The position numbers were made by a program, and so were the translations under genes. From Thermoflexales bacterium (GTDB lineage Bacteria > Chloroflexota > Anaerolineae > Fen-1058): a DNA stretch of 64,000 bases. Every line of letters starts with the position of its first letter. Positions within the stretch are counted from its first letter, which is position 1. The notes beneath the pieces are model-generated. The model ran no database searches and was not told where the DNA came from. It worked only from the letters and a program-made list of their open reading frames with translations. The stretch spans positions 21,361 to 85,360 of the forward strand of contig DAOTXX010000019.1 of the NCBI GenBank assembly GCA_034434835.1, given 5' to 3'. Shown here in pieces: positions 1 to 64,000 of the stretch.

Positions 1-980
1 CCGGCCAGGCTGGCCTGGTGGTGAATCACAACGTAGCGACGGTGGTCGCTCTTGCGCCAGCTTCACGGGTCGTCACAGCGGGCGATAGCGTGAACTATAC
101 CGTCGTCGCCACAGACACCTCGGGCAACTCGTGGGACGCGACCGGTACAGCAGCATACACCATCACGCCGGGGGCAGGCGGAACGTGGGCAGGGAACGTC
201 TATACGAGCCAAATCGCAGGAACGTGGACAGTTACGGCGACCGTAGGTGGCAAGTCGGGTAACGCCACCCTCTACGTGAACGCCGGTGCGCCGTTCGCCT
301 TGACGCTGCAGGCCAACCCCGCCACGCTGATGGCGAATGGAACCAGCACATCCACGATCACCGCACTGGTCGCCGACCAGTTCGGTAACCCGGTCGCCGA
401 TGGCACCAGCGTGAGCTTTGGCGCAACGCTCGGCACAGTCAGCACGCCGCACGTGACGACGAACGGCCGCGCTGTGGCGATCTTTACCGCGGGGACGCAG
501 GCTGGCACCGCCACCGTCACTGCCACAGCCAATGGTCGCAGCGGCAACGTCCAACTCATGCTGACGCAGGGATTGGTGGACCTCTCGCCTTCGGTCAAGC
601 GAGCCAGCGCGGCGACCTTTGCCTCGGGCGAGTTGTTGACCTATACCATCATCCTGACCAACTCGGGCAATTCGGTGGCAGCCAACCTCGTGGTGACCGA
701 TCCTATCCCGGTCGGAGCGACCTTTGTGCCCGGCTCGCTCAGCGGCAATGGCGCGACCTACAATACCAGCCAGAATCGCATCGAGTGGAATGGGACATTA
801 CAGCCTGGGGAATCGGCACAATTCGTTTACGCGATCACCGTCAGAACCCATCAAGTCATCACGATCACCAACAGGGCTTTTGTGAGTCTGGGCGGCGTGG
901 TGGATCGGATCCTCACCGTGGAGACGCAGGCGAGGCCCCGGTACATCTATTTGCCCGTCGTCATGCGCAACGTTCCATAG
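1..980 (+). CDS. 5'-partial secreted/cell-surface protein with Ig-like (Big_2-type) repeats and a DUF11 conserved-repeat domain; C-terminus ends YIYLPVVMRNVP
   Basis: The ORF is open to the window start with no upstream stop in frame. Repeated T/G-rich beta-strand modules are present (GTWTVTATVGGKSGNATLYVNAG; TATVTATANGRSGNVQLML). A DUF11-like segment reads LTYTIILTNSGNSVAANLVVTDPIPVGATFVPGS. A terminator hairpin follows. Confidence 0.6.
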   Translation, partial: GQAGLVVNHNVATVVALAPASRVVTAGDSVNYTVVATDTSGNSWDATGTAAYTITPGAGGTWAGNVYTSQIAGTWTVTATVGGKSGNATLYVNAGAPFALTLQANPATLMANGTSTSTITALVADQFGNPVADGTSVSFGATLGTVSTPHVTTNGRAVAIFTAGTQAGTATVTATANGRSGNVQLMLTQGLVDLSPSVKRASAATFASGELLTYTIILTNSGNSVAANLVVTDPIPVGATFVPGSLSGNGATYNTSQNRIEWNGTLQPGESAQFVYAITVRTHQVITITNRAFVSLGGVVDRILTVETQARPRYIYLPVVMRNVP

Positions 981-1004
981 CTCGTCCCCATCCTATGCAA
1001 TCTG

Positions 1005-1037
1005 GAGGCCGGCTTGATCCGGCCTCTGGTTTTTTTG
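1005..1037 (+). terminator. Rho-independent terminator-like hairpin (GAGGCCGG-cttgat-CCGGCCTC followed by TGGTTTTTTT)
   Basis: A perfect 8-bp GC stem plus a T-run lies directly after the stop of the first CDS. Confidence 0.5.
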
Positions 1038-1076
1038 GAGGGTATCTCCCATACAGCGTGGGTAAATCCCTACAAC

Positions 1077-1333
1077 CTGTCATTGTGAGAATCCCATACC
1101 CGTCGGCGGGCATGTTTAACGACAGAAACTGCTCGCGCCTGTGTGAGCGCGCTAAAAGCTGGCTTCAGCCAGCGCTGCTATGTAGACCGGCGATTCATCG
1201 CCGGTTGTACCTGCGGAAGGACGAGCGCAAGTTTCTGAGTAGCCGCCGAAGGCAGCGGCGCTGTGTTCTGCACGCAATCTCGTTTTTGCAATATGGAGAT
1301 TGCTTCGGGCGCTACGCGCCCTCGCAATGACAG
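1077..1333. repeat. MITE-like structured intergenic element bounded by imperfect inverted repeats CTGTCATTGTGAG ... CTCGCAATGACAG; interior is a string of perfect hairpins
   Basis: Terminal inverted repeats sit at about 1079-1091 and 1320-1332. Internal hairpins include GCTGGCttcaGCCAGC, ACCGGCGattcatCGCCGGT, GCAATCTCgtttttgcaatatgGAGATTGC and GGGCGCtacGCGCCC. The modules GAGATTGCTTCG and CTCGCAATGACAG are shared with the element at 6232-6380. Confidence 0.35.
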
Positions 1334-1452
1334 TGCCATCCACGTCAAGTGGAAAATACTCTTTTTTGATCGAGAATTGATCGCCATCATAGACGCGCAA
1401 CGCCAGACTGCTCCATCATCTGTGATATAATCCAATCAAAATTGGAGAGACG

Positions 1453-2229
1453 ATGCGAGTTCTGGTGACGAACGACGATGGCGTGGACGCGCCGGGACTG
1501 CTCGCGCTCAAGCGCGCGCTGGACGCGGTGGGCGAGACTCTGGTCGTCGCGCCGGAACACAACTGGTCAGCGGCCGGGCACCGCAAGACGATGCACAAGC
1601 CGCTGCGCCTGGCTCAGGCGCGGCTGGAGGATGGCTCGCTTGCCTATGCGGCCAGCGGCAGTCCATCGGATTGCGTCGCGCTGGTCATGCTGGGCGCGCT
1701 CCAGGTCAAGCCCGATCTGGTCGTCTCTGGCATCAACCCCAATCCCAACCTCGGCCAGGACATGACCTATTCCGGCACGGTGACGGCGGCGATGGAAGGG
1801 ACGATCAGCGGGGTCCCCTCGTTTGCTGTTTCGACCGATACGCGCGAAGCCAAAAAACGCGGCGTTGCAGAGCCTTTCACGCTCGCCGCCGATTTTGCTG
1901 CCGTCGTCGCGCGCAAGATCATGGCGGAGGGATTGCCGCCCGGCGTGCTGCTCAACGTGAATGTGCCCGGCGTGGCGAAGGAGAACCTCCGAGGCGTGCG
2001 CGTCACCCGCATGTGCCGCCGCATCTATCGTGATGAATTGGTCGAGCGCGCCGACCCGCGCGGCAGGCCGTACTATTGGATCGGCGGCGAAGAGCCGACG
2101 GCCGAGCCGGACGCAGGCACCGACTTTTGGGCGCTCGAAAACGGTTTTATCTCGGTCACACCGCTGCACCTCGATCTGACTGCCTATCCACAGATGGAAC
2201 TTGTAGCAGGCTGGGCGCTCCGACTGTAA
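1453..2229 (+). CDS. surE: 5'/3'-nucleotidase SurE
   Basis: The N-terminus MRVLVTNDDGVDAPGLLAL is the canonical SurE DDG motif. The size is 258 aa. Confidence 0.9.
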   Translation: MRVLVTNDDGVDAPGLLALKRALDAVGETLVVAPEHNWSAAGHRKTMHKPLRLAQARLEDGSLAYAASGSPSDCVALVMLGALQVKPDLVVSGINPNPNLGQDMTYSGTVTAAMEGTISGVPSFAVSTDTREAKKRGVAEPFTLAADFAAVVARKIMAEGLPPGVLLNVNVPGVAKENLRGVRVTRMCRRIYRDELVERADPRGRPYYWIGGEEPTAEPDAGTDFWALENGFISVTPLHLDLTAYPQMELVAGWALRL

Positions 2230-2251
2230 ATACCCAAGACCCAATACCTTT

Positions 2252-3460
2252 ATGCAACAGATGAATTTATTCTCCGCACCCGAACCCATGACCGTCAGCG
2301 ACCTCACGCGGTACATCCGCGAGATGTTTGAGGTGGACTATCGCCTGCAAGACGTGTGGGTCGAAGGCGAGGTCTCTGGCCTCACCCGCCATACCTCGGG
2401 CCACATTTACTTTACGCTCAAAGACGCCTCGGCGCAGATCGCGTGCGTGATGTGGAAGAATGTGGCGTGGACGTTTGGCGATCTGCTTTCGCATGGCGGT
2501 CAGATCGTAGCGCACGGCAAGGTGAGCGTCTATGAGACGCGCGGGCAGTACCAACTCTATGTGGACCGCGTCCAGCCCAAAGGCCTGGGCGACCTGCACG
2601 CGCAGTTCGAGCTGCTCAAGGCCAAACTCCAGGCCGAGGGGCTTTTTGCGCCAGAGCGCAAGCGGCCCCTGCCAGAATTCCCCCATCGCATCGGACTGGT
2701 CACCTCGCCCACTGGCGCGGTCATCCGCGACATTTGCAACATCCTCTCGCGGCGCTGGCCGCTGGTTGAGGTGTTGCTGGCGCCGACCCAAGTCCAGGGC
2801 GACGACGCACCGCCACAAATCGTCGCCGCGCTCGATACGCTGTATCGCCGGGATGATCTCGATCTGATCATCGTCGCGCGTGGAGGTGGCTCGCTAGAAG
2901 ATTTGTGGGCGTTCAACGACGAGCGTGTGGCGCGCCAGATCGCCCAATCGCCGGTACCGGTGGTGAGCGGCGTGGGCCACGAGGTAGATTTCACCATCGC
3001 CGATTTCGTCGCCGACCTGCGCGCCCCCACGCCTTCCGCCGCAGCCGAACTGGTCACCCCCGACCGTATGGAACTGAAGGCCCAAGTGGACGTGCTGCGC
3101 TCCAAATTGGTCTCGGCTATCCAGGACGATCTGCGCGACCGGCGCGCGGCCGTTCAATCCCAGGCGCGCGCCTTGGCTCATCTTTCGCCCCAGCAGCAGC
3201 TTGCCAACTTGCGCCAGCGTGCGGATGACCTGATCTCCCAAGCCACCTCGTCGGTCGCGCATCTGTTGCAACTGCGCCGCGCCCGCCTGACCGGCGCTCT
3301 GGCGCGGCTGGACGCGCTCAATCCACTGGCCGTCTTGCAGCGCGGCTATGCCGTCGTCCGGCGTGAAGGCCAACTGGTGCACAGCGTCTCCCAGGTGTCG
3401 CCCGGCGATCGGCTGTCCGTTCACGTCTCGGACGGAGATTTTGAGGCGACGGTGTCGTGA
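2252..3460 (+). CDS. xseA: Exodeoxyribonuclease VII large subunit
   Basis: An OB-fold N-terminus is followed by the XseA catalytic region (402 aa). The xseB gene follows immediately. Confidence 0.88.
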   Translation: MQQMNLFSAPEPMTVSDLTRYIREMFEVDYRLQDVWVEGEVSGLTRHTSGHIYFTLKDASAQIACVMWKNVAWTFGDLLSHGGQIVAHGKVSVYETRGQYQLYVDRVQPKGLGDLHAQFELLKAKLQAEGLFAPERKRPLPEFPHRIGLVTSPTGAVIRDICNILSRRWPLVEVLLAPTQVQGDDAPPQIVAALDTLYRRDDLDLIIVARGGGSLEDLWAFNDERVARQIAQSPVPVVSGVGHEVDFTIADFVADLRAPTPSAAAELVTPDRMELKAQVDVLRSKLVSAIQDDLRDRRAAVQSQARALAHLSPQQQLANLRQRADDLISQATSSVAHLLQLRRARLTGALARLDALNPLAVLQRGYAVVRREGQLVHSVSQVSPGDRLSVHVSDGDFEATVS

Positions 3461-3499
3461 GGCGCGACGGAACACGCAGTACGGAATACGGAGCAGGAC

Positions 3500-3739
3500 A
3501 TGAAGAAACAATCCAAGCCTGAAGAGATGACCTTTGAATCCGCCTTTGCTCAGCTCGAGGAAATCGTCGGCAAGCTGGAGGCGGGCGACCTGGCCCTCGA
3601 CGAGGCACTGGCGCTCTACGAGCAAGGACAAAAACTGGCTGCCTTTTGCAGTGCCCAGTTAGATCAGGCCGAGCTAAAGGTACAACAGCTTTCGGCCTCT
3701 GGCGCGGTCGAACCGTTTGATGTGAGCGAGGCGCATTGA
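3500..3739 (+). CDS. xseB: Exodeoxyribonuclease VII small subunit
   Basis: This is a 79-aa helical protein containing FEEALAQLEEIVGKLE-like XseB signature, located downstream of xseA. Confidence 0.85.
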   Translation: MKKQSKPEEMTFESAFAQLEEIVGKLEAGDLALDEALALYEQGQKLAAFCSAQLDQAELKVQQLSASGAVEPFDVSEAH

Positions 3740-4197
3740 TGACGGCGTTGGCCGGGCTGCTTTCGAACCAGGTGCTCATCGCCGCGCTGACGTGGTGGGC
3801 CGTCGCGCAACTGCTCAAGGTCCCCATTCACTACGCCGTCCACCGCAGGATAGACCTGCGGTTGTGGGTCAGCGCGGGCGGGATGCCCAGCTCGCACTCG
3901 TCGCTGGTCTGCGCGCTGGCGACGGGTGTCGCGCTCACCGATGGCCTGACCTCGCCCACCTTTGCGATCTGCGTGGCATTGGCAATGATCGTCATGTACG
4001 ACGCAGCCGGCGTCCGCCAGGCCGCCGGCAAGCAAGCTGCCATCCTCAATCAGATCATTGATGAGCTGTTCCAGGGACATCCGATCAGCGAGCAGCGGCT
4101 CAAGGAACTGCTCGGCCACACGCGCTTCCAGGTGATCGTCGGCGCGCTGATGGGTATTTTGGGCACGCTGCTCATGTGGGAATTGTGGCGACTGTAG
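3736..4197 (+). CDS. Divergent PAP2 (DUF212) family membrane protein
   Basis: The GGMPSSHS motif and hydrophobic helices are present. A 4-bp overlap with xseB suggests translational coupling. Confidence 0.75.
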   Translation: MMTALAGLLSNQVLIAALTWWAVAQLLKVPIHYAVHRRIDLRLWVSAGGMPSSHSSLVCALATGVALTDGLTSPTFAICVALAMIVMYDAAGVRQAAGKQAAILNQIIDELFQGHPISEQRLKELLGHTRFQVIVGALMGILGTLLMWELWRL

Positions 4198-4320
4198 AGC
4201 GCGCTTTCTGCAACAAGCCTGGGCAGCGAAACCGGTTGACTGATCATCAAGAGGCAAGGTATAATGGCTTGCATCAGGCTGAGGAGAACTGGGTATCACG
4301 AGTATCGGTTTGGAGGAGAG

Positions 4321-6084
4321 ATGACAACAGATAATGATCTCGTCGTTCGCATTGGCGGCGACAGCGCAGCGGGCGGCATCGTCACCACAGGTGAGGTGTT
4401 CGCCCGTATTGCTGCATACGTTGGACTGGAAATTTACACCACCCGCACCATCCCCGCGGAAATCAAGGGCGGTCACGTCATGTTCCAGGTGCGCGCCGCC
4501 GATCATCCGGTCCACAGTCAGGGCGATGAGTTGGATTTGCTCGTGGCATATGACCAGGAATCATACGATCGCTATTTCAAGCTGCTCAAGCCAGGCGGTA
4601 TCTTTGTATACAACAGCAATGACCTGACCCTGCCCCTCAGCAGCCAAGCCAGAATATACGGCATTCCACTCAACGAACTCGCACGCCAGATTGATTTCAC
4701 GCGCGGGCGCAACATCATTCTGATCGGCGCGCTGGTCAAGCTGTTCGACTTGCCGTACGACCGCGCGGTCCAAGTCGTCCACAAGCAGCTGGGGCGCAAA
4801 AAAGAAATGCTGGAGCAGAACCTCACCGCGCTCCAGGCCGGCTACCGCTGGGTCGAGGAAAACATTGGACTGGAATCGCCCTTTCATCTGCGCGGCAGGC
4901 CGCGCGAAAATGATGAGCGGTTGATCATCTCGGGCAATCAGGCCCTCGCCATCGGCGCGATCGCCGCCGGCTGTCGCTTTTATGCGGGCTACCCGATCAC
5001 GCCCGCGTCGGACATTATGGAGTTCCTGGCCGCCGAGTTCCCCAAGATCGGCGGGACGATGATCCAGGCCGAAGACGAGATCGCTGCGATCGGTATGGCG
5101 CTGGGCGCGTCGTTCACAGGCGCGCGTGCGATGACCGCGACGAGCGGCCCGGGCCTCGCGCTCATGGTCGAGATGATCGGCCACGCCTCGATGACCGAGA
5201 CGCCCGTCGTCATCGTGGACGTTCAACGCGCCGGGCCTTCGACTGGGATGCCGACCAAAGTCAGCCAGGGCGATTTGCGGCTGGCCGTCTTTGGCGGCAA
5301 CGACGACGCGCCGCGTTTTGTCGTCGCGCCGGTCAGTGTGGAGGACTGCTTTTATCAGATCGTCAACGCGTTCAATCTGGCCGAGAAATACCAGACGCCG
5401 GTGCTGTTCCTTTCCGACCAGGACATGAGCGTGCGCGTGCAGACGATCCCGCCGTTCGACCTTTCAAAGGTGAAGCACGAGCCGCGCCTGCTGTGGAACC
5501 CGCACGGCGATGGACCAAGTCAATACGAAAGGTACCAGGACACCCCCAGCGGCGTCAGCCCGATGAGCGTACCAGGCATGTCCGGCGGTCAATACACCGC
5601 CGAGGGCCTGGAGCATTATGCGTCTGGCGCGCCGGGCTATGACCCCGAATTGCACCGCACTAACATGGACAAGCGTTATCGCAAGCTCGAAAGCGCCCTG
5701 CCCGACATCGAAGCCTGGGGCATGTATGAGCAGTTCGGCGACGACGAGGCCGCGCTGGGCATCATCGGCTGGGGCAGCACGATCGGCCCGGTGCGCGAGG
5801 CGGTGGCGCGCGCCAAGGAAAACGGGATCCCGGTCGCCGTGTTCTACCCCAAGGCGCTGTTCCCCTTGCCGGATGCCAGGCTCAAGGCGTTCCTGGAAAA
5901 GCGGCAGGCTGTCATCGTGCCGGAGATGAATTACACCGGCCAGTTCGCGGGGATGCTCCGCGCTCGCGCGCAAAGCTATGGCATCGAGCGGCCGATCGTC
6001 AAGCTGAACCAGTATGGCGGCGTGCCGCTCTCGACGCGCGAGGTTTACGAGCAGATCGTGGCGGTTCACGAGACGCTCGAGTGA
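4321..6084 (+). CDS. korA: 2-oxoacid:ferredoxin oxidoreductase, alpha (fused alpha/gamma-type) subunit
   Basis: Start is trimmed to the ATG at 4321, which is preceded by a GGAGGAGAG RBS. The protein shows pyruvate/2-oxoglutarate:Fd oxidoreductase domain I/III similarity, and the TPP-binding beta subunit follows. Confidence 0.82.
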   Translation: MTTDNDLVVRIGGDSAAGGIVTTGEVFARIAAYVGLEIYTTRTIPAEIKGGHVMFQVRAADHPVHSQGDELDLLVAYDQESYDRYFKLLKPGGIFVYNSNDLTLPLSSQARIYGIPLNELARQIDFTRGRNIILIGALVKLFDLPYDRAVQVVHKQLGRKKEMLEQNLTALQAGYRWVEENIGLESPFHLRGRPRENDERLIISGNQALAIGAIAAGCRFYAGYPITPASDIMEFLAAEFPKIGGTMIQAEDEIAAIGMALGASFTGARAMTATSGPGLALMVEMIGHASMTETPVVIVDVQRAGPSTGMPTKVSQGDLRLAVFGGNDDAPRFVVAPVSVEDCFYQIVNAFNLAEKYQTPVLFLSDQDMSVRVQTIPPFDLSKVKHEPRLLWNPHGDGPSQYERYQDTPSGVSPMSVPGMSGGQYTAEGLEHYASGAPGYDPELHRTNMDKRYRKLESALPDIEAWGMYEQFGDDEAALGIIGWGSTIGPVREAVARAKENGIPVAVFYPKALFPLPDARLKAFLEKRQAVIVPEMNYTGQFAGMLRARAQSYGIERPIVKLNQYGGVPLSTREVYEQIVAVHETLE

Positions 6085-6231
6085 TTCGTGTTGCGTGTTC
6101 CGTGTTATACCCAACGCGGGCACAAATTGCGCTTTTCTCCTGTCAACGAATATTGAACGAATAAACGAATAGGCCCGCTGGCCGCGCTCAGTATACGTTT
6201 CCAACGCAAACGGACGGAATACGCAATACGA

Positions 6232-6380
6232 AAGTAACTACTCAGCCGTCATTGCGAGGAGGCCCGCGAAGCGGGCCGACGAAGCCATCTCACAGCAATC
6301 GGAGTACAGAGATTGCTTCGTCTGCCTTCGGCAGGCTCGCAATGACAGCCTGTGCGGTAGACTGGGCTGAGTAGTTACAT
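6232..6380. repeat. Nested-palindrome element related to 1077-1333 (TIR-like GTCATTGCGAGG / CCTCGCAATGAC; internal GGCCCGCGAAGCGGGCC hairpin; GAGATTGCTTCG module)
   Basis: The outer pair is GTAACTACTCAGCCGTCATTGCGAGG ... CCTCGCAATGACAGCC..GGCTGAGTAGTTAC. Perfect internal hairpins are present. The whole element lies in the korA-korB intergenic region. Confidence 0.4.
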
Positions 6381-6439
6381 ACGAAATACGTTTGTAGGTG
6401 ATGGGGTAAGATTGAGTCAGAGGTTTACAGGAGGAATAA

Positions 6440-7306
6440 ATGAGCACCGTGACGATTGAAGCCGCGCCGGTCAAATACACGGCGGCGGATTACAAGAGCG
6501 AGGTCAAACCGATCTGGTGCCCCGGCTGCGGGGATTTTGGGGTGCTTTCAGCGTTCTACAAGGCGCTGGCCGATCTGAACATGGACCCGGCCAACGCGGT
6601 GATCGTTTCGGGCATCGGTTGTTCAGGACGCTTTCCGGCGTTCGTCGAGGCGTATGGCTTTCACGGTGTGCATGGCCGCGCCTTGCCGCTGGCGACCGGC
6701 GTCAAGATGGCGCGGCCCGAGTTGACCGTCGTGACGGTGAGCGGCGATGGCGATGCGTTCTCCATCGGTGCAGGACACCTCCCGCACGCGGCGCGCCGCA
6801 ACGTGGACCTGTGTTACATCGTGATGGATAACGAGATTTACGGTCTGACCAAAGGGCAGCCTTCGCCCACCAGCCCACACGGCATGGAAAAGAAAGCCTC
6901 GCCTTACGGCAGCCCCGATACGCCGATCAATCCGATCTTGATGGCGATTGCGTATGGGGCGACGTTTGTCGCGCGCGGCTTTTCGTCCAAGCCCAAAGAA
7001 GTGACCGAGCTGATCAAGCGAGGGATCCTCCACAAAGGCTTTGCTCTCATCCAGGTCTACAGCCCGTGCGTCACGTTCAACGATACCTTTGATCACTTTC
7101 GCCAGGTCACCGCGCCCCTGCCGGCCGACCACGACCCGACCAACAGGATGATGGCGATAGAGCGCGCGATGTCGCTTGACCCACTGTACCTGGGCGTCTT
7201 TTACACCGAAGAGCGTCCCACCTACGATCAACAAATGGCCCAACTGCGCGAAAAAGCAGGGGGAGAATTCTCGTTAGAGAAGCTGATCGAAAAATACCGC
7301 ACGTAA
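6440..7306 (+). CDS. korB: 2-oxoacid:ferredoxin oxidoreductase, beta (TPP-binding) subunit
   Basis: The N-terminus carries CPGCGDFG near the N-terminus, and the GDG TPP motif is present (VSGDGDAFSIG). The RBS is GGAGGAATAA. Confidence 0.85.
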   Translation: MSTVTIEAAPVKYTAADYKSEVKPIWCPGCGDFGVLSAFYKALADLNMDPANAVIVSGIGCSGRFPAFVEAYGFHGVHGRALPLATGVKMARPELTVVTVSGDGDAFSIGAGHLPHAARRNVDLCYIVMDNEIYGLTKGQPSPTSPHGMEKKASPYGSPDTPINPILMAIAYGATFVARGFSSKPKEVTELIKRGILHKGFALIQVYSPCVTFNDTFDHFRQVTAPLPADHDPTNRMMAIERAMSLDPLYLGVFYTEERPTYDQQMAQLREKAGGEFSLEKLIEKYRT

Positions 7307-7307
7307 A

Positions 7308-7343
7308 CCAGCAGGCGTCAAACTTCAAACTGCTGGCTTTTAT
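7308..7343 (+). terminator. Rho-independent terminator after korB (CCAGCAG-...-CTGCTGG + CTTTTAT)
   Basis: A 7-bp stem with a 15-nt loop containing caaacttcaaa is followed by a T-rich tract. Confidence 0.5.
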
Positions 7344-7545
7344 CCGTTTCCTCAAGATCGGCCTGACCGATCAACAAACTATCGAGCGGCGGTTCGACGA
7401 TGCTCTGGCCCGCGCGCGCCTGATTGCTGCAGAGCGTGGCATCACTGAACAGGATATTGCTGAGGAAATTCAAGCGGTCAGGGCTGGACAGTGAAGCGTG
7501 TCGTCATAGAGAGCCATGTGATCCTGTCCGCAGCAACGAAGGAAC

Positions 7546-8037
7546 ATGACCAAACAAGAGTTGCTCCAGACCATTCAAAAGGAACGCGAGGCATTTGAGG
7601 CCGCGTTCGCCGGGCTGACGCCGGAACAGATGACCGCGCCAGGCGTGATGGGCGAATGGTCGGTCAAAGACATTCTCGGCCACATTGCGATGTGGGAATC
7701 GCAACTGGTCACGACGCTGTACGCCCTCGAGCGCGGCGTCGTGCCCAGGCTGCCGCGCTCGTCCGAGGTGGACGCGATCAATGCCCAATCCTACGCCGAA
7801 CAGCGCGAGCGCCCGCTGGATCGAGTGCTGGCCGACTTTTACGCCGTTCACGCCCAGTTGCTCAAGCGTTTGAACACCCTGCCAGAGCGCGATCTGACCG
7901 ATCCCAAACGCTGGCAGTGGATGGAAGGCGAGCCGCTTTTGAAGCTGGTGGCCGGTGATACCTTTGAGCATTACGCCGAACATCGCCCGGCCATCGAAGC
8001 CTGGCGCGCCAAACTCTCCAGTCAAGGGAGTCTGTGA
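7546..8037 (+). CDS. DinB/YfiT-like (DinB_2) metal-dependent hydrolase family protein
   Basis: The four-helix-bundle His motif reads EWSVKDILGHIAMWE and FEHYAEH. Confidence 0.7.
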   Translation: MTKQELLQTIQKEREAFEAAFAGLTPEQMTAPGVMGEWSVKDILGHIAMWESQLVTTLYALERGVVPRLPRSSEVDAINAQSYAEQRERPLDRVLADFYAVHAQLLKRLNTLPERDLTDPKRWQWMEGEPLLKLVAGDTFEHYAEHRPAIEAWRAKLSSQGSL

Positions 8038-8303
8038 TGTTCAGACCGATCACCCCGGATCGCCCCGGCATGACACTCGTCCACCGCGCGGCAGGATTGC
8101 TGCGGGCCGAGGTGATCAAGGCGCAACTGGAAAACGCCGGCATCCCGGTCCTGTTGGATTACGAAAGCGCGGGGCGAGTGTATGGGATCACCATAGATGG
8201 CCTGGGCGAAGTCCGCATCTTTGTGCCGAATGAACACGCGGAAGACGCCAGGCGACTGCTGGAATCGAACAGCCAAGTCAGTCCATCAGTGGACGAGGCC
8301 TAA
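8034..8303 (+). CDS. DUF2007-like small protein (putative signal-transducing protein)
   Basis: It is 89 aa with a GTG start that overlaps the preceding stop (GTGATG). A DUF2007-like pattern (conserved EA..IKAQLEsAGIP and D..RLLE) is present. Confidence 0.5.
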   Translation: MMFRPITPDRPGMTLVHRAAGLLRAEVIKAQLENAGIPVLLDYESAGRVYGITIDGLGEVRIFVPNEHAEDARRLLESNSQVSPSVDEA

Positions 8304-8312
8304 GGAGTCACT

Positions 8313-9167
8313 ATGACCACTCAATCGAGAATTCGCATCGTCACCGACACGACGGCCGTGCTGCCGCGCGATTACGTCCAGGCGCATCATGTCGAAAACG
8401 TGCCGCAGATCATCCTCTTTGGCGAAGAGAGCTTTCAGGAAGAGTACGAGCTTTCGTACGCCGATTTCATCCGTCGCCTGAGATCTTTATCGCAGTTACC
8501 CAAGACGGCGGCGCCGCCACCCGGCCTGCTGATCGAAGCCTACCGGCGGCAGTTGGCTGAGGCCGATACCGTCCTTTCGATCCATCCCTCCACCGAAGTG
8601 AGCGGCACCGTCCAATGCGCGATCACGGCCAAAGAGCAGGCCTTTCCCAACGCCGACATCCGCATCCTCGATACGCGCACGATCGGCTCCAACCTGGCGG
8701 CGATGGTGATGGACGCCGTCGAGTGGGCTGAAGGCGGCGTTTCTGCGGATGAGATCGTGAGTCGCCTGCAGGCCATGATCCCGCGCGGGCGGATTTATTT
8801 TTTGGTCGCCACGCTCGAGTATCTGCAAAAAGGTGGGCGCATCGGCGGCGCGCAGGCGCTCATCGGCAGCGTGCTTCAGATCAAGCCGATCCTCCAAATT
8901 CAGAATGGCCGCGTCGAGCCGCTGGAAAGAGTGCGGACGCATCATCACGCCATCGAGCGGCTCAAAGAATTAGTGTACGAGCAATGTCCTCGCACGCCGG
9001 GGGCACACCTGGCGGTGATGAACGCCGATGAGGTGAAGCTGGCGCAAACGCTGGCGCGCGAATTTGAAGCCAGGCTGGGGCTTGAGCGCGTCCCGGTCTA
9101 TAACGTCGGCGCGTCCATCACGACGCACGGCGGGCCGGGGATCATCGGAGTGGGATTCTTTGTATAG
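8313..9167 (+). CDS. degV: DegV family fatty-acid-binding protein
   Basis: The N-terminus reads RIVTDTTAVLP and DegV-wide similarity runs the length of the protein, which is 284 aa. Confidence 0.85.
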   Translation: MTTQSRIRIVTDTTAVLPRDYVQAHHVENVPQIILFGEESFQEEYELSYADFIRRLRSLSQLPKTAAPPPGLLIEAYRRQLAEADTVLSIHPSTEVSGTVQCAITAKEQAFPNADIRILDTRTIGSNLAAMVMDAVEWAEGGVSADEIVSRLQAMIPRGRIYFLVATLEYLQKGGRIGGAQALIGSVLQIKPILQIQNGRVEPLERVRTHHHAIERLKELVYEQCPRTPGAHLAVMNADEVKLAQTLAREFEARLGLERVPVYNVGASITTHGGPGIIGVGFFV

Positions 9168-9203
9168 GAAACCCGAAGGGTCTCGCAGACCCTTCGGGTT
9201 TTT
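9168..9203. terminator. Bidirectional Rho-independent terminator (AAACCCGAAGGGTC-tcgca-GACCCTTCGGGTTTTTT)
   Basis: A perfect 14-bp stem flanked by A/T runs lies between convergent degV (+) and the DUF350 gene (-). Confidence 0.7.
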
Positions 9204-9207
9204 TGGA

Positions 9208-9699
9208 TCAGGGAAAGATCAACTTGAGGATGCCATCCAGTGCCGTGCCGGAAAGGAGGGCCGTCGCAAGGATGACGCCTGCCAGCAAAACCGCCACGCC
9301 GACACTCCCCTTGCCGATCTCGGCCCACTCGTCCAGGTCGCCCGTGAGCCGTGTGAACAGCCACAGCGCAAAGGCAATGACGATCAACGAGAGGAACAAT
9401 CCTACGGCGACTAGAAGCGCCTGCGTGAGCAATCGCCAGATGACCTCAAGCGTAGCGCCAGTGTCCAGCTCAAGTGTGACCACTTGAAGCGCCGGGCGCA
9501 GAATGATCGCCACGCCGACGACGACGGCCGCCATCACTACGCCGACGGCCGGATTGCCCCGACGCAACTCGCTCCATTCGTCCAGCCCCGGCGTAGATCG
9601 GCTGAACACCCACAGGCCCAGGTAGGCCGCCAGCGCGCTCAACACGACCGCCAGCGCCAATTGAACAATGCTCAAAAAGATTGCCGCGACCATGGCCAA
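9208..9699 (-). CDS. Membrane protein with two DUF350 repeats
   Basis: An internal duplication is visible: FSRSTPGLDEWSELRRGNPAVGVVMAAVV.. and FTRLTGDLDEWAEIGKGSVGVAVLLAGVI.. Confidence 0.65.
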   Translation of the reverse strand: MAMVAAIFLSIVQLALAVVLSALAAYLGLWVFSRSTPGLDEWSELRRGNPAVGVVMAAVVVGVAIILRPALQVVTLELDTGATLEVIWRLLTQALLVAVGLFLSLIVIAFALWLFTRLTGDLDEWAEIGKGSVGVAVLLAGVILATALLSGTALDGILKLIFP

Positions 9700-9747
9700 A
9701 CCCTCTAACCTTCCAAAGGCTTGAAGCCTTCGGAAGGTTAATACAAA

Positions 9748-11046
9748 TCACGGAAAGACTCGCCGTGTCCACTGAAGTGGGTCAACATTCAGGCTACGGA
9801 TGCGCAAGTCCCAGTGCAAATGCGAACCGGTCGAAAGCCCCGTCGAACCGATCTTGGCAACCAACTGCCCCTGCTTGACACGCTGGCCGACCCACACGTT
9901 GATCTCGGATAAATGGTAAAAGCCAGAAAAGACACCCCAACCATGATCGATGATGACGGCGTTGCCACGCACGGTCAGGGGCTGCGCCAGGGCCACGACG
10001 CCATCGGCCGGGGCATAGACCGGCGCACCGCCGATCCCCCAAAAGTCCACGCCTTCGTGGTAACTGTTGAACGAGCCGCCCTCGTACGCGCGGCGCACCC
10101 CGAACCAAGAAGTGATATGCCCGGTCGCAGGCAGGGTGAACAGTCCGCTCCAGTAGCGCTGAGGCGTGAAAACGCCAAAGATGCTGGCGAGCTTGTTGCG
10201 TTCCGCCGTGACCAATTCCGGCGCAAGCAATTGCTGCCGGTCCTCGGGCAAGTCAATCCTCTCGTACGCAAACTTGCCTGCGACGACCTGGATGCTGGTC
10301 GTCATCGAGGTCCGACGTCCCCCTGAATCCACCGCGGTGAGTGTCATGGGGAACAGGCCCGTCTTTTGCATCGCGTGGATGCCGATCAGCGCGTAATAGG
10401 CATTGCCCTCTTTGGCAAAGGGGATCGCCCAGTCGAGGAACGTGCCGCTGAGCGAAACGCTACGGCTGGTCAGCACGGTGACCGCGATGGTGTTGCCCTG
10501 GACGACCGGCAGCGGCGCAATGTCCACGCTCACAAACGGATCAGGCAATGAGGGCAGCGCAGGCACGGTCTCGGAATGTTGCGAACCGGAGGGGATCAGC
10601 AGACGCTGCCCCCAGTAAATCATGGTCGGCGTCTCGAGCTTGTTATACGCCGCCAAGGTCCACACGGTGGTATTGAAGCGCAACGCGATGCGGTACAGGG
10701 TTTCGCCCGGCTGCACAATGTATACTGTGTCGCCGGCTGGAGCGGACGCGGATGCAGGCGTCGCCGTCGGCGAGGGGAGGGCCGACCCGCCGGGCAAAGC
10801 CGGCACAACCAGCGTCTGCCCGACATAGATCAACGCCGGGTTGACAATGCCGTTGAGCTGGGCCAACGTCGCCGCAGTGGTGTGATAGCGCGTGGCGATG
10901 CTAAAGAGCGTGTCCCCGACGCGGACTATATACGTCGTGGTGGTCGCGGGAGGGGTGGCCCGCTGGGCCAAGACCTGAGGGGCCGGCCATGCCAGGCCCA
11001 GGAATGTCAGGGCCAAGAGCACGGCGCAGAGGGTGCGAAGGGACAT
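9748..11046 (-). CDS. Secreted LysM-domain peptidase M23 (peptidoglycan endopeptidase)
   Basis: A signal peptide is followed by two LysM repeats (YIVRVGDTLFSIATRY...; YIVQPGETLYRIALRF...). The C-terminal M23 motifs are HEGVDF and GSTGLSTGSHLHWDLRI. Confidence 0.88.
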   Translation of the reverse strand: MSLRTLCAVLLALTFLGLAWPAPQVLAQRATPPATTTTYIVRVGDTLFSIATRYHTTAATLAQLNGIVNPALIYVGQTLVVPALPGGSALPSPTATPASASAPAGDTVYIVQPGETLYRIALRFNTTVWTLAAYNKLETPTMIYWGQRLLIPSGSQHSETVPALPSLPDPFVSVDIAPLPVVQGNTIAVTVLTSRSVSLSGTFLDWAIPFAKEGNAYYALIGIHAMQKTGLFPMTLTAVDSGGRRTSMTTSIQVVAGKFAYERIDLPEDRQQLLAPELVTAERNKLASIFGVFTPQRYWSGLFTLPATGHITSWFGVRRAYEGGSFNSYHEGVDFWGIGGAPVYAPADGVVALAQPLTVRGNAVIIDHGWGVFSGFYHLSEINVWVGQRVKQGQLVAKIGSTGLSTGSHLHWDLRIRSLNVDPLQWTRRVFP

Positions 11047-11429
11047 TATTTCTCTCCAATGTAGAGTTGATCGCCAATGGCAACCTGGTCGAGCAGTGCC
11101 GGCGCAGCTTCCAGCACATATCGGGCAGGGGCGCGCGGCGCATAAAAGGGACGGAACGGCCTGGCCAGCCTGGCATCCACCACACGGAACGCCTCATCCA
11201 GCCAGATGGCCGCGATCGGGAAAAATACAAACAGCATGTGAATCGCGGTCGCCGCGACGCTCGCCTTGCCTTCGTCAAGGAGCAGGCCCTCGTCCGGGGC
11301 AAGGCCGCGGCGGAACATCAATCCGCGCAAGCGGCAGAGAAAACTGCGGCACCACTTGACGCGAGCCAGCACCGCCGTGCCCCGGGTGCGATTCTCGACC
11401 ATGCGGCTATTATAGTCGAATCGGCTCAA
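11046..11429 (-). CDS. DUF192 (COG1430) domain protein
   Basis: This 127-aa protein carries conserved DUF192-like motifs (GLMFRRGLAPDEGLLLDEGK; HMLFVFFPIAAIWLDE). Confidence 0.6.
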   Translation of the reverse strand: MSRFDYNSRMVENRTRGTAVLARVKWCRSFLCRLRGLMFRRGLAPDEGLLLDEGKASVAATAIHMLFVFFPIAAIWLDEAFRVVDARLARPFRPFYAPRAPARYVLEAAPALLDQVAIGDQLYIGEK

Positions 11430-11472
11430 ATGCCAAGTAGGAGCGCCCTCTGGGCGCGATCACTGGGCGCGA

Positions 11473-12144
11473 TCACGGGCGCGGAGCCAGACCTAACCGG
11501 CGGATATATTTGGCATAGGTCGAAGCCAGATGCACAAGCGGTGAGCTGAGCCGCGCGTGAATCTCTGCCTGGGCCAGGCTCTCTAAAAACGACAGCGATG
11601 AATCGAACGGCGACATCCGCACGGTGGCGCAGCCTAATTCGAACACCGTGTGCGCATCGCTCCCGGCAAACATCAGTTTGCCGTACTCTTGGGCCAGGGC
11701 GCGCGCGCAATCGTTATCGCCAGGCGCAATGCATCGCGCGTTGAATACCTCCAGGGCATCTACCTGGTCAATGACAGGCAGCAGCCGGTCAACGCCCATC
11801 GCCTCACGGCGAAAGCCATCGCATGGATGGCTCACGCCGACCACGCCGCCTTGCGCCCGCACGCGCGCGATCGCTTCGCGCACGGGCAGGCCCGGCGGGA
11901 CGAGTTCCTGCAAAAAGTAAGCCATGATCTCGCCGCAATCCGTCTTGATCTCTTCGCCGACGATCACCAGTTCCGGCGCGATTTTTCGAGCCGCCAGCGC
12001 GCCTTCAACCGCATTGTGATCCGTGATCGCGATCTTGTCGAGGCCCTTGCGCCGGCACGCCGCCACAAGCTGCTCAGGCGTCACCAGGCAGTCCCCCGAG
12101 TACGACGTGTGCGCGTGAAGCTCAACGACCCAACTGGCTCTCAA
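11473..12144 (-). CDS. PHP-domain (polymerase/histidinol phosphatase) metal-dependent phosphoesterase
   Basis: The ELHAHTSYSGD and ITDHNAVEG motifs are present. Start is trimmed to a TTG that is preceded by GGAGG and overlaps the upstream stop (TTGA). The long ORF-track start at 12249 would overlap the upstream gene by 109 nt. Confidence 0.75.
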   Translation of the reverse strand: MRASWVVELHAHTSYSGDCLVTPEQLVAACRRKGLDKIAITDHNAVEGALAARKIAPELVIVGEEIKTDCGEIMAYFLQELVPPGLPVREAIARVRAQGGVVGVSHPCDGFRREAMGVDRLLPVIDQVDALEVFNARCIAPGDNDCARALAQEYGKLMFAGSDAHTVFELGCATVRMSPFDSSLSFLESLAQAEIHARLSSPLVHLASTYAKYIRRLGLAPRP

Positions 12145-13133
12145 CTCTCGACCTCCGACATTCCATTTTTGACCTCGAGCTTCTGTCTCCCGGACAACTG
12201 CTTGTGATAGAGCGTCAGCACGACAAATCCCAGCGTGACCCCGAACCACAGCGTACAGAAGCGGATCAACAGCGCTGCCGTGGCTGCCTCCTCACGTGGC
12301 AGGCCGACGATCAAGACAAGCATCCCGGCCAGGCTCACCTCCGCTGCGCCCAAACCGCCGGGCAGCGTGGACGCGCCGCCGACGATGACCGAGAACGCCA
12401 GGATGAACGTCGCCTGAAACAGCAGCCTGGCCGTCGGCGCAACGCCCAAGCCGGTGAGCACAAGGAAAAACGCCGCGCCTTCGCCCGCCCACGAGATCGT
12501 CCCCAAGCCAACTGCGACAGCGAGGTTCTTGAGCCGCAGCAACTCGAAACTACTCTCATAGAATTCGTGCAAGCCGTGTGCGAAACGCGAGACCAACGGC
12601 AATCGTTCGGCGATACCCAACAGCCACAGCGAGAACGGTCGGACCTGAATCACGACGATGCCGCCGATCATGGCGGCCAGAATCGCAGCAAAGACAGGCC
12701 AGTATTGCGGGTAAGCCAATACACCTACCGAAGCCAGCAGCGCGCACGCCAGCGCATCGCTCAGCCGCTCGGCGGCGACGACGGGCAACGTGCGGGCGAT
12801 GCTGGCGCCGGTCAGGTTTTTGAGCCACAGGCTCTTGAGCGCCTCGCCGACCTTGCCGGGCGTCACCGTCATCGAAAACCCGCCCAGAAATACCTTGAGG
12901 CTGTCCGCCCTGCTGATGTGATCGATCCCCACCTGCCGCAAATAGTAATGCCATTTGAAAAAGCGCAGCAAGTAGTTGAACGAGGTCAGGCCCAGAATCA
13001 CCGGCAGCCAGCCCCACTCGAACGCGCGCACCGTGCTCAGAACTTTGTGGAGGTCGGCCACGAGCGCCACGCCGACGATGACGGCCACGCCAAACAACAG
13101 CCCCAGGATGAGCTTGGATTTGATGCTGTTCAC
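12141..13133 (-). CDS. UPF0104 / lysylphosphatidylglycerol-synthase-TM-like (flippase-like) integral membrane protein
   Basis: This is a 330-aa polytopic membrane protein with the motifs LRFFKWHYYLRQVG and FLGGFSMTVTPGKVGE. Confidence 0.65.
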   Translation of the reverse strand: MNSIKSKLILGLLFGVAVIVGVALVADLHKVLSTVRAFEWGWLPVILGLTSFNYLLRFFKWHYYLRQVGIDHISRADSLKVFLGGFSMTVTPGKVGEALKSLWLKNLTGASIARTLPVVAAERLSDALACALLASVGVLAYPQYWPVFAAILAAMIGGIVVIQVRPFSLWLLGIAERLPLVSRFAHGLHEFYESSFELLRLKNLAVAVGLGTISWAGEGAAFFLVLTGLGVAPTARLLFQATFILAFSVIVGGASTLPGGLGAAEVSLAGMLVLIVGLPREEAATAALLIRFCTLWFGVTLGFVVLTLYHKQLSGRQKLEVKNGMSEVES

Positions 13134-13227
13134 AGGCAGACTTGACTTGAAGGATGGAAGGATTATAACACAACGTCTCTTGGCGATTCATCGGCTAGCC
13201 TAAACAGAGAAAGAAGCGTATACTGCG

Positions 13228-13689
13228 ATGAAGGATTCGATCATCGAGGATGTGCCCATGAAGCGAGAATATCCTGACGGGCCGATCCCGACCGTCGGCG
13301 GGATCGTGTTCAACGGCGAGCGCGTGCTGCTGGCGCAGCGCGGCCAGGAGCCGAACAAAGGACGCTGGACGATCCCCGGCGGTGCCATCGAGTTGGGCGA
13401 ACCTGCGCGCCAGGCGGTTGAGCGCGAAGTGCGCGAAGAGTGCGGCCTCACCGTGCAAGCTGACGCGGTCGTCCAGGTGCTGGACATGATCCAGCGCGAC
13501 GAAAGCGGCGCGGTGCGCTTTCACTATGTGGTGATTGACTTTTTGTGCGACTATGTCAGCGGAGAGCTGAGGGCCGGGGATGACGTGGCCGATGTGCGAT
13601 GGGTACATCCAGACGAGTTCGACGCCCTGAGGGTCGCTCAGCGCACCAGGGAGGTGATCGCCCAAGCGCGCGCTGTGTTTCGCTCGTAG
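13228..13689 (+). CDS. NUDIX hydrolase
   Basis: The Nudix box GGAIELGEPARQAVEREVREECGL is present. Confidence 0.85.
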   Translation: MKDSIIEDVPMKREYPDGPIPTVGGIVFNGERVLLAQRGQEPNKGRWTIPGGAIELGEPARQAVEREVREECGLTVQADAVVQVLDMIQRDESGAVRFHYVVIDFLCDYVSGELRAGDDVADVRWVHPDEFDALRVAQRTREVIAQARAVFRS

Positions 13690-13703
13690 CTCGCCGTTCA
13701 CGC

Positions 13704-14501
13704 CTAGCAGCGACGGTGCAAGACCATTGTCTCCAGATCGATCTCGGCCTGGCCGATCTTGGAGCGGTAGAGCCGCAACTGCGCCTCAAACGAAGAAAAG
13801 GGATGGCTGGCTTTGTAGCCCGCGATCATCTGTGTCAACCAGTCCTCCATGACGGCGCGATCGGCTTCTTTGTATTTGCCCTCGAAGCGAATCTGATCCA
13901 GCGGGAGCTTGGGCGGCATGGGCGGATATGTCCCCCGTGCGTATCCCAAGACGAGCGTCATCAACGGAATGACCCCATCCGGCAAGCTCAGTTTTTCTTT
14001 GAGATAGCCAGCATCCAGAAAGCCACTTTGACCGGTCTCGGATAGCATCACTGAAGACACGCCCAGAGCCTCGGCCGCCAGGTTCATGTTCATGGCGGCC
14101 AGCGAGGCGTTCATCACCGCGAGGGTGTATTCGATCAGCGGGCTGGCAGGAAAAACGTCGAGCACTTGCTTGTCCCGATGTGTGTCCCCCATGATCATCA
14201 CGGCCCGCTGGCCGTGGAAGGGGATGGAACTGCCAAAGGTCTCGCGCCACGACTGAGCGGTAAAGACCGCAAAAGTCCACGTCTGCAAATTGACGGTGGA
14301 GGGAGCCAGTCGCCCGGCCTCCAGGATAGCCGCAAAAATGTCGTCGGGTATCTCGCGGTCAGCAAAACTCCGCACACTCCGTCGCCCCAGGATGACCTTC
14401 AGCAATTCATTATCCTTCAACGAAGGGGGCACTTGAGGTTTTCCGGTCAGGATGCGTGCCAGGCTTTTGACAAAACCCAACGGGCCGATCTTGATCAGCA
14501 T
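13704..14501 (-). CDS. Nitroreductase-family flavoprotein
   Basis: The nitroreductase N-terminal motif reads RRSVRSFADREIPDDIFAAILEAGRLAPSTVNLQTWTF. Confidence 0.75.
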   Translation of the reverse strand: MLIKIGPLGFVKSLARILTGKPQVPPSLKDNELLKVILGRRSVRSFADREIPDDIFAAILEAGRLAPSTVNLQTWTFAVFTAQSWRETFGSSIPFHGQRAVMIMGDTHRDKQVLDVFPASPLIEYTLAVMNASLAAMNMNLAAEALGVSSVMLSETGQSGFLDAGYLKEKLSLPDGVIPLMTLVLGYARGTYPPMPPKLPLDQIRFEGKYKEADRAVMEDWLTQMIAGYKASHPFSSFEAQLRLYRSKIGQAEIDLETMVLHRRC

Positions 14502-14530
14502 GGTCTATTCCTCTCGAGTTGGCGCATCCA

Positions 14531-15760
14531 TCAGTGGCCTGGCGGTGCGGTTGCCTCTGCCTTTGAACGTGCGACCACAGAAACGAACCCGCCGAACAAC
14601 CGGTACTCGTCCATGCGGCATGAATTGATCAACTTGCCGTCATAGACCGTCATGTCCGGGCAGCTATCGCACATATCGGCGCGGCCATCCGGCAAGAGAT
14701 CAGGCGCCTGGATGATGCCAATGCTCTGAACATAGAGGCCATCGAACAACCGCCCCGGATGTCGCACGACATCCCCCAACCAACGGCGCGCAGCCTGGCG
14801 CACCGTGGGATCCCAGGGAGAGAGCAGAAACACCTTGGCCCCGACCCTGGCCGACGACAGGTAGGCCAGGTAGGTGCCTTTCCACGCATGATGCCCCGCC
14901 TGGGCCAGCTCCATCGTCTGTTTGCCGATCGAGCCGTATACTCTGTGCTTGGAGCCGATCAAAGCCCCAGCCAGCCACTTGTAAGAGGTGTGCAGAATGC
15001 TTCCCCCCAAATAACCCGACGGCTCATATTCTGGACAATTGTCTTTGATGATCTGATAGACCTCAGGCGCAGTGACAAATTTCTCGTCAAAGCTTTCCCG
15101 GACGTAGCTGAGCTGGCTGAGATCGATCTGTCGGTCAGCATAATCACGCGCGATGGTGTCGGCGGTGGTCCCCGTGCGATAGGTGATAAAGACCAGGCCA
15201 TGCACGCGGTCCATGTGGGCCTGTCCCCAGCGCACCACATCGGGGATCTCGTGAAAGGTGGAAGGATAGACCGTCGAATTGAAGATGACGCACAGGCCGC
15301 CCTCGGCGGCGATCATGTCAGCATAGTGCTGACGCAGCTCGTTCAGCTCGCGCTCCGTCTTGCCTTTCCAGCGAGGTCGGTTCTGATGGCTGTCAATGTG
15401 AATCGTAAAACCAGCCACGCCGGCCTTTTTCAGTTCCCGCAATAACTCGGGCGTCAAGGCCACCGCATTGGTCAAGATAATAGGCTTGAGACCATGCTGG
15501 GCGATAAAGGCTACAATATCCACGATCTGTGGATGGATCAGCGGCTCGCCGCCCGCAAGGGAGACATTGTCGGGATTGCGCCATCTCTTGAAAAAGAGAA
15601 CCTCATCTTTGACTTGCTCTAACGGCTTGTGGCCGGTCATGTATTGGCGATAGCATCCCTCGCAATGAATATTGCAGATGTCGGTCACTTCCAGCCAGGC
15701 GATCGGGTTATCGTTCATGGACCACGGCAGCCGGTACAGATTGCGTTTGTCGAGTGTCAT
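14531..15760 (-). CDS. Radical SAM domain protein (CxxxCxxC) with C-terminal Cys-rich auxiliary region
   Basis: VTDICNIHCEGCY is a radical-SAM cluster motif. An HpnH-like GGEPLIHPQI motif is present, and the C-terminal region reads CDSCPD...C. Start is trimmed to the ATG that is preceded by AAGGAG and avoids overlap with the upstream permease. Confidence 0.72.
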   Translation of the reverse strand: MTLDKRNLYRLPWSMNDNPIAWLEVTDICNIHCEGCYRQYMTGHKPLEQVKDEVLFFKRWRNPDNVSLAGGEPLIHPQIVDIVAFIAQHGLKPIILTNAVALTPELLRELKKAGVAGFTIHIDSHQNRPRWKGKTERELNELRQHYADMIAAEGGLCVIFNSTVYPSTFHEIPDVVRWGQAHMDRVHGLVFITYRTGTTADTIARDYADRQIDLSQLSYVRESFDEKFVTAPEVYQIIKDNCPEYEPSGYLGGSILHTSYKWLAGALIGSKHRVYGSIGKQTMELAQAGHHAWKGTYLAYLSSARVGAKVFLLSPWDPTVRQAARRWLGDVVRHPGRLFDGLYVQSIGIIQAPDLLPDGRADMCDSCPDMTVYDGKLINSCRMDEYRLFGGFVSVVARSKAEATAPPGH

Positions 15761-15794
15761 GGGTTGCTCCTTCGGCACATGCCAAGATACGATC

Positions 15795-16640
15795 TCACAG
15801 GTCACGCCGCGCAAACTGCCGCAGCGCCAGCATCAGCATCACGGCAACGTAAAACACCGCATAGGCGACCATCGCCGGGCTGGGCACGGAGGTCGAAGCA
15901 AAAGGCGACGCGCCCAACACGGCAGAGATCGAGCTTTGCATCTCATAAGCCGCACGCTTCCACAACGCTTCGCTGGGCATGAACAGGCTCGACACGATGC
16001 CGATGTTGACGGCGGTCTCGTTGTGCAACAGCGAGCCGATCTGCTCGATCCAGCCGCCGACGAACGCCAGCCCATACAGCCCAAAGGCCAACACGCCGTT
16101 AGCGAGCGTGGAAAGCGACGTGCCGCCCAAAATGCTCACGCTAAGGAGCACCGTCCCTTCCAGCATCATCAGCCCCAGCCCGCGCCACAAGCCAGGCGTC
16201 GAATAGCGCGTGAGCGCATACATCACCCCGGCCACGCCGCCGCCCATCAGCGCCACATACAGCGCGAGCATCCCCGCAAAGCCCAGCCACTTGCCCAGGA
16301 CGATCTCGCGTCGGCGTAGCGGCTTGGTAACCACCGCCTGCACCGTCCCCGATCCGATCTCGCCCGCGAGCGTGTCCACGCTGGTCAGCACCGTCATCAT
16401 CACGACGAGGAAATTGACCACGTACAACCCGGCCATCAGCAAGAAATTATACATCTCGCGCATCATCGCCTCCTGACGTGAGCTGGTCGTGCGCGAAATC
16501 TCTCGCTGAATGAAATACACGCCCACGCCATACAGCACCAGGAACGCCAGGCCCAAGATCAGCGCCGCCCACAGAATCTTGCGGCGGGCCGCCTCACGAA
16601 ATGTCAGTCGAGCGATGATCCAGGTGGCCATATCCCTCAC
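15795..16640 (-). CDS. ABC-2 type transporter permease
   Basis: It is a 281-aa protein with six TM segments, located immediately downstream of an ABC ATPase. Confidence 0.7.
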   Translation of the reverse strand: MRDMATWIIARLTFREAARRKILWAALILGLAFLVLYGVGVYFIQREISRTTSSRQEAMMREMYNFLLMAGLYVVNFLVVMMTVLTSVDTLAGEIGSGTVQAVVTKPLRRREIVLGKWLGFAGMLALYVALMGGGVAGVMYALTRYSTPGLWRGLGLMMLEGTVLLSVSILGGTSLSTLANGVLAFGLYGLAFVGGWIEQIGSLLHNETAVNIGIVSSLFMPSEALWKRAAYEMQSSISAVLGASPFASTSVPSPAMVAYAVFYVAVMLMLALRQFARRDL

Positions 16641-16680
16641 CCCTCATCCTTCATCCTTCCGCCTTCATCCTTCATCCTTC
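16625..16680. repeat. Heptamer-periodic repeat (CATCCTT/GAAGGAT family) between ABC ATPase and permease genes
   Basis: The sequence reads CCTCATCCTTCATCCTTCCGCCTTCATCCTTCATCCTTCAC. The same word family forms hairpins at 33205-33292 and 50210-50256. Confidence 0.5.
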
Positions 16681-17596
16681 ACAGCCCCCCATCTGTTCCT
16701 ACGACTTGCAAGAACAAATCCTCCAGCGAGAGCTTTTGTGGCGTCATGGCGTAAAGATCGCCACCCTGCTCCACAATCCACCGCGCCATTTGCGGCAACG
16801 CCTCTTCGGCGTCCACCGCCAGGTGAACGCGCTCGCCATCCACGCGCACGTCCTGTCCCCACCGCGACAGTCCCTCGATCATGTTCGGTGAGAGACGGCC
16901 CACACGCAGCTCGACGGTCGTTTGACCTTCGACCAGCGTCTGCAGCGCGGCTTGCCGGATCACCTGCCCCTGCTTGATGAACGCCACGCGGTCGCAGGTG
17001 ATTTCGACCTCGGACAGCAAATGCGAGTTGAGAAAGACTGTAGCCCCCTGGCTCTTGAGATCGCGGATAATGTCGCGCACCAAGCGACGCCCCACCGGGT
17101 CCAGCCCGGAGGTCGGCTCGTCGAGGAAAATCAGTTGGGGCTGGTTGAGCAGCGCCTGCGCCAGCCCAATGCGCTGCAGCATCCCTTTGGAAAACGATTT
17201 GAGTTTCTTGTCCGAGTGCGGCGCGAGGCCGACCAAGTCGAGCAGCTTGGGGACGCTCTCTCGCAACCGCGCCTCGGTCATGCCATACAGTTGACCGTGC
17301 AGGCGCAAGAACTCGGCAGCGTTGAGCCAATCGTGAAAGCGAAAGTGCTCCGGCAAAAAGCCGACGCGGGCGCGCGTCTTGACATCGCCCAGCGGCGCGC
17401 CGAGCAGCCTGCCCTGGCCGCTCGTCGGCGCAACCAAACTCAATAGCATCTTGACCGAGGTCGTCTTGCCCGCGCCGTTCGGGCCGAGAAAGCCAAATAC
17501 CTCACCCTGTCGTACTTGCAGCGTGAGGTCCTCAACGGCAACTTTGTGGCCGAACACTTTGCGGAGATGATGTGTTTCGATGGCTAGCTGTTCCAT
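16679..17596 (-). CDS. ABC transporter ATP-binding protein (ABC-2 / DrrA-like)
   Basis: Walker A is GPNGAGKTT. A degenerate C-loop is FSKGMLQRIGLAQAL, and Walker B is LIFLDEPTSGLD. Confidence 0.88.
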   Translation of the reverse strand: MEQLAIETHHLRKVFGHKVAVEDLTLQVRQGEVFGFLGPNGAGKTTSVKMLLSLVAPTSGQGRLLGAPLGDVKTRARVGFLPEHFRFHDWLNAAEFLRLHGQLYGMTEARLRESVPKLLDLVGLAPHSDKKLKSFSKGMLQRIGLAQALLNQPQLIFLDEPTSGLDPVGRRLVRDIIRDLKSQGATVFLNSHLLSEVEITCDRVAFIKQGQVIRQAALQTLVEGQTTVELRVGRLSPNMIEGLSRWGQDVRVDGERVHLAVDAEEALPQMARWIVEQGGDLYAMTPQKLSLEDLFLQVVGTDGGL

Positions 17597-17609
17597 GCTT
17601 GTTGTCCAA

Positions 17610-17760
17610 GTATATCATGAGCGTACTTGCTCACCGTCTATAGCCGCGAAATGAATTTCGCGGCTGTCACGCCCAGTCTGCTGAAGCAGACGGGGGCCAT
17701 CGCCAACCGGCTTTAGCCGGTTTCTCGTACCAGCCGGATGATTCATCATCCGGCCAGGGG
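17610..17760. repeat. Array of four consecutive perfect hairpins in a 212-bp intergenic region
   Basis: The hairpins are GCCGCGAAatgaatTTCGCGGC, GTCTGCtgaaGCAGAC, AACCGGCtttaGCCGGTT and CCGGATGATtcATCATCCGG, all between co-oriented minus-strand genes. Confidence 0.45.
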
Positions 17761-17807
17761 CGGGTTGGGCAGTGACTGCCAAAGGCGGTAAACAAGTACT
17801 CACGAGC

Positions 17808-18791
17808 TTATTCGCGCACGCGCGGATCGAGCCGCCAGTGAAGCGCATCCGCCGCAAGGTTGACCAAGCTATAGACGACCGCGCTCAACAACACCACACC
17901 CTGGACAACAGGCAAATCCTGCGCCAGCACCGCCTCGACCGCCAGACGTCCCAGACCTTGCCGGGCAAAGACCGCTTCCGTCACCGCCGCGCCGCCCAGC
18001 AGAAATCCGAATTGAAGCGCGATCATCGCCAGCACGGGCGGCAGCGCGACGGGCCACACGTGGCGCGCCAGCACGAGCCACCCGGTCAAGCCTTTGGAGC
18101 GGGCGACCGTGACGTGAGCTTCCGTCATCACGTCGAGCAGGCTGGCGCGCGTGAGCCGCGCGATCGCACCCGCCGAGGCCAGGCCTAGAACTGTGGCGGG
18201 AAGGATGAGATACAGCAAGCCGCCGCTGCCCGTGCCCGGCAGCCAACCAAGCGCGACTGAGAAAATCATCAGCGCCAGCAGCCCCGACCAAGCCACGGGC
18301 GTCGAAATGCCCAGCAGCGCCATAATCATGCTCGAGCTGTCGAGCCAGGTTCCGTGAAAACTGGCTGCGGACATTCCCAGCCCTGCACCGATCACGATCG
18401 CAACCAGCATCGCTGCAAGGGCCAGCTCCAACGTCGGCCCGGCCATTTCCAACAGCATTTGCGTCACCGGGCGGCCAACGATCCACGACTCGCCCAGGTC
18501 GAGGCGGACAAGCCGGCCCATGAATCGGACGTACTGCTCGCCCAACGGGCGATCCCATCCGATTTGCGCGCGACGTTCAGCGATCGCCTGCGGCGAAGCC
18601 CCGGCGCGGACCAGCATCTGCGTAGCCGGGTCGCCGGGGAGAAGGTGAACAGCAAAGAACGAAAGTGTGGCGGCCGCCCACAAAACGAGGAGGATGGTGA
18701 TCAGACGACGGATGAGGAATTTCAACTCTTGATCCAGTGCGAATACCCAAGATCGTCGAGAGCGTATGATCGCAAACGGTGAGACGCCCAT
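17808..18791 (-). CDS. Oligopeptide/dipeptide/nickel ABC transporter permease (DppB/OppB/NikB-like), orphan
   Basis: The binding-protein-dependent permease EAA-region reads VARSKGLTGWLVLARHVWP. ATG 18791 overlaps the upstream stop (TGATG). An alternative TTG at 18725 would give the classical MKFLIRRL N-terminus. No cognate DppC/D/F/A is adjacent. Confidence 0.7.
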   Translation of the reverse strand: MGVSPFAIIRSRRSWVFALDQELKFLIRRLITILLVLWAAATLSFFAVHLLPGDPATQMLVRAGASPQAIAERRAQIGWDRPLGEQYVRFMGRLVRLDLGESWIVGRPVTQMLLEMAGPTLELALAAMLVAIVIGAGLGMSAASFHGTWLDSSSMIMALLGISTPVAWSGLLALMIFSVALGWLPGTGSGGLLYLILPATVLGLASAGAIARLTRASLLDVMTEAHVTVARSKGLTGWLVLARHVWPVALPPVLAMIALQFGFLLGGAAVTEAVFARQGLGRLAVEAVLAQDLPVVQGVVLLSAVVYSLVNLAADALHWRLDPRVRE

Positions 18792-19591
18792 CACAGCTCG
18801 CGGGAAGGCGAACCCGGCCGTGCAGCCAGCAGAGCTATCCACCGGCCGAGGGCCCACGCCAGCACGGTGTGCAACAGAATGATCGCCCAGACGTTGCGAG
18901 CCATGACAAAAACCGTCGAGCTGAGCGCCAGCCATGCGATCTGCATGAGCAATGCCTCGCGCTGAGGGCCATCAGCAATGCCGGCTCGCCACGCGGGATT
19001 GAGCGTCCATTCCAGGATCACCAACGCCGCTCCGGCGAGCGTCGCCCAGTAGGGATCGGCCATGAACACGAGCGGCACTGCGCGATAGAACGCCCAGTGG
19101 ATTTCCGCATAGAGGCTTTCGCGCGCGACGACCAGAATCGAAGGGGCCGGCACCAAGCCACTGGCGGGAAATTCGCCACTCCCACCCGCCGGGAGCGCGT
19201 ACGTCGCGCGACGGACGTTCCACCAGCCCAGCACCAGGGTCATGGCCGCGATGCTACCCAACCCCGTGACCCAGCCAAAGGACCTGGCCCAATCGGTCAA
19301 CGGCCAACCCAAAGTCCATCCGGGCAAATCCGCCGTCCCGGTGCCCAGCAGACCGATCACGACCAGAGACAGCGCGTGGCGCAACAAAGCCGCATAAGGA
19401 ATCAGGAGATAGTAGGCAAATCGAACGAGGAAGATAATCGCCCGGCCCAAGGGGTTGCCAGACCAGCCCGCGCGAAAACGGCCCAGGGTGCTTTGCGGCC
19501 GATGCAGAGAAACCCACGCCAGTTGCGTGCCGATCCCATAGAGCAGGATCGAGCCCGCCGTCCACAGCACGAGTTCGATGCGCTCATCCAT
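18791..19591 (-). CDS. Polytopic membrane protein, possibly CPBP (CAAX protease/Abi)-like
   Basis: It has 7-8 hydrophobic segments. There is a weak E...FR/H-containing motif (ESLYAEIHWAFYRAV; LLHTVLAWALG). The family call is tentative. Confidence 0.35.
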   Translation of the reverse strand: MDERIELVLWTAGSILLYGIGTQLAWVSLHRPQSTLGRFRAGWSGNPLGRAIIFLVRFAYYLLIPYAALLRHALSLVVIGLLGTGTADLPGWTLGWPLTDWARSFGWVTGLGSIAAMTLVLGWWNVRRATYALPAGGSGEFPASGLVPAPSILVVARESLYAEIHWAFYRAVPLVFMADPYWATLAGAALVILEWTLNPAWRAGIADGPQREALLMQIAWLALSSTVFVMARNVWAIILLHTVLAWALGRWIALLAARPGSPSREL

Positions 19592-19600
19592 GTCGGAGGG

Positions 19601-21382
19601 CTATTCCTTGTGGAGCGGCACGGCCAGCGTGATCAGCGTGCCCTTGCCCGGGTGCGAGTCGAGGGTCAGGATGCCGTTGATTAACTCGGCGCGCTCGCGC
19701 ATGTTGACCATGCCCAGGCTGCCGCGCGATTCGTAGGCCGAGGTGACGCCTTGAACGTCAAAGCCTTCGCCGTCATCTTGAACTTCGGCAATGACGGCAT
19801 CGTGCTCGGCCCTCAAGCGCACCCAGATGTTGCTCGCCCGAGCGTGCTTGCGCGCGTTACCGACCGCCTCTTCGACGATGTAAAAGATAACGCCCTGCAT
19901 GTTCAGGTCAATCAGGTTTTCGACGGGCTGCGCTTGCAGGTGGATCGCCAGGCTGGGATCGGTCTCCTTAGACTTTTGGATGGACTGCTCCAGCGCAGCG
20001 GTCAGGCCTTGCGTTTCCAGCACCAGCGGGCGCAGCGTAAAGAGCATGTGGCGGATCTCTTTGGTCGTCCGCCGCGCCAACTCTTCGATCTTGGCCAGCT
20101 CGCCGTCCAGTTTGGTCGGTTCGTGCTCGGCCAGCTTGCGCGCATAGTTGAGTCGCATCGCAATCGCGGCGATACTCTGCGTGGGGCCGTCGTGCAAATC
20201 CCGCGCCAGCTTTTTGCGCGCGTTCTCTTCAATCTCGACGATACGATTCTTTTCCTGCTGCAGGCTCTGGTAAAGCTGCGCGTTTTGCATGGCAATCGTC
20301 GCCTGACTGCACACCGCCGTCAGCATCTCGATGTGCTCACCCGTGAACACGTCCGCATCGCGGCTGCCCACGACCACCAACCCGTACGTTTCAAAGCCCG
20401 CCCGCAGCGGAACGCATAGCACCTGCTTGCAATCCTGCAGCGCCACGAACTGGCTCAACTCCGGGTCTTCGAGGGGATTGTCCGCCAGGATGGGATCGGC
20501 GGATTTGAGCGCCTGGGCGACCAAGCCGGACTTGCCGGGGATCGTCTTGAGCTGATCGCGCGTCGTCAGGTGACGCGAGGCCGCTACATAGTAGCCACCT
20601 TTGTCGTACAGAAACACAACGCTGACCATCCGCCGCGCCGCTGGCCCCAGGTCCTTGAAGCCCATCGAGGCAATGTCGAGGATCGCATCCAGGATGCGCT
20701 CGTAGCTGAGCGTCGCGCCGAGCGTGCTGGCCATCTCGAACACGGCGCGCACCTGTTCGCGGGCCGTGCGCAGCCGGCGCAGCTCGGCCTCCTCCTCGGC
20801 CAGGCTCAACCGGGTGAGAATGTCTCGCATCCGATCGCCCACGCTGCCGGTCAACACGGCCGCAATGAGCAAGATGAGCGAGTTCAGGAGGACTGGAAAG
20901 AGATGCTGCATCCCCAGGTCGGGCAGCACCGGCCACACGACGATCACCGAATAGACGAGCGCAATGCTGCCCGCCGTGATCAGCCCGGCAATCCAATCAA
21001 ACCGCAGCACCGCGGTAAAGACTGGAAACAGACAGAAGAAAAACAGCGGGCTGCCTGCGCCGCCGGATGCAAAGACCAGTCCGACTGACAGCAAGCTGTC
21101 CAGCACCAATGTCAAGATCGGCATGAGGCGAGCCGACACGTGAAAGGCCAGCAGCAACATGCTCAGCAGGTTGTAGGCCGCACCGACCAGCAGCAAGCCC
21201 AAGGTCAGGGTCATGCTGGAATCGCTCCACGCAGTGCGATTGGGGCTAGCGAGCAAGACAAGACCTACACTGACCAGCAATAACCACCGCAGGTTGCCGA
21301 CCAGCCAATCTAACTGTGTCAGAGGTCTGGCTTTGGACTTTAAGCGTGGCATGTAACTTTTCACATCTGGGGAATTCACCAA
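19601..21382 (-). CDS. Membrane sensor histidine kinase (multi-TM N-terminus, GAF domain, HisKA_3 + HATPase_c; NarL/LuxR-partner type)
   Basis: The H-box ARDLHDGPTQSIAAIAM is typical of HisKA_3. A GAF-like central domain is present, and the C-terminal ATPase motifs include GEGFDVQG. The protein is 593 aa. Confidence 0.85.
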   Translation of the reverse strand: MVNSPDVKSYMPRLKSKARPLTQLDWLVGNLRWLLLVSVGLVLLASPNRTAWSDSSMTLTLGLLLVGAAYNLLSMLLLAFHVSARLMPILTLVLDSLLSVGLVFASGGAGSPLFFFCLFPVFTAVLRFDWIAGLITAGSIALVYSVIVVWPVLPDLGMQHLFPVLLNSLILLIAAVLTGSVGDRMRDILTRLSLAEEEAELRRLRTAREQVRAVFEMASTLGATLSYERILDAILDIASMGFKDLGPAARRMVSVVFLYDKGGYYVAASRHLTTRDQLKTIPGKSGLVAQALKSADPILADNPLEDPELSQFVALQDCKQVLCVPLRAGFETYGLVVVGSRDADVFTGEHIEMLTAVCSQATIAMQNAQLYQSLQQEKNRIVEIEENARKKLARDLHDGPTQSIAAIAMRLNYARKLAEHEPTKLDGELAKIEELARRTTKEIRHMLFTLRPLVLETQGLTAALEQSIQKSKETDPSLAIHLQAQPVENLIDLNMQGVIFYIVEEAVGNARKHARASNIWVRLRAEHDAVIAEVQDDGEGFDVQGVTSAYESRGSLGMVNMRERAELINGILTLDSHPGKGTLITLAVPLHKE

Positions 21383-21428
21383 AAGGCCGCGCCGCGCTCG
21401 AGCGCACGGCCGCGGCCGGCAAGCAGAA

Positions 21429-21502
21429 TGGGCGCGAGAGGGCTCGAACCTCCGACCTCATCAATGTGAGTGATGCGCTCTGACCGGCTGAGCTACGCGC
21501 CC
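21429..21502 (-). tRNA. tRNA-Val (anticodon CAC)
   Basis: The reverse complement folds as a 74-nt cloverleaf. The acceptor stem is GGGCGCG/CGCGCCC, the D stem GCTC/GAGC, the anticodon stem CATCA/TGATG with loop CTCACAT, and the T arm GGAGG-TTCGAGC-CCTCT. Discriminator is A, and no CCA is encoded. Confidence 0.85.
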
Positions 21503-21551
21503 GGACGGCCAGGATTATAACATCGAACGGGTGAAATGGCAACCATCCCCA

Positions 21552-23240
21552 TCACTTGAAAATAACAGGCAGATAAACCGCGCTCCCACCAGCAAAGACA
21601 AACCCATACGCCGGGGCATCCAACATAGGCGCGGTGACGGTGAACGTGTGTGTGCCTGTGATCGCGGGTGTAAAGGCCCACGTCCACACCAGCGGCACGT
21701 CCCCGCTCCTTCCTTCGTAGATCGGCGCGAGCAGTTGGCCTTCCGGGTCCGTCAGCGTCAGCGCGATGCCTGTGTACGGATAATACGCCAACGCGCGAAG
21801 AGTCACTGGCGCGTCCAACGGCGGAGCGGGCGGATGCGAGTCAACCCTCGCCTGTGAGACAACATTCACATCGGTCGTCAGCGGAGCTTGGATCAAACTC
21901 GCTGTAAAAGTGACGAGATGCGTCCCGGTCACCAGCGACGCAAAACGCCATGTATGTGTGTACGCCCCTGTGATGCCTTCGTCTATTGTAGCGACATTGC
22001 CCGCGGGGCTTGTGACCGTCAATCGCTGCGAGGCATAGGGATAAAATGCGCCGACGCGCACGGTCACGGTCTGGCTGAGCAGCGCCGTCGCAGGCTGGGC
22101 AGTCAAGTGCGCGGTGGCGAGAGCGTGCAGTGTAGACGTGACTGGCAGGGGCAAATCGCTTGCCGAAAAAGCCAGCGTGTACGTGCCCGGCACGGTCGGC
22201 GTGAACTGCCACGTCCATGTGTACGGCCCATCGCCCGAACTCAGCCCACCCTCGGGCGTGACCAGAGTCGAGTTGGGATCGGCGATTGTCAGCGCGACAT
22301 CCGCATGGTCAACCTCCGACCGAACCCGAACGCTTGTGAGCTGGCCCAGCTCCGGTTGAGCCGGTTGAAGCCAGAACTCGGCGGGCGGGCCAATGACGAC
22401 GAGGCTGGCATCGTCCACGTACACGTCGTTGTTGGATCGCGCAAAATCCCACTCTGGCCGCGAGTGCGTCCAGACAGTGATCGTGCTGGACAGCGCCCGG
22501 GCCTGGACGCCGAAATACGTCCACTGATCGAACGCGGGGGCCTCAGGCGACCAGACGATGTGGGTGCTGGTTGGGACCGTCCCACCGGTCGGATCAATGC
22601 CGATGCGGAGGTGCATATCGCTCGGCTGATCGGAGCGGCGTCCATAGTCACACTCATCAAAGTTGAAGCACATCCAGGTCTGCACCCAGGCGGTGAACTC
22701 GACCAGCGAGCCGGGAACGATGCCGGGGACTTGCTGGTAAAATCCGGCTTCGTGCATCCGCCCATAGGAAAAATATTTGGCCGCGGCCTCACCCGTATGA
22801 ACGCGATAGGGGTATTGTGGATAGAGGATCGCCACAAACTCGGGCCTGGCCCACATGCAGCCATAGTCTTTGCGGCAGACGCCCTTTTCGATGCAGTTCG
22901 AGGGGCACGGAATATAGCAATCTGGTCTCCACGGCCGGCACGGGGGAGGGTCGAAATACCAGGCCCACCAGCCATGCGCCACATTTACTTCTCCAGCCCC
23001 TTGCGGCACATAAGGCTGTTCAAAGCTGGGATTGACGAGCAAATTGCCCGGCACGGCAGCCGTTGGCTGCGGCGTGGGCGTGCGAGCGGCCAGGATGCCC
23101 AGCGGGGCAGTCGCTTGCGGTGTGCGGCGCGGCGCCAGAGTCGAGACCGCCCACCGGCTGAGGATCAGCATGACGGCGACCACGAGCACTAACAAAATAA
23201 CCCATGACGCTTTGCGGATGTCGGTGGGGTGCATGTCCAA
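21552..23240 (-). CDS. Secreted/signal-anchored protein with tandem Ig-like repeat modules; C-terminus ends GGSAVYLPVIFK
   Basis: An N-terminal TM helix is followed by repeated modules (PGTYTLAFSASDLPLP; TGTHLVTFTASLIQAPLT; TGTHTFTVTAPMLDAP). The protein is 562 aa. Confidence 0.6.
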   Translation of the reverse strand: MDMHPTDIRKASWVILLVLVVAVMLILSRWAVSTLAPRRTPQATAPLGILAARTPTPQPTAAVPGNLLVNPSFEQPYVPQGAGEVNVAHGWWAWYFDPPPCRPWRPDCYIPCPSNCIEKGVCRKDYGCMWARPEFVAILYPQYPYRVHTGEAAAKYFSYGRMHEAGFYQQVPGIVPGSLVEFTAWVQTWMCFNFDECDYGRRSDQPSDMHLRIGIDPTGGTVPTSTHIVWSPEAPAFDQWTYFGVQARALSSTITVWTHSRPEWDFARSNNDVYVDDASLVVIGPPAEFWLQPAQPELGQLTSVRVRSEVDHADVALTIADPNSTLVTPEGGLSSGDGPYTWTWQFTPTVPGTYTLAFSASDLPLPVTSTLHALATAHLTAQPATALLSQTVTVRVGAFYPYASQRLTVTSPAGNVATIDEGITGAYTHTWRFASLVTGTHLVTFTASLIQAPLTTDVNVVSQARVDSHPPAPPLDAPVTLRALAYYPYTGIALTLTDPEGQLLAPIYEGRSGDVPLVWTWAFTPAITGTHTFTVTAPMLDAPAYGFVFAGGSAVYLPVIFK

Positions 23241-23280
23241 CCTCTCAAGAGTGAACGTACGTCAGCCATCTGATGGCGTG

Positions 23281-24264
23281 TTACATCTTCACCGGGCGAC
23301 CTTCGCTGGCGGAACGCAGCAGGGCCAGGATCGCGGCCACATTGGCCCGGCTATCGGCCAGGCTGATACGCGGCGGCCGGCCCAGCAGGATCGCGTCGGC
23401 CATGTCCTCGACTTCGCCGAGGTACAGCATCATGTCAGGCACCTGGATCGTCTCTGTTCCGCCCTCGCGGGTCAGCAGGATCGGCTCATTCGGCTCGATC
23501 CGGAAAGGATGCGTCACGCGCAAGATCCCCTCACTTCCAACGATTTCGACATCCGTCCGATAGAACGCGCGAAAACCACAATCGAACTGGGCGCACACAT
23601 CATTGGGGAAACGCATTTGACCCGTAAAGGCCACATCCACACCCGTTGGGCCAATCGTCTGCCAGCCAAATACCTCAACCGGTTCCGCGCCGATCATGGC
23701 GCGCGCAAAGCTGATCGGGTAACACCCCACGTCCCAGATGCTCCCGCCGACAAGCTCACGACTGAGCCGCACGTCCGGATCGCGGGTGAGGTTGTAGGTG
23801 AACGCCCCACGCACCAGGCGCAGCGTACCGATCGCCCCGCCGTCTATCAGCTCTTTGAGCTTGAGCGTGATCGGATGGTGGCGATACATGAACGCTTCCG
23901 CAACGACCACCTTGTGGCGTCGGGCTGCCTCGATGATCGCGTCCACTTGTTCCACAGTCACCGCGAGCGGCTTTTCGCACAAGACGTGCTTGCCCGCCTG
24001 AGCGGCCTGGATCGTCCACTCGGCATGCAGGCTGTTGGGCAGCGGGTTATAGACCACATCAACGTCCGGGTCGGCCAGCATCGCCTCGTAACTGGCAAAC
24101 GCGCGAGGGATGTCCCATTCTTTGGCGTAAGCCTGGGCCTGTTCCATCGTTCGGCTGGCGACGGCGACGAGTTGATTGCGCTTGGACGCGCGCAAAGCGG
24201 GGATAAGCGCGCGGTTGATCCGGGCTGTGCTCAGCAGCCCCCAGCGAAGAACGTGATCAGCCAT
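23281..24264 (-). CDS. Gfo/Idh/MocA family NAD(P)-dependent oxidoreductase
   Basis: Start is trimmed to MADHVLRWGLLSTARINRA, a Rossmann N-terminus preceded by AAGGAG. The longer ORF-track N-terminus is a low-complexity artefact. Confidence 0.8.
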   Translation of the reverse strand: MADHVLRWGLLSTARINRALIPALRASKRNQLVAVASRTMEQAQAYAKEWDIPRAFASYEAMLADPDVDVVYNPLPNSLHAEWTIQAAQAGKHVLCEKPLAVTVEQVDAIIEAARRHKVVVAEAFMYRHHPITLKLKELIDGGAIGTLRLVRGAFTYNLTRDPDVRLSRELVGGSIWDVGCYPISFARAMIGAEPVEVFGWQTIGPTGVDVAFTGQMRFPNDVCAQFDCGFRAFYRTDVEIVGSEGILRVTHPFRIEPNEPILLTREGGTETIQVPDMMLYLGEVEDMADAILLGRPPRISLADSRANVAAILALLRSASEGRPVKM

Positions 24265-24421
24265 AACTCTCTCCTTTCCGGTATTGGCGCAACAGACAAT
24301 ATTATACACCAGCCGGCGCATCTTTCTGACGCCGATCGTCTTGCTCCTGCAACGTGCCTGCTCTTCCCCTCGCCAACCAAGTGAAGTATAATTCGAGCAT
24401 CTCAACTCAAAGGAGGTTCGA

Positions 24422-25363
24422 ATGCCCAAGTTCGCTTTCTTCAAGGATCGCCTGGTCCCCATCGAGGACGCCAAGATCAGCATCATGACACACGCTTTCA
24501 ATTATGGGACAGGTTGCTTTGAAGGGATCCGAGCTTACTGGAATGAGGACGAAGAGCAATTGTACGTGTTCAAGCTGCTCGAGCATTATCAACGCTTTCT
24601 CAACTCCAGCCGTATCCTCTTGATGAATCTGCCTCTCACCGCCGAACGCCTGGTCGAGATCACCCTCGACCTATTACGTCACGAGGAGTATCGCGAAGAT
24701 GCCTATATCCGCCCCATCGCTTACAAGGCCGACGAGATCATTGGCGTGCGACTGCACAACCTGCGCGACGAGGTCGCGATTTTCGCCACGCCGTTTGGCC
24801 GCTACATCGAAAAAGAAGAAGGCGCAAATGTCGGGGTGTCATCCTGGCGGCGGATTGACGACAATGCCGTGCCCGCTCGCGCCAAGATCACGGGCGCATA
24901 CATCAACTCGGCGTTCGCCAAAACCGAAGCGCAGACCAACGGTTTCGACGAGGCGATCGTGCTGGGCCAGGATGGTCACGTCTCCGAAGGCAGCGCAGAG
25001 AATCTATTCATCGTGCGCGACAGCGTATTGATCACCCCGCCCGTCACCGAAAACATCCTGGAGGGTATCACGCGCAAGGTCGTTATCGAGCTGGCTCGTG
25101 ATGAGCTGGGGATTCGGACATTGGAGCGCCCGATTGACCGCACCGAGTTATATGTGGCCGACGAGGCATTCTTTTGCGGGACGGGCGTGCAGATCGTGGC
25201 GATCACCAAGATTGACCATCGCCCGGTGGGCAGTGGCAGGATCGGCCCTATCGTCAAAGCTATCCGCGATCTATACTTTGATGTGGTGCGCGGCAGGGTG
25301 CGCAAGTATCGGCAGTGGTGCACACCCGTGTACGTGAAGGTGCCCGAGCCTGCTGCAGCCTAG
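24422..25363 (+). CDS. ilvE: Branched-chain amino acid aminotransferase (class IV)
   Basis: The protein is 313 aa with the motifs GTGCFEGIRAY and ENLFIVRD. The RBS is AAAGGAGG. Confidence 0.88.
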   Translation: MPKFAFFKDRLVPIEDAKISIMTHAFNYGTGCFEGIRAYWNEDEEQLYVFKLLEHYQRFLNSSRILLMNLPLTAERLVEITLDLLRHEEYREDAYIRPIAYKADEIIGVRLHNLRDEVAIFATPFGRYIEKEEGANVGVSSWRRIDDNAVPARAKITGAYINSAFAKTEAQTNGFDEAIVLGQDGHVSEGSAENLFIVRDSVLITPPVTENILEGITRKVVIELARDELGIRTLERPIDRTELYVADEAFFCGTGVQIVAITKIDHRPVGSGRIGPIVKAIRDLYFDVVRGRVRKYRQWCTPVYVKVPEPAAA

Positions 25364-25383
25364 AAGCTGCCTTCCCAAAATAG

Positions 25384-25896
25384 ATGCGCAAAACGTTTGC
25401 TCGTTTGTCTCGCCGCCAGATCGTCGCGCTCGCTGTCCTGCTGGTGAGCGACGTGGCCTTGCTGGCGGCGGGATTGCTGATCGTGACCGGGCAGCCTGCG
25501 CCTGTGAATGCTGCGATGCCAACGATGAGCCTGGCCAGTTGCCAGGCGATGGGCGCGGAGCGTCTGGCCGCTCGCCAGCTTGCGGGCGTGGCCCGGCTGG
25601 ATGCCGAGGGTGCGCTGCGCTTTGAGCTGAGCGGCCGCGATCTTGCGGGCCATGAATTGCAGCGCACGACGGAAGCGGCGTGGGATGCGCTGGCCGCAGC
25701 GTTTGCTCTCTCAGAGGCAGGCTGCGGTCCTTATCCGGCGGTGCGCGTGGACGTGCCTGATTCGAGCGGTCCCCCCGGCACGCATCTGCTGGTCGAGGTC
25801 AACTGGATTGACTTGCGCGCCTGGGGCGAGCACGAGCTGGACGACGGCGAGCTTTCGGCCCGATCCACCGCAACGACCTACGTTCGATCCGATTAG
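25384..25896 (+). CDS. Hypothetical signal-anchored protein
   Basis: An N-terminal TM helix is present. No family was recognised. Confidence 0.4.
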   Translation: MRKTFARLSRRQIVALAVLLVSDVALLAAGLLIVTGQPAPVNAAMPTMSLASCQAMGAERLAARQLAGVARLDAEGALRFELSGRDLAGHELQRTTEAAWDALAAAFALSEAGCGPYPAVRVDVPDSSGPPGTHLLVEVNWIDLRAWGEHELDDGELSARSTATTYVRSD

Positions 25897-26029
25897 TCAA
25901 CCTCCCGCAGGCTGGGAGATGCGTCTTTGGAGCTATCCCTCGAAATCCCCCCTGCCTTTTGAACTATTGACCCAACCTTCTCGCAGGCTCTAGAATAGAT
26001 ACATCGAAGCATGATTGGGAGGTTGACCT

Positions 26030-27073
26030 ATGATGACGCGACGACAATTCATTGAGCGGATGATGGCGCTGGGCTTGGGCACGAGCCTTACGGCACTGAC
26101 AGCGTGCGCGCCTCGCCCCCCCGCGTCCACACCCACGTCCGCTCCCCCGGTTCCACCTACACTTGTTCCCCAACCCATCCCGCCGACTGTGACAACTGGC
26201 AAAGTAGCAGCAACCCCAAGCGTCCCGACAACGACCGCCGCGGCGACCCCGGCTGTCCCGGCTTCGCAGGCGTATCTGGCCGTCGCGCGGGGCGATGATC
26301 CTGCGACGATCACGCAGCGCGCGGTCAAGGTGCTGGGCGGGATGGAACGATTTGTCCAGAAAGGGCAAAACGTCCTCATCAAGCCCAACATCTGCGTGGC
26401 CTATCACGGCCCCGAATACGCCGCCACGACGAACCCGCAAGTCGTCGCCGCGCTCGTGAAAATGTGTCGCGAGGCAGGCGCGTCGTCTGTGACGGTGATG
26501 GACCATCCCTTTGGCGGCACCGCCGAGAAGGCTTACCAGATCAGCCAGATCGGCGACGCAGTCAAGGCGGCAGGCGGGCAGATGGTCGTGATGGGGTCAG
26601 CCAAGTTCAGAGACACGCCCATCCCAGAAGGCAAAGACATTAAAAAGTGGCTGATCTACCAGGACGCGCTCAAGTTCGACGTGCTCATTGACGTGCCGAT
26701 TGCCAAGCATCACGGGTTGGCTCGACTGACGTTAGCAGGCAAGAACCTGATGGGCCTGACAGAAAATCGCGGCGGCTTGCACCCGAATCTGGGCGAGCGA
26801 CTGGTGGACCTGTACACGCTGTTTCGGCCCAGGCTGATCGTCGTGGATGCTTACCGCATGTTGATGAACAATGGCCCGACGGGCGGCAATCTGAACGACG
26901 TCAAGCTCGCCAAGACCGTCATCGCCAGCCACGACATCGTCGCCGCCGATGCTTATGCCACGACGCTGTTCGGCTTGCCGGCCGACGCCATCTCGTACGT
27001 CAAGGCGGGCGCCGCGCGCGGGATCGGCACCCTGGACCTCAAGAGCATCAAGATTGAGGAAATCACTGCATGA
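26030..27073 (+). CDS. DUF362 domain protein with Tat signal / lipoprotein Cys
   Basis: The N-terminus MMTRRQFIERMMALGLGTSLTALTAC carries a twin-arginine signal, and a Pro/Thr linker follows. The DUF362 core reads NVLIKPNICVAYHGPEYAATTNPQVV. The RBS is GGGAGG. Confidence 0.7.
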   Translation: MMTRRQFIERMMALGLGTSLTALTACAPRPPASTPTSAPPVPPTLVPQPIPPTVTTGKVAATPSVPTTTAAATPAVPASQAYLAVARGDDPATITQRAVKVLGGMERFVQKGQNVLIKPNICVAYHGPEYAATTNPQVVAALVKMCREAGASSVTVMDHPFGGTAEKAYQISQIGDAVKAAGGQMVVMGSAKFRDTPIPEGKDIKKWLIYQDALKFDVLIDVPIAKHHGLARLTLAGKNLMGLTENRGGLHPNLGERLVDLYTLFRPRLIVVDAYRMLMNNGPTGGNLNDVKLAKTVIASHDIVAADAYATTLFGLPADAISYVKAGAARGIGTLDLKSIKIEEITA

Positions 27074-27135
27074 TGCGTCAAACGTCATGCGTCATGCGTC
27101 AAACGTCATCTGTTGACGCCTGACGTTTGACGAAC
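27073..27135. repeat. Heptamer-periodic hairpin repeat (GCGTCAA/ACGTCAT words + inverted TGACGTTTGACG)
   Basis: The sequence reads ATGCGTCAAACGTCATGCGTCATGCGTCAAACGTCATCTGTTGACGCCTGACGTTTGACG. The same word family recurs at 31201-31262, 36463-36495 and 53812-53872. Confidence 0.55.
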
Positions 27136-27140
27136 CTGGC

Positions 27141-27647
27141 ATGAACACTTGCGATACGACCTGGGACATTTCGCTCGCTGAACTCAACGACCACCTCGGT
27201 GCTGCGGGCGTCGAGCCTGTGGTGCGCGAAGGTGTATCCTCCGCACGCGACCTGGACGCGCCGACGCGCCAAACACTGGTGACGGCATTGCGCCAGTCCG
27301 TGCGCCGCGCACGCGGGGACGCACCGCTGGTCGGGCAGTGGGCGGCAGCCGCGCAATCGCTGGTCATGAATCACGATTTCAGCCCGGCCGCGCGTCAACG
27401 CGAAGAGGCGTTCTGGTCCGCCCTCACGCGCATCGTCAACGGTTGTTATGCCCAGGTGTTGCTGGGCGACCTATCCGAGTTCCCATTCTTTATCGAGCTG
27501 CTCAGGCATCAGCCCGCGGGTCACCTGACCGAAATAGCAACTGGGGTGCTGCGCCACCATGTTGATCCAGCACGCAAGCTGGATCCCCCTCAACTCATCC
27601 GCCTCGCCGAAGAATGGTTTCAGACCCATCAGGTCGCCAAAGCCTGA
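27141..27647 (+). CDS. Hypothetical protein
   Basis: This is a 168-aa ORF with codon bias matching its neighbours. No family was recognised. Confidence 0.4.
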   Translation: MNTCDTTWDISLAELNDHLGAAGVEPVVREGVSSARDLDAPTRQTLVTALRQSVRRARGDAPLVGQWAAAAQSLVMNHDFSPAARQREEAFWSALTRIVNGCYAQVLLGDLSEFPFFIELLRHQPAGHLTEIATGVLRHHVDPARKLDPPQLIRLAEEWFQTHQVAKA

Positions 27648-27668
27648 CCGGTCTCGAACGAGGCGTGA

Positions 27669-29255
27669 ATGATTCGCAAGCCGCGACCTCGCACTCCCGA
27701 TCCCTCTGCGCTGCCCTGGCGACGCGCCCGGCGGATCACCCAAATCGTCGCGCTCTTGATCTTTATTGCGCTGCTGCTTGTGACGCGAGGCGGCGAATTT
27801 CCATCGCTCGGCGGCGCGGCCGGGGCGCCCCTGTTCTTTCGGCTTGATCCACTGGCCTGGCTGGCTTCGATCATTGCCGGACGGCGGTGGGTGGACGGGC
27901 TGGCGCTCGCGCTGGTCACGCTGGGGGTGACGCTCGTCGTGGGCCGCGTCTGGTGCGGCTGGATTTGTCCGCTGGGTACGACGCTCGATCTGATCCGCCC
28001 CCTCAGGAAATCGCGCCTGGTACCGCGCCCGGAGGGCGCTCCTACGGAACGTTGGCGTGCGGTCAAGTATGTCGTGCTGATCGCGATCTTGGGCGCGGCC
28101 CTGGCCGGCAACCTCACCTTGCTGGCGTTTGATCCGATCAGCCTCTTGACGCGCGGGCTGGGTTCGTTCGTGCTGCCCGGACTGAATCGGGTGACCGTCG
28201 GCCTGGAACGATGGCTCTACAACATCGAGCCGCTGCAAGGCGCGCTCGATTGGCTCGAAGCTTTTGTGCGTATGCCTCTCTTTCCGGCGGACGTGTGGCG
28301 CTGGTGGAATCTCCTGCCGGGGCTGCTGCTCATCGGCGTCATCGCGTTGAATTGGGTGGCAGATCGCTTTTGGTGTCGCTACCTGTGCCCGCTCGGCGGC
28401 CTGCTCGGGTTGATCAGCCGCGTGGCGATCATTCGTCGTGTGGTCGGTCAAGATGCCTGTCGTCATTGCCAACGCTGCGTGCGGGCGTGTCCCACTGGCA
28501 CGATCAATGCCGAAAGCTTTGAAAGCGACCCGGCCGAGTGCACCGTCTGCCTGGATTGCCTGCCCGAATGTCCCACGCCGAACGGACAAACCTTTGCGCC
28601 AGTATGGAAACTCGCACCCACACAGGAATACGATCCCGGTCGCCGCCAAGCGCTTGTGGCGCTGGGGGGCGGATTGATCGCCGCTGCGGTGTACCCACTC
28701 GTGCCCCCGGCCTTGCGCCGCGACTCGCGGCTCATCCGTCCGCCGGGCGCGCAAAGCGAAGCGTTCCTTTCGCAGTGCATCCGCTGCGGCGAGTGTCTCA
28801 AGGTCTGCCCGACTTCGGGCCTGCAGCCAGCGCTGTGGGAATCGGGGCTGGATGGCTTTTGGACGCCGACGCTCGTCCCGCGTCTGGGTTACTGCGACTA
28901 CTCGTGCCACTCGTGCGGCCAGGTCTGCCCAACCGGCGCGATCCCGAATCTTGCGCTTGAAGTCAAACGCCAGCAAGTCATCGGCAAAGCCGAGGTCAAC
29001 CGCGACCGCTGCCTGCCCTGGGCCAAGAACACGCCGTGCATCGTGTGCGAGGAAATGTGCCCGCTCGCGCCCAAAGCGATCGAGCTGGAAGCCGTCGAGG
29101 TCACCGACAGCGCAGGCCAACCCCTGACGCTCCAGCGCCCGCACGTGATCCAAGAACGCTGCATCGGCTGCGGCATCTGCGAGTTCAAGTGCCCGGCGGA
29201 AGGCGAGGCGGCGATTCGTGTGGAGAGTATCACCGCAGCCAAAAAAGCGACGTGA
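27669..29255 (+). CDS. Membrane-bound polyferredoxin (NapH/MauN-like N-terminal TM domain with CGWICPLG motif plus multiple 4Fe-4S CxxCxxCxxxCP motifs)
   Basis: TM helices precede the CGWICPLGT motif. Further cluster motifs are CRHCQRCVRACP, CTVCLDCLPECP, CIRCGECLKVCP, CHSCGQVCP, CIVCEEMCP and CIGCGICEFKCP. Confidence 0.8.
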   Translation: MIRKPRPRTPDPSALPWRRARRITQIVALLIFIALLLVTRGGEFPSLGGAAGAPLFFRLDPLAWLASIIAGRRWVDGLALALVTLGVTLVVGRVWCGWICPLGTTLDLIRPLRKSRLVPRPEGAPTERWRAVKYVVLIAILGAALAGNLTLLAFDPISLLTRGLGSFVLPGLNRVTVGLERWLYNIEPLQGALDWLEAFVRMPLFPADVWRWWNLLPGLLLIGVIALNWVADRFWCRYLCPLGGLLGLISRVAIIRRVVGQDACRHCQRCVRACPTGTINAESFESDPAECTVCLDCLPECPTPNGQTFAPVWKLAPTQEYDPGRRQALVALGGGLIAAAVYPLVPPALRRDSRLIRPPGAQSEAFLSQCIRCGECLKVCPTSGLQPALWESGLDGFWTPTLVPRLGYCDYSCHSCGQVCPTGAIPNLALEVKRQQVIGKAEVNRDRCLPWAKNTPCIVCEEMCPLAPKAIELEAVEVTDSAGQPLTLQRPHVIQERCIGCGICEFKCPAEGEAAIRVESITAAKKAT

Positions 29256-29299
29256 GAGCTCCCCACGTCCAATCTACCGCACAAGAGCGGATAAGTGGG

Positions 29300-29941
29300 T
29301 TAACCAAGTCGCTCAAACTCGGCAATGTGTGGAGTCAGATCAATTGAAGCCCAACAGGTGCGCGCGAGTTCAAAGCCTCTAGGCAAAAAATTGGCGTTGA
29401 TGACCTTGTGGCCTTTAGCACTCAGAAACTCGACGGCCGGTATAAAGTCGCGGTCAGAGGACACCAACACGGCGACATGCCACGCATCCTCCCATGCCAG
29501 TTTGATCATGTCTGTGACAATGGCCGTGTCAATTCCTTTTTCTGCTGTTCGCTGAATGGGAGAACCACAATGAGGACACTGGCTGATACCCTTGTGGCAT
29601 GAGGGGCAGATGGGATAGCTCTTCCATTTCCGCTCCTTGCTCGTCACATGAATCCCCGGAAAGCGGTTCAGCGTGTTGTTAGCCCACTCGCGCAGCTTGG
29701 CATCTTTTGGGCTTTTGGGGTCAAATGACAAGTAGACGTGCGTTCCCTCAAATTGGAATTGGCCGAGCGAACTGGAAGGAATCAAGGCAACCGCTTTCTG
29801 CATGAGCCAGGCCGGCAGCTTTTTCCAGTCAGGGCGGTAGCCAGGGCGCGCCACCTCATTGAGAGCCAACTGGAAATTCCAAAAGTCAACAAAGATGCGA
29901 AGTTTCTGTGGCAGAAAGGGAATAGGCTCGCTGGCTGACAT
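29300..29941 (-). CDS. NYN-domain (LabA/DUF88-like) protein with inserted Zn-ribbon
   Basis: Start is trimmed to MSASEPIPFLPQKLRIFVDFWNF. The Zn-ribbon reads CPSCHKGISQCPHCGSP, and the NYN motifs are EKGIDTAIVTDM...VLVSSDRDFIPAV. Confidence 0.65.
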   Translation of the reverse strand: MSASEPIPFLPQKLRIFVDFWNFQLALNEVARPGYRPDWKKLPAWLMQKAVALIPSSSLGQFQFEGTHVYLSFDPKSPKDAKLREWANNTLNRFPGIHVTSKERKWKSYPICPSCHKGISQCPHCGSPIQRTAEKGIDTAIVTDMIKLAWEDAWHVAVLVSSDRDFIPAVEFLSAKGHKVINANFLPRGFELARTCWASIDLTPHIAEFERLG

Positions 29942-30202
29942 GGCTGGCCTCCCAAAAATGCAGGGAGTGCGTTGAGCACTCCCTGGGGGTCTAATAGCGG
30001 ACAAGATACCACTTTGCCCGCGGGGTCTATTGGCTCTATTGTACACAACTCTTGAACCAGTGTCAATATCCATTTACAGGCGCTCGGCGATATGGCGTTG
30101 TGATATCGTTACCTCAGCGCACTGGACTTGAACCTCAATTTCTGCTAGAATGATACCATCCTCGACAGCCAGGCCGATTCCCATGCGATTGGATGGTGCA
30201 CG

Positions 30203-30523
30203 ATGAAACTTGTCATTGCCGTAGTCCAAGACGAAGATGCCGAAGCCACCGTGCAGGCCCTCACCGAGCACGGGCATCGCGTGACGCGACTGGCGACGAC
30301 CGGGGGCTTTTTGCGCCGGGGCAACACGACGCTGCTTACAGGTGTCCCGGACGACAAGGTGGACGACGTGCTCACCGTCCTGCGTCACACCTGCCGCCGC
30401 CGCACCGTGTACACCACGCTCGTCACCGAGACGCCCACGATGCTCCCTTCGTCTGTCGTCGAAGTCGAAGTCGGCGGCGCAACGGTGTTTGTGCTCGACA
30501 TGGAACACTTTGAGCAGGTGTGA
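30203..30523 (+). CDS. darA: PII-like c-di-AMP receptor DarA (PstA/DUF970) homolog
   Basis: The protein aligns almost end-to-end with B. subtilis DarA: MKLVIAVVQDEDAE...RVTRLATTGGFLRRGNTTLL...VEVEVGGATVFVLDMEHFEQV. Confidence 0.85.
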   Translation: MKLVIAVVQDEDAEATVQALTEHGHRVTRLATTGGFLRRGNTTLLTGVPDDKVDDVLTVLRHTCRRRTVYTTLVTETPTMLPSSVVEVEVGGATVFVLDMEHFEQV

Positions 30524-30612
30524 AAACCGGTCTGAGAGACGTTCGTACAGGCTGCGTAGCAAAAGTGGCATCGAACGGCACTTGTTGCGTTCCGTACCTG
30601 GGGGCGAACAAA

Positions 30613-30643
30613 CGACCGGCGCTCAAGTGCCGGTCACTTTTGT
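30613..30643 (+). terminator. Rho-independent terminator after darA (GACCGGC-gctcaagt-GCCGGTC + ACTTTTGT)
   Basis: A 7-bp GC stem is followed by a T-run, located 90 nt after the darA stop. Confidence 0.5.
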
Positions 30644-30772
30644 ATCTGAATCAGTTTCATCAACGCGCTTCGATCAATGCCGGGATGAGCCGCACGCCGG
30701 AGACTTGCAGCAAGTGTTGATGCTACACAGCCCAATCTGAAAGAGTGGTTTGCCTGACCGGAACGACGTGAA

Positions 30773-31201
30773 ATGAACTCCGAATATTCTGGCCCATGCC
30801 CCGGTGATAAAGTGTTGCTCGTCAGTGTCAAAGGAGACAAGCCGTTTGAATTGCTGCGCATGATCTTTGAGCAAAAGAAAGGCTGTCTGACCATCGTATC
30901 CACAGTTGCAGAGGCCATCAGCAAGCTGAGCGAACCATTTGACCTGGTGTGGATACAATTGCCGCTGCCCGACTTGAACGGGCGGCTCTTGATTGACCTC
31001 TTGCTTGCCACGCCTGATCTGGCCGATCGCGTCGGCGTGATGGATCCCCTCAAGGTCACGCTGCGACTGCTCGAGATGCCCATCCTGGATATCTTTGAAG
31101 GGCTGCCGATGCGAGACCGAAGGGGGATTTGGATCCGTATCCGTACCAAGGACGAGCGCGAGTGGGTACGGCATCATCTCGGCCAGTGTGTGCAAAGGTA
31201 A
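30773..31201 (+). CDS. Stand-alone receiver-like (pseudo-receiver) domain protein
   Basis: The CheY-like fold pattern is present. The expected phospho-acceptor position reads DLVWIQLPLPDLNG, with Q in place of Asp. Confidence 0.5.
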   Translation: MNSEYSGPCPGDKVLLVSVKGDKPFELLRMIFEQKKGCLTIVSTVAEAISKLSEPFDLVWIQLPLPDLNGRLLIDLLLATPDLADRVGVMDPLKVTLRLLEMPILDIFEGLPMRDRRGIWIRIRTKDEREWVRHHLGQCVQR

Positions 31202-31262
31202 GCTCAAACGTCACCACTTTCGTTGACGTCTGACGCATGACGTTTGACGCTTGACATTCTAC
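31201..31262. repeat. Heptamer-periodic hairpin repeat (CAAACGTCA / TGACGTTTGACG)
   Basis: The sequence reads AGCTCAAACGTCACCACTTTCGTTGACGTCTGACGCATGACGTTTGACGCTTGACA. Confidence 0.5.
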
Positions 31263-31435
31263 ATTTCCCATCCCCGACAAATGGCCGAAAATTGAGTGGC
31301 AATTGTCACTACTCAATGACCCCCTCGTTTCGTTATACTGACGTGTGCTACAAGATTTATCTCACCACCAAGAAAGACACCAGGTTCAAGTGTCTTGGTG
31401 CCTTCGTGGTGAACCTGCAATAGTGGGAGCAAGAC

Positions 31436-33226
31436 ATGAAACGCTTACTTTCCGGCAACGAAGCGATCGCCCTCGGCGCGTTCGAGGGTGGAGTGCGGTA
31501 CGCGGCGGCTTACCCCGGCACACCGTCCACCGAGATCCTGGAAAACCTCGCCACGTACAAAGGCGTCGTGGCCGAGTGGGCCTCGAACGAAAAAGTCGCG
31601 CTCGATAGCGCCATCGGCGCGGCGTTCGCAGGCGCGCGCGCGCTGACGGCGATGAAGCACGTCGGCGTGAACGTCGCCGCCGATTCGCTGATGAGCGCAA
31701 GCTACACGGGGGTGCGCGCAGGACTGGTGCTGGTGAGCGCGGATGACCCCGGCACGTTCTCTTCGCAGAACGAACAGGACAATCGCCAGTACGCCCGGTT
31801 TGCCAAGATTCCCTGCCTGGAGCCTTCGGACAGCCAGGAGGCCAAAGATTTCACGGCGCTGGCCTTTGAGATTTCGGAGCAGTTCGATACACCCGTCCTG
31901 CTGCGCTCGACGACGCGCCTGAGTCACGGCAAGTCCGCCGTCGAGGTGGACGTGCCTAAAGAGCGCGGCGAGCAGCCGCCGCTGCCCAAGTTCGAGCGCG
32001 ATCCACAAAAGTATGTCATCATCCCGGCGCACGCCAAGCTGCGCCACCCGGTCGTCGAAGAGCGCATGCGCCGACTCAGGGACTATGCCGAGACGACGCC
32101 GCTCAATCGCGTCGAGTGGGGCGATCGCAAGATCGGCGTCATCACGGGCAGCGTGGCGTATCAATACGCGCGCGAGGTTTTTGAAGGCTACAGCTTCTTG
32201 AAGCTCGGCCTGAGTTACCCCCTCCCCGAAAAAACCATCCGCGATTTTGCCGCGCAAGTCGAGACGCTCGTCGTCGTCGAAGAGCTTGACCCGTTTTGGG
32301 AAGAGCAGATCCGCGCGATGGGCCTCCGGTGCTACGGCAAAGATGTTTTCCCCATGGCGGGCGAGTACACCTTGACCGTCGTGCGCGAGAGCGCGCTCAA
32401 GGCAAGCCTGCCCGTCAAGCCGGTTGAAAAACCCAGGCCAGTCGAACTCACCTTCAAGGTTCCGCCGCGCCCGCCTGCGCTGTGCCCCGGCTGCTCGCAC
32501 CGCGCGCCGTTCTATTCACTTTCGCGCCACAAGGTGCTCGTCTCCGGCGACATTGGCTGCTACAGCATCGGCATGCTCCCGCCGTTCAACGCGATGGACA
32601 CCCTCATCTCGATGGGCGCGTCTATCGGCCTGGCGCATGGTGCCAATCAAGCCGGACTGGAAGACAAGATGGTGGCTGTCATCGGCGATAGCACCTTTTT
32701 CCACGCGGGCATCTCGGCGCTCGCCAGCGCGATCTATAACAACAGCCCGACGCTCACCATCATCCTCGACAACGGCACGACGGGCATGACGGGCCAGCAA
32801 GGCAACCCGGCGTCCGGCCAGACCCTGCAAGGCACGCCCGGTCGCCGTGTGCCGATCGAGCCGGTCGTGCGCGCGATGGGGATCGGACGCGTGTGGACCG
32901 TCAACGCGCTCGATGAGCCAGCCGTGGACAAGGCGATCAAAGAAGCGCTCGCCATCCAAGACCAGCCGGCCGTTGTCATTGTCGAGGGAACATGCGTGAT
33001 GCTCGACGAGTTCAAGCGGCGGTCGGTCGTTTCGGTGGACCTGGAGACGTGCAACGGCTGCGCGCTGTGCTTTCGCGTCGGCTGCCCGGCGATCCTCAAA
33101 TCATCCGATCTGGACGCCAAGACCAGTCGCCCCAAGGCGCAGATTGACCCGCTGTTGTGTGTGGGCTGTGACGTGTGTCTCCAAGTCTGCCCGCGCGATG
33201 CGATCTTTCGAAAGGATGAAGGATGA
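31436..33226 (+). CDS. iorA: Indolepyruvate:ferredoxin oxidoreductase alpha subunit
   Basis: The N-terminus MKRLLSGNEAIALGAFEGGVRYAAAYPGTPSTEILE is the IorA signature, and the GDIGCY TPP region is present. The C-terminus has two 4Fe-4S motifs (CNGCALCFRVGCPA; CVGCDVCLQVCP). Confidence 0.88.
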   Translation: MKRLLSGNEAIALGAFEGGVRYAAAYPGTPSTEILENLATYKGVVAEWASNEKVALDSAIGAAFAGARALTAMKHVGVNVAADSLMSASYTGVRAGLVLVSADDPGTFSSQNEQDNRQYARFAKIPCLEPSDSQEAKDFTALAFEISEQFDTPVLLRSTTRLSHGKSAVEVDVPKERGEQPPLPKFERDPQKYVIIPAHAKLRHPVVEERMRRLRDYAETTPLNRVEWGDRKIGVITGSVAYQYAREVFEGYSFLKLGLSYPLPEKTIRDFAAQVETLVVVEELDPFWEEQIRAMGLRCYGKDVFPMAGEYTLTVVRESALKASLPVKPVEKPRPVELTFKVPPRPPALCPGCSHRAPFYSLSRHKVLVSGDIGCYSIGMLPPFNAMDTLISMGASIGLAHGANQAGLEDKMVAVIGDSTFFHAGISALASAIYNNSPTLTIILDNGTTGMTGQQGNPASGQTLQGTPGRRVPIEPVVRAMGIGRVWTVNALDEPAVDKAIKEALAIQDQPAVVIVEGTCVMLDEFKRRSVVSVDLETCNGCALCFRVGCPAILKSSDLDAKTSRPKAQIDPLLCVGCDVCLQVCPRDAIFRKDEG

Positions 33227-33292
33227 AGGCAGAAGGATGAAGGCGAAAACGCTTCCGCCTTCATCCTTTCGCCTTCTGCCTTCACAAGAGGT
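33205..33292. repeat. Heptamer-periodic hairpin (GAAGGAT x3 ... ATCCTTC) spanning the iorA stop and the iorA-iorB spacer
   Basis: The sequence reads GAAGGATGAAGGATGAAGGCAGAAGGATGAAGGCGAAAACGCTTCCGCCTTCATCCTTTCGCCTTCTGCCTTCAC. The last iorA codons (RKDEG) are encoded by the repeat. Confidence 0.55.
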
Positions 33293-33298
33293 GACAAC

Positions 33299-33880
33299 AT
33301 GCTTGAAAAACTTGACATGCTCTTTGTGGGCATGGGCGGCCAGGGCATTCTCACCGCCAGCGACATTGTGGCCGAAGTTGGGCTGGCCGTGGGCTATGAC
33401 GCCAAGAAATCCGAAGTGCACGGCTTTTCGCAGCGCGGCGGCGTAGTGGATAGCCACGTGCGTTGGGCGCGGCGCGTTGCCTCCTCGACGGCTGAGGCAG
33501 GACAGATTGACATTCTGCTCGCGTTCGAGATGCTCGAGGCGGCCCGTTGGATTGACTGGCTGCGGCCCGGCGGGGCTGTGATCATCAACCGCCAAACGAT
33601 CGTCCCGATGTCGGTGAGCGTGGGCGATTGTAAGTATCCGTCCGAAGAGGACATCCTGGCGGCCATCAAAACACGAACGGACAGGGTCACCGTCGTCGAA
33701 GGGCTTGCCATCGGCGAACGCCTGGGCAAAGCGCAACTGGCGAATTCGGTCTTGCTCGGCGCGCTCAGCAAGCAGATTGAGGGCATTGACCCCGACGTGT
33801 GGACGACGGTCATCCAGCGGCGCGTGCCGAAAAAGTACGCTGAATTGAATCGGACGGCGTTTTGGGAAGGGAGGATGTAA
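33299..33880 (+). CDS. iorB: Indolepyruvate:ferredoxin oxidoreductase beta subunit
   Basis: The protein is 193 aa, with MLEKLDMLFVGMGGQGILTAS matching the IorB/PorG N-terminus. Confidence 0.85.
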   Translation: MLEKLDMLFVGMGGQGILTASDIVAEVGLAVGYDAKKSEVHGFSQRGGVVDSHVRWARRVASSTAEAGQIDILLAFEMLEAARWIDWLRPGGAVIINRQTIVPMSVSVGDCKYPSEEDILAAIKTRTDRVTVVEGLAIGERLGKAQLANSVLLGALSKQIEGIDPDVWTTVIQRRVPKKYAELNRTAFWEGRM

Positions 33881-33902
33881 AGCGGGTATTGGATATTGGG
33901 TA

Positions 33903-34469
33903 TTGGCAGGGGGCGATGTGAAATTGCCGTTTTTGAACCGGGAGCCGACGACGCTGCGCGAGCGACTGCTGGCCGCGGTCGAGCAGGGGCTGAAAGCCGA
34001 CCGGGTCTCATTTGTCCCGCTGGGCGAAGGGTTCTACGTCCACGTGATGCCACCCCGGTACGACTTTTTTGAGGAGCGTGAGCGCTTTGACCGCGAGGCG
34101 GAGGAAGCGCGCCGGGCGATGTTGGGCGATGCGCCGCTGGGCCGTTACGCGCTCATCAACTTTCGTGACGTGCGAGAAGGCAAGTTCCCGTTCTCTTTCG
34201 ATTACCAGGCGTGGGCCGGCAAGCTCGCGCTCAAGCTCACAGGCGAGATCGGGTTGATCTTTTTGGTGCGCGAACAAGAGGTGCGCCAGGTGATCGCGCG
34301 CGAGTGCGATCGCGTGGGATTGCAGTGCGAGCCGCATGGCCGGTGGGACATGCGCGTCGCAGGCACGTCACACGTTATCTACGTTGGCGATCTGGTGTAC
34401 GAGGCGATTGGCCGCGCCAGGAACTTGAGCGAGTTGGTGCGGGAGCAGTTGGCTTTACTGCTCGACTAG
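33903..34469 (+). CDS. Hypothetical protein
   Basis: This 188-aa ORF has a TTG start. No family was recognised. Confidence 0.4.
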   Translation: MAGGDVKLPFLNREPTTLRERLLAAVEQGLKADRVSFVPLGEGFYVHVMPPRYDFFEERERFDREAEEARRAMLGDAPLGRYALINFRDVREGKFPFSFDYQAWAGKLALKLTGEIGLIFLVREQEVRQVIARECDRVGLQCEPHGRWDMRVAGTSHVIYVGDLVYEAIGRARNLSELVREQLALLLD

Positions 34470-34526
34470 CAGCCTGTTGGAAAAAGCCCCGCTTCCCTCG
34501 TGCTATTTCCCTCTTCCGCTCCACAC

Positions 34527-35339
34527 CTACCTGTCCAGCCACTGCGCGAGGATGCGCTCCAGTGTGCCATCCGCTTTGACCTGCGCCAGCGCCCGGTTGA
34601 GCGCATGCAACAGATCGGGCGAGTCGGCGCGGACGGCGAGCGTATAGTGCGCGCTGGTCTGTCGCGGTCCGAGGCGCAGCGCTGGATGCCTGGCGACGTA
34701 TTGTCGCGCCGTCGCCGTATCGGTGAGCGCGGCATCGGCCTGACCAGCCTCCACGGCTTGCAGCGCCTCTTCCGGCGTGTCGCGCTGTAGCACGCGCAGC
34801 CCTACGGTGCGGCGAGCCAGCCAGCGCGCGCGCGTGTCCCCTTCCGAGCCGGCCTCGACAGCCAGCGTGCGTCCTGTCAGATCGTCCAGCCTGGACGCCG
34901 AAGGGACCACCGACACCAGCCCGGCATCAAAGTAAAAATCAGAGTAGCGAAAATCCTTCAAGCGCGCCGCTTCTGGCGAAAGCGCGCTGATGAGCGCGTC
35001 GCATTGGTGGGCGTCGAGCGTGTCGTAAAGCCTATCCGCGCCGATCTGGACAAACTCGGCGCGCAGACCCAGTCGCCGGGCCAGCTCGCGCGCGAGATCA
35101 GCGTCAATCCCCACAAACTCGCCCGTCGCCGTCATCCCATCAAACGGCATAAAGCCCGCATCCATCCCGAATCGGATCGCGCCGCTTTTTTGAATCCCGG
35201 CCCATGTCCTATCGGGCTGCAGCGGCGTGCCCTTTGCTGTGAACACATCCGCTCCCAGGACGATTGCCAATACCATAATACCTAATACCCATTTGAAACG
35301 GGATATTGGGTATGAGGTATGGGTCATCGCGCCGCCCAC
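34527..35339 (-). CDS. ABC transporter substrate-binding protein (family 3, polar amino acid type), membrane-anchored
   Basis: An N-terminal TM helix is followed by an SBP_bac_3-like fold (GIDADLARELARRLG; RYSDFYFDAGL). Confidence 0.7.
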   Translation of the reverse strand: MGGAMTHTSYPISRFKWVLGIMVLAIVLGADVFTAKGTPLQPDRTWAGIQKSGAIRFGMDAGFMPFDGMTATGEFVGIDADLARELARRLGLRAEFVQIGADRLYDTLDAHQCDALISALSPEAARLKDFRYSDFYFDAGLVSVVPSASRLDDLTGRTLAVEAGSEGDTRARWLARRTVGLRVLQRDTPEEALQAVEAGQADAALTDTATARQYVARHPALRLGPRQTSAHYTLAVRADSPDLLHALNRALAQVKADGTLERILAQWLDR

Positions 35340-36400
35340 TTTTGAACCTCCCAGTAAATGGGACGCGGCTCCAAGTCCACGCCGACGAAGGCAAAGTTAT
35401 CATGATAGCTGCCCATGAGCGTGGGATAACGGAACGCCCACATCGCCACGACCTTGCACCACGGCCAGTGCTCTTCGGCCCAGCGATAGGCGGCCAGCGT
35501 GTATTCGATCCGCTGCGCCGGGCGGACGGATTGATTCCAGCGCGGGCTGTCGTTCCATCCGGCTTCGGTGATATAGACCGGCTTGGCTTCGTCGCCATAC
35601 CGTACCATGATCTCGCGCACCAGCTCGACGCGGCGAAAGTTGAGCCGATCCGGCGCGGGAGGCTCTTCGGGGGGCGACTGGATGCCGTAGGCATGGACCG
35701 CCAGCGCGTCAAAATAAGGCGCGGCCCCGGCCTCGTACATCTTTTGCAGATAGACCAGATCGTTCATCCCGTGCGGGCTGCCCTCCGGTTCCAACGTCGG
35801 CGCGAGCGCGCCCGCCAAAACGATCATGTTCGGATCGGCTTGCCTGGCGCGTGGATAGGCCGCGCGCAGCAAGTCAGCGTATCCCTTGGGATCCACCGGG
35901 CGAAAGCCCCACTCGAACGTGAGGTTCGGCTCGTTCCAGAGAATGATCGCGTGAACCCGCCCTTTGTAATGCCGGACGAACTCGTAAACGAAATCGCCCA
36001 GGTCGTCGTAGCCGGATTCGTCAATGTAATTCATCGTGGTCTGTTGGCCCGTGTCGTGCGGACGCGCCCACCAGGGCGTCAGGCCGAGGCGCGCAATGAT
36101 GGTCAGGCCTTGCGCGCGCGCGTGTTCCACCACCATGTCCGCGTGCCCCAAGAACAACACGCCCTTGTATGGCTCGTAATATGCCCAGGGAAAGAACTCG
36201 ACGATCCATGGGCTGCCCATCTCGCGCACCATTTCGAGCGTCCGCCGAATCTTCCACGTTTCAACCTCGTCCGTCAACCGCGTGTGCACGCCGACGGTCG
36301 GATGCGCAGTACGGACGGTTTGCTGGGGCGGGAGCGTAACGATGGGCTGAGGTGGCTGCTCGATGGCCCACAGGAAAACGAGGACGATGAACAGGCGCAT
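35324..36400 (-). CDS. Secreted glycoside hydrolase, GH5-like TIM barrel (cellulase family)
   Basis: ILWNEPN marks the acid/base and YITEAGW the nucleophile. Start is trimmed to MRLFIVLVFLW. The longer ORF-track N-terminus is translated from the GCGTATT repeat. Confidence 0.65.
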   Translation of the reverse strand: MRLFIVLVFLWAIEQPPQPIVTLPPQQTVRTAHPTVGVHTRLTDEVETWKIRRTLEMVREMGSPWIVEFFPWAYYEPYKGVLFLGHADMVVEHARAQGLTIIARLGLTPWWARPHDTGQQTTMNYIDESGYDDLGDFVYEFVRHYKGRVHAIILWNEPNLTFEWGFRPVDPKGYADLLRAAYPRARQADPNMIVLAGALAPTLEPEGSPHGMNDLVYLQKMYEAGAAPYFDALAVHAYGIQSPPEEPPAPDRLNFRRVELVREIMVRYGDEAKPVYITEAGWNDSPRWNQSVRPAQRIEYTLAAYRWAEEHWPWCKVVAMWAFRYPTLMGSYHDNFAFVGVDLEPRPIYWEVQKWAAR

Positions 36401-36424
36401 GAGTAGCCGGCGGCTGGAGAGGAT

Positions 36425-36620
36425 AGAATGCCAGGCGTATTGCGTATTGCGTATTGCGTAGGACGTGAAACGAGAGACGTGAAACGTCATGCGTCAAATG
36501 ACCTGCTATACTGATCGCCTTTCAGATTTGTGAATTTCGGCGGCTCGTAGTAGCGACTTGAGTCGCTTGCCAACCTGGACGACTAGAGTCGTCACTACGG
36601 GCTAATTCACAAAATCCAAG
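36425..36620. repeat. Composite intergenic repeat region: GCGTATT x3 + GACGTGAAACG x2 + GTCATGCGTCAAATGAC heptamer words, followed by nested inverted repeats (GATTTGTGAATT...AATTCACAAAATC; GCGACttgaGTCGC; GACGACTagaGTCGTC)
   Basis: The composition is read directly from the sequence. The region lies upstream (5') of the minus-strand GH5-like gene. Confidence 0.5.
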
Positions 36621-36647
36621 TGCGCTCCGTATATCAGCCATTGGCCA

Positions 36648-37133
36648 TCAGCCACGCGAAGCGGCCATCCGCGACAAGCGATAGGCGAGGAGCAAAAGGA
36701 TCAGCCCTGCGCCGTCGAACGCGATGAACCGCAAGCCGGTGGCGCGCAGCGCGTCGTGGCCGGCGGGCAATCCGATCAGCATCAGCGATTCGCCGACAAG
36801 CCCGATGACTTGCATCGCCAGGACGCACGCCAGGGCGACGCGATGCCGGACCGGATGCAGGATCGCCGGAACGAACGGCACGGCCCACATCAAAAACAGG
36901 AGGCCGAATCCGCGCACGGCGACTTGGCCCGGCACGCCGCTCAACTCGAACGCGGCGGCGTAATCCGCGGGACGAACGACGTAGGGGATAGCCGCGCTCA
37001 GGTTGGAGACCAGGACCATCAACAGCATGACGCGGGCGAGGCGAACGCGGCTGGCGTCTCGTAAATGACTTGCTTGCATGGTTTCGAGCGGATAGACGAA
37101 TGACCCAAGTCGCCATCTTTCGTCATTGGTCAT
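36648..37133 (-). CDS. Hypothetical 4-TM membrane protein
   Basis: The hydrophobic frame is plausible, whereas the alternative frame is Arg-rich nonsense. An ATGA overlap with mobB suggests coupling. Confidence 0.45.
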   Translation of the reverse strand: MTNDERWRLGSFVYPLETMQASHLRDASRVRLARVMLLMVLVSNLSAAIPYVVRPADYAAAFELSGVPGQVAVRGFGLLFLMWAVPFVPAILHPVRHRVALACVLAMQVIGLVGESLMLIGLPAGHDALRATGLRFIAFDGAGLILLLLAYRLSRMAASRG

Positions 37134-37624
37134 TCGTCCTTCGTCAAAAAACGACGCTCAATCAAATCCACCAGCCCCCTGGCGTCGTCCAATCCAAACT
37201 GCGGCACGTCCAAGTCGAAAGGCTGGTCGGTGGCGAGCGCGACGAGTTCCTGGCGCGTGCACAGCAATTCGCGCCCCTTGGCCGCGCGGCTGACTTCGAT
37301 CTTGAGCGCCGGCCCGCGCTTGTAACCTTCGGTGAGGATAATGTCTACGTCGTGGATCGTGGAGACGATCTCGGGCAGGGTCAGTTCGCGCTCGATGTGT
37401 TGAATGTGCGCGATGCGCGTGGGCGAGGCGATGACGACGTGATCCGAGCCAGCCTGCGCGTGCCGCCAGGTGTCCTTGCCGGGCTGGTCCAGCTCAAAGC
37501 TGTGCGCGTCATGTTTGATGGTCGCCACGCGATAGCCGCGCGCTTTGAGCTCCCGGATCAGTTTTTCCAGCAGCGTCGTCTTGCCTACGTCGGATTTACC
37601 GACGATAGAGAGGACAGGGATCAT
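37130..37624 (-). CDS. mobB: Molybdopterin-guanine dinucleotide biosynthesis adapter protein MobB
   Basis: Start is trimmed to MIPVLSIVGKSDVGKTTLLEKLIREL, which carries the Walker A motif and is preceded by GGAAGG. Confidence 0.8.
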   Translation of the reverse strand: MIPVLSIVGKSDVGKTTLLEKLIRELKARGYRVATIKHDAHSFELDQPGKDTWRHAQAGSDHVVIASPTRIAHIQHIERELTLPEIVSTIHDVDIILTEGYKRGPALKIEVSRAAKGRELLCTRQELVALATDQPFDLDVPQFGLDDARGLVDLIERRFLTKDE

Positions 37625-37686
37625 GTCGCCTTCCCGGGTTAGTGCGAGTATAATAATAGCACATTGCAGAGATTTGGTGAGCACTC

Positions 37687-38784
37687 ATGCCCGAACCCAT
37701 TGGCCCGCGTGTGATCGGCACCTGGCGCGCAGAACGGTGGCAAGCCGACTGGCGGCGACGCCTTCGCGCCAGTCTGCGCGACCTGCTCGTGCTGCTGCGC
37801 GAGTTTCGCCTCATGCTGCTCCTCTTTGCTGCCTTGATGCTGATCGGCACGCTGTCATTCTGGCAGCTCTACCAAGACCCCGAGACCGGCCAGCGGCTGG
37901 GCGTGTTGCGATCGCTGTATGGCGTGTTTACGCTGGTGTTCTTCCAGGTGGCGTTCCCGTTTCCCAATCATCTCTGGCTCGACCTGTTGTACTTTATCAT
38001 CCCGATCGTCGGTCTGACCGCCCTGGCGAACGGCGTGGTGCGCTTTGGCGTGATGCTGTTCAACAAGCAAGCACGCAAGGAGGAATGGCAGGTGGCACTG
38101 GCTTCGACGTATCGCAAGCACATCGTTGTGTGTGGACTGGGCAAGGTCGGCTATCGCGTCGTCCGTCAGTTGTTGGATTTCGGCGAAGAGGTCGTCGGCA
38201 TCGAGCGAGAGCCATCACGCCCGTTCGTCAGCATCCTGCAACAGGGAGGGGTGCCCGTGATCGTCGCAGACGCGCGCCAGCGCGAGGTGTTGACCCAGGC
38301 GGGTGTCCAGCACGCCTCGGCGCTGGTGGCCTGCACCCAAGACGACCTGACCAACCTGGACATTGCTCTGGATGCGCGCGAGCTGAACCCTGACATCAAG
38401 ATCGTCATGCGCATGTTCGATGCGGAGCTGGCGAAAAAGATCGAGCGCGGCTTTGGCATCCACACGGCGTTTAGCGTGTCGGCGCTGGCGGCGCCCGCGT
38501 TTGCAGCGGCCGCCACGCGCGCCAACGTGTCGTATTCGTTTTACATGGACGATGTGCTGCTCAACGTCAGCCAGGTGACGATTGAACATGGCTCGCCATT
38601 GGTGGGCAAGACGCTCGCTCAGATCGAGCGCGAGCTGGACTTGACCATCGTCCAGTACAAGAGCGCGACCCGAATGGACCTGCACCCGGATCCCAACATC
38701 GTCATCGAGGGGAACGATTGCATCGCCGTGTTTGCCGAGCTGGGAACGCTGGGCCAGTTGAACACCCTGGCCAGGCCCAAGTAG
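37687..38784 (+). CDS. Membrane protein with TrkA-N/RCK NAD-binding domain (ion-channel-like N-terminus lacking GYG filter)
   Basis: Three TM helices are followed by the Rossmann motif VVCGLGKVGYRVVRQL and a second RCK-C-like region. Confidence 0.65.
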   Translation: MPEPIGPRVIGTWRAERWQADWRRRLRASLRDLLVLLREFRLMLLLFAALMLIGTLSFWQLYQDPETGQRLGVLRSLYGVFTLVFFQVAFPFPNHLWLDLLYFIIPIVGLTALANGVVRFGVMLFNKQARKEEWQVALASTYRKHIVVCGLGKVGYRVVRQLLDFGEEVVGIEREPSRPFVSILQQGGVPVIVADARQREVLTQAGVQHASALVACTQDDLTNLDIALDARELNPDIKIVMRMFDAELAKKIERGFGIHTAFSVSALAAPAFAAAATRANVSYSFYMDDVLLNVSQVTIEHGSPLVGKTLAQIERELDLTIVQYKSATRMDLHPDPNIVIEGNDCIAVFAELGTLGQLNTLARPK

Positions 38785-38968
38785 CGTTATCCCTCTCGTA
38801 GGTTTGTAACCTGCGGGAGGGTTCATTCTTAGTCCAAAAGGACTAGACCCCCTCTCCCTTTCCCCTCTGACGGGTCATAGACACCTGTCACGCGCCTCAC
38901 CTATAATAAAGTCACTTGTGTCCACCTTTGTGGAGGCGCAGCCCTCGCAAGGGTGAATCCGATGACTT

Positions 38969-40078
38969 ATGAGCCAGTGTCGAGTTCTCATCGTCTCTGA
39001 TCATCCTCTGTTTGCCGAAGGCGTTGGACGGCTGCTGGGCAACCAGGCCGGGCTGAAGGTCGTCGGCGTGCTTTCGGCCGAAGAGGCAGTCGTCAACATT
39101 CTCAGCCACAGCCCCGATGTCGTCATCGTGGATACCGACCGCGCGAATCAGACGATGCTGTTGCGGATGCTGCGCGAAAATCCGGGCACCAAGTTCATCG
39201 GCCTGTCGCTCGACAACAACGACATCAACCTGTACTACCAGCGCAGCAAAAAGACGACCGGCGTCGAGGCGCTGGTCGAGGCGATCCGGGAGCCGCTCGA
39301 ATGGAAGCCGCCCGAGCCTCGGCTGCGTCTGCTCGTCGTGACGCAAGACGCCTACGGCCAACGCATCGCCGATAACATCCGGCACTCGGCGCCGGAGCAT
39401 TGGATCGTCCAACAGTGGGTCGTCCCGCCAGCGCTCTTGAGCGCGCCCGATCCGCGCGAGCTGCTGCCGTCCACGCTGCCGTCCTTTGAGCTGATCCTGA
39501 GTCTGGGGCAGTCGCCGGTCGTTGCGCAACTGCTGCCCGACATCGCGTGCATGACCAACGCTAAAGGCATCATTGCGCCGATTGATGACGAACGCTGGTT
39601 GCCCTCTGACCTGAGAGCCGCCCTGGGCACCAGGTTGGAGCAAATGGGGGTGCCGTGTGTGTTCCCCAAACCGTTCTGCACTCTGACCGAAACACGGTAT
39701 AATGCAACCGAACACGAAATTGGCTTTACCGACGGCCCCATCCGCGAGTTTGCCAGCTTCTTTGGCCGACCCGCTTTGAAAATCTCGATTGACGCTCAGA
39801 CGCGCGCGCTCCGGGTGGAGGTGTCCCGCGATGGTCCCTGTGGCTGCGCGCGATACCTGGCCGAACAGCTTGCCGGCGTGCCCGCCAGCGAATTTGAGCA
39901 GCGCGCCCGCCCGGTGCAGCAGCGTTTTCCCTGTTTAGCCAGCGAGATACCCGATAGTGAGTATGGCGTGCCGCTGCTCCAGATCGCCGATCAGGTTTTA
40001 CAGGACGCAGTTTTTCACTCACCCGAACTGCACGCAACGTTACCGATTTTTCTGCAATCGGCTGGGCAGGTCATGTAA
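38969..40078 (+). CDS. Response-regulator receiver domain fused to an uncharacterised Cys-containing C-terminal domain
   Basis: The receiver domain reads RVLIVSDHP...DVVIVDTD...KFIGLS. The ~240-aa C-terminal domain carries CVFPKPFC and CGC motifs. No DNA-binding domain is present. Confidence 0.55.
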   Translation: MSQCRVLIVSDHPLFAEGVGRLLGNQAGLKVVGVLSAEEAVVNILSHSPDVVIVDTDRANQTMLLRMLRENPGTKFIGLSLDNNDINLYYQRSKKTTGVEALVEAIREPLEWKPPEPRLRLLVVTQDAYGQRIADNIRHSAPEHWIVQQWVVPPALLSAPDPRELLPSTLPSFELILSLGQSPVVAQLLPDIACMTNAKGIIAPIDDERWLPSDLRAALGTRLEQMGVPCVFPKPFCTLTETRYNATEHEIGFTDGPIREFASFFGRPALKISIDAQTRALRVEVSRDGPCGCARYLAEQLAGVPASEFEQRARPVQQRFPCLASEIPDSEYGVPLLQIADQVLQDAVFHSPELHATLPIFLQSAGQVM

Positions 40079-40158
40079 GGGTACACTATCTTTGTCATTA
40101 TGGTCTTACCATGTTCCATCCAACCCATCAGAGCCAAAGTCATTCAATGATCGTAACT

Positions 40159-40228
40159 ACTTGGCCAAGCCTCCCGCAGGTTGCTGCGGCGAGCCATTTC
40201 ACATTCAGGCCGTAAAATCGGCTAAACC
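40159..40228. repeat. Perfect 14-bp inverted repeat GCCTCCCGCAGGTT ...(42 nt)... AACCTGCGGGAGGC upstream of the large protease gene
   Basis: The 13-mer core also occurs at 25898-25912 and 38808-38820. Confidence 0.5.
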
Positions 40229-40315
40229 TGCGGGAGGCTGAGCAGTTGCCAATGCTCTTGGTCGCTCATTCTATCTGCGACGGGGTATCGTTCGACAACG
40301 AAAGGAGGACTGGAG

Positions 40316-43300
40316 ATGAGACGCGCATTCAGTCTCGCCATCGTCGCAATGTTCATTGCAGGCCTAGTGATCTCGGCCTGTGGGCCGGGAGCCACCCCTG
40401 GCAAGACTTTGCAAGGTGACAACACAGTGAAGATAAAACTGGCAGAGCCGGTGCGCTTTAACGAGCCGGTTGCGGTCACTATTACGGTGCAGGTAGAAAA
40501 GGAATTTCCTGAATTCGAGATATACCTACTCACACACGACTCTGATGCCATCATAGAAGGCGAAAGAAAATGGACAATCCATGCTTACGCGCACCAACCC
40601 GTCTCGGTGACCAGCAGCGTCAGGTTCACAAGGGAAGGGGACTTTGAAGTGATGGCCCAAACGCACGATCCCACCTTAGGGGGGTGGGTACTGGCGGGGC
40701 ATCAATACGTTCGCATCACCCGTGCAGGCGGGACGGTGAATCCGCCGCCAGATAGGTTGCCTGGCACACCGGGCGGGCTGATCAGGGTTACGCCTTTGTC
40801 ATCTATACCAACACCACTTGCTCCTCCCACGCCGCCCGATAAACCAACACCCAGTCCACCCTCGACCCCACAAGTCATGGTCGTCAATGCCAACCCGGCT
40901 CTTAACCTTCCCATCCCGGATAATGGCGCGTGGGTGACTTGTACCATTCCTATTACTGCTGCCCTACCTGGGGCTACGGTTATCGGCGTGAGCGTCAGGT
41001 TTGACATCACCCACCCACGCGCCCAAGACCTGGTTATGGAACTCGTTGGCCCCGATAAGACGACCGTGTATCGTGTGTGGGATCGCAAGACGCCCACTCG
41101 CGACGATTTTGAGTGGAGCATACGCAAAACGCCGCTCCCAGAAACAACGCCAGGTCCACTGATACCAAGCGCCAGCCAACTTGCCGTCTTTAACGGGCAA
41201 CCTGTCAACGGCAACTGGACACTGCGCGTTCGGGATGAAGCTCCGGGCGAAGCTGGAACCTGGTTAAACGCTTCCCTGGTAGTAAACTATCTGCGCCCTA
41301 CATCAGGCCAGGTTGTTCCCCCTCATCTGTTAGCTGGTAAGAGCCTGATGGGCGCTCAAGCCGCTGCCCAGGGCGACTGGCAGATCATCACCACTGAGGA
41401 CTTTGAGGGCGAGTGGCCTGTATTCTCGCCAGGCTGGTATGTGCGCGATCTGAACTGGGACGGCTACGAGCGTTATTGGGACGATGATGACTATCTGGCG
41501 CACAGTGGCGCCTGGGCAGCTTGGCCTGCCAGAGGCGGCGCTGATGGCCTGGACCCACAGTATTTTTACTACCCCAACAACATGGACACGAGGATGATTT
41601 ACGGCCCTTTTGATCTGAGTGACGCCGTCATGGCCGACACGGATTTTTATTTGTGGCGGGAAATAGAGGCTTACGATTACCTGGTGTTTGAGGTCTCGCA
41701 TGACGGTGCCACTTTTGAACCAAAGGTCTACTGGTCCGGTTCCTCTGGTTGGGAATTCCAAGATGTGTATTACAACAACTATGTGGGTGATAACACGGTG
41801 TGGATAGCTTGGCGTTTTTACAGCAACTCAAGCGGCTTTGACGATGGGCCGTTCGTGGATGATATTCGCATCTGGAAAAAGACGGCCGGTGATGTGACAG
41901 CCAGCGGTTATTTCTACTACTATGACCGCGACGACAATCTCGTGCCGGCCAAGTTCACCCGTGTTCGCCTCTATGATGCCGCCGTGGGGGGCGGCGGCTA
42001 CGAACTAGGCGCGACGACGACAGACGCTAGCGGCCGCTGGACGATTGGCCCAATCCTCAATCAGGACGAACCGGGTCAATTCACCCTCGATCTGTATGCT
42101 GTTGTTGAATTAGATGTGAATGACAGCTTATCGTCACGCCGGAGAGTGACCGACTTTGGAGATCAAACCTACCGCTGGTATACTCAGACTTTCTATGATG
42201 TGCCAGACGGAACGGTGGATTTTGGGGGATTAGCGATTTCCAATGGTGACGTTCAAGAGGCAGCGATGTGGATTTTCCAGGATATGCGTCGAGGTTGGGA
42301 GCACACTCGACACAACCCCGACACCGATCCCGGTTCATCCACTGCTCGATGGGAGAGAAACAAAGATTCATTAGCGCCATGCGCAAACGAGTGCTTTTGG
42401 CCTTTTCCTCCTGTGAACGGAATGTTCATACCCGACGTACGCAAATCGTCCGCTGATATCGTGGTTCACGAACTTGGACATCAGTATATGTACAATGCTA
42501 GCGGGCTGTGGGTAGACCTCTCCTGCCTCGGTCCTCACCAATTGTTTGAAAGAAGGGGCCAGTTGTGCGCCTGGGCTGAAGGGTGGGCTGATTTCCTTTC
42601 ATTGGCGGTGAACGTTGACCCATGCTACGACTGGGGCATGGGCCCTTGCGGCGCGAGAGGTGGAGCCTTTGAAAACCTTGAAATTCCTACTTGGCCAGTT
42701 CCACCCGATCAACGCCCGACAGGTGATGCCGTTGAAGGCCGTGTGGCGGGTGCATTGTACGATCTCTTTGATAGCGCCGATGATGGATATGACCAGACGA
42801 ATTTTGGCTTTACACCTATATGGAACATCGTGCATACTGCGCCAGCCGAATATAGCCTTGCCGACTTTTGGAACAGGTGGAAAGCCAACGGGAACCCCAA
42901 ACATCGCGCCGTGCAAGCCATCTATCAGAACACTATTGACTACGACACAGCGCCGATCATTGCCAACCTGCCGGACTGTATCGTGCTTCAGAACTTGACC
43001 TGGAATGATGCAATTGACCTCTGGCAGTATTCTTTCGACCCAGAAAGCTTTGACTGGGAATTGACCTGGCAGATCGTCAATACGACAGATCCGCGATGCG
43101 GCGCAGGTGTTGACACTTTGGGCAACATAGACCTTGCGCCCCAACCCGGTTGGTTGGGGTCGTGTGATGTGACCGTTCGCGTCTGCGACGGCATCAAGAC
43201 CGGCGACGACACGTTTACAGTGAATGTAGTGCTGGTGAGAGGGAGAGCCTATTTGCCCCTCATCCTGAAGAATGGCGGCGCGCAAGCCCAAAGCACCCAA

Positions 43301-43432
43301 CCTGGCCGCACCTCGTTCATCTCGCCGCTGGCGACGCTGCAAGCCCAACCATCGCCATTCAGGTCGCCATTGCCTACGCCTACACAGTCCAGTTCGTTTG
43401 TTTCACCGTTGCCCACGCCAGCGAGCCCATAA
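40316..43432 (+). CDS. Secreted lipoprotein: large zinc metalloprotease (HExxH) with proprotein-convertase P-domain and Pro/Ser/Thr-rich C-terminal tail
   Basis: The lipobox is LVISAC. The P-domain reads CTIPITAALPGATVIGVSVRFDITHPRAQDLVMELVGPD...NGNWTLRVRDEAPGEAGTW. HELGHQYMYN is the HExxH motif. The C-terminus carries AYLPLILKNG followed by an SPLPTP repeat tail. Confidence 0.75.
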   Translation: MRRAFSLAIVAMFIAGLVISACGPGATPGKTLQGDNTVKIKLAEPVRFNEPVAVTITVQVEKEFPEFEIYLLTHDSDAIIEGERKWTIHAYAHQPVSVTSSVRFTREGDFEVMAQTHDPTLGGWVLAGHQYVRITRAGGTVNPPPDRLPGTPGGLIRVTPLSSIPTPLAPPTPPDKPTPSPPSTPQVMVVNANPALNLPIPDNGAWVTCTIPITAALPGATVIGVSVRFDITHPRAQDLVMELVGPDKTTVYRVWDRKTPTRDDFEWSIRKTPLPETTPGPLIPSASQLAVFNGQPVNGNWTLRVRDEAPGEAGTWLNASLVVNYLRPTSGQVVPPHLLAGKSLMGAQAAAQGDWQIITTEDFEGEWPVFSPGWYVRDLNWDGYERYWDDDDYLAHSGAWAAWPARGGADGLDPQYFYYPNNMDTRMIYGPFDLSDAVMADTDFYLWREIEAYDYLVFEVSHDGATFEPKVYWSGSSGWEFQDVYYNNYVGDNTVWIAWRFYSNSSGFDDGPFVDDIRIWKKTAGDVTASGYFYYYDRDDNLVPAKFTRVRLYDAAVGGGGYELGATTTDASGRWTIGPILNQDEPGQFTLDLYAVVELDVNDSLSSRRRVTDFGDQTYRWYTQTFYDVPDGTVDFGGLAISNGDVQEAAMWIFQDMRRGWEHTRHNPDTDPGSSTARWERNKDSLAPCANECFWPFPPVNGMFIPDVRKSSADIVVHELGHQYMYNASGLWVDLSCLGPHQLFERRGQLCAWAEGWADFLSLAVNVDPCYDWGMGPCGARGGAFENLEIPTWPVPPDQRPTGDAVEGRVAGALYDLFDSADDGYDQTNFGFTPIWNIVHTAPAEYSLADFWNRWKANGNPKHRAVQAIYQNTIDYDTAPIIANLPDCIVLQNLTWNDAIDLWQYSFDPESFDWELTWQIVNTTDPRCGAGVDTLGNIDLAPQPGWLGSCDVTVRVCDGIKTGDDTFTVNVVLVRGRAYLPLILKNGGAQAQSTQPGRTSFISPLATLQAQPSPFRSPLPTPTQSSSFVSPLPTPASP

Positions 43433-43528
43433 TGACACAAGTATGCGAGTCAGTTTCTTCGTCGTAGCACCAGCGGCGCGGCAACAGGCCTGCGCTGCTG
43501 CAAACATCGTCAAAAAGGAGATTAAAAG

Positions 43529-45487
<1,959 letters not shown>

Positions 45488-45489
45488 TC

Positions 45490-45530
45490 GTGTTTTACGC
45501 ATCACGCATCACGTGAAGCGTGATGCGTAA
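45490..45530. repeat. Heptamer-periodic hairpin (ACGCATC x2 / CGTGATGCGTAA) after fhs
   Basis: The sequence reads TTTACGCATCACGCATCACGtgaagCGTGATGCGTAAAG, giving a perfect 12-bp stem. Confidence 0.55.
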
Positions 45531-45548
45531 AGAGCTTGGAGGGAACGA

Positions 45549-45884
45549 ATGGACAAACTAGTTTTGAACGTGCCCACGCTTTGGGCGGATCATCACGTCC
45601 TGCGCGTGCGGGAGGCCTTGGGCCGCTTGAACGGGATCGAAGATGTGTATGCCAGCTCAGCCTGGAAGCAGGTGCTGGTGACTTTTGACGCGGCCAAGAC
45701 GAATCGGGCGGCCATCGAGCAGGCGCTGGCTGAGGCCGGTTACCCCGTGGATCAAGGGGAAACGCCGGTGCTGGTTCAACCCGGCTTGAAAGGCCGCGAT
45801 CCCAAATGGGAAATGTTGGGTGCAAGGGTGACTCAGACGGATCGTGTTGATATCGAAATGTCCGGCGAGTTTAGGAAATATTAG
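45549..45884 (+). CDS. HMA-fold-like small protein with HH in place of CxxC (candidate metallochaperone)
   Basis: It is 111 aa with a beta-alpha-beta-beta-alpha-beta pattern: MDKLVLNVPTLWADHHVLRVREALGRLNGIEDV...AAIEQALAEAGYPV. It sits between fhs and cooS. Confidence 0.45.
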   Translation: MDKLVLNVPTLWADHHVLRVREALGRLNGIEDVYASSAWKQVLVTFDAAKTNRAAIEQALAEAGYPVDQGETPVLVQPGLKGRDPKWEMLGARVTQTDRVDIEMSGEFRKY

Positions 45885-45907
45885 CGATAGGATGGAGGTT
45901 TGAGAAA

Positions 45908-47902
45908 ATGGCAAAAAAGATACGAACACCGCAGGAGGCCAGCGCTGATGCGGCGGCCATGGCGCTTCTGGACCGAGCGTTGAGATTAGAGGTCGAGACG
46001 TGTTTCGTGCGCGCCGACGAGATCGCGCCCTGCCCCATCGGATCCGATGGCCTCTGCTGCCGCAACTGCGCGATGGGGCCTTGCCGTCTGGTGGGGAACG
46101 TCAAACGCGGCGTGTGCGGAGCGACGATAGATACGGTGGTAGCTCGCAACTTTGCCCGGGCCGTGGCGGTCGGCGCGGCCGCGCACTCGGACCATGGGCG
46201 GGGGCTGGCCTATACACTGTTGGAGGCCGCCGAGGGGCACGCGCCAGATTACCAGATTCGTGACCCCTTCAAGCTGCGCGAGATGGCCGGTTACCTGGGC
46301 GTCCAGTCCGACGGGCGGCCGCTGAACGAGGTCGCGAAAGATGTCGCGCTGGCAGCCCTGGGCGAGTTCGGCCGGCTTCAGGGAGAATTGATCTATCTGA
46401 AGCGCGCGCCGGACAGGCGGCAGCAAATCTGGCGCGACCTGGGGATCGCCCCGCGTGCCATAGATCGCGAAGTGGTCGAACTCTTGCATCGCACCCACAT
46501 TGGCAACGACCAGGACGCCGAGCACATCCTGGATCAGGCCATGCGCTGCGCGTTGGCCGATGGCTGGGGCGGCTCGATGCTCGCCACCGACCTGACCGAT
46601 ATCCTCTTTGGCACGCCTTCTCCGATCCAATCGGAAGCGAATCTGGGTGTGCTGCGGCCGGACATGGTCAACATCATTGTCCACGGCCACGAGCCGACAC
46701 TTTCCGAGATGATTGTCGCGGCGTCGCTGGACCCCGAGCTGGTCGCCTATGCCAGGAGCAAAGGGGCACAGGGCATCCAACTGGCGGGCATCTGTTGCAC
46801 CGCCAACGAGACGCTCTTGCGAGAAGGCATCCCGCTGGCGGGGAACTTTTTGATGCAAGAGCTGGCCGTCCTCACCGGCGCGGTCGAGGCGATGGTCGTG
46901 GACATCCAGTGCATCTTTCAGGGCCTGGTCTCTGTGGCGGAGCGCTTCCACACCGAGATCATCACCACCTCGCCCAAAGCCAAGATCACGGGCGCCACGC
47001 ACATCGAGTTCGAAGAGCGCCGGGCGCTCGAGATCGCCAAAGAGATCGTCCGCCGGGCGATTGACCGCTTCCCGCAGCGCGGCGAGACTATGATCCCCGA
47101 CGTCCACAGCGCGCTGGTGCCGGGCTTTTCACACGAGTACATTGATTATGCGCTGGGCGGCATCCATCGAGGGTCTTTCCGCCCGCTCAATGATGCCATC
47201 ATGCAGGGGCGCATCCGCGGCGTGGTCGCCAACATCGGCTGTAACAATGCCCGCATCCCTCACGACTCGCTGCACCGCTACGTGGTCCAAGAGTTCCTCA
47301 AGAACGATGTCCTGGTCGTCGAGACCGGTTGTGGCGCGATCGCCAGCGCCAAGCAGGGCTACATGACGCCCGAGGCGGCCTGGGAAGCCGCCGGGCCGGG
47401 CCTGCGCGAAGTCTGCGAGGCGGTGGGCATGCCGCCGGTGCTGCACATGGGCTCTTGCGTGGACAACTCGCGCATCCTGAGCGTCCTTTCCCAGATGGCA
47501 ACCGAGACCGGCCTGGGCGACGACATCGCCGACATTCCGGCCGTCGGCATGGCGCCCGAGTGGATGAGTGAAAAGGCCCTGTCCATTGCGACTTATTGTG
47601 TGGCTTCCGGGGCGTATGTGATCATGGGCGGCCGCAACCCCGTAGAAGGCAGCGAGACCGTCACGCGCCTGATCAGCGAGGGATGGGAAAAGAAAGTGGG
47701 CGGCAAGCTCGAGTTCATCGAAGACGGCGCCGAGATCGTCCGCCGGGCGCTGGCCCACATTGACGCCAAGCGGGCCGCGCTTCATCTGGCCGAGTACGAT
47801 CCCTCCAGGTGGGGCAAGAGCGGCGACTGGCGTTTGCCCACGCTGCTGGAACTCCCACTGGAAGAACGAGTCGAAGCGGTTTATGGAGCACCGGTGAGGT
47901 AG
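45908..47902 (+). CDS. cooS: Carbon monoxide dehydrogenase catalytic subunit (Ni,Fe-CODH; AcsA/CooS)
   Basis: The B/D-cluster motif is CPIGSDGLCCRNCAMGPCRL. The protein is 664 aa and lies immediately upstream of acsB. Confidence 0.9.
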   Translation: MAKKIRTPQEASADAAAMALLDRALRLEVETCFVRADEIAPCPIGSDGLCCRNCAMGPCRLVGNVKRGVCGATIDTVVARNFARAVAVGAAAHSDHGRGLAYTLLEAAEGHAPDYQIRDPFKLREMAGYLGVQSDGRPLNEVAKDVALAALGEFGRLQGELIYLKRAPDRRQQIWRDLGIAPRAIDREVVELLHRTHIGNDQDAEHILDQAMRCALADGWGGSMLATDLTDILFGTPSPIQSEANLGVLRPDMVNIIVHGHEPTLSEMIVAASLDPELVAYARSKGAQGIQLAGICCTANETLLREGIPLAGNFLMQELAVLTGAVEAMVVDIQCIFQGLVSVAERFHTEIITTSPKAKITGATHIEFEERRALEIAKEIVRRAIDRFPQRGETMIPDVHSALVPGFSHEYIDYALGGIHRGSFRPLNDAIMQGRIRGVVANIGCNNARIPHDSLHRYVVQEFLKNDVLVVETGCGAIASAKQGYMTPEAAWEAAGPGLREVCEAVGMPPVLHMGSCVDNSRILSVLSQMATETGLGDDIADIPAVGMAPEWMSEKALSIATYCVASGAYVIMGGRNPVEGSETVTRLISEGWEKKVGGKLEFIEDGAEIVRRALAHIDAKRAALHLAEYDPSRWGKSGDWRLPTLLELPLEERVEAVYGAPVR

Positions 47903-47914
47903 AAGGGGGAAGAA

Positions 47915-50197
47915 ATGTCACGATACATCGCAACACGCGCCATTCGCGGCGCCAATGCTCTCGTGGCCGAGGCGGATGCCTTGCTGGCCAAGACCATCGC
48001 CGAAAAGGGAGCCGATACGCCCGTGGCCTTTCCCAACACCGCCTACTACCTGCCGGTGGCTTTGGGGATGCTCGGGCATGAGGTGAGCAAACTGGGCGAC
48101 CTGGTACCGGTGATGGACTATGCCAAAAAGCTGCTGCACCCGGTGCCGAACGGCCAGGTCTGGGTTCCTTACTTGGGTGAGACGCTGGACGCCGGACAGG
48201 CGACCCTGCTGGCCGCTGAAACCATCGAAGGTGTTCGCTTTGCGTTAGGGCAGCAGCCGGAGCCTTATCCCGGCTTTCATCTGGCCGGCGGCACTTCGTT
48301 CACCAGCCCCGAGTTCGAGGCGGCGGCCGGCGATGGCCATCTCAACGGCCCGATTGACGACATCCAACTGCGCAGTTGGGGCATCCAGTTGGTGGATGGC
48401 CGGATGCCCGGCTTTGCGGCCATCGTCGGCGCGGCGCGCACCAACCAAGCCGCCGTGGCCATTGTGCGCGAACTTCAACAGCGCAACATCCTGGTCTTTC
48501 TCTCCGGCAACGTCAATGGCCGCTCGATCATTGACCAGTTGAATGAAGAAGGCGTGGAGATGGGGTACGACACTTACATCGTCCCCTTTGGGCGCGACAC
48601 GATCTCGGCCATCTATGCCCTGGGTTTTGCCACCCGCTCGGCGCTGACGTTTGGCGGCATGAAGGGCGGCCAATGGCGCAAGATTTTGCTCTATAACAAG
48701 TTCCGCGTCTTTGCCTTTGTCCTGGCGTTGGGCGAGGTAGATGACTTGAAGTATGCGGCGGCGGCCGGGGCGATCTCGTATGGCTTCCCCACCATCGCCG
48801 ATACCGTCATTCCGCAGATCCTCCCCACGGGCGTCACCCGCTACGAGCACGTGATCTCGATGCCGTGGAACGAGATAGACGCCGAGACCGACGAGGAGAA
48901 AGCGGCCAAGCTCGTCCAGCGCTGCATCGAGGTGCGCGGCGTCAAGGTGCGGATCACCCAGGTGCCCATCCCGGTGCCTTACGGTTCCGCGTTCGAAGGC
49001 GAAGTCGTCCGCAAGCAGGATATGCGCGTCGAGTTCGGCGGCAAACACTCGCGCTGCTTCGAGTACCTCAAGATGGCCGATTTCGACGCGGTGCAGGACG
49101 GCAAGATCACGATCGTCGGCCCGGGCTTTGAAAACGTCGAGCCGCAGGGCGCGACGGACATGGGCATCGTCGTCGAGGTGGCCGGCCGCAAGATGCAAAA
49201 GGACTTTGAGCCGGTGCTGGAGCGGCAAATCCACCACTTTGTCAACGGCGCGTCGGGCATCCAGCACATCGGCCAGCGCGACATTGCCTGGATCCGCATC
49301 AGCAACACTGCCGCCGACAAGGGTTTTACGCTGAAGCACTTTGGGGAGATCCTCATCGCGCGCTTCAAGTCCGACTTTGGCGCGATCGTGGACAAGGTGC
49401 AGGTCACGATCTATACCGAGCCGAACGAGTTTGCCAGGCAGTTAGAGAGCGCCCGCGCGGCGTACCAGGAGCGCAACATCCGTCTGGCCGATATGACCGA
49501 TGAGAGCGTGGATGTGTTCTATTCGTGCACGCTGTGTCAGAGTTTTGCGCCGACGCACGTGTGCGTCGTCAGCCCGCAGCGGCTGGGCCTGTGCGGTGCC
49601 TACAACTGGCTGGACTGCAAGGCCAGTTTCGAGATCAACCCGACTGGCCCCAACCAACCGATCCCCAAGGGACAGACGATAGACGAGTGGAAAGGCGTCT
49701 TTAGCGGCCCGGTCGAGTTCGTCTACGACCACAGCCAGCGCACGGTGGATAGCGTCACGATGTACTCGATCATGGAAAAGCCGATGACGGCCTGCGGCTG
49801 CTTCGAGTGCATCGCCATGCTCATCCCCGAAGCGAACGGCATCATGGTCGTCAGCCGCGAAGACCCAAGCATGACACCCGCGGGCATGACGTTCTCGACA
49901 TTGGCGGGCATGGCCGGCGGCGGCCTGCAGACGCCGGGCGTCATGGGCGTGGGCAAGTATTTCTTGACCAGCCCCAAGTTCATCCGCGCCGATGGCGGCT
50001 TCAAGCGCGTGGTGTGGATGTCGTCCGTCCTCAAAGAGACGATGGCGGCCGAACTGCAAGCTGTGTGCGAACGCGAAGGCGATCCTGATCTGATTGCCAA
50101 GATCGCCGACGAACGTGCAGTCACGTCGGTGGACGAGTTGCTGGCCTGGCTCGAAGAGCATCAGCATCCTGCGCTCACGATGCCGCCGATATTCTAA
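47915..50197 (+). CDS. acsB: Acetyl-CoA synthase (CODH/ACS alpha subunit, A-cluster)
   Basis: The A-cluster cysteine motif is CTLCQSFAPTHVCVVSPQRLGLCGAYNWLDC. The protein is 760 aa. Confidence 0.9.
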   Translation: MSRYIATRAIRGANALVAEADALLAKTIAEKGADTPVAFPNTAYYLPVALGMLGHEVSKLGDLVPVMDYAKKLLHPVPNGQVWVPYLGETLDAGQATLLAAETIEGVRFALGQQPEPYPGFHLAGGTSFTSPEFEAAAGDGHLNGPIDDIQLRSWGIQLVDGRMPGFAAIVGAARTNQAAVAIVRELQQRNILVFLSGNVNGRSIIDQLNEEGVEMGYDTYIVPFGRDTISAIYALGFATRSALTFGGMKGGQWRKILLYNKFRVFAFVLALGEVDDLKYAAAAGAISYGFPTIADTVIPQILPTGVTRYEHVISMPWNEIDAETDEEKAAKLVQRCIEVRGVKVRITQVPIPVPYGSAFEGEVVRKQDMRVEFGGKHSRCFEYLKMADFDAVQDGKITIVGPGFENVEPQGATDMGIVVEVAGRKMQKDFEPVLERQIHHFVNGASGIQHIGQRDIAWIRISNTAADKGFTLKHFGEILIARFKSDFGAIVDKVQVTIYTEPNEFARQLESARAAYQERNIRLADMTDESVDVFYSCTLCQSFAPTHVCVVSPQRLGLCGAYNWLDCKASFEINPTGPNQPIPKGQTIDEWKGVFSGPVEFVYDHSQRTVDSVTMYSIMEKPMTACGCFECIAMLIPEANGIMVVSREDPSMTPAGMTFSTLAGMAGGGLQTPGVMGVGKYFLTSPKFIRADGGFKRVVWMSSVLKETMAAELQAVCEREGDPDLIAKIADERAVTSVDELLAWLEEHQHPALTMPPIF

Positions 50198-50209
50198 AGG
50201 CGAAAGGTT

Positions 50210-50256
50210 GAAGGATGAAGGATGAAGGCGGGAAGGTTTTTCGTCCTTCATCCTTC
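50210..50256. repeat. Heptamer-periodic hairpin (GAAGGAT x2...ATCCTTC) acting as probable terminator after acsB
   Basis: The sequence reads GAAGGATGAAGGATGAAGGCGGGAAGGTTTTTCGTCCTTCATCCTTC. Confidence 0.55.
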
Positions 50257-50364
50257 CTCAGTATGACCCCGACGTCGCGCAGACCGATCGGGGTTTCTGT
50301 CTGTCATCGCTTGCCAGTTTAGGGTATAATAATGTGACGTGGTAGGTGATATGTAAACAGTTAG

Positions 50365-51471
50365 ATGGAGCGTGTAATGACTGGGCAACGATCTCGATCC
50401 AAAACCCTGATTAGCTGTATCACCGTGATTGTCGCCATTGCACTGGGGCATGGATTATCTACAAGCGACGCTCGAACACTTCCACGAACAACATTTCTTT
50501 CTCCACAACAACAATTGACGCCACGAGCTTGGTTACCCATTGTCATGAACAATTTCCCGCCTGTTCCGACTATATCTCGTTACCTGGCTAACACAAATAC
50601 TGTGAGTTATTCCTTTCTCTATAATCTTGGCTACAGCAGAGGACAGGCAACCTCGGCTGGCCAAAATGTCGTTATCATCCTTGATTTTGGCTATCCTGAC
50701 TATGATCCAGCGACGGGGCAGTATGGCGCAACGCTTCTTGTTGATAGAACTTTTCACAGCACTAGTGACATTTTGTATGCTGTTGAAGGATTTCTTTCTG
50801 GCTTCTATGCAGGCTCTCCCGCTGGTGCGCATCTCACACTTGCCATTGGAGTAAACAACAATGGTGCTGGCGTCACGGGGCCACATGGCGCGGCATGGGC
50901 GCAAACTGTGAATGGTCTGAATAGCTGGATCAGTATTCCACCAAGCTACGCGGACAAACTTGCTGTATGGGGAGCTATAGACGCCGAACTTCCGTGGAAT
51001 AACGCACAGGTCACACGCGCGTGGGTAGACGGTTATCAATCTACTTACGCGTTTGGTTCGTTCTACCTAAACTTTGGTTCGTGCGATGGTTGTCCAGTTG
51101 CAATGTGTCCTTCTCCAGATCATTCTGTGGGCTATGGTTGGACGTGCGATGACATCTGGTATGTGTCTTACGGCGCGACACCAGCGTACCCGATGCCCGA
51201 GATTTACTTGACAAGCGGCATAAACGCTGCTCAATGGTATGGAATGAGCTTGTATGCTTATAGCAATCACGGCGCCCGCATGAACTTTCGCGGTTCGGTA
51301 ACGCAATGGAATGCCTGCCAAGAACAAACTGATCCCAATGCATGCATCTATCCTGTCAGGACTGATAATATGCCCGCACAAGGCTACTTGCAGTTGTACA
51401 ACGCGATCAATGCCGACTGGCGAACAGCGGCGACAATGCCTTGGTCAACTGACATGAGTTGGCAAAAATAG
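50365..51471 (+). CDS. Low-GC insertion gene 1: signal-anchored Cys-rich secreted protein of unknown function (contains LPIVMNN motif after the TM helix)
   Basis: The TM helix is LISCITVIVAIALG. The protein is 368 aa and Gly/Tyr/Trp/Asn-rich, with Cys pairs (GSCDGCPVAMCPS; NACQEQTDPNAC). The A/T-rich codon usage is unlike its neighbours. Confidence 0.6.
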   Translation: MERVMTGQRSRSKTLISCITVIVAIALGHGLSTSDARTLPRTTFLSPQQQLTPRAWLPIVMNNFPPVPTISRYLANTNTVSYSFLYNLGYSRGQATSAGQNVVIILDFGYPDYDPATGQYGATLLVDRTFHSTSDILYAVEGFLSGFYAGSPAGAHLTLAIGVNNNGAGVTGPHGAAWAQTVNGLNSWISIPPSYADKLAVWGAIDAELPWNNAQVTRAWVDGYQSTYAFGSFYLNFGSCDGCPVAMCPSPDHSVGYGWTCDDIWYVSYGATPAYPMPEIYLTSGINAAQWYGMSLYAYSNHGARMNFRGSVTQWNACQEQTDPNACIYPVRTDNMPAQGYLQLYNAINADWRTAATMPWSTDMSWQK

Positions 51472-51489
51472 AAGGAAAGCGAGGTATCT

Positions 51490-52260
51490 ATGGTCTCCAG
51501 TGTAACTAGTTCTCGCCTAGAACAAGAACGAATGAGTGCTATGCTGGGTGTTCTTTTGCCGTGCGTATTATTCGTGTTGTGTTTGTTTCTGTCTGCATGT
51601 TTTGTTCCACCCGAATCAGGTTTAGCGCCTACTGTGGCTTTGCAAACTTCTGCATTGGATGCTACGCAAACTGCGGGCAGGGTATTGGCTTCTACTAAAG
51701 AAGCATCATTGAAAATGGCACAGCAAACGGCGGAAAGTGCTCGCTTAACGCCCCAACCTACTGGCTGGGCCATAAAGTTAACACCAAGTGTGGTTATAGT
51801 GTCTACACCCGCCCCGGCCATTTTTGTTCCTGAACGGCAAAGCACACCAGCAGGGGCAGGCGCTATCTTGAACGTCAAGTTAATACCACCGTTTTACACA
51901 CATGATTTTATTGTTGAGAACGTTTGGTATAGAGACTTTGATGGAGGAATCCAACGCGTATACGTTTACGGTGGATTCATACCCGATCCAAAGGGAGCGC
52001 CTACACCGCAAGGAGTAGTAGTTGTTCAGGTATTAAAAATGGATGCTCAAGGAAATCCGCAAATGATCTATTATGGGCGTTTTCCTACTCAGATGCAGGC
52101 AGGGCCAGTGCGCGTCACGGACGCAGTTGGCGAACGGTTGGTTCTTGAATCAACCAATGGGACTAGATTTTATTTTGATGTTCCATTACGCCAGTTTGTG
52201 CCTTCGCTCACGTGGGTTAGTCCCGTTGCAACACCTAGCCCGCAACCTGCCCGACCCTAA
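51490..52260 (+). CDS. Low-GC insertion gene 2: putative lipoprotein of unknown function
   Basis: The N-terminus is MLGVLLPCVLFVLCLFLSAC, with LSAC as the lipobox. The protein is 256 aa, and its AT-rich composition matches gene 1. Confidence 0.55.
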   Translation: MVSSVTSSRLEQERMSAMLGVLLPCVLFVLCLFLSACFVPPESGLAPTVALQTSALDATQTAGRVLASTKEASLKMAQQTAESARLTPQPTGWAIKLTPSVVIVSTPAPAIFVPERQSTPAGAGAILNVKLIPPFYTHDFIVENVWYRDFDGGIQRVYVYGGFIPDPKGAPTPQGVVVVQVLKMDAQGNPQMIYYGRFPTQMQAGPVRVTDAVGERLVLESTNGTRFYFDVPLRQFVPSLTWVSPVATPSPQPARP

Positions 52261-52380
52261 TGTGCTCAATCAAAATTGACCGAGCCGATCCGGTCAACCA
52301 TTGTGCTGTCACTGCCAGAATAACACAATTGCCCGACGAATCGTTTGATTTCTCAAAGACACTAAAGGAGGTCATCCATC

Positions 52381-53331
52381 ATGCCTGTCACCATCGAAAT
52401 CCCCAAAGAAAAATGGACTGGCAGGGTCCGTGAAATCACATTGGGCGCGACCGCTGCCGAAGGCGGGTCACGCAAAAAGACGGTTACCGTGGGCGGTGAA
52501 GCGACATTGCCCTTTTTGCATTTTGAAGGCGCGATCCCGCACCCGCCGGCGATCGCCCTCGAAATCAAAAGCCGCAAGCCCGATGACTGGTCGCCATTGC
52601 TGCTGCACGCCTGGGGCGAGGCAGCCAATGATCCGGGCGAGTGGGCCGGGGCCGCGGAAGCCGCTGGCGCGGACATTATCCTTCTGACGCTTTCCCTCCA
52701 GGACACGCCCGACGAGGCCAAGGCCGCGCTCAAGAAGGTGTTGGGCGTCACCGGGTTGCCGGTGGCGGTCTTTGGCCCCGGTCAGGCCGATAAGGACAAT
52801 GAACTGCTGGTGCCGGTCGCCGAAGCAGGCGCCGGCGAAAAGCTGCTGCTGGGCGTGTGCGAGGACAAGAACTATCGCACCATCGTCGCCGCTGCGCTCG
52901 CGCACGGCCACCTGGTAGACAGCCGCACGCCGATGGACGTGAACCTGTCCAAGCAGCTCATCATCCTCATCAAAGACATGGGCATGCCGCTGGAACGCAT
53001 CATCATGGATCCGAGCACGGGCGCGTTGGGCTATGGCATTGAATACGGCTATTCGGTGATGGAGCGCCTGAGGCTGGCCGCGCTGGGCGGAGACGGCATG
53101 ACGCAGCAGCCGATGCTCGTCACGGTGGGCGAGGAAGCCTGGAAGGTCAAAGAGGCCAAGGTTGGCGAAGGCGTCCCGGCGGCGTGGGGCGATTGGAAAG
53201 AACGCTCTATCAACTGGGAAGTGCTCACTGCGTCCGCCCTGATCGAATCCGGCGCGGACATTCTCGTCATGCGCCACCCCGAATCGGTCAAGCGCGTCAA
53301 GGCTATGATCGCCGAGCTGATGACAAAATAA
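52381..53331 (+). CDS. acsD: Corrinoid iron-sulfur protein small subunit (CODH/ACS delta; AcsD)
   Basis: The protein aligns with Moorella AcsD along its full length (LGATAAEGGSRKKTVTVGGEATLPFLHFEG; IDPSTGALGYGIEYGYSVMERLRLAAL; ILVMRHPESV). The RBS is AAAGGAGG. Confidence 0.9.
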   Translation: MPVTIEIPKEKWTGRVREITLGATAAEGGSRKKTVTVGGEATLPFLHFEGAIPHPPAIALEIKSRKPDDWSPLLLHAWGEAANDPGEWAGAAEAAGADIILLTLSLQDTPDEAKAALKKVLGVTGLPVAVFGPGQADKDNELLVPVAEAGAGEKLLLGVCEDKNYRTIVAAALAHGHLVDSRTPMDVNLSKQLIILIKDMGMPLERIIMDPSTGALGYGIEYGYSVMERLRLAALGGDGMTQQPMLVTVGEEAWKVKEAKVGEGVPAAWGDWKERSINWEVLTASALIESGADILVMRHPESVKRVKAMIAELMTK

Positions 53332-53337
53332 TCAAGG

Positions 53338-53565
53338 GTGACACACCCTATGGAGGATACTATGGCTGGGATGACCTGGGAGATGTTTTTCCAGATGATG
53401 ATGGCGGAAGAAAACGCCGCCCGTGACAAGTACAGGCTGGCGATGGAAAACGCCGAATCGCCAGAATTGAAAAAGGTCATGGAGCGACTGATGAACGAAG
53501 AAGCCGTTCACGCCGAAGTGCTGAGAGGCGAGTACGAACGGCTAACTAAAAAGATGAAGGTTTGA
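53338..53565 (+). CDS. Small helical ferritin-like/rubrerythrin-like hairpin protein (single ExxH)
   Basis: It is 75 aa. Two helices are predicted, carrying E..Y (MAEENAARDKY) and ExxH (EEAVHAE). Confidence 0.4.
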   Translation: MTHPMEDTMAGMTWEMFFQMMMAEENAARDKYRLAMENAESPELKKVMERLMNEEAVHAEVLRGEYERLTKKMKV

Positions 53566-53574
53566 GGAAAAGCA

Positions 53575-53811
53575 ATGGTTTCCGCGGAAGAGTACGCACG
53601 GATGAAAGAAGTGGTTGAGACGATCAGCCACTATGCTCAAATCTATCACAGCGGGACAGTCGAGTTGGCAGACTTTGACGGCGAGCACGTCAAAGTCAAG
53701 ATGGGTGGCGCGTGCGAAGGCTGCCCGCTCCTGCCGTGGACGCTCAAAATGACGGTCGAGCGCACCATCCACGATCTGTTCCCCAATGTGAAATCGGTCG
53801 AGGCTGTCTGA
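53575..53811 (+). CDS. NifU-like (Nfu) Fe-S cluster scaffold domain protein
   Basis: The protein is 78 aa. It reads VELADFDGEHVKVKMGGACEGCPLLPWTLKMTVERTIHDLFPNVKSVEAV, with the NifU C-terminal CxxC motif. Confidence 0.75.
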   Translation: MVSAEEYARMKEVVETISHYAQIYHSGTVELADFDGEHVKVKMGGACEGCPLLPWTLKMTVERTIHDLFPNVKSVEAV

Positions 53812-53872
53812 GTCAAACGTCGAGCGTCAAACGTCATGACGTCTTGCGTTTGACGTTTCACGTCTGATACCA
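53812..53872. repeat. Heptamer-periodic hairpin (GTCAAACGTC x2 / GACGTTTGACGTTTCACGTC) after nfu
   Basis: The sequence reads TGAGTCAAACGTCGAGCGTCAAACGTCATGACGTCTTGCGTTTGACGTTTCACGTCTGA. Confidence 0.55.
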
Positions 53873-53887
53873 CAAGGAGAACACACC

Positions 53888-55261
53888 ATGGCCCTTTCTG
53901 GACTCGAAATCTACAAGTTGCTCCCCGGTGGGCTAAAGCCGCCACATCCCAAAGCCAACTGCAAGGAATGTGGCTTTCCCACCTGCCTGGCGTTTGCGAT
54001 GAAGCTGGCTGCCAAGCAAGCCGAGCTCGGTCTGTGCAAGTACGTCAGCGACGAGGCGAAGGAAAAGCTGGAGGCTTCGGCCGCGCCGCCGATCCGCCTC
54101 ATCGCCTTGACCGCCGGTGATCGCAAGGCGCAGGCAGGTAACGAGATCGTCTTGTTCCGGCACGAAAAGACCTTTTTCAACCGGCCCGGCTTGTTTGTTC
54201 GGATCAAAGACACGCTGCCTGAAGCCGAAGCCAAAGCGCTGATCGATCAGGTCGCCCATTACATGGTGGACTATGTCGGCATTGAGCTGAGGATGGACGG
54301 CCTGGCGGTCGAAGCTGCGTCGGGCGATGCCGGCAAATTTGCGAACATGGTCAAGCTGGCCGCTGCCGCCAGGCTGCCGCTTGTCCTGATGGCAAGCGAC
54401 AAGGCGGTCATGGAAGCGGGTCTCAATGCGGCGGCGCCCATCGTCCCGCTGCTCTATGCGGCGGACGAATCCAACTGGCAGGCGATGAGCGAGTTGGCCA
54501 AGGCCAAGAATGCCCCGCTGGCGCTGCGGGGCAAAGGCGACTTGCAAGCTCTGGCGAACCTGGCCGATCAGGTCAAGAACGCCGGGCTGCAAGACCTGGT
54601 GCTCGACCCGGGCGCGCGCGGCTTTGCCGATAGTCTGCAAATCGCCACACAGATGCGACGACTGGCGATCAAGGCCAATCAGCGCGCGTGTGGCTTTCCG
54701 CTCATCACCTTCCCTGGCGAAGGCCCTGGCCCCGAGCTGGAAGCGTCGCTCGCCGCGCAGCATATTGCCAAGTACGGCGGCTTTGTCGTGCTCGACCACT
54801 TTAGCCCGGCGCTAGCCTACCCTCTGCTCGTCTTGCGGCAGAACATTTACACCGATCCACAAAAACCGGTCCAGGTGCAGCCCGGCATTTACGAGATCAA
54901 CAATCCCAAGCCGGAATCGCCAGTGTTTGTGACGACCAACTTTTCGATCACCTACTTTGCCGTCAAGAACGAAGTGGAAGGCAGCGGCATCCCGGCCTGG
55001 CTGCTCATCGCCGACGCCGAAGGTATGTCCGTGCTCACGGCCTGGGCCGCGGGCAAGTTCGATGCGGACAAGATCGTCAAGACGGTCAAGACCTCCAACA
55101 TCGAAAGCAAGATCGGTCACAAAAAGATCGTTATCCCCGGTGCAGTGGCTGTGCTTTCGGGCGAGGTCGAAGGCGAACTGCCCGGCTGGAACATCATGGT
55201 CGGCCCGCGCGAGGCCGTGGACATTCCATCGTACTACAAGAATGTGTGGAAGGCAGCCTGA
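53888..55261 (+). CDS. acsC: Corrinoid iron-sulfur protein large subunit (CODH/ACS gamma; AcsC)
   Basis: The N-terminal 4Fe-4S motif reads CKECGFPTCLAFAMKLA...CKYVSDEA, and the TIM-barrel region includes VLDPGARGFADSLQ. The protein is 457 aa with full-length similarity to Moorella AcsC. The RBS is AAGGAG. Confidence 0.9.
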   Translation: MALSGLEIYKLLPGGLKPPHPKANCKECGFPTCLAFAMKLAAKQAELGLCKYVSDEAKEKLEASAAPPIRLIALTAGDRKAQAGNEIVLFRHEKTFFNRPGLFVRIKDTLPEAEAKALIDQVAHYMVDYVGIELRMDGLAVEAASGDAGKFANMVKLAAAARLPLVLMASDKAVMEAGLNAAAPIVPLLYAADESNWQAMSELAKAKNAPLALRGKGDLQALANLADQVKNAGLQDLVLDPGARGFADSLQIATQMRRLAIKANQRACGFPLITFPGEGPGPELEASLAAQHIAKYGGFVVLDHFSPALAYPLLVLRQNIYTDPQKPVQVQPGIYEINNPKPESPVFVTTNFSITYFAVKNEVEGSGIPAWLLIADAEGMSVLTAWAAGKFDADKIVKTVKTSNIESKIGHKKIVIPGAVAVLSGEVEGELPGWNIMVGPREAVDIPSYYKNVWKAA

Positions 55262-55548
55262 CCTATCAGCGGGAGGGGGCTTTGGGACGTTTAAAGCCTC
55301 AGGCCCTTGAATATTTGCGCGGATATGCTCTGGCAGGCGAGTTCTTGAACGCCGAGCGCACAGAGCGTTTGGCGCGTATGACGCCGGAAGAGTCCAGAGC
55401 CATCTTTGACCAGTTGTGCGAGATATGGAATCGCACCGGGAGCAAGACGGGTGGTCATTTGGACGCGCTCGATGAATTGCGAGTTCGGTCGCTTTTCGCA
55501 CAGCGCCGCGCATTCGAGTTGTATGCCACGTCCAGGGGGCTGGTGTGA
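55246..55548 (+). CDS. Small helical protein, putative antitoxin-like partner of the downstream nucleotidyltransferase
   Basis: It is 100 aa. Its stop overlaps the next start (ATGA), and it begins inside the last codons of acsC. Confidence 0.4.
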   Translation: MEGSLTYQREGALGRLKPQALEYLRGYALAGEFLNAERTERLARMTPEESRAIFDQLCEIWNRTGSKTGGHLDALDELRVRSLFAQRRAFELYATSRGLV

Positions 55549-56117
55549 ATCCGCAGTTAGAGGCTGCCTGGGAGCTGCACCAGTTCCTGACGAGAGCGGG
55601 TATCCCGTATGGGATCATTGGAGGAATCGCGGTTCAGTTTTGGGGACGGCCACGCTTGACTGAGGATGTGGATTTGACCATTGCTGTTCCACTGGACGAA
55701 TCAGAACCGGTGGTACGCGCTATCGTTGAACGCTTTCATTCCCGTCACCCTGATCCGCTGGATTTTGCTCGCCGTACGCGGGTTGTGTTAATTCACGCTT
55801 CCAATGGATGTCCAGTGGATATTTCTCTGGCGCTGCCCGGCTATGAGGATGAAATGATGCGCCGGACTGTGAACTATGAGATTGAGCAAGGCCAAGTCGT
55901 GCGGCTTTGTTCAGCCGAAGACCTGATTATTCACAAAGCGGTAGCGGGCCGACCTCAAGACGTGGCTGACATAGAAGGTGTTGTCTATCGTCAGCAAGAC
56001 AGGCTCGACGTGAGCTATATCCGGCTGTGGCTGCGTGAGTTTGCGGCTTTGCTGGGGCAACCCGAGCGAATCGAGCTATTTGAGAAACCATGGCGAGAGT
56101 TACATTCGACCGCGTGA
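55545..56117 (+). CDS. Minimal nucleotidyltransferase-fold protein (AbiEii/MNT-like toxin family)
   Basis: It is 190 aa. The GG..(x)n..DVD motif (GGIAVQFWGRPRLTEDVDLTI) is typical of pol-beta-type nucleotidyltransferases in TA modules. Confidence 0.5.
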   Translation: MNPQLEAAWELHQFLTRAGIPYGIIGGIAVQFWGRPRLTEDVDLTIAVPLDESEPVVRAIVERFHSRHPDPLDFARRTRVVLIHASNGCPVDISLALPGYEDEMMRRTVNYEIEQGQVVRLCSAEDLIIHKAVAGRPQDVADIEGVVYRQQDRLDVSYIRLWLREFAALLGQPERIELFEKPWRELHSTA

Positions 56118-56126
56118 GGTTAAGGG

Positions 56127-56348
56127 ATGGTTGACAAGTTTGAAGGGATTCCGCCCGAGCTGCGCCCTCAGCCCGCGTGCTGGTTCTGCAACGAAGAGCG
56201 CCCGTGCACTTGGGCCTGTCTGGGGACCGATAGCCTCCTGGCCGGCTCGATGTGGATCGCCGAGGAGATGTTGGCGGATTTCGATCAAGCGGAAGCCGAG
56301 GCGCCCGCTGTCGCGTTGGTCACCCGGCGCATCGTCGAGAGCTTCTAG
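56127..56348 (+). CDS. Small Cys-rich hypothetical protein (CWFCx5Cx3C)
   Basis: It is 73 aa, with four Cys in the pattern CWFCNEERPCTWAC suggesting a zinc-ribbon-like knuckle. A GGG-rich RBS is present. Confidence 0.35.
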   Translation: MVDKFEGIPPELRPQPACWFCNEERPCTWACLGTDSLLAGSMWIAEEMLADFDQAEAEAPAVALVTRRIVESF

Positions 56349-56381
56349 TTCCCCTGAATCCCCCAAGTTCCAGGACAAGTC

Positions 56382-58322
56382 ATGCCTCGAGTCGTCTTTC
56401 ACCCGGGCGGAATCGCCGTTGACGTTCCTGTCGGATCGCTGATCCAGGAGGCCGCTCGAAAAGCCGGCGTAGAGATCGGGATGCCGTGCGGTGGACAAGG
56501 CCGCTGCGGGCGCTGCGCTGTCCGGGTTGAATCTGGAGCGGTGCGTCGTCGCTCGACCCTGCGCCTCTCGGCGGCTGACGTGCAGGCCGGTTACGCGCTG
56601 GCCTGCCAGACGGTCGTGGATGGTGACGCGGTCGTCCACGTCCCGCCGCAGGAAAAGCTCGAGCGCCGCCTCACCAGCGACAAGTCTGCGGCTCAGGTCA
56701 CCCTGCCCTTCGCCTACGACTATACGCGCGACCAGACCGTGCGCACGTTCTTTGTCCGCGTGGACCCACCCTCATATGCCGACAACACCGACGATTACGC
56801 CCGGCTGTGCCGGGCGCTGGCGGCCCAGCATAACGTTCGAAACATCCGCGCGACGCTGGGGGCGCTGCAACATCTCAGCGAGGATTTGCGAGCGGCGGAC
56901 TGGGATGTGACGGCAGTGTTGGAGATGAGCAATTGGCTCTCGCCGAACGGTCCTCCCCGGCTCATCGGCGTGTTCCCCGGCTATGTCCCAGCGATGTGGG
57001 GCGTGGCAATTGACATTGGCACCACCAGCAATGTCGTGTACCTGGTCAACCTGGAAACCGGCGAGGTAGTGGACACGGCCGCCGACTATAATGCTCAGAT
57101 CAAGCGCGGCGAAGATGTCATCAGCCGCATCATCTACGCCAGTAAGGATAGCGGGCTGAGCGAGCTGCAGCAGTTGGTCGTCGGCACGCTGAACCGGCTG
57201 ATCGAGCGGCTGTGTCGCCGCCAGCAGATCGAGCCAAACGTGATTTGCAAAGCCGTCGTGGCGGGCAATACGACGATGATGCATCTGTTCCTGGCCTTGC
57301 CGCCGGAAGTGATCCGCAAAAGCCCCTTCGTGCCGACGGTCAATCATATCCCGCCGCTCGTGGCGCGCAATGTAGGATTGAACGTTCATCCTGAGGCAGC
57401 GCTCGATTGCCTGCCGGGCGTCGCCAGTTACGTCGGCGCGGACATCACGGCGGGCGTCGTCGCCAGCGGGCTGGATCGCGCCGGGGCGCTGACCATGTTC
57501 ATTGACATTGGCACGAACGGCGAGATTGTCTTGGGCGATGGCTCATGGCTGATCTCGTGCGCGTGCAGCGCCGGCCCGGCGTTCGAAGGCGCCGGGGTGC
57601 AGTTTGGGATGCGCGCCACCGCCGGGGCGATTGAAGAAGTGTGGATTGACCACCAGACGCTGGAGCCGACGATCCGCGTCATTGGGAATGAAAAGCCGCG
57701 CGGCGTTTGCGGCAGCGGGTTGATCTCGCTGCTGTCGGAAATGTTTATCACCGGCGTGATTGACCGGGGCGGCAATTTCAACCTGGCGGCCCATCACCCG
57801 CGGATCCGAGAAGGCGAACACAGCGGCGAGTACGTCGTGGTGTGGGGCGATCAGACCGCCGACGGGCGCGACATTGTCATCACCAAAGTGGACGTGGACA
57901 ACCTGGTGCGCACCAAAGCCGCCATCTACGCGGGCTTTAGCGTGCTGGCGCAAAGCGTGGGCCTCCAGCTTTCGGACGTGCAGGACTTTATCATCGCGGG
58001 CGCGTTCGGGCAGTACATCAACATCGAAAAAGCGATCCAGATCGGCCTCTTGCCGGACATGCCCTGGGAGCGATTCCGCTTCTTGGGCAACACGAGCGTG
58101 CTCGGCGCATACATGGCGTTGCTTTCGCCGCAGGCGCGGGCGCGCATCGCCGAAGCCGCCAGCAAGCTCACATACCTTGAGCTATCGGCTGACAACTCGT
58201 TCTACGATCAGTTCACGTCGGCCATGTTTTTGCCACATACGGACATTACCAGATTCCCATCCGTGCAGCAGGTCCTGAGCCTTCCCACGACCGAACAGGA
58301 CGGTTCGCGCACGACAGCCTGA
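56382..58322 (+). CDS. acsV: Reductive activator of corrinoid protein (RACo/AcsV): N-terminal 2Fe-2S ferredoxin + ASKHA ATPase (DUF4445)
   Basis: The plant-type 2Fe-2S motif is CGGQGRCGRCAV...C. An ASKHA-fold ATP-binding core follows. The protein is 646 aa. Confidence 0.82.
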   Translation: MPRVVFHPGGIAVDVPVGSLIQEAARKAGVEIGMPCGGQGRCGRCAVRVESGAVRRRSTLRLSAADVQAGYALACQTVVDGDAVVHVPPQEKLERRLTSDKSAAQVTLPFAYDYTRDQTVRTFFVRVDPPSYADNTDDYARLCRALAAQHNVRNIRATLGALQHLSEDLRAADWDVTAVLEMSNWLSPNGPPRLIGVFPGYVPAMWGVAIDIGTTSNVVYLVNLETGEVVDTAADYNAQIKRGEDVISRIIYASKDSGLSELQQLVVGTLNRLIERLCRRQQIEPNVICKAVVAGNTTMMHLFLALPPEVIRKSPFVPTVNHIPPLVARNVGLNVHPEAALDCLPGVASYVGADITAGVVASGLDRAGALTMFIDIGTNGEIVLGDGSWLISCACSAGPAFEGAGVQFGMRATAGAIEEVWIDHQTLEPTIRVIGNEKPRGVCGSGLISLLSEMFITGVIDRGGNFNLAAHHPRIREGEHSGEYVVVWGDQTADGRDIVITKVDVDNLVRTKAAIYAGFSVLAQSVGLQLSDVQDFIIAGAFGQYINIEKAIQIGLLPDMPWERFRFLGNTSVLGAYMALLSPQARARIAEAASKLTYLELSADNSFYDQFTSAMFLPHTDITRFPSVQQVLSLPTTEQDGSRTTA

Positions 58323-58344
58323 TACGCCTTAAGCGGGCGAGCGT

Positions 58345-58353
58345 GCTATAATA
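58345..58353 (+). promoter_or_regulatory. Extended -10 promoter element TGCTATAAT in the acsV-acsE spacer
   Basis: The element is a perfect TGnTATAAT. It is followed by a ~100-nt GC-rich leader containing a CCGACGG...CCGTCGG inverted repeat, then an AAAGGAG RBS. Confidence 0.35.
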
Positions 58354-58457
58354 GCGATAGCGGACTGTTCAACACGGGGCACGCCCCGCACCAGTGGCTG
58401 CCCCTCGCAGCACCGACGGGGTTTTCCCGACCCCTCCGCTCCGTCGGCAGCAAAGGA

Positions 58458-58718
58458 GTGACAGAGATGAGCGAGCAAGAGGTCGCACGGGTGACGCATT
58501 ACTTTTCCCGCCTGGGCGTCGCCGTCCTGTCCTTGACTGGCACCTTGAGCGTCGGGGACCGGGTCCACATCTACGGACACAGCACGGACTTTGAGCAGAC
58601 TGTAGACTCGATGCAGATCGAGCACAAGCCTGTGCTCAAGGTCGGCCCCGGCGACGACGTCGCGCTGAGGGTCGCAGAGCGCGTCCGCGAAGGCGACATC
58701 GTGTATCGAATCACGTGA
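58458..58718 (+). CDS. Stand-alone EF-Tu domain-2-like small beta-barrel protein
   Basis: It is 86 aa and reads VTHYFSRLGVAVLSLTGTLSVGDRVHIYGHSTDFEQTVDSMQIEHKPV...GDDVALRVAERVREGDIVY. The RBS is strong. Confidence 0.5.
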   Translation: MTEMSEQEVARVTHYFSRLGVAVLSLTGTLSVGDRVHIYGHSTDFEQTVDSMQIEHKPVLKVGPGDDVALRVAERVREGDIVYRIT

Positions 58719-58752
58719 ATCCGCAACCGCACACCCTCAAAGGAGAGCAAGC

Positions 58753-59679
58753 ATGCAAGTCATAGGCGAAAACATCCACATCATTTCCCCCAAAGTGAAG
58801 GAAGCCATTGCTAACCGTGATGGGGCTTTCTTCGTTGACCTGGCGCGGCGGCAAATGCAGGCTGGCGCGTGGGCGCTCGACCTGAACATCGGTCCGCAGA
58901 AAAAGGCCGGCCCGGAGGTGATGAGCTGGCTGGTGGACGTGATGCAAGAGGCGGTCGGCACGGACGTGCCGCTGTCACTGGACACGACCAACCTGGCCGC
59001 CATCGAAGCCGGCCTGAAAAAGATTCCCAGGGGCCTTGCCATCGTCAACTCGATCAGCGCGCAGCCCGAGCGGCTGGCAAACATCCCGCCGCTGCTGACG
59101 CAATACGGCGCGCAGGTCATTGCGCTGACGATGGCCGAGTCCGGCATCCCCGTCAGCGCCGAAGCACGCGTGAGCATTTTCCTGGAAACGCTCGCGCCCA
59201 GACTCGAAGAAGCCGGCGTCCCGCTGGAGGACGTGATCATTGACCCGCTCGCGCTGACCGTGTCCGGCTGCCAGGAGTATGTGCCCGAGTGTGTGGAGGC
59301 CGTGCGCATCCTCAAGAACGCCGGGCTGCCGTGCAAGGTGAGCGTCGGGCTTTCGAATGTCTCCAACGCCGTGCCCGCGGCCAATCGCCCGCTGCTCAAC
59401 CGTGTGTACATGGTGCAGTTGATGGCTGCCGGCCTGGACATGGCGATCGCCGATCCGCTCGATAATGACCTCAACGAGTTTATCCGCATCGTCGAGCAGC
59501 GCGACGAGTCCACACCGCTGGGCAGACTGCTCGTCACGCTCTACGATCGCACCGCGGCGATGGAAGAACTGCAGCCCGAAGATGTGGACATGAGCGATCC
59601 GCAGCAAGCCGCCATCTGGAAGACGGTCCGTGTCTTGCGCAACAAGACCATTTATGCGGACGCTTATCTCACCATCTGA
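58753..59679 (+). CDS. acsE: Methyltetrahydrofolate:corrinoid/iron-sulfur protein methyltransferase (AcsE/MeTr)
   Basis: The pterin-binding TIM barrel reads MQVIGENIHIISPKVKEAI...ALDLNIGP...SLDTTN. The protein is 308 aa. The RBS is AAAGGAGAG. Confidence 0.88.
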   Translation: MQVIGENIHIISPKVKEAIANRDGAFFVDLARRQMQAGAWALDLNIGPQKKAGPEVMSWLVDVMQEAVGTDVPLSLDTTNLAAIEAGLKKIPRGLAIVNSISAQPERLANIPPLLTQYGAQVIALTMAESGIPVSAEARVSIFLETLAPRLEEAGVPLEDVIIDPLALTVSGCQEYVPECVEAVRILKNAGLPCKVSVGLSNVSNAVPAANRPLLNRVYMVQLMAAGLDMAIADPLDNDLNEFIRIVEQRDESTPLGRLLVTLYDRTAAMEELQPEDVDMSDPQQAAIWKTVRVLRNKTIYADAYLTI

Positions 59680-59733
59680 AAGACCTCGAAGGTTTCTCAA
59701 ACCTCCGAGGTCTCGCACTCAAAGGAGAATCGT

Positions 59734-61230
59734 ATGCCAAAGGCAACTCACCAACCGACGGTGGAAGAGTTAAAAGCCAAAGCCAATCAGCCGATGATTG
59801 ACGCGCTGAATCTCCACCCATTCTACAAGGGCAAGATCGAAACGACGCTCAAGTGCGCCGTGCGCAACTTTGACGATTTCGCCATCTGGTACACCCCTGG
59901 CGTCTCCAGGCCCTGCCTGGACATCCGCGATCACCCCGAGCGCGTGTACGACCACACCAACAAATGGAACACGGTCGCCGTCGTCTCCGATGGCACGCGC
60001 GTGCTGGGCATGGGCGACATTGGCCCCAAGGCCGGCATGCCGGTCATGGAGGGCAAATCGCTGCTCTACAAGTACCTGGGCGGCGTGGATGGTTTTCCGC
60101 TGATGGTGGATAGCAAAGACCCCGAAGACATTATCCGGGTCGTCAAGCTCTTGCAGCCGGGGCTGGGCGGCGTGAACCTGGAGGACATTGCGCAGCCCAA
60201 GTGCTTTTACGTGCTCGACACCCTGCGCGCCGAGTGCGAGATCCCGGTCTGGCACGATGACCAGCAAGGCACCGCGTGCGTTACGCTGGCGGGTCTCATC
60301 AACGCGCTCAAGGTCGTCGGCAAAAAGATTGACGAGGTCAAGATCGCGTTCATTGGCGCAGGCGCGGCCAACGTCGCCATCACCCGCCTGGTCTTTGCCT
60401 ACGGTGCGACCCCGGCGCTGTGCACGATGGTGGACAGCAAAGGCATCCTGCACAAGGGCCGCGCCGACATCGAGGCGCGCAAGTCCGAGTTTGTGGACAA
60501 GTGGAAGCTGTGCAACATCACGAACGCCGAAGGTCGCACGGGTGGCATCGCCGAGGCGCTCGTCGGTGCGGATGTGTGCATTGCGCTCTCCAAGCCTGGG
60601 CCGGACACGATCCAGAAGGAATGGGTCGCCAAGATGGCCCCCCACTCCATCGTGTTTGCCTGCGCCAACCCCATCCCAGAAATGTGGCCATGGGACGCTC
60701 AAGAAGCCGGCGTGGCCGTCTTTGCCACAGGCCGCAGCGACTTTCCGAACCAGGTCAATAACAGTCTGGGCTTTCCGGGCATCTTTCGCGGCACGCTCGA
60801 CGTGCGCGCCAGGACGATCACCGACGAGATGTGCATCGCGGCTGCGGAAGAACTGGCCAGGCTGGCGGAAGAGCAAGGGCTTGACGAAGAGTACATCATG
60901 CCGACGATGGACGACGTGGACGTCTTTCCGCGCGAAGCGGCGGCGGTAGCCATGAAGGCCATCGAGCAAGGCGTGGCCGGGATCACCGATCTGACCTACG
61001 AGCAGGAATACAAGTACGCCAAAGCTTTGATCGATCGCGCGCGGGGGATGGTGCAGGATGCCATGGCCTTTGGTTACATCCAGATGCCCAAGGGCAGCCT
61101 GACGCCCAAGCCGACCCGGCAGGCCATCAAAGCTATCGCCAAGGCGACCCCAAAGCCCGCTGCCAAGGCGACCCAGAAGGCGCCCAAGCGCACCGCCAGG
61201 AAAGCGACCAAAAAGCCTGCTCGCAAGTGA
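59734..61230 (+). CDS. NAD(P)-dependent malic enzyme with ~60-aa Lys/Ala/Pro-rich C-terminal tail
   Basis: The malic enzyme core runs from FYKGKIET through the GAGAANVA Rossmann motif. The C-terminal tail reads KPTRQAIKAIAKATPKPAAKATQKAPKRTARKATKKPARK. Confidence 0.88.
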   Translation: MPKATHQPTVEELKAKANQPMIDALNLHPFYKGKIETTLKCAVRNFDDFAIWYTPGVSRPCLDIRDHPERVYDHTNKWNTVAVVSDGTRVLGMGDIGPKAGMPVMEGKSLLYKYLGGVDGFPLMVDSKDPEDIIRVVKLLQPGLGGVNLEDIAQPKCFYVLDTLRAECEIPVWHDDQQGTACVTLAGLINALKVVGKKIDEVKIAFIGAGAANVAITRLVFAYGATPALCTMVDSKGILHKGRADIEARKSEFVDKWKLCNITNAEGRTGGIAEALVGADVCIALSKPGPDTIQKEWVAKMAPHSIVFACANPIPEMWPWDAQEAGVAVFATGRSDFPNQVNNSLGFPGIFRGTLDVRARTITDEMCIAAAEELARLAEEQGLDEEYIMPTMDDVDVFPREAAAVAMKAIEQGVAGITDLTYEQEYKYAKALIDRARGMVQDAMAFGYIQMPKGSLTPKPTRQAIKAIAKATPKPAAKATQKAPKRTARKATKKPARK

Positions 61231-61271
61231 TTCGCTTGATCATTGACCATTGAGAATTGGGAGGAGCAACT

Positions 61272-62177
61272 ATGTACGATTTGATTATCCTGGGAGGAGG
61301 GCCGGCAGGCTTGACAGCAGCCGTGTACTCGATCCGCAAGCGGCTCGACATTCTGCTCGTCTCGCCCGACCTGGGCGGCAAGACCGGGATGCACCTGCAC
61401 TTGCCGGACAACCTGGAACGCTTCCAGGTCATCACGGGTGACGAGGTGGTGTCCCGCTTCAAGAGCCAGATCGAATATCTCGAATTTGCTCGCAAGCTGG
61501 AGCACGGCCAAAAGGTCGAGGCGATCGAAGGCGGCTTTCGCGTGGCGACCAAGGAAGGCAACCAGTACGAAGCCCGGGCCGTCATCGTCGCCACCGGCGC
61601 GCAACCGGTCAAGCTCAACGTTCCGGGGGAAAGCAAGTATCGCCTGCGCGGGCTGGCCTATAGCGCCGTCTCGTACGCGCCGCTGTTCATTGACCGGACC
61701 ACAGCGGTCGTGGGCGCCAGCGACCTGGGCCTGCGCAGCGCGCTAGAGCTAGCACAGATCGCGCGCCAGGTGTACCTGATCGTGCCCTCGCTGAGCGTAC
61801 TCGACAATGCTATGGGCAAAAAGATCAAGGCGTCCAAGAACGTCACCGTGCTCGACGGCTACAGCGTCAAAGAGATCAAGGGCGAAGAGACCTATGCTCG
61901 CAGCGTGGTGGTCACCAAAGGCGGCGAGGAAAAAGAGCTGCCGGTGGACGTGACGTTCGTCGAGCTAGACTTGATCCCCAACTCGGATCCGGTCGCCGGG
62001 CTGGTCAAGCTCAACGACAAGAAGCAGATCGTCGTGGACAGCAACAACCGCACCAGCCGACCGGGCATCTTTGCCGCAGGCGACGTGACAGATGTCTATG
62101 CCGAGCAAGTGCTCATCTGCATCGGCGAAGGCGCCAAAGCCGCGCTGTCGGCTTACGAATATCTGCTGTCGCTCTAG
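61272..62177 (+). CDS. Thioredoxin-reductase-like FAD flavoprotein lacking the CxxC redox disulfide (candidate TrxR-type ferredoxin:NAD(P)+ oxidoreductase)
   Basis: YDLIILGGGPAGLTAAVY is the FAD Rossmann motif. Where TrxR has CATC, this protein reads YSAVSYAPLF. The second dinucleotide motif is VVGASDLG. The ATG at 61272 is preceded by GGGAGGAG. Confidence 0.65.
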   Translation: MYDLIILGGGPAGLTAAVYSIRKRLDILLVSPDLGGKTGMHLHLPDNLERFQVITGDEVVSRFKSQIEYLEFARKLEHGQKVEAIEGGFRVATKEGNQYEARAVIVATGAQPVKLNVPGESKYRLRGLAYSAVSYAPLFIDRTTAVVGASDLGLRSALELAQIARQVYLIVPSLSVLDNAMGKKIKASKNVTVLDGYSVKEIKGEETYARSVVVTKGGEEKELPVDVTFVELDLIPNSDPVAGLVKLNDKKQIVVDSNNRTSRPGIFAAGDVTDVYAEQVLICIGEGAKAALSAYEYLLSL

Positions 62178-62244
62178 AATCTCCCTTTCCCTCCCCCGGC
62201 TTCCTTCCTTTCCCAATGTTGGGAGAGGAAGGGAGTCAGGGGGG

Positions 62245-62562
62245 ATGAGGGCGGGAGGAGGGGACGTGAAGCGTTTCGGTTTGCGTCAGGCGTTCGGCGG
62301 GGAGGGGAACCCGTCGCAAGAAGGCCTCGCCGTGGAAGGCACCGGGCTGGACGCGGTCGAGATCGGGATCACTGGCGGCTGCATCACGCTGTTGGTCCCG
62401 GCCGATCTGCCCGATAGCGCCGTGGCCCGCCTGGATCGAATGACGCGCTTTGTCCGGTGGGAGATGGACCTGGAGGACGGCTCGACGATGATCGTCACCC
62501 TGCCCGCCGGCGCCGAAGACCTGGATGTCACGATCACCAGACCCGGCGAAGGCCGGGGGTGA
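62245..62562 (+). CDS. Hypothetical small protein (105 aa)
   Basis: Third-position GC is very high, consistent with coding. A GGGAG RBS lies 9 nt upstream. No family was recognised. Confidence 0.35.
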   Translation: MRAGGGDVKRFGLRQAFGGEGNPSQEGLAVEGTGLDAVEIGITGGCITLLVPADLPDSAVARLDRMTRFVRWEMDLEDGSTMIVTLPAGAEDLDVTITRPGEGRG

Positions 62563-62589
62563 TGGCTGATTTTTGATTGCTGGTAACTA

Positions 62590-62655
62590 TTCAGGCTCTT
62601 TGCCACGAATTACACGAATTGCACGAACTTGAATCTTTTCGTGGTCATTCGTGAA
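62590..62655. repeat. Heptamer-periodic repeat (CACGAAT words + inverted TTCGTGGTCATTCGTGAAAC)
   Basis: The sequence reads CCACGAATTACACGAATTGCACGAACTTGAATCTTTTCGTGGTCATTCGTGAAAC. Confidence 0.5.
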
Positions 62656-62789
62656 ACCTGTCCTCGCGCAGGCGGGGATTCGTGGCTGAAAACCGAATAA
62701 GCTGAACAGCTACGATTTCTGATTGTAGATGGCTGGAGCGGCTGTTCAATCAGCCATCAGCCACCTGCAATCCGCCATTGGAGACTGCC

Positions 62790-63704
62790 ATGACTGCTAC
62801 CATCATTGACGGCAATGCAGTTGCTGCGGCCATCCGCAACGAAGTCAAAGCCCAAGTCGCACAACTGCGCGAAAAAGGACTCGTGCCGGGCCTGGCGACT
62901 GTGATCGTGGGCGCCCGACCAGATAGCGTCAGCTACGTCACGTCCAAACGGCGGACGTGCGAGGAGCTGGGCATTGCGTCCATCGGGCACGAGCTGCCAG
63001 AGAATGTCTCGCAAGATGAACTGCTCGCCCTCATCAAGCGATTGGGCGAGGACCCCAAGGTGCACGGCATCCTGGTGCAATTGCCGCTGCCCAAGCACAT
63101 CAACGAAGAGACTATCCTCAACGCCGTGCCGATTGACAAGGACGTGGACGGCTTTCACCCGGTCAACGTGGGCAAGCTGGGTATGAAGGGCCGCGAGCCG
63201 CTCTTTGCGCCCTGCACGCCTTCGGGCGTCATCGAGCTGCTCGACCGGGTGGGCTGCAAGATCGCCGGGAGCCGCGCGGTGGTGCTGGGGCGCAGCAACA
63301 TCGTCGGGCTGCCCGTATCGCTGTTGCTGCTGGGCCGCGACGCGACGGTGACGATCTGCCACAGCAAGACGCAAAACATCGCCGGGGTCACGCGCCAGGC
63401 CGATATTTTGGTCGCCGCAATCGGCCGGGCCAAATTCGTGACCGCCGACATGGTCAAGCCGGGCGCGTACGTGATTGACGTGGGCGTGAACGCCATCCCG
63501 GTGCTGAACCCGGACGGCACGCCGGCGATCAGCGAAAAGACGGGCAAGCCCAAGACCAGGCTCGTGGGCGACGTGGACTTTGACGCGGTCAAAGAGATCG
63601 CGACGGCGATCACGCCCGTGCCGGGCGGCGTTGGCCCGATGACGATCGCGATGCTGATGAAGAACACGCTGCGCGGCGCCATGCACGCGTTTGGGCTATT
63701 GTGA
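62790..63704 (+). CDS. folD: Bifunctional 5,10-methylene-tetrahydrofolate dehydrogenase / methenyl-THF cyclohydrolase
   Basis: The start MTATIIDGNAVAAAIR, preceded by GGAG, is used; a TTG at 62778 is an alternative. The PGGVGPMT and GRSNIVG motifs are present. Confidence 0.88.
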   Translation: MTATIIDGNAVAAAIRNEVKAQVAQLREKGLVPGLATVIVGARPDSVSYVTSKRRTCEELGIASIGHELPENVSQDELLALIKRLGEDPKVHGILVQLPLPKHINEETILNAVPIDKDVDGFHPVNVGKLGMKGREPLFAPCTPSGVIELLDRVGCKIAGSRAVVLGRSNIVGLPVSLLLLGRDATVTICHSKTQNIAGVTRQADILVAAIGRAKFVTADMVKPGAYVIDVGVNAIPVLNPDGTPAISEKTGKPKTRLVGDVDFDAVKEIATAITPVPGGVGPMTIAMLMKNTLRGAMHAFGLL

Positions 63705-63752
63705 TTTTGGATTTTCGATTGCGGATTACGCAACAGCAACGCCTCTGCTCAG

Positions 63753-63790
63753 GCCCCCGGTGTCTCTTGGATGCCGGGGGCTTTGACATT
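63753..63790 (+). terminator. Rho-independent terminator after folD (GCCCCCGG-...-CCGGGGGC + TTTGACATTT)
   Basis: An 8-bp GC stem lies 48 nt after the folD stop. Further perfect hairpins follow at 63817-63838 and 63905-63926. Confidence 0.45.
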
Positions 63791-64000
63791 TGCTTCCAGG
63801 TGACATACAATTCAAACGGGCGTGACCAAAATCAGTTGGTCACACTGTAGGGGGAAGGCCCATGGGTGTCAACTTGAGGCTGGAGTGCAGGCTTCAGCCT
63901 GCATAAAACGCGGCCTGAAGGCCGCACTCCGGGGCTAAAGTTTACACCAATGGGGCAAGGCCTATCTCCCTCTTTAGGGGGTGCGCCCGCCCCATGCAGG

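Follow-up and report, generated by a model that had tools for sequence, protein, structure and literature searches.

How does a pair of apparently foreign genes come to lie within a core operon of the Wood-Ljungdahl pathway, what do these genes encode, and has their arrival damaged the operon? The questions are raised by the interval between acsB and acsD in a Thermoflexales contig, of which a stretch of 64,000 nucleotides (the window) was analysed. A reading of the sequence alone had described there an AT-rich insertion of approximately 2 kb, carrying two open reading frames (ORFs) with distinct A/T-ending codon usage, and had taken it to be horizontally acquired. We consider it probable that a foreign two-gene operon was inserted behind the native acsD promoter, that the occupied allele then spread by homologous recombination and that the cargo is a pair of cell-envelope enzymes.

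Composition, empty site and distribution

The AT-rich stretch is real and its limits are sharp. In 300-nt windows the GC content is 0.45-0.52 at approximately 50150-52400 compared to 0.59-0.67 on either side, and the lowest GC bins of the whole 64-kb window fall at 50-52 kb. The same discontinuity is seen in codon usage. ORF1 and ORF2, both of which have conserved homologues, have third-position GC contents (GC3) of 0.458 and 0.385, respectively, as against 0.77-0.83 for FTHFS, acsA, acsB, acsD, acsC and AcsV, a gap of about 0.35-0.4 with respect to the flanking genes; the flanking acs genes are 60-66% GC. A base and codon composition unlike that of the host is one mark of a genomic islet. The features of the region are listed in Table 1.

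Table 1. Features of the acsB-acsD region, with positions numbered along the window
Feature	Position	Strand	Details
acsB (acetyl-CoA synthase), left flank	47915-50197	+	Pfam ACS_CODH_B_C, CdhC, CODH_A_N; NCBIfam NF040764; native composition, GC3 0.82
Tract near-identical to L095	50171-52454	+	10 substitutions and 2 indels in ~2.28 kb; flanks of 82-88% identity on both sides
Native GAAGGAT-repeat hairpin, directly 3' of the acsB stop	50210-50256	+	17-nt arms, 94% complementary
Native terminator-like hairpin (CCCCGA...UCGGGG), then UUUCUGUCUGUC	50265-50305 (hairpin 50265-50295)	+	-16.4 kcal/mol
Native internal promoter (predicted)	50301-50330 (-10 box 50325-50330)	+	CTGTCA, 18-nt spacer, TATAAT; 10/12 consensus matches
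Left TAATGTG copy, 7-nt direct repeat at the left junction	50330-50336	+	Read from sequence
Foreign AT-rich block, maximal extent	50331-52363	+	2,033 nt; 45-52% GC; stands where the empty site has a native acsD leader of 91 nt
ORF1	50377-51471	+	364 aa; signal/anchor helix, disordered linker with conserved (Y/F/W)LP motif, (beta/alpha)8 TIM barrel
ORF2	51490-52260	+	256 aa; predicted lipoprotein, lipobox L-S-A-C37; low-complexity linker; conserved beta-meander domain, residues ~118-235
Right TAATGTG copy, overlapping the ORF2 stop TAA (52258-52260)	52258-52264	+	Read from sequence
Spacer from ORF2 to the acsD ribosome-binding site (RBS)	52261-52363	+	Unstructured fold, z 0.1
acsD RBS AAAGGAGG and acsD, right flank	RBS 52364-52371; acsD 52381-53331	+	Pfam CdhD; NCBIfam NF003376; native composition

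A close relative, L096, presents the empty site at the same locus. The acsB and acsD genes of L096 are 259 nt apart, and its acsB clusters with that of the window at 90% identity. The L096 sequence aligns to window positions 46466-50330 and 52364-54819, with nucleotide identities of 87.5% and 79%, respectively, and just 91 nt separate the two stretches. Neither ORF1 nor ORF2 occurs in any of 80 other species-level acs loci of Anaerolineae, among them that of the most syntenic relative, L020, with a gap of 287 bp. The same gene pair is present in unrelated genomic contexts (L002, L004, L006, L090, L093 and many of L097-L176). Within the close subclade, the GC content of the pair is 5-13 points lower than that of its host contig; for most of the distant members of the family, composition is host-like and synteny is stable. 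The closest homologue outside the lineage is 61-63% identical. We found no direct donor of the cassette and, among the pair-bearing loci, no DNA similarity of the cassette flanks beyond coding regions. The GC3 gap, the empty site in L096, the absence from the other acs loci and the occurrence of the pair in unrelated contexts together uphold the proposal of horizontal acquisition.

Might ORF1 and ORF2 instead be ancestral acs accessory genes, lost by most relatives, or be tied functionally to acetyl-CoA synthase? They are placed within the operon on the same strand, and elsewhere in Anaerolineae the acsB-acsD gap holds genes for CBS-domain, FNR-like, GyrI-like and galactokinase proteins. These other gap genes have native GC3, whereas the pair does not, and it is the pair that is missing from all 80 loci and from the close relative and that is found elsewhere without any acs genes. 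A Wood-Ljungdahl accessory or maturation protein should co-occur with acs genes and be cytoplasmic, whereas both proteins here carry predicted export signals and would be extracytoplasmic. The idea is effectively refuted.

An assembly or binning artefact, a chimeric contig joining unrelated DNA, has also to be considered, as the composition changes abruptly and every sequence comes from metagenome assembly. Identical junctions are, however, present in four independent assemblies derived from different samples and pipelines: the window itself (an NCBI contig of 125.7 kb), Logan L001 (SRR10095340) and JGI L094/L095 (3300010938, 3300003891), the last three being Chocolate Pots samples. Such an artefact is hardly credible.

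Junctions, probable promoter capture and the proposed route of entry

Two hairpins follow acsB. The first, the GAAGGAT-repeat structure at 50210-50256, has a folding energy of -29.5 kcal/mol (z -4.1), with analogues in L012, L060, L053 and L096, and L095 carries one additional 7-nt repeat unit in this region (a 7-nt indel at 50208). The sequence-only reading had named it the acsB terminator. A stable hairpin it is, but it lacks a U-tract and the terminator-like element is instead the second hairpin. The latter is kept in L012 and L096 as CCCCGGCG...GCCGGGG TTTTTGTCTGTC. Next comes a predicted internal promoter, for which the block GTTTAGGGTATAAT is identical in L012 and L096; the likeness to the empty site stops at 50330, the last base of the -10 box. 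A TATAAT box had been noted at about 50314, and the box is present although its position is 50325-50330. By comparison with L012 and L096, in which it is conserved together with the upstream terminator, the box is native and lies outside the cassette. The predicted promoter would drive the acsD unit in relatives and seems here to have been captured by the cassette.

We considered whether the TATAAT box is a component of the cassette, since a similar motif precedes the ORF1 homologue of L006. This was rejected because GGGTATAAT recurs at intergenic sites of many Anaerolineae loci, other acsB-acsD gaps included, and because the terminator-promoter block is also present in the empty site. The pattern of recurrence marks GGGTATAAT as a predicted lineage-typical -10 element.

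At the right-hand side the likeness to relatives resumes at 52361-52366. The acsB gene, acsD and the acsD RBS are all intact, in keeping with the earlier view that the operon was left undisrupted. The spacer between ORF2 and the RBS may be a retained, diverged native leader: over the first 20 nt it is similar to the beginning of the native leaders of L012 (p ~0.004) and L096 (p ~0.04). Retention of the leader over its full length was rejected, the similarity not being significant (z 1.7), and the first 20 nt alone are suggestive. No terminator or promoter was found on the + strand between ORF2 and acsD. With the cassette directly behind the native promoter, and no such site separating ORF2 from acsD, co-transcription of ORF1, ORF2 and acsD would appear the likeliest arrangement. 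The earlier reading had allowed both for co-transcription and for a separate promoter.

What brought the cassette here? No transposase, integrase or recombinase gene lies within approximately 6 kb on either side, where all the neighbours are Wood-Ljungdahl genes, and the sole tRNA lies at a distance of 29 kb. The borders show neither terminal inverted repeats nor flanking repeats of at least 10 nt, and neither ORF matches a transposase family, which sets the cassette apart from insertion sequences, transposons and MITEs. A prophage or phage module is likewise not indicated, there being no relatives of the cassette on 2.9 million viral contigs and no PHROGs match. The locus holds no Rfam family; a sub-threshold M23 match, antisense in acsA, is taken as chance. 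The earlier statement that transposase, integrase and clear direct repeats are lacking thus stands for repeats of at least 10 nt, to which we add that the 7-nt sequence TAATGTG occurs at both edges. In shuffled junction windows of 35 nt a common 7-mer arises with a chance of 0.015; the repeat was spotted post hoc, and a meaning of the two copies for insertion is suggestive at most.

It is this repeat that invites thoughts of a dedicated mobile element or of site-specific delivery, for example through a circular intermediate recombining at a TAATGTG core with a recombinase encoded elsewhere. A TAATGT motif is also found upstream of the ORF1 homologues in L006 and L093, the close subclade repeatedly forms an AT-rich islet at differing positions, and L004 has an integrase, toxin-antitoxin genes and a group II intron within 6-10 kb. 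However, the right-hand sequences of other cassettes do not contain TAATGTG, and TAAT-like motifs are expected near promoters anyway. When the missing inverted and longer repeats, recombinase, nearby tRNA and viral-contig relatives are added, delivery of this kind appears unlikely.

We favour a simpler course of events. A two-gene operon of approximately 1.93-2.03 kb would have come from a lower-GC donor, probably another Chloroflexota genome or element, and been inserted into the acsD leader of a thermophilic hot-spring member of the Anaerolineae, immediately 3' of the native -10 box that follows the acsB terminator. Entry was most likely by illegitimate or microhomology-mediated recombination, possibly at TAATGTG, with no mobility genes aboard. 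In its present position the cassette would head the acsD-rbr-NifU-acsC transcription unit; the captured promoter probably serves its expression, and transcription probably continues from the cassette into acsD.

The encoded proteins

The start of ORF1 is likely ATG 50377, which is preceded by GGAG at 6 nt and is also the one chosen in public gene calls; the alternative at 50365 gives the 368 residues previously assigned. The signal/anchor helix then described is present, and so is the enrichment in Tyr, Trp and Asn, but 'Cys-rich' overstates a content of 1.9% Cys, with six in the mature part. The composition is typical of a secreted protein. An AlphaFold2 model (pLDDT 88.3, pTM 0.80) displays a confident TIM barrel. 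We identified 33 homologues, in which His174, Asp206, Glu208, Asp263, Cys243, Cys318 and Cys327 are invariant, and in the model the invariant polar residues Asp107, Asn165, His174, Asp206, Glu208, Asp263, Tyr281 and Gln314 are positioned at the C-terminal ends of successive strands.

The TIM-barrel fold and an invariant acid at strand 4 are features expected of a glycoside hydrolase of clan GH-A or of the GH18-like type. Asp206 and Glu208 directly follow the strand formed by residues 199-206, and their placement in the model points to a probable catalytic role. The invariant strand-7 nucleophile glutamate of clan GH-A has no counterpart, as Glu279 is replaced by leucine in P0024-P0030 and by aspartate in P0013. 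Nor does ORF1 belong, by profile, to a described glycoside hydrolase family. There is no match in Pfam, NCBIfam, PHROGs, PADLOC or PDB sequences, a relaxed Pfam scan (E up to 1) of 27 family members returned nothing relevant, and a search of PDB sequences with the family profile gave chance matches only. The fold search retrieved generic TIM barrels and no specific family. The barrel is without a close solved or annotated relative. From the Asp-x-Glu motif, further conserved Asp residues on the catalytic face and the secreted or cell-wall context we considered, as a lead, a likeness to the muramidase-type barrels of GH25/DUF1906 (Rv2525c-like), an identity that the fold searches did not support. 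The family is large, with at least 2,472 representative clusters at 50% identity, and all named members are from Chloroflexota. Fusions to Peptidase_M23, CBM_4_9, CE2_N and Golvesin_C domains occur.

The N-terminus of ORF2, ...SRLEQERMSAMLGVLLPCVLFVLCLFLSAC37, places a lipobox after a charged n-region and a hydrophobic h-region, as in bacterial lipoproteins, and most homologues have a cysteine at the equivalent position. The LSAC lipobox recognized earlier is therefore correct; the description as 'Cys-rich' is not, there being no cysteine after Cys37. The modelled beta-meander domain resembles two blades of a beta-propeller, and the fold search found generic propeller blades only. No match exists in Pfam, NCBIfam, PHROGs or PADLOC. 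In about 48 of 88 loci the two genes are neighbours or form a fusion, and in some species the ORF2 domain is fused to the C-terminus of ORF1-family proteins; P0023 is an example of a fused architecture. ORF2 is the conserved partner of ORF1. Amidase_3 was examined as a further conserved neighbour and discarded: it lies directly upstream in just 3 of 59 informative loci.

The pairing could also suggest a secreted toxin with its immunity protein, or a defence or conflict module of another kind, in which the lipoprotein ORF2 would act as an inhibitor and shield the producer from ORF1, a wall-degrading effector. The two genes are adjacent, compositionally foreign and at variable genomic positions, and there are decayed copies, truncated in L090, frameshifted in L093 and reduced to ORF2 alone in L091. 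In lysozyme and inhibitor pairs a lipoprotein is found beside an extracytoplasmic enzyme, and by analogy the present arrangement may resemble these. Yet the natural fusion of the ORF2 domain to the C-terminus of ORF1-family proteins is unusual for an immunity protein but usual for a binding or accessory domain, and propeller blades are unlike the known inhibitor folds. PADLOC assigns no family to either protein and PHROGs gives no match, markers of secretion systems or polymorphic toxins are absent from all contexts, and the host-like composition and stable synteny of most of the distant members look housekeeping. We judge a conflict module very improbable.

It is most likely that the pair acts on cell-envelope glycan or peptidoglycan, to go by the fold, the placement of residues, the fused domains and some neighbours. 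In the preferred reading the cargo is functionally unconnected with acetyl-CoA synthesis, ORF1 being a modelled extracytoplasmic TIM-barrel enzyme and ORF2 its predicted membrane-anchored lipoprotein partner. A bolder proposal, which we put forward tentatively and regard as doubtful, is that ORF1 founds a new family of extracytoplasmic glycan or peptidoglycan hydrolases, seen so far only in Chloroflexota and working as a two-component enzyme with a propeller-blade-like lipoprotein. Its AT-rich subclade would be a self-contained, promoter-capturing islet that inserts at a short TAATGTG-like core and sweeps related populations by homologous recombination.

Probable spread of the occupied allele and comparison with known systems

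The cassette is 99.5% identical in L095, of which acsB and acsD are 95% and 84% identical, respectively. The near-identical tract (Table 1) has sharp bounds, both in sliding identity and in the list of differences. Values of dS between the window and L095 are 0.012 for ORF1, 0.005 for ORF2, 0.172 for the 3' half of acsB and 0.451 for acsD. A near-identical cassette within diverged flanks argues that the occupied allele has spread recently, most likely by homologous recombination, and the tract at 50171-52454 would be the footprint of a recent transfer of that allele between diverged lineages. The partner lineage is 5-16% diverged, and short arms in the 3' part of acsB and the 5' part of acsD likely served for the exchange. 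Chimeric assembly of mixed strains could in principle generate such mosaic identity with L095. A placement of the cassette at the recombination junction of a mosaic operon was discarded; the mosaic is real but its breakpoint is mid-acsB.

The case is unusually well resolved. Foreign genes have entered the middle of a core Wood-Ljungdahl operon without breaking it, and empty and occupied sites are available at the level of single bases, together with what appears to be a captured native promoter and an allele spread between diverged hot-spring populations. This is clean but fairly ordinary horizontal gene transfer, and current understanding is not overturned. A large unannotated family of secreted TIM-barrel proteins with a dedicated lipoprotein partner is nevertheless reasonable to pursue in studies of the Chloroflexota cell envelope, which is poorly understood.

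With regard to ORF1, the closest parallels are glycoside hydrolases of the clan GH-A/GH18 type. Common to both are the (beta/alpha)8 barrel, the acidic Asp-x-Glu at the C-terminal end of the fourth core strand, an aromatic-rich, extracytoplasmic character and, in the family, fusion with domains that bind carbohydrate or act on peptidoglycan. GH5, GH18, GH26 and GH84 are among the weak fold matches.

With regard to the cassette, small horizontally acquired islets are known to spread when the core genes beside them undergo homologous recombination, in what are termed gene-specific sweeps. The present case resembles them in its atypical composition, its presence/absence polymorphism between close relatives, its precise empty and occupied sites, its lack of mobility genes of its own and the near-identity of the insert within diverged flanks. 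It differs in the cargo, an unannotated gene pair, and in position: known islets are found between operons or at a tRNA, whereas this cassette is inside a core catabolic and anabolic operon, between acsB and acsD, directly behind an internal promoter.

The acsB-acsD gap and an empty counterpart

The acsB-acsD gap is occupied by two ORFs. In 300-nt windows GC content is 0.45-0.52 at approximately 50150-52400, against 0.59-0.67 on either side, and nowhere in the 64-kb window is it lower than in the bins at 50-52 kb. The contrast is greater in GC3, with values of 0.458 for ORF1 and 0.385 for ORF2 compared to 0.77-0.83 for FTHFS, acsA, acsB, acsD, acsC and AcsV. The AT-rich block and the A/T-ending codon usage described in an earlier sequence-only reading are thus evident. 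That both ORFs filling the gap are real genes is clear from their homologs in a word-indexed database (33 for ORF1, 29 for ORF2), all unannotated, the named ones belonging to Chloroflexi or Anaerolineae metagenome-assembled genomes. For ORF1 the favoured start, on both public gene calls and the alignment of homologs, is ATG 50377 (364 aa), with GGAG 6 nt upstream.

Features of the acs region in window coordinates
Feature	Position	Strand	Remark
P-domain ORF	40316-43432		directly 5' of FTHFS
FTHFS	43529-45487		Wood-Ljungdahl cluster
acsA/CODH	45908-47902		Wood-Ljungdahl cluster
M23 sRNA match, sub-threshold	47485-47554	-	antisense within acsA
acsB	47915-50197		left of gap
GAAGGAT-unit hairpin	50198-50262		post-acsB
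ORF1	50377-51471		cassette
ORF2	51490-52260		cassette
acsD	52381-53331		right of gap
Rubrerythrin-like, then NifU-like gene	53338-53811		3' of acsD
acsC	53888-55261		Wood-Ljungdahl cluster
190-aa ORF	55545-56117		between acsC and AcsV
AcsV	56382-58322		Wood-Ljungdahl cluster

Eighty species-level loci with acsB were retrieved, almost all from Anaerolineae or Chloroflexota genomes, and in none of these does an ORF1 or ORF2 homolog lie within 6 kb of acsB. The closest relative by synteny and most genes, L020 (FTHFS 89%, acsD 81%, acsC 81%, AcsV 75%), has a gap of 287 bp. The decisive locus is L096 (ENA ERZ1392003), whose acsB falls in the same 90%-identity cluster as that of the window. It aligns with window positions 46466-50330 at 87.5% and 52364-54819 at 79%, with only 91 nt between the two stretches. 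Downstream of the acsB stop codon both sequences carry two hairpins, one built of GAAGG repeats and one with a GC stem and a T-run behind it, as well as the block GTTTAGGGTATAAT. Similarity ends with the final base of the TATAAT box (50330) and restarts at AAAGGAGG (52364), the acsD ribosome-binding site. These junctions indicate that 2,033 nt of foreign DNA occupy the position of a 91-nt leader; the promoter and leader start are common to L096 and L012, another Anaerolineae locus. The proposal of an inserted foreign cassette is upheld by this empty site and by the 80 loci.

The post-acsB hairpin is made of tandem GAAGGAT units. The cassette carrier L095 has one unit more (1141-1215), a 7-nt indel at 50208, and comparable hairpins of the GAAGG-repeat type lie behind acsB in L012, L053, L060 and L096.

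Other genes of the region deserve comment. The 1,038-aa ORF with a proprotein-convertase P-domain is atypical in composition (GC 0.53-0.56, GC3 0.59), has a counterpart in none of the 80 acs loci and is probably a further acquired secreted-protein gene. The 75-aa rubrerythrin-like and 78-aa NifU-like genes, in a stretch where GC is lower (0.50-0.55), are both present in L020 only among the 80, with single weak matches in L050 (rubrerythrin-like, 41%) and L052 (NifU-like, 37%); the close lineages L094, L095 and L096 each carry both. The 190-aa ORF (GC3 0.54) has no NCBIfam match; L094 has a same-length gene at this position and the acs loci of other species have no counterpart. The M23 sRNA match (Rfam; 28.3 bits, below the gathering score of 41.2; E 0.04) is most likely due to chance.

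Entry of the cassette and its spread between lineages

How did the cassette arrive? The sequence-only reading saw no transposase, integrase or clear direct repeats, and we likewise find no recombinase among the neighbouring genes and neither repeats of at least 10 nt nor terminal inverted repeats at the borders. No tRNA was found nearby, no Rfam family and no relative on viral contigs. Delivery by a dedicated site-specific system appears improbable. A 7-mer, TAATGTG, does occur at each edge (50330-50336 and 52258-52264), the right copy overlapping the ORF2 stop codon; the probability of a common 7-mer in shuffled 35-nt junction windows is 0.015, although we caution that the motif was spotted post hoc. 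The 20 nt past the ORF2 stop look like the opening 20 nt of the native leader (p approximately 0.004 for L012 and 0.04 for L096), while similarity of the whole ORF2-acsD spacer to the native leader is not significant (z 1.7). The data are consistent with, and do not prove, a 1.93-kb insert that has a 7-bp duplication or crossover site at its borders and the native leader kept downstream. We favour microhomology-mediated illegitimate recombination, perhaps following DNA uptake, as the route of entry.

The cassette is also present, with identical junctions, in L094 and L095 (JGI 3300003891). The L094 contig, 99% identical to the window, comes from IMG 3300010938, a co-assembly of Chocolate Pots hot-spring sediment, Yellowstone (PMC6137239). 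Between the window and L095 nucleotide identity is 99.6% for ORF1 (dS 0.012) and 99.5% for ORF2 (dS 0.005), against 84% for acsD (dS 0.451); the acsB 3' half is 95.1% identical (dS 0.172). The near-identical tract, approximately 50171-52454, holds ten substitutions and two indels, and identity drops sharply to 82-88% at both ends. Purifying selection is unable to lower dS, so the low cassette values point to recent transfer between diverged lineages. On this pattern the cassette and short pieces of acsB and acsD must have moved together, with the caveat that metagenome assemblies may contain strain-mixture chimeras, which could produce the same pattern. For such a transfer homologous recombination would be the most economical route.

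The gene pair and its proposed function

ORF1 and ORF2 are adjacent in many unrelated contexts. The pair lies 5' of 2-oxoacid:ferredoxin oxidoreductase genes in L002, adjoins ruvB in L004, where an integrase, toxin-antitoxin genes and a group II intron also occur in the region, and is found 3' of an Amidase_3 gene in L006 and 5' of EF-G in L090. Decayed copies occur, ORF1 being frameshifted in L093 (6896-8699) and truncated N-terminally in L090 (7201-8675). L091 (3166-3831) has a solitary ORF2, flanked by duplicated Tricorn-like and Peptidase_M23 modules; the L090 and L091 sites are both 5' of an EF-G paralog. A metagenome scan contributed 80 further loci. An ORF2-type domain is directly 3' of, or fused to, the ORF1 homolog in approximately 48 of 88 loci, a linkage still seen at ORF1 identities as low as about 35%. 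Distant members of the family have the composition of their host; in the subclade nearest the cassette GC content is 5-13 points lower than in the host contigs. Of 58 loci, 21 exceed the host in AT content by more than 4 points and four are GC-richer. The family is thus an ordinary Chloroflexota chromosomal gene pair of which one subclade is horizontally mobile.

A profile search of 1.84 billion representatives gave 2,472 ORF1 clusters at E ≤1e-3 and 1,163 at E ≤1e-30, the named ones Chloroflexota without exception. The AlphaFold2 model of ORF1 is confident (pLDDT 88.3, pTM 0.80) and predicts a (beta/alpha)8 barrel preceded by an N-terminal helix (residues 9-32) and a disordered linker. As stated in the sequence-only reading, Tyr, Trp and Asn are abundant in ORF1; Lys and Glu are low. 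Alignment and model place the invariant or near-invariant polar residues (Asp107, Asn165, His174, Asp206, Glu208, Asp263, Tyr281 and Gln314) on the C-terminal ends of consecutive strands, where a TIM barrel canonically has its catalytic face. The fourth core strand closes with the Asp206-x-Glu208 motif, a position taken by the catalytic acid in GH18-type and clan GH-A enzymes. The seventh-strand glutamate is not invariant in the family, and this speaks against a GH-A mechanism of the classical type. In multidomain relatives the barrel is fused to Peptidase_M23 with Golvesin_C and CE2_N, to CBM_4_9, to Golvesin_C alone, to GSDH, or to DUF7948 with SBBP propeller repeats, and Amidase_3 is 5' of the pair in three loci. 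As a tentative working model, ORF1 and ORF2 might form a membrane-tethered two-component enzyme acting on cell-envelope glycan or peptidoglycan.

At residues 45-62 or so (window approximately 50500-50560), in the disordered linker that joins the signal or anchor helix to the barrel, the family alignment displays a short conserved motif, (Y/F/W)(L/F/I)P then hydrophobics, exemplified by AWLPIVM, SYLPLVT and KTFIPLF, which may be a Chloroflexota sorting or processing signal.

Transcription and place among known events

The acsB-acsD gap ranges from 12 to 2,975 bp across Anaerolineae (L010-L089). Since it is naturally variable, extra genes there are unsurprising in themselves. Other genomes have CBS-domain, FNR-like (reductases, 271-291 aa), GyrI-like or galactokinase genes there. 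Their GC3 is native, and often they have a promoter of their own with GGGTATAAT. This element is found between genes in many Anaerolineae loci, other acsB-acsD gaps included, and is therefore a lineage-typical -10 element; an internal promoter in the gap is normal. The + strand of the ORF2-acsD spacer, which folds as unstructured, has no terminator-like or promoter-like site. Where the sequence-only reading left a choice between co-transcription and separate promotion, the spacer thus favours a joint transcript, and ORF1, ORF2 and acsD are probably transcribed together from the captured promoter.

The operon itself is a mosaic. For FTHFS, acsD, rbr, NifU, acsC and AcsV the nearest counterparts are those of L020 (66-89% identity). 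The window acsA shares 82-83% identity with L010, L011 and L013 and only 67% with L020, and acsB residues 90-330 or thereabouts share 93-97% with L010 against 60-83% with L020. The breakpoint is in mid-acsB, at approximately 48.9-49.0 kb, and not at the cassette.

The observation made from the sequence is confirmed and its interpretation supported. The cassette is a small horizontally acquired islet that probably spread by homologous recombination of its flanks, an event of a known kind. What distinguishes it is its place in the acs operon, immediately after an internal promoter, together with empty and occupied sites resolved at base level and an unannotated cargo family.
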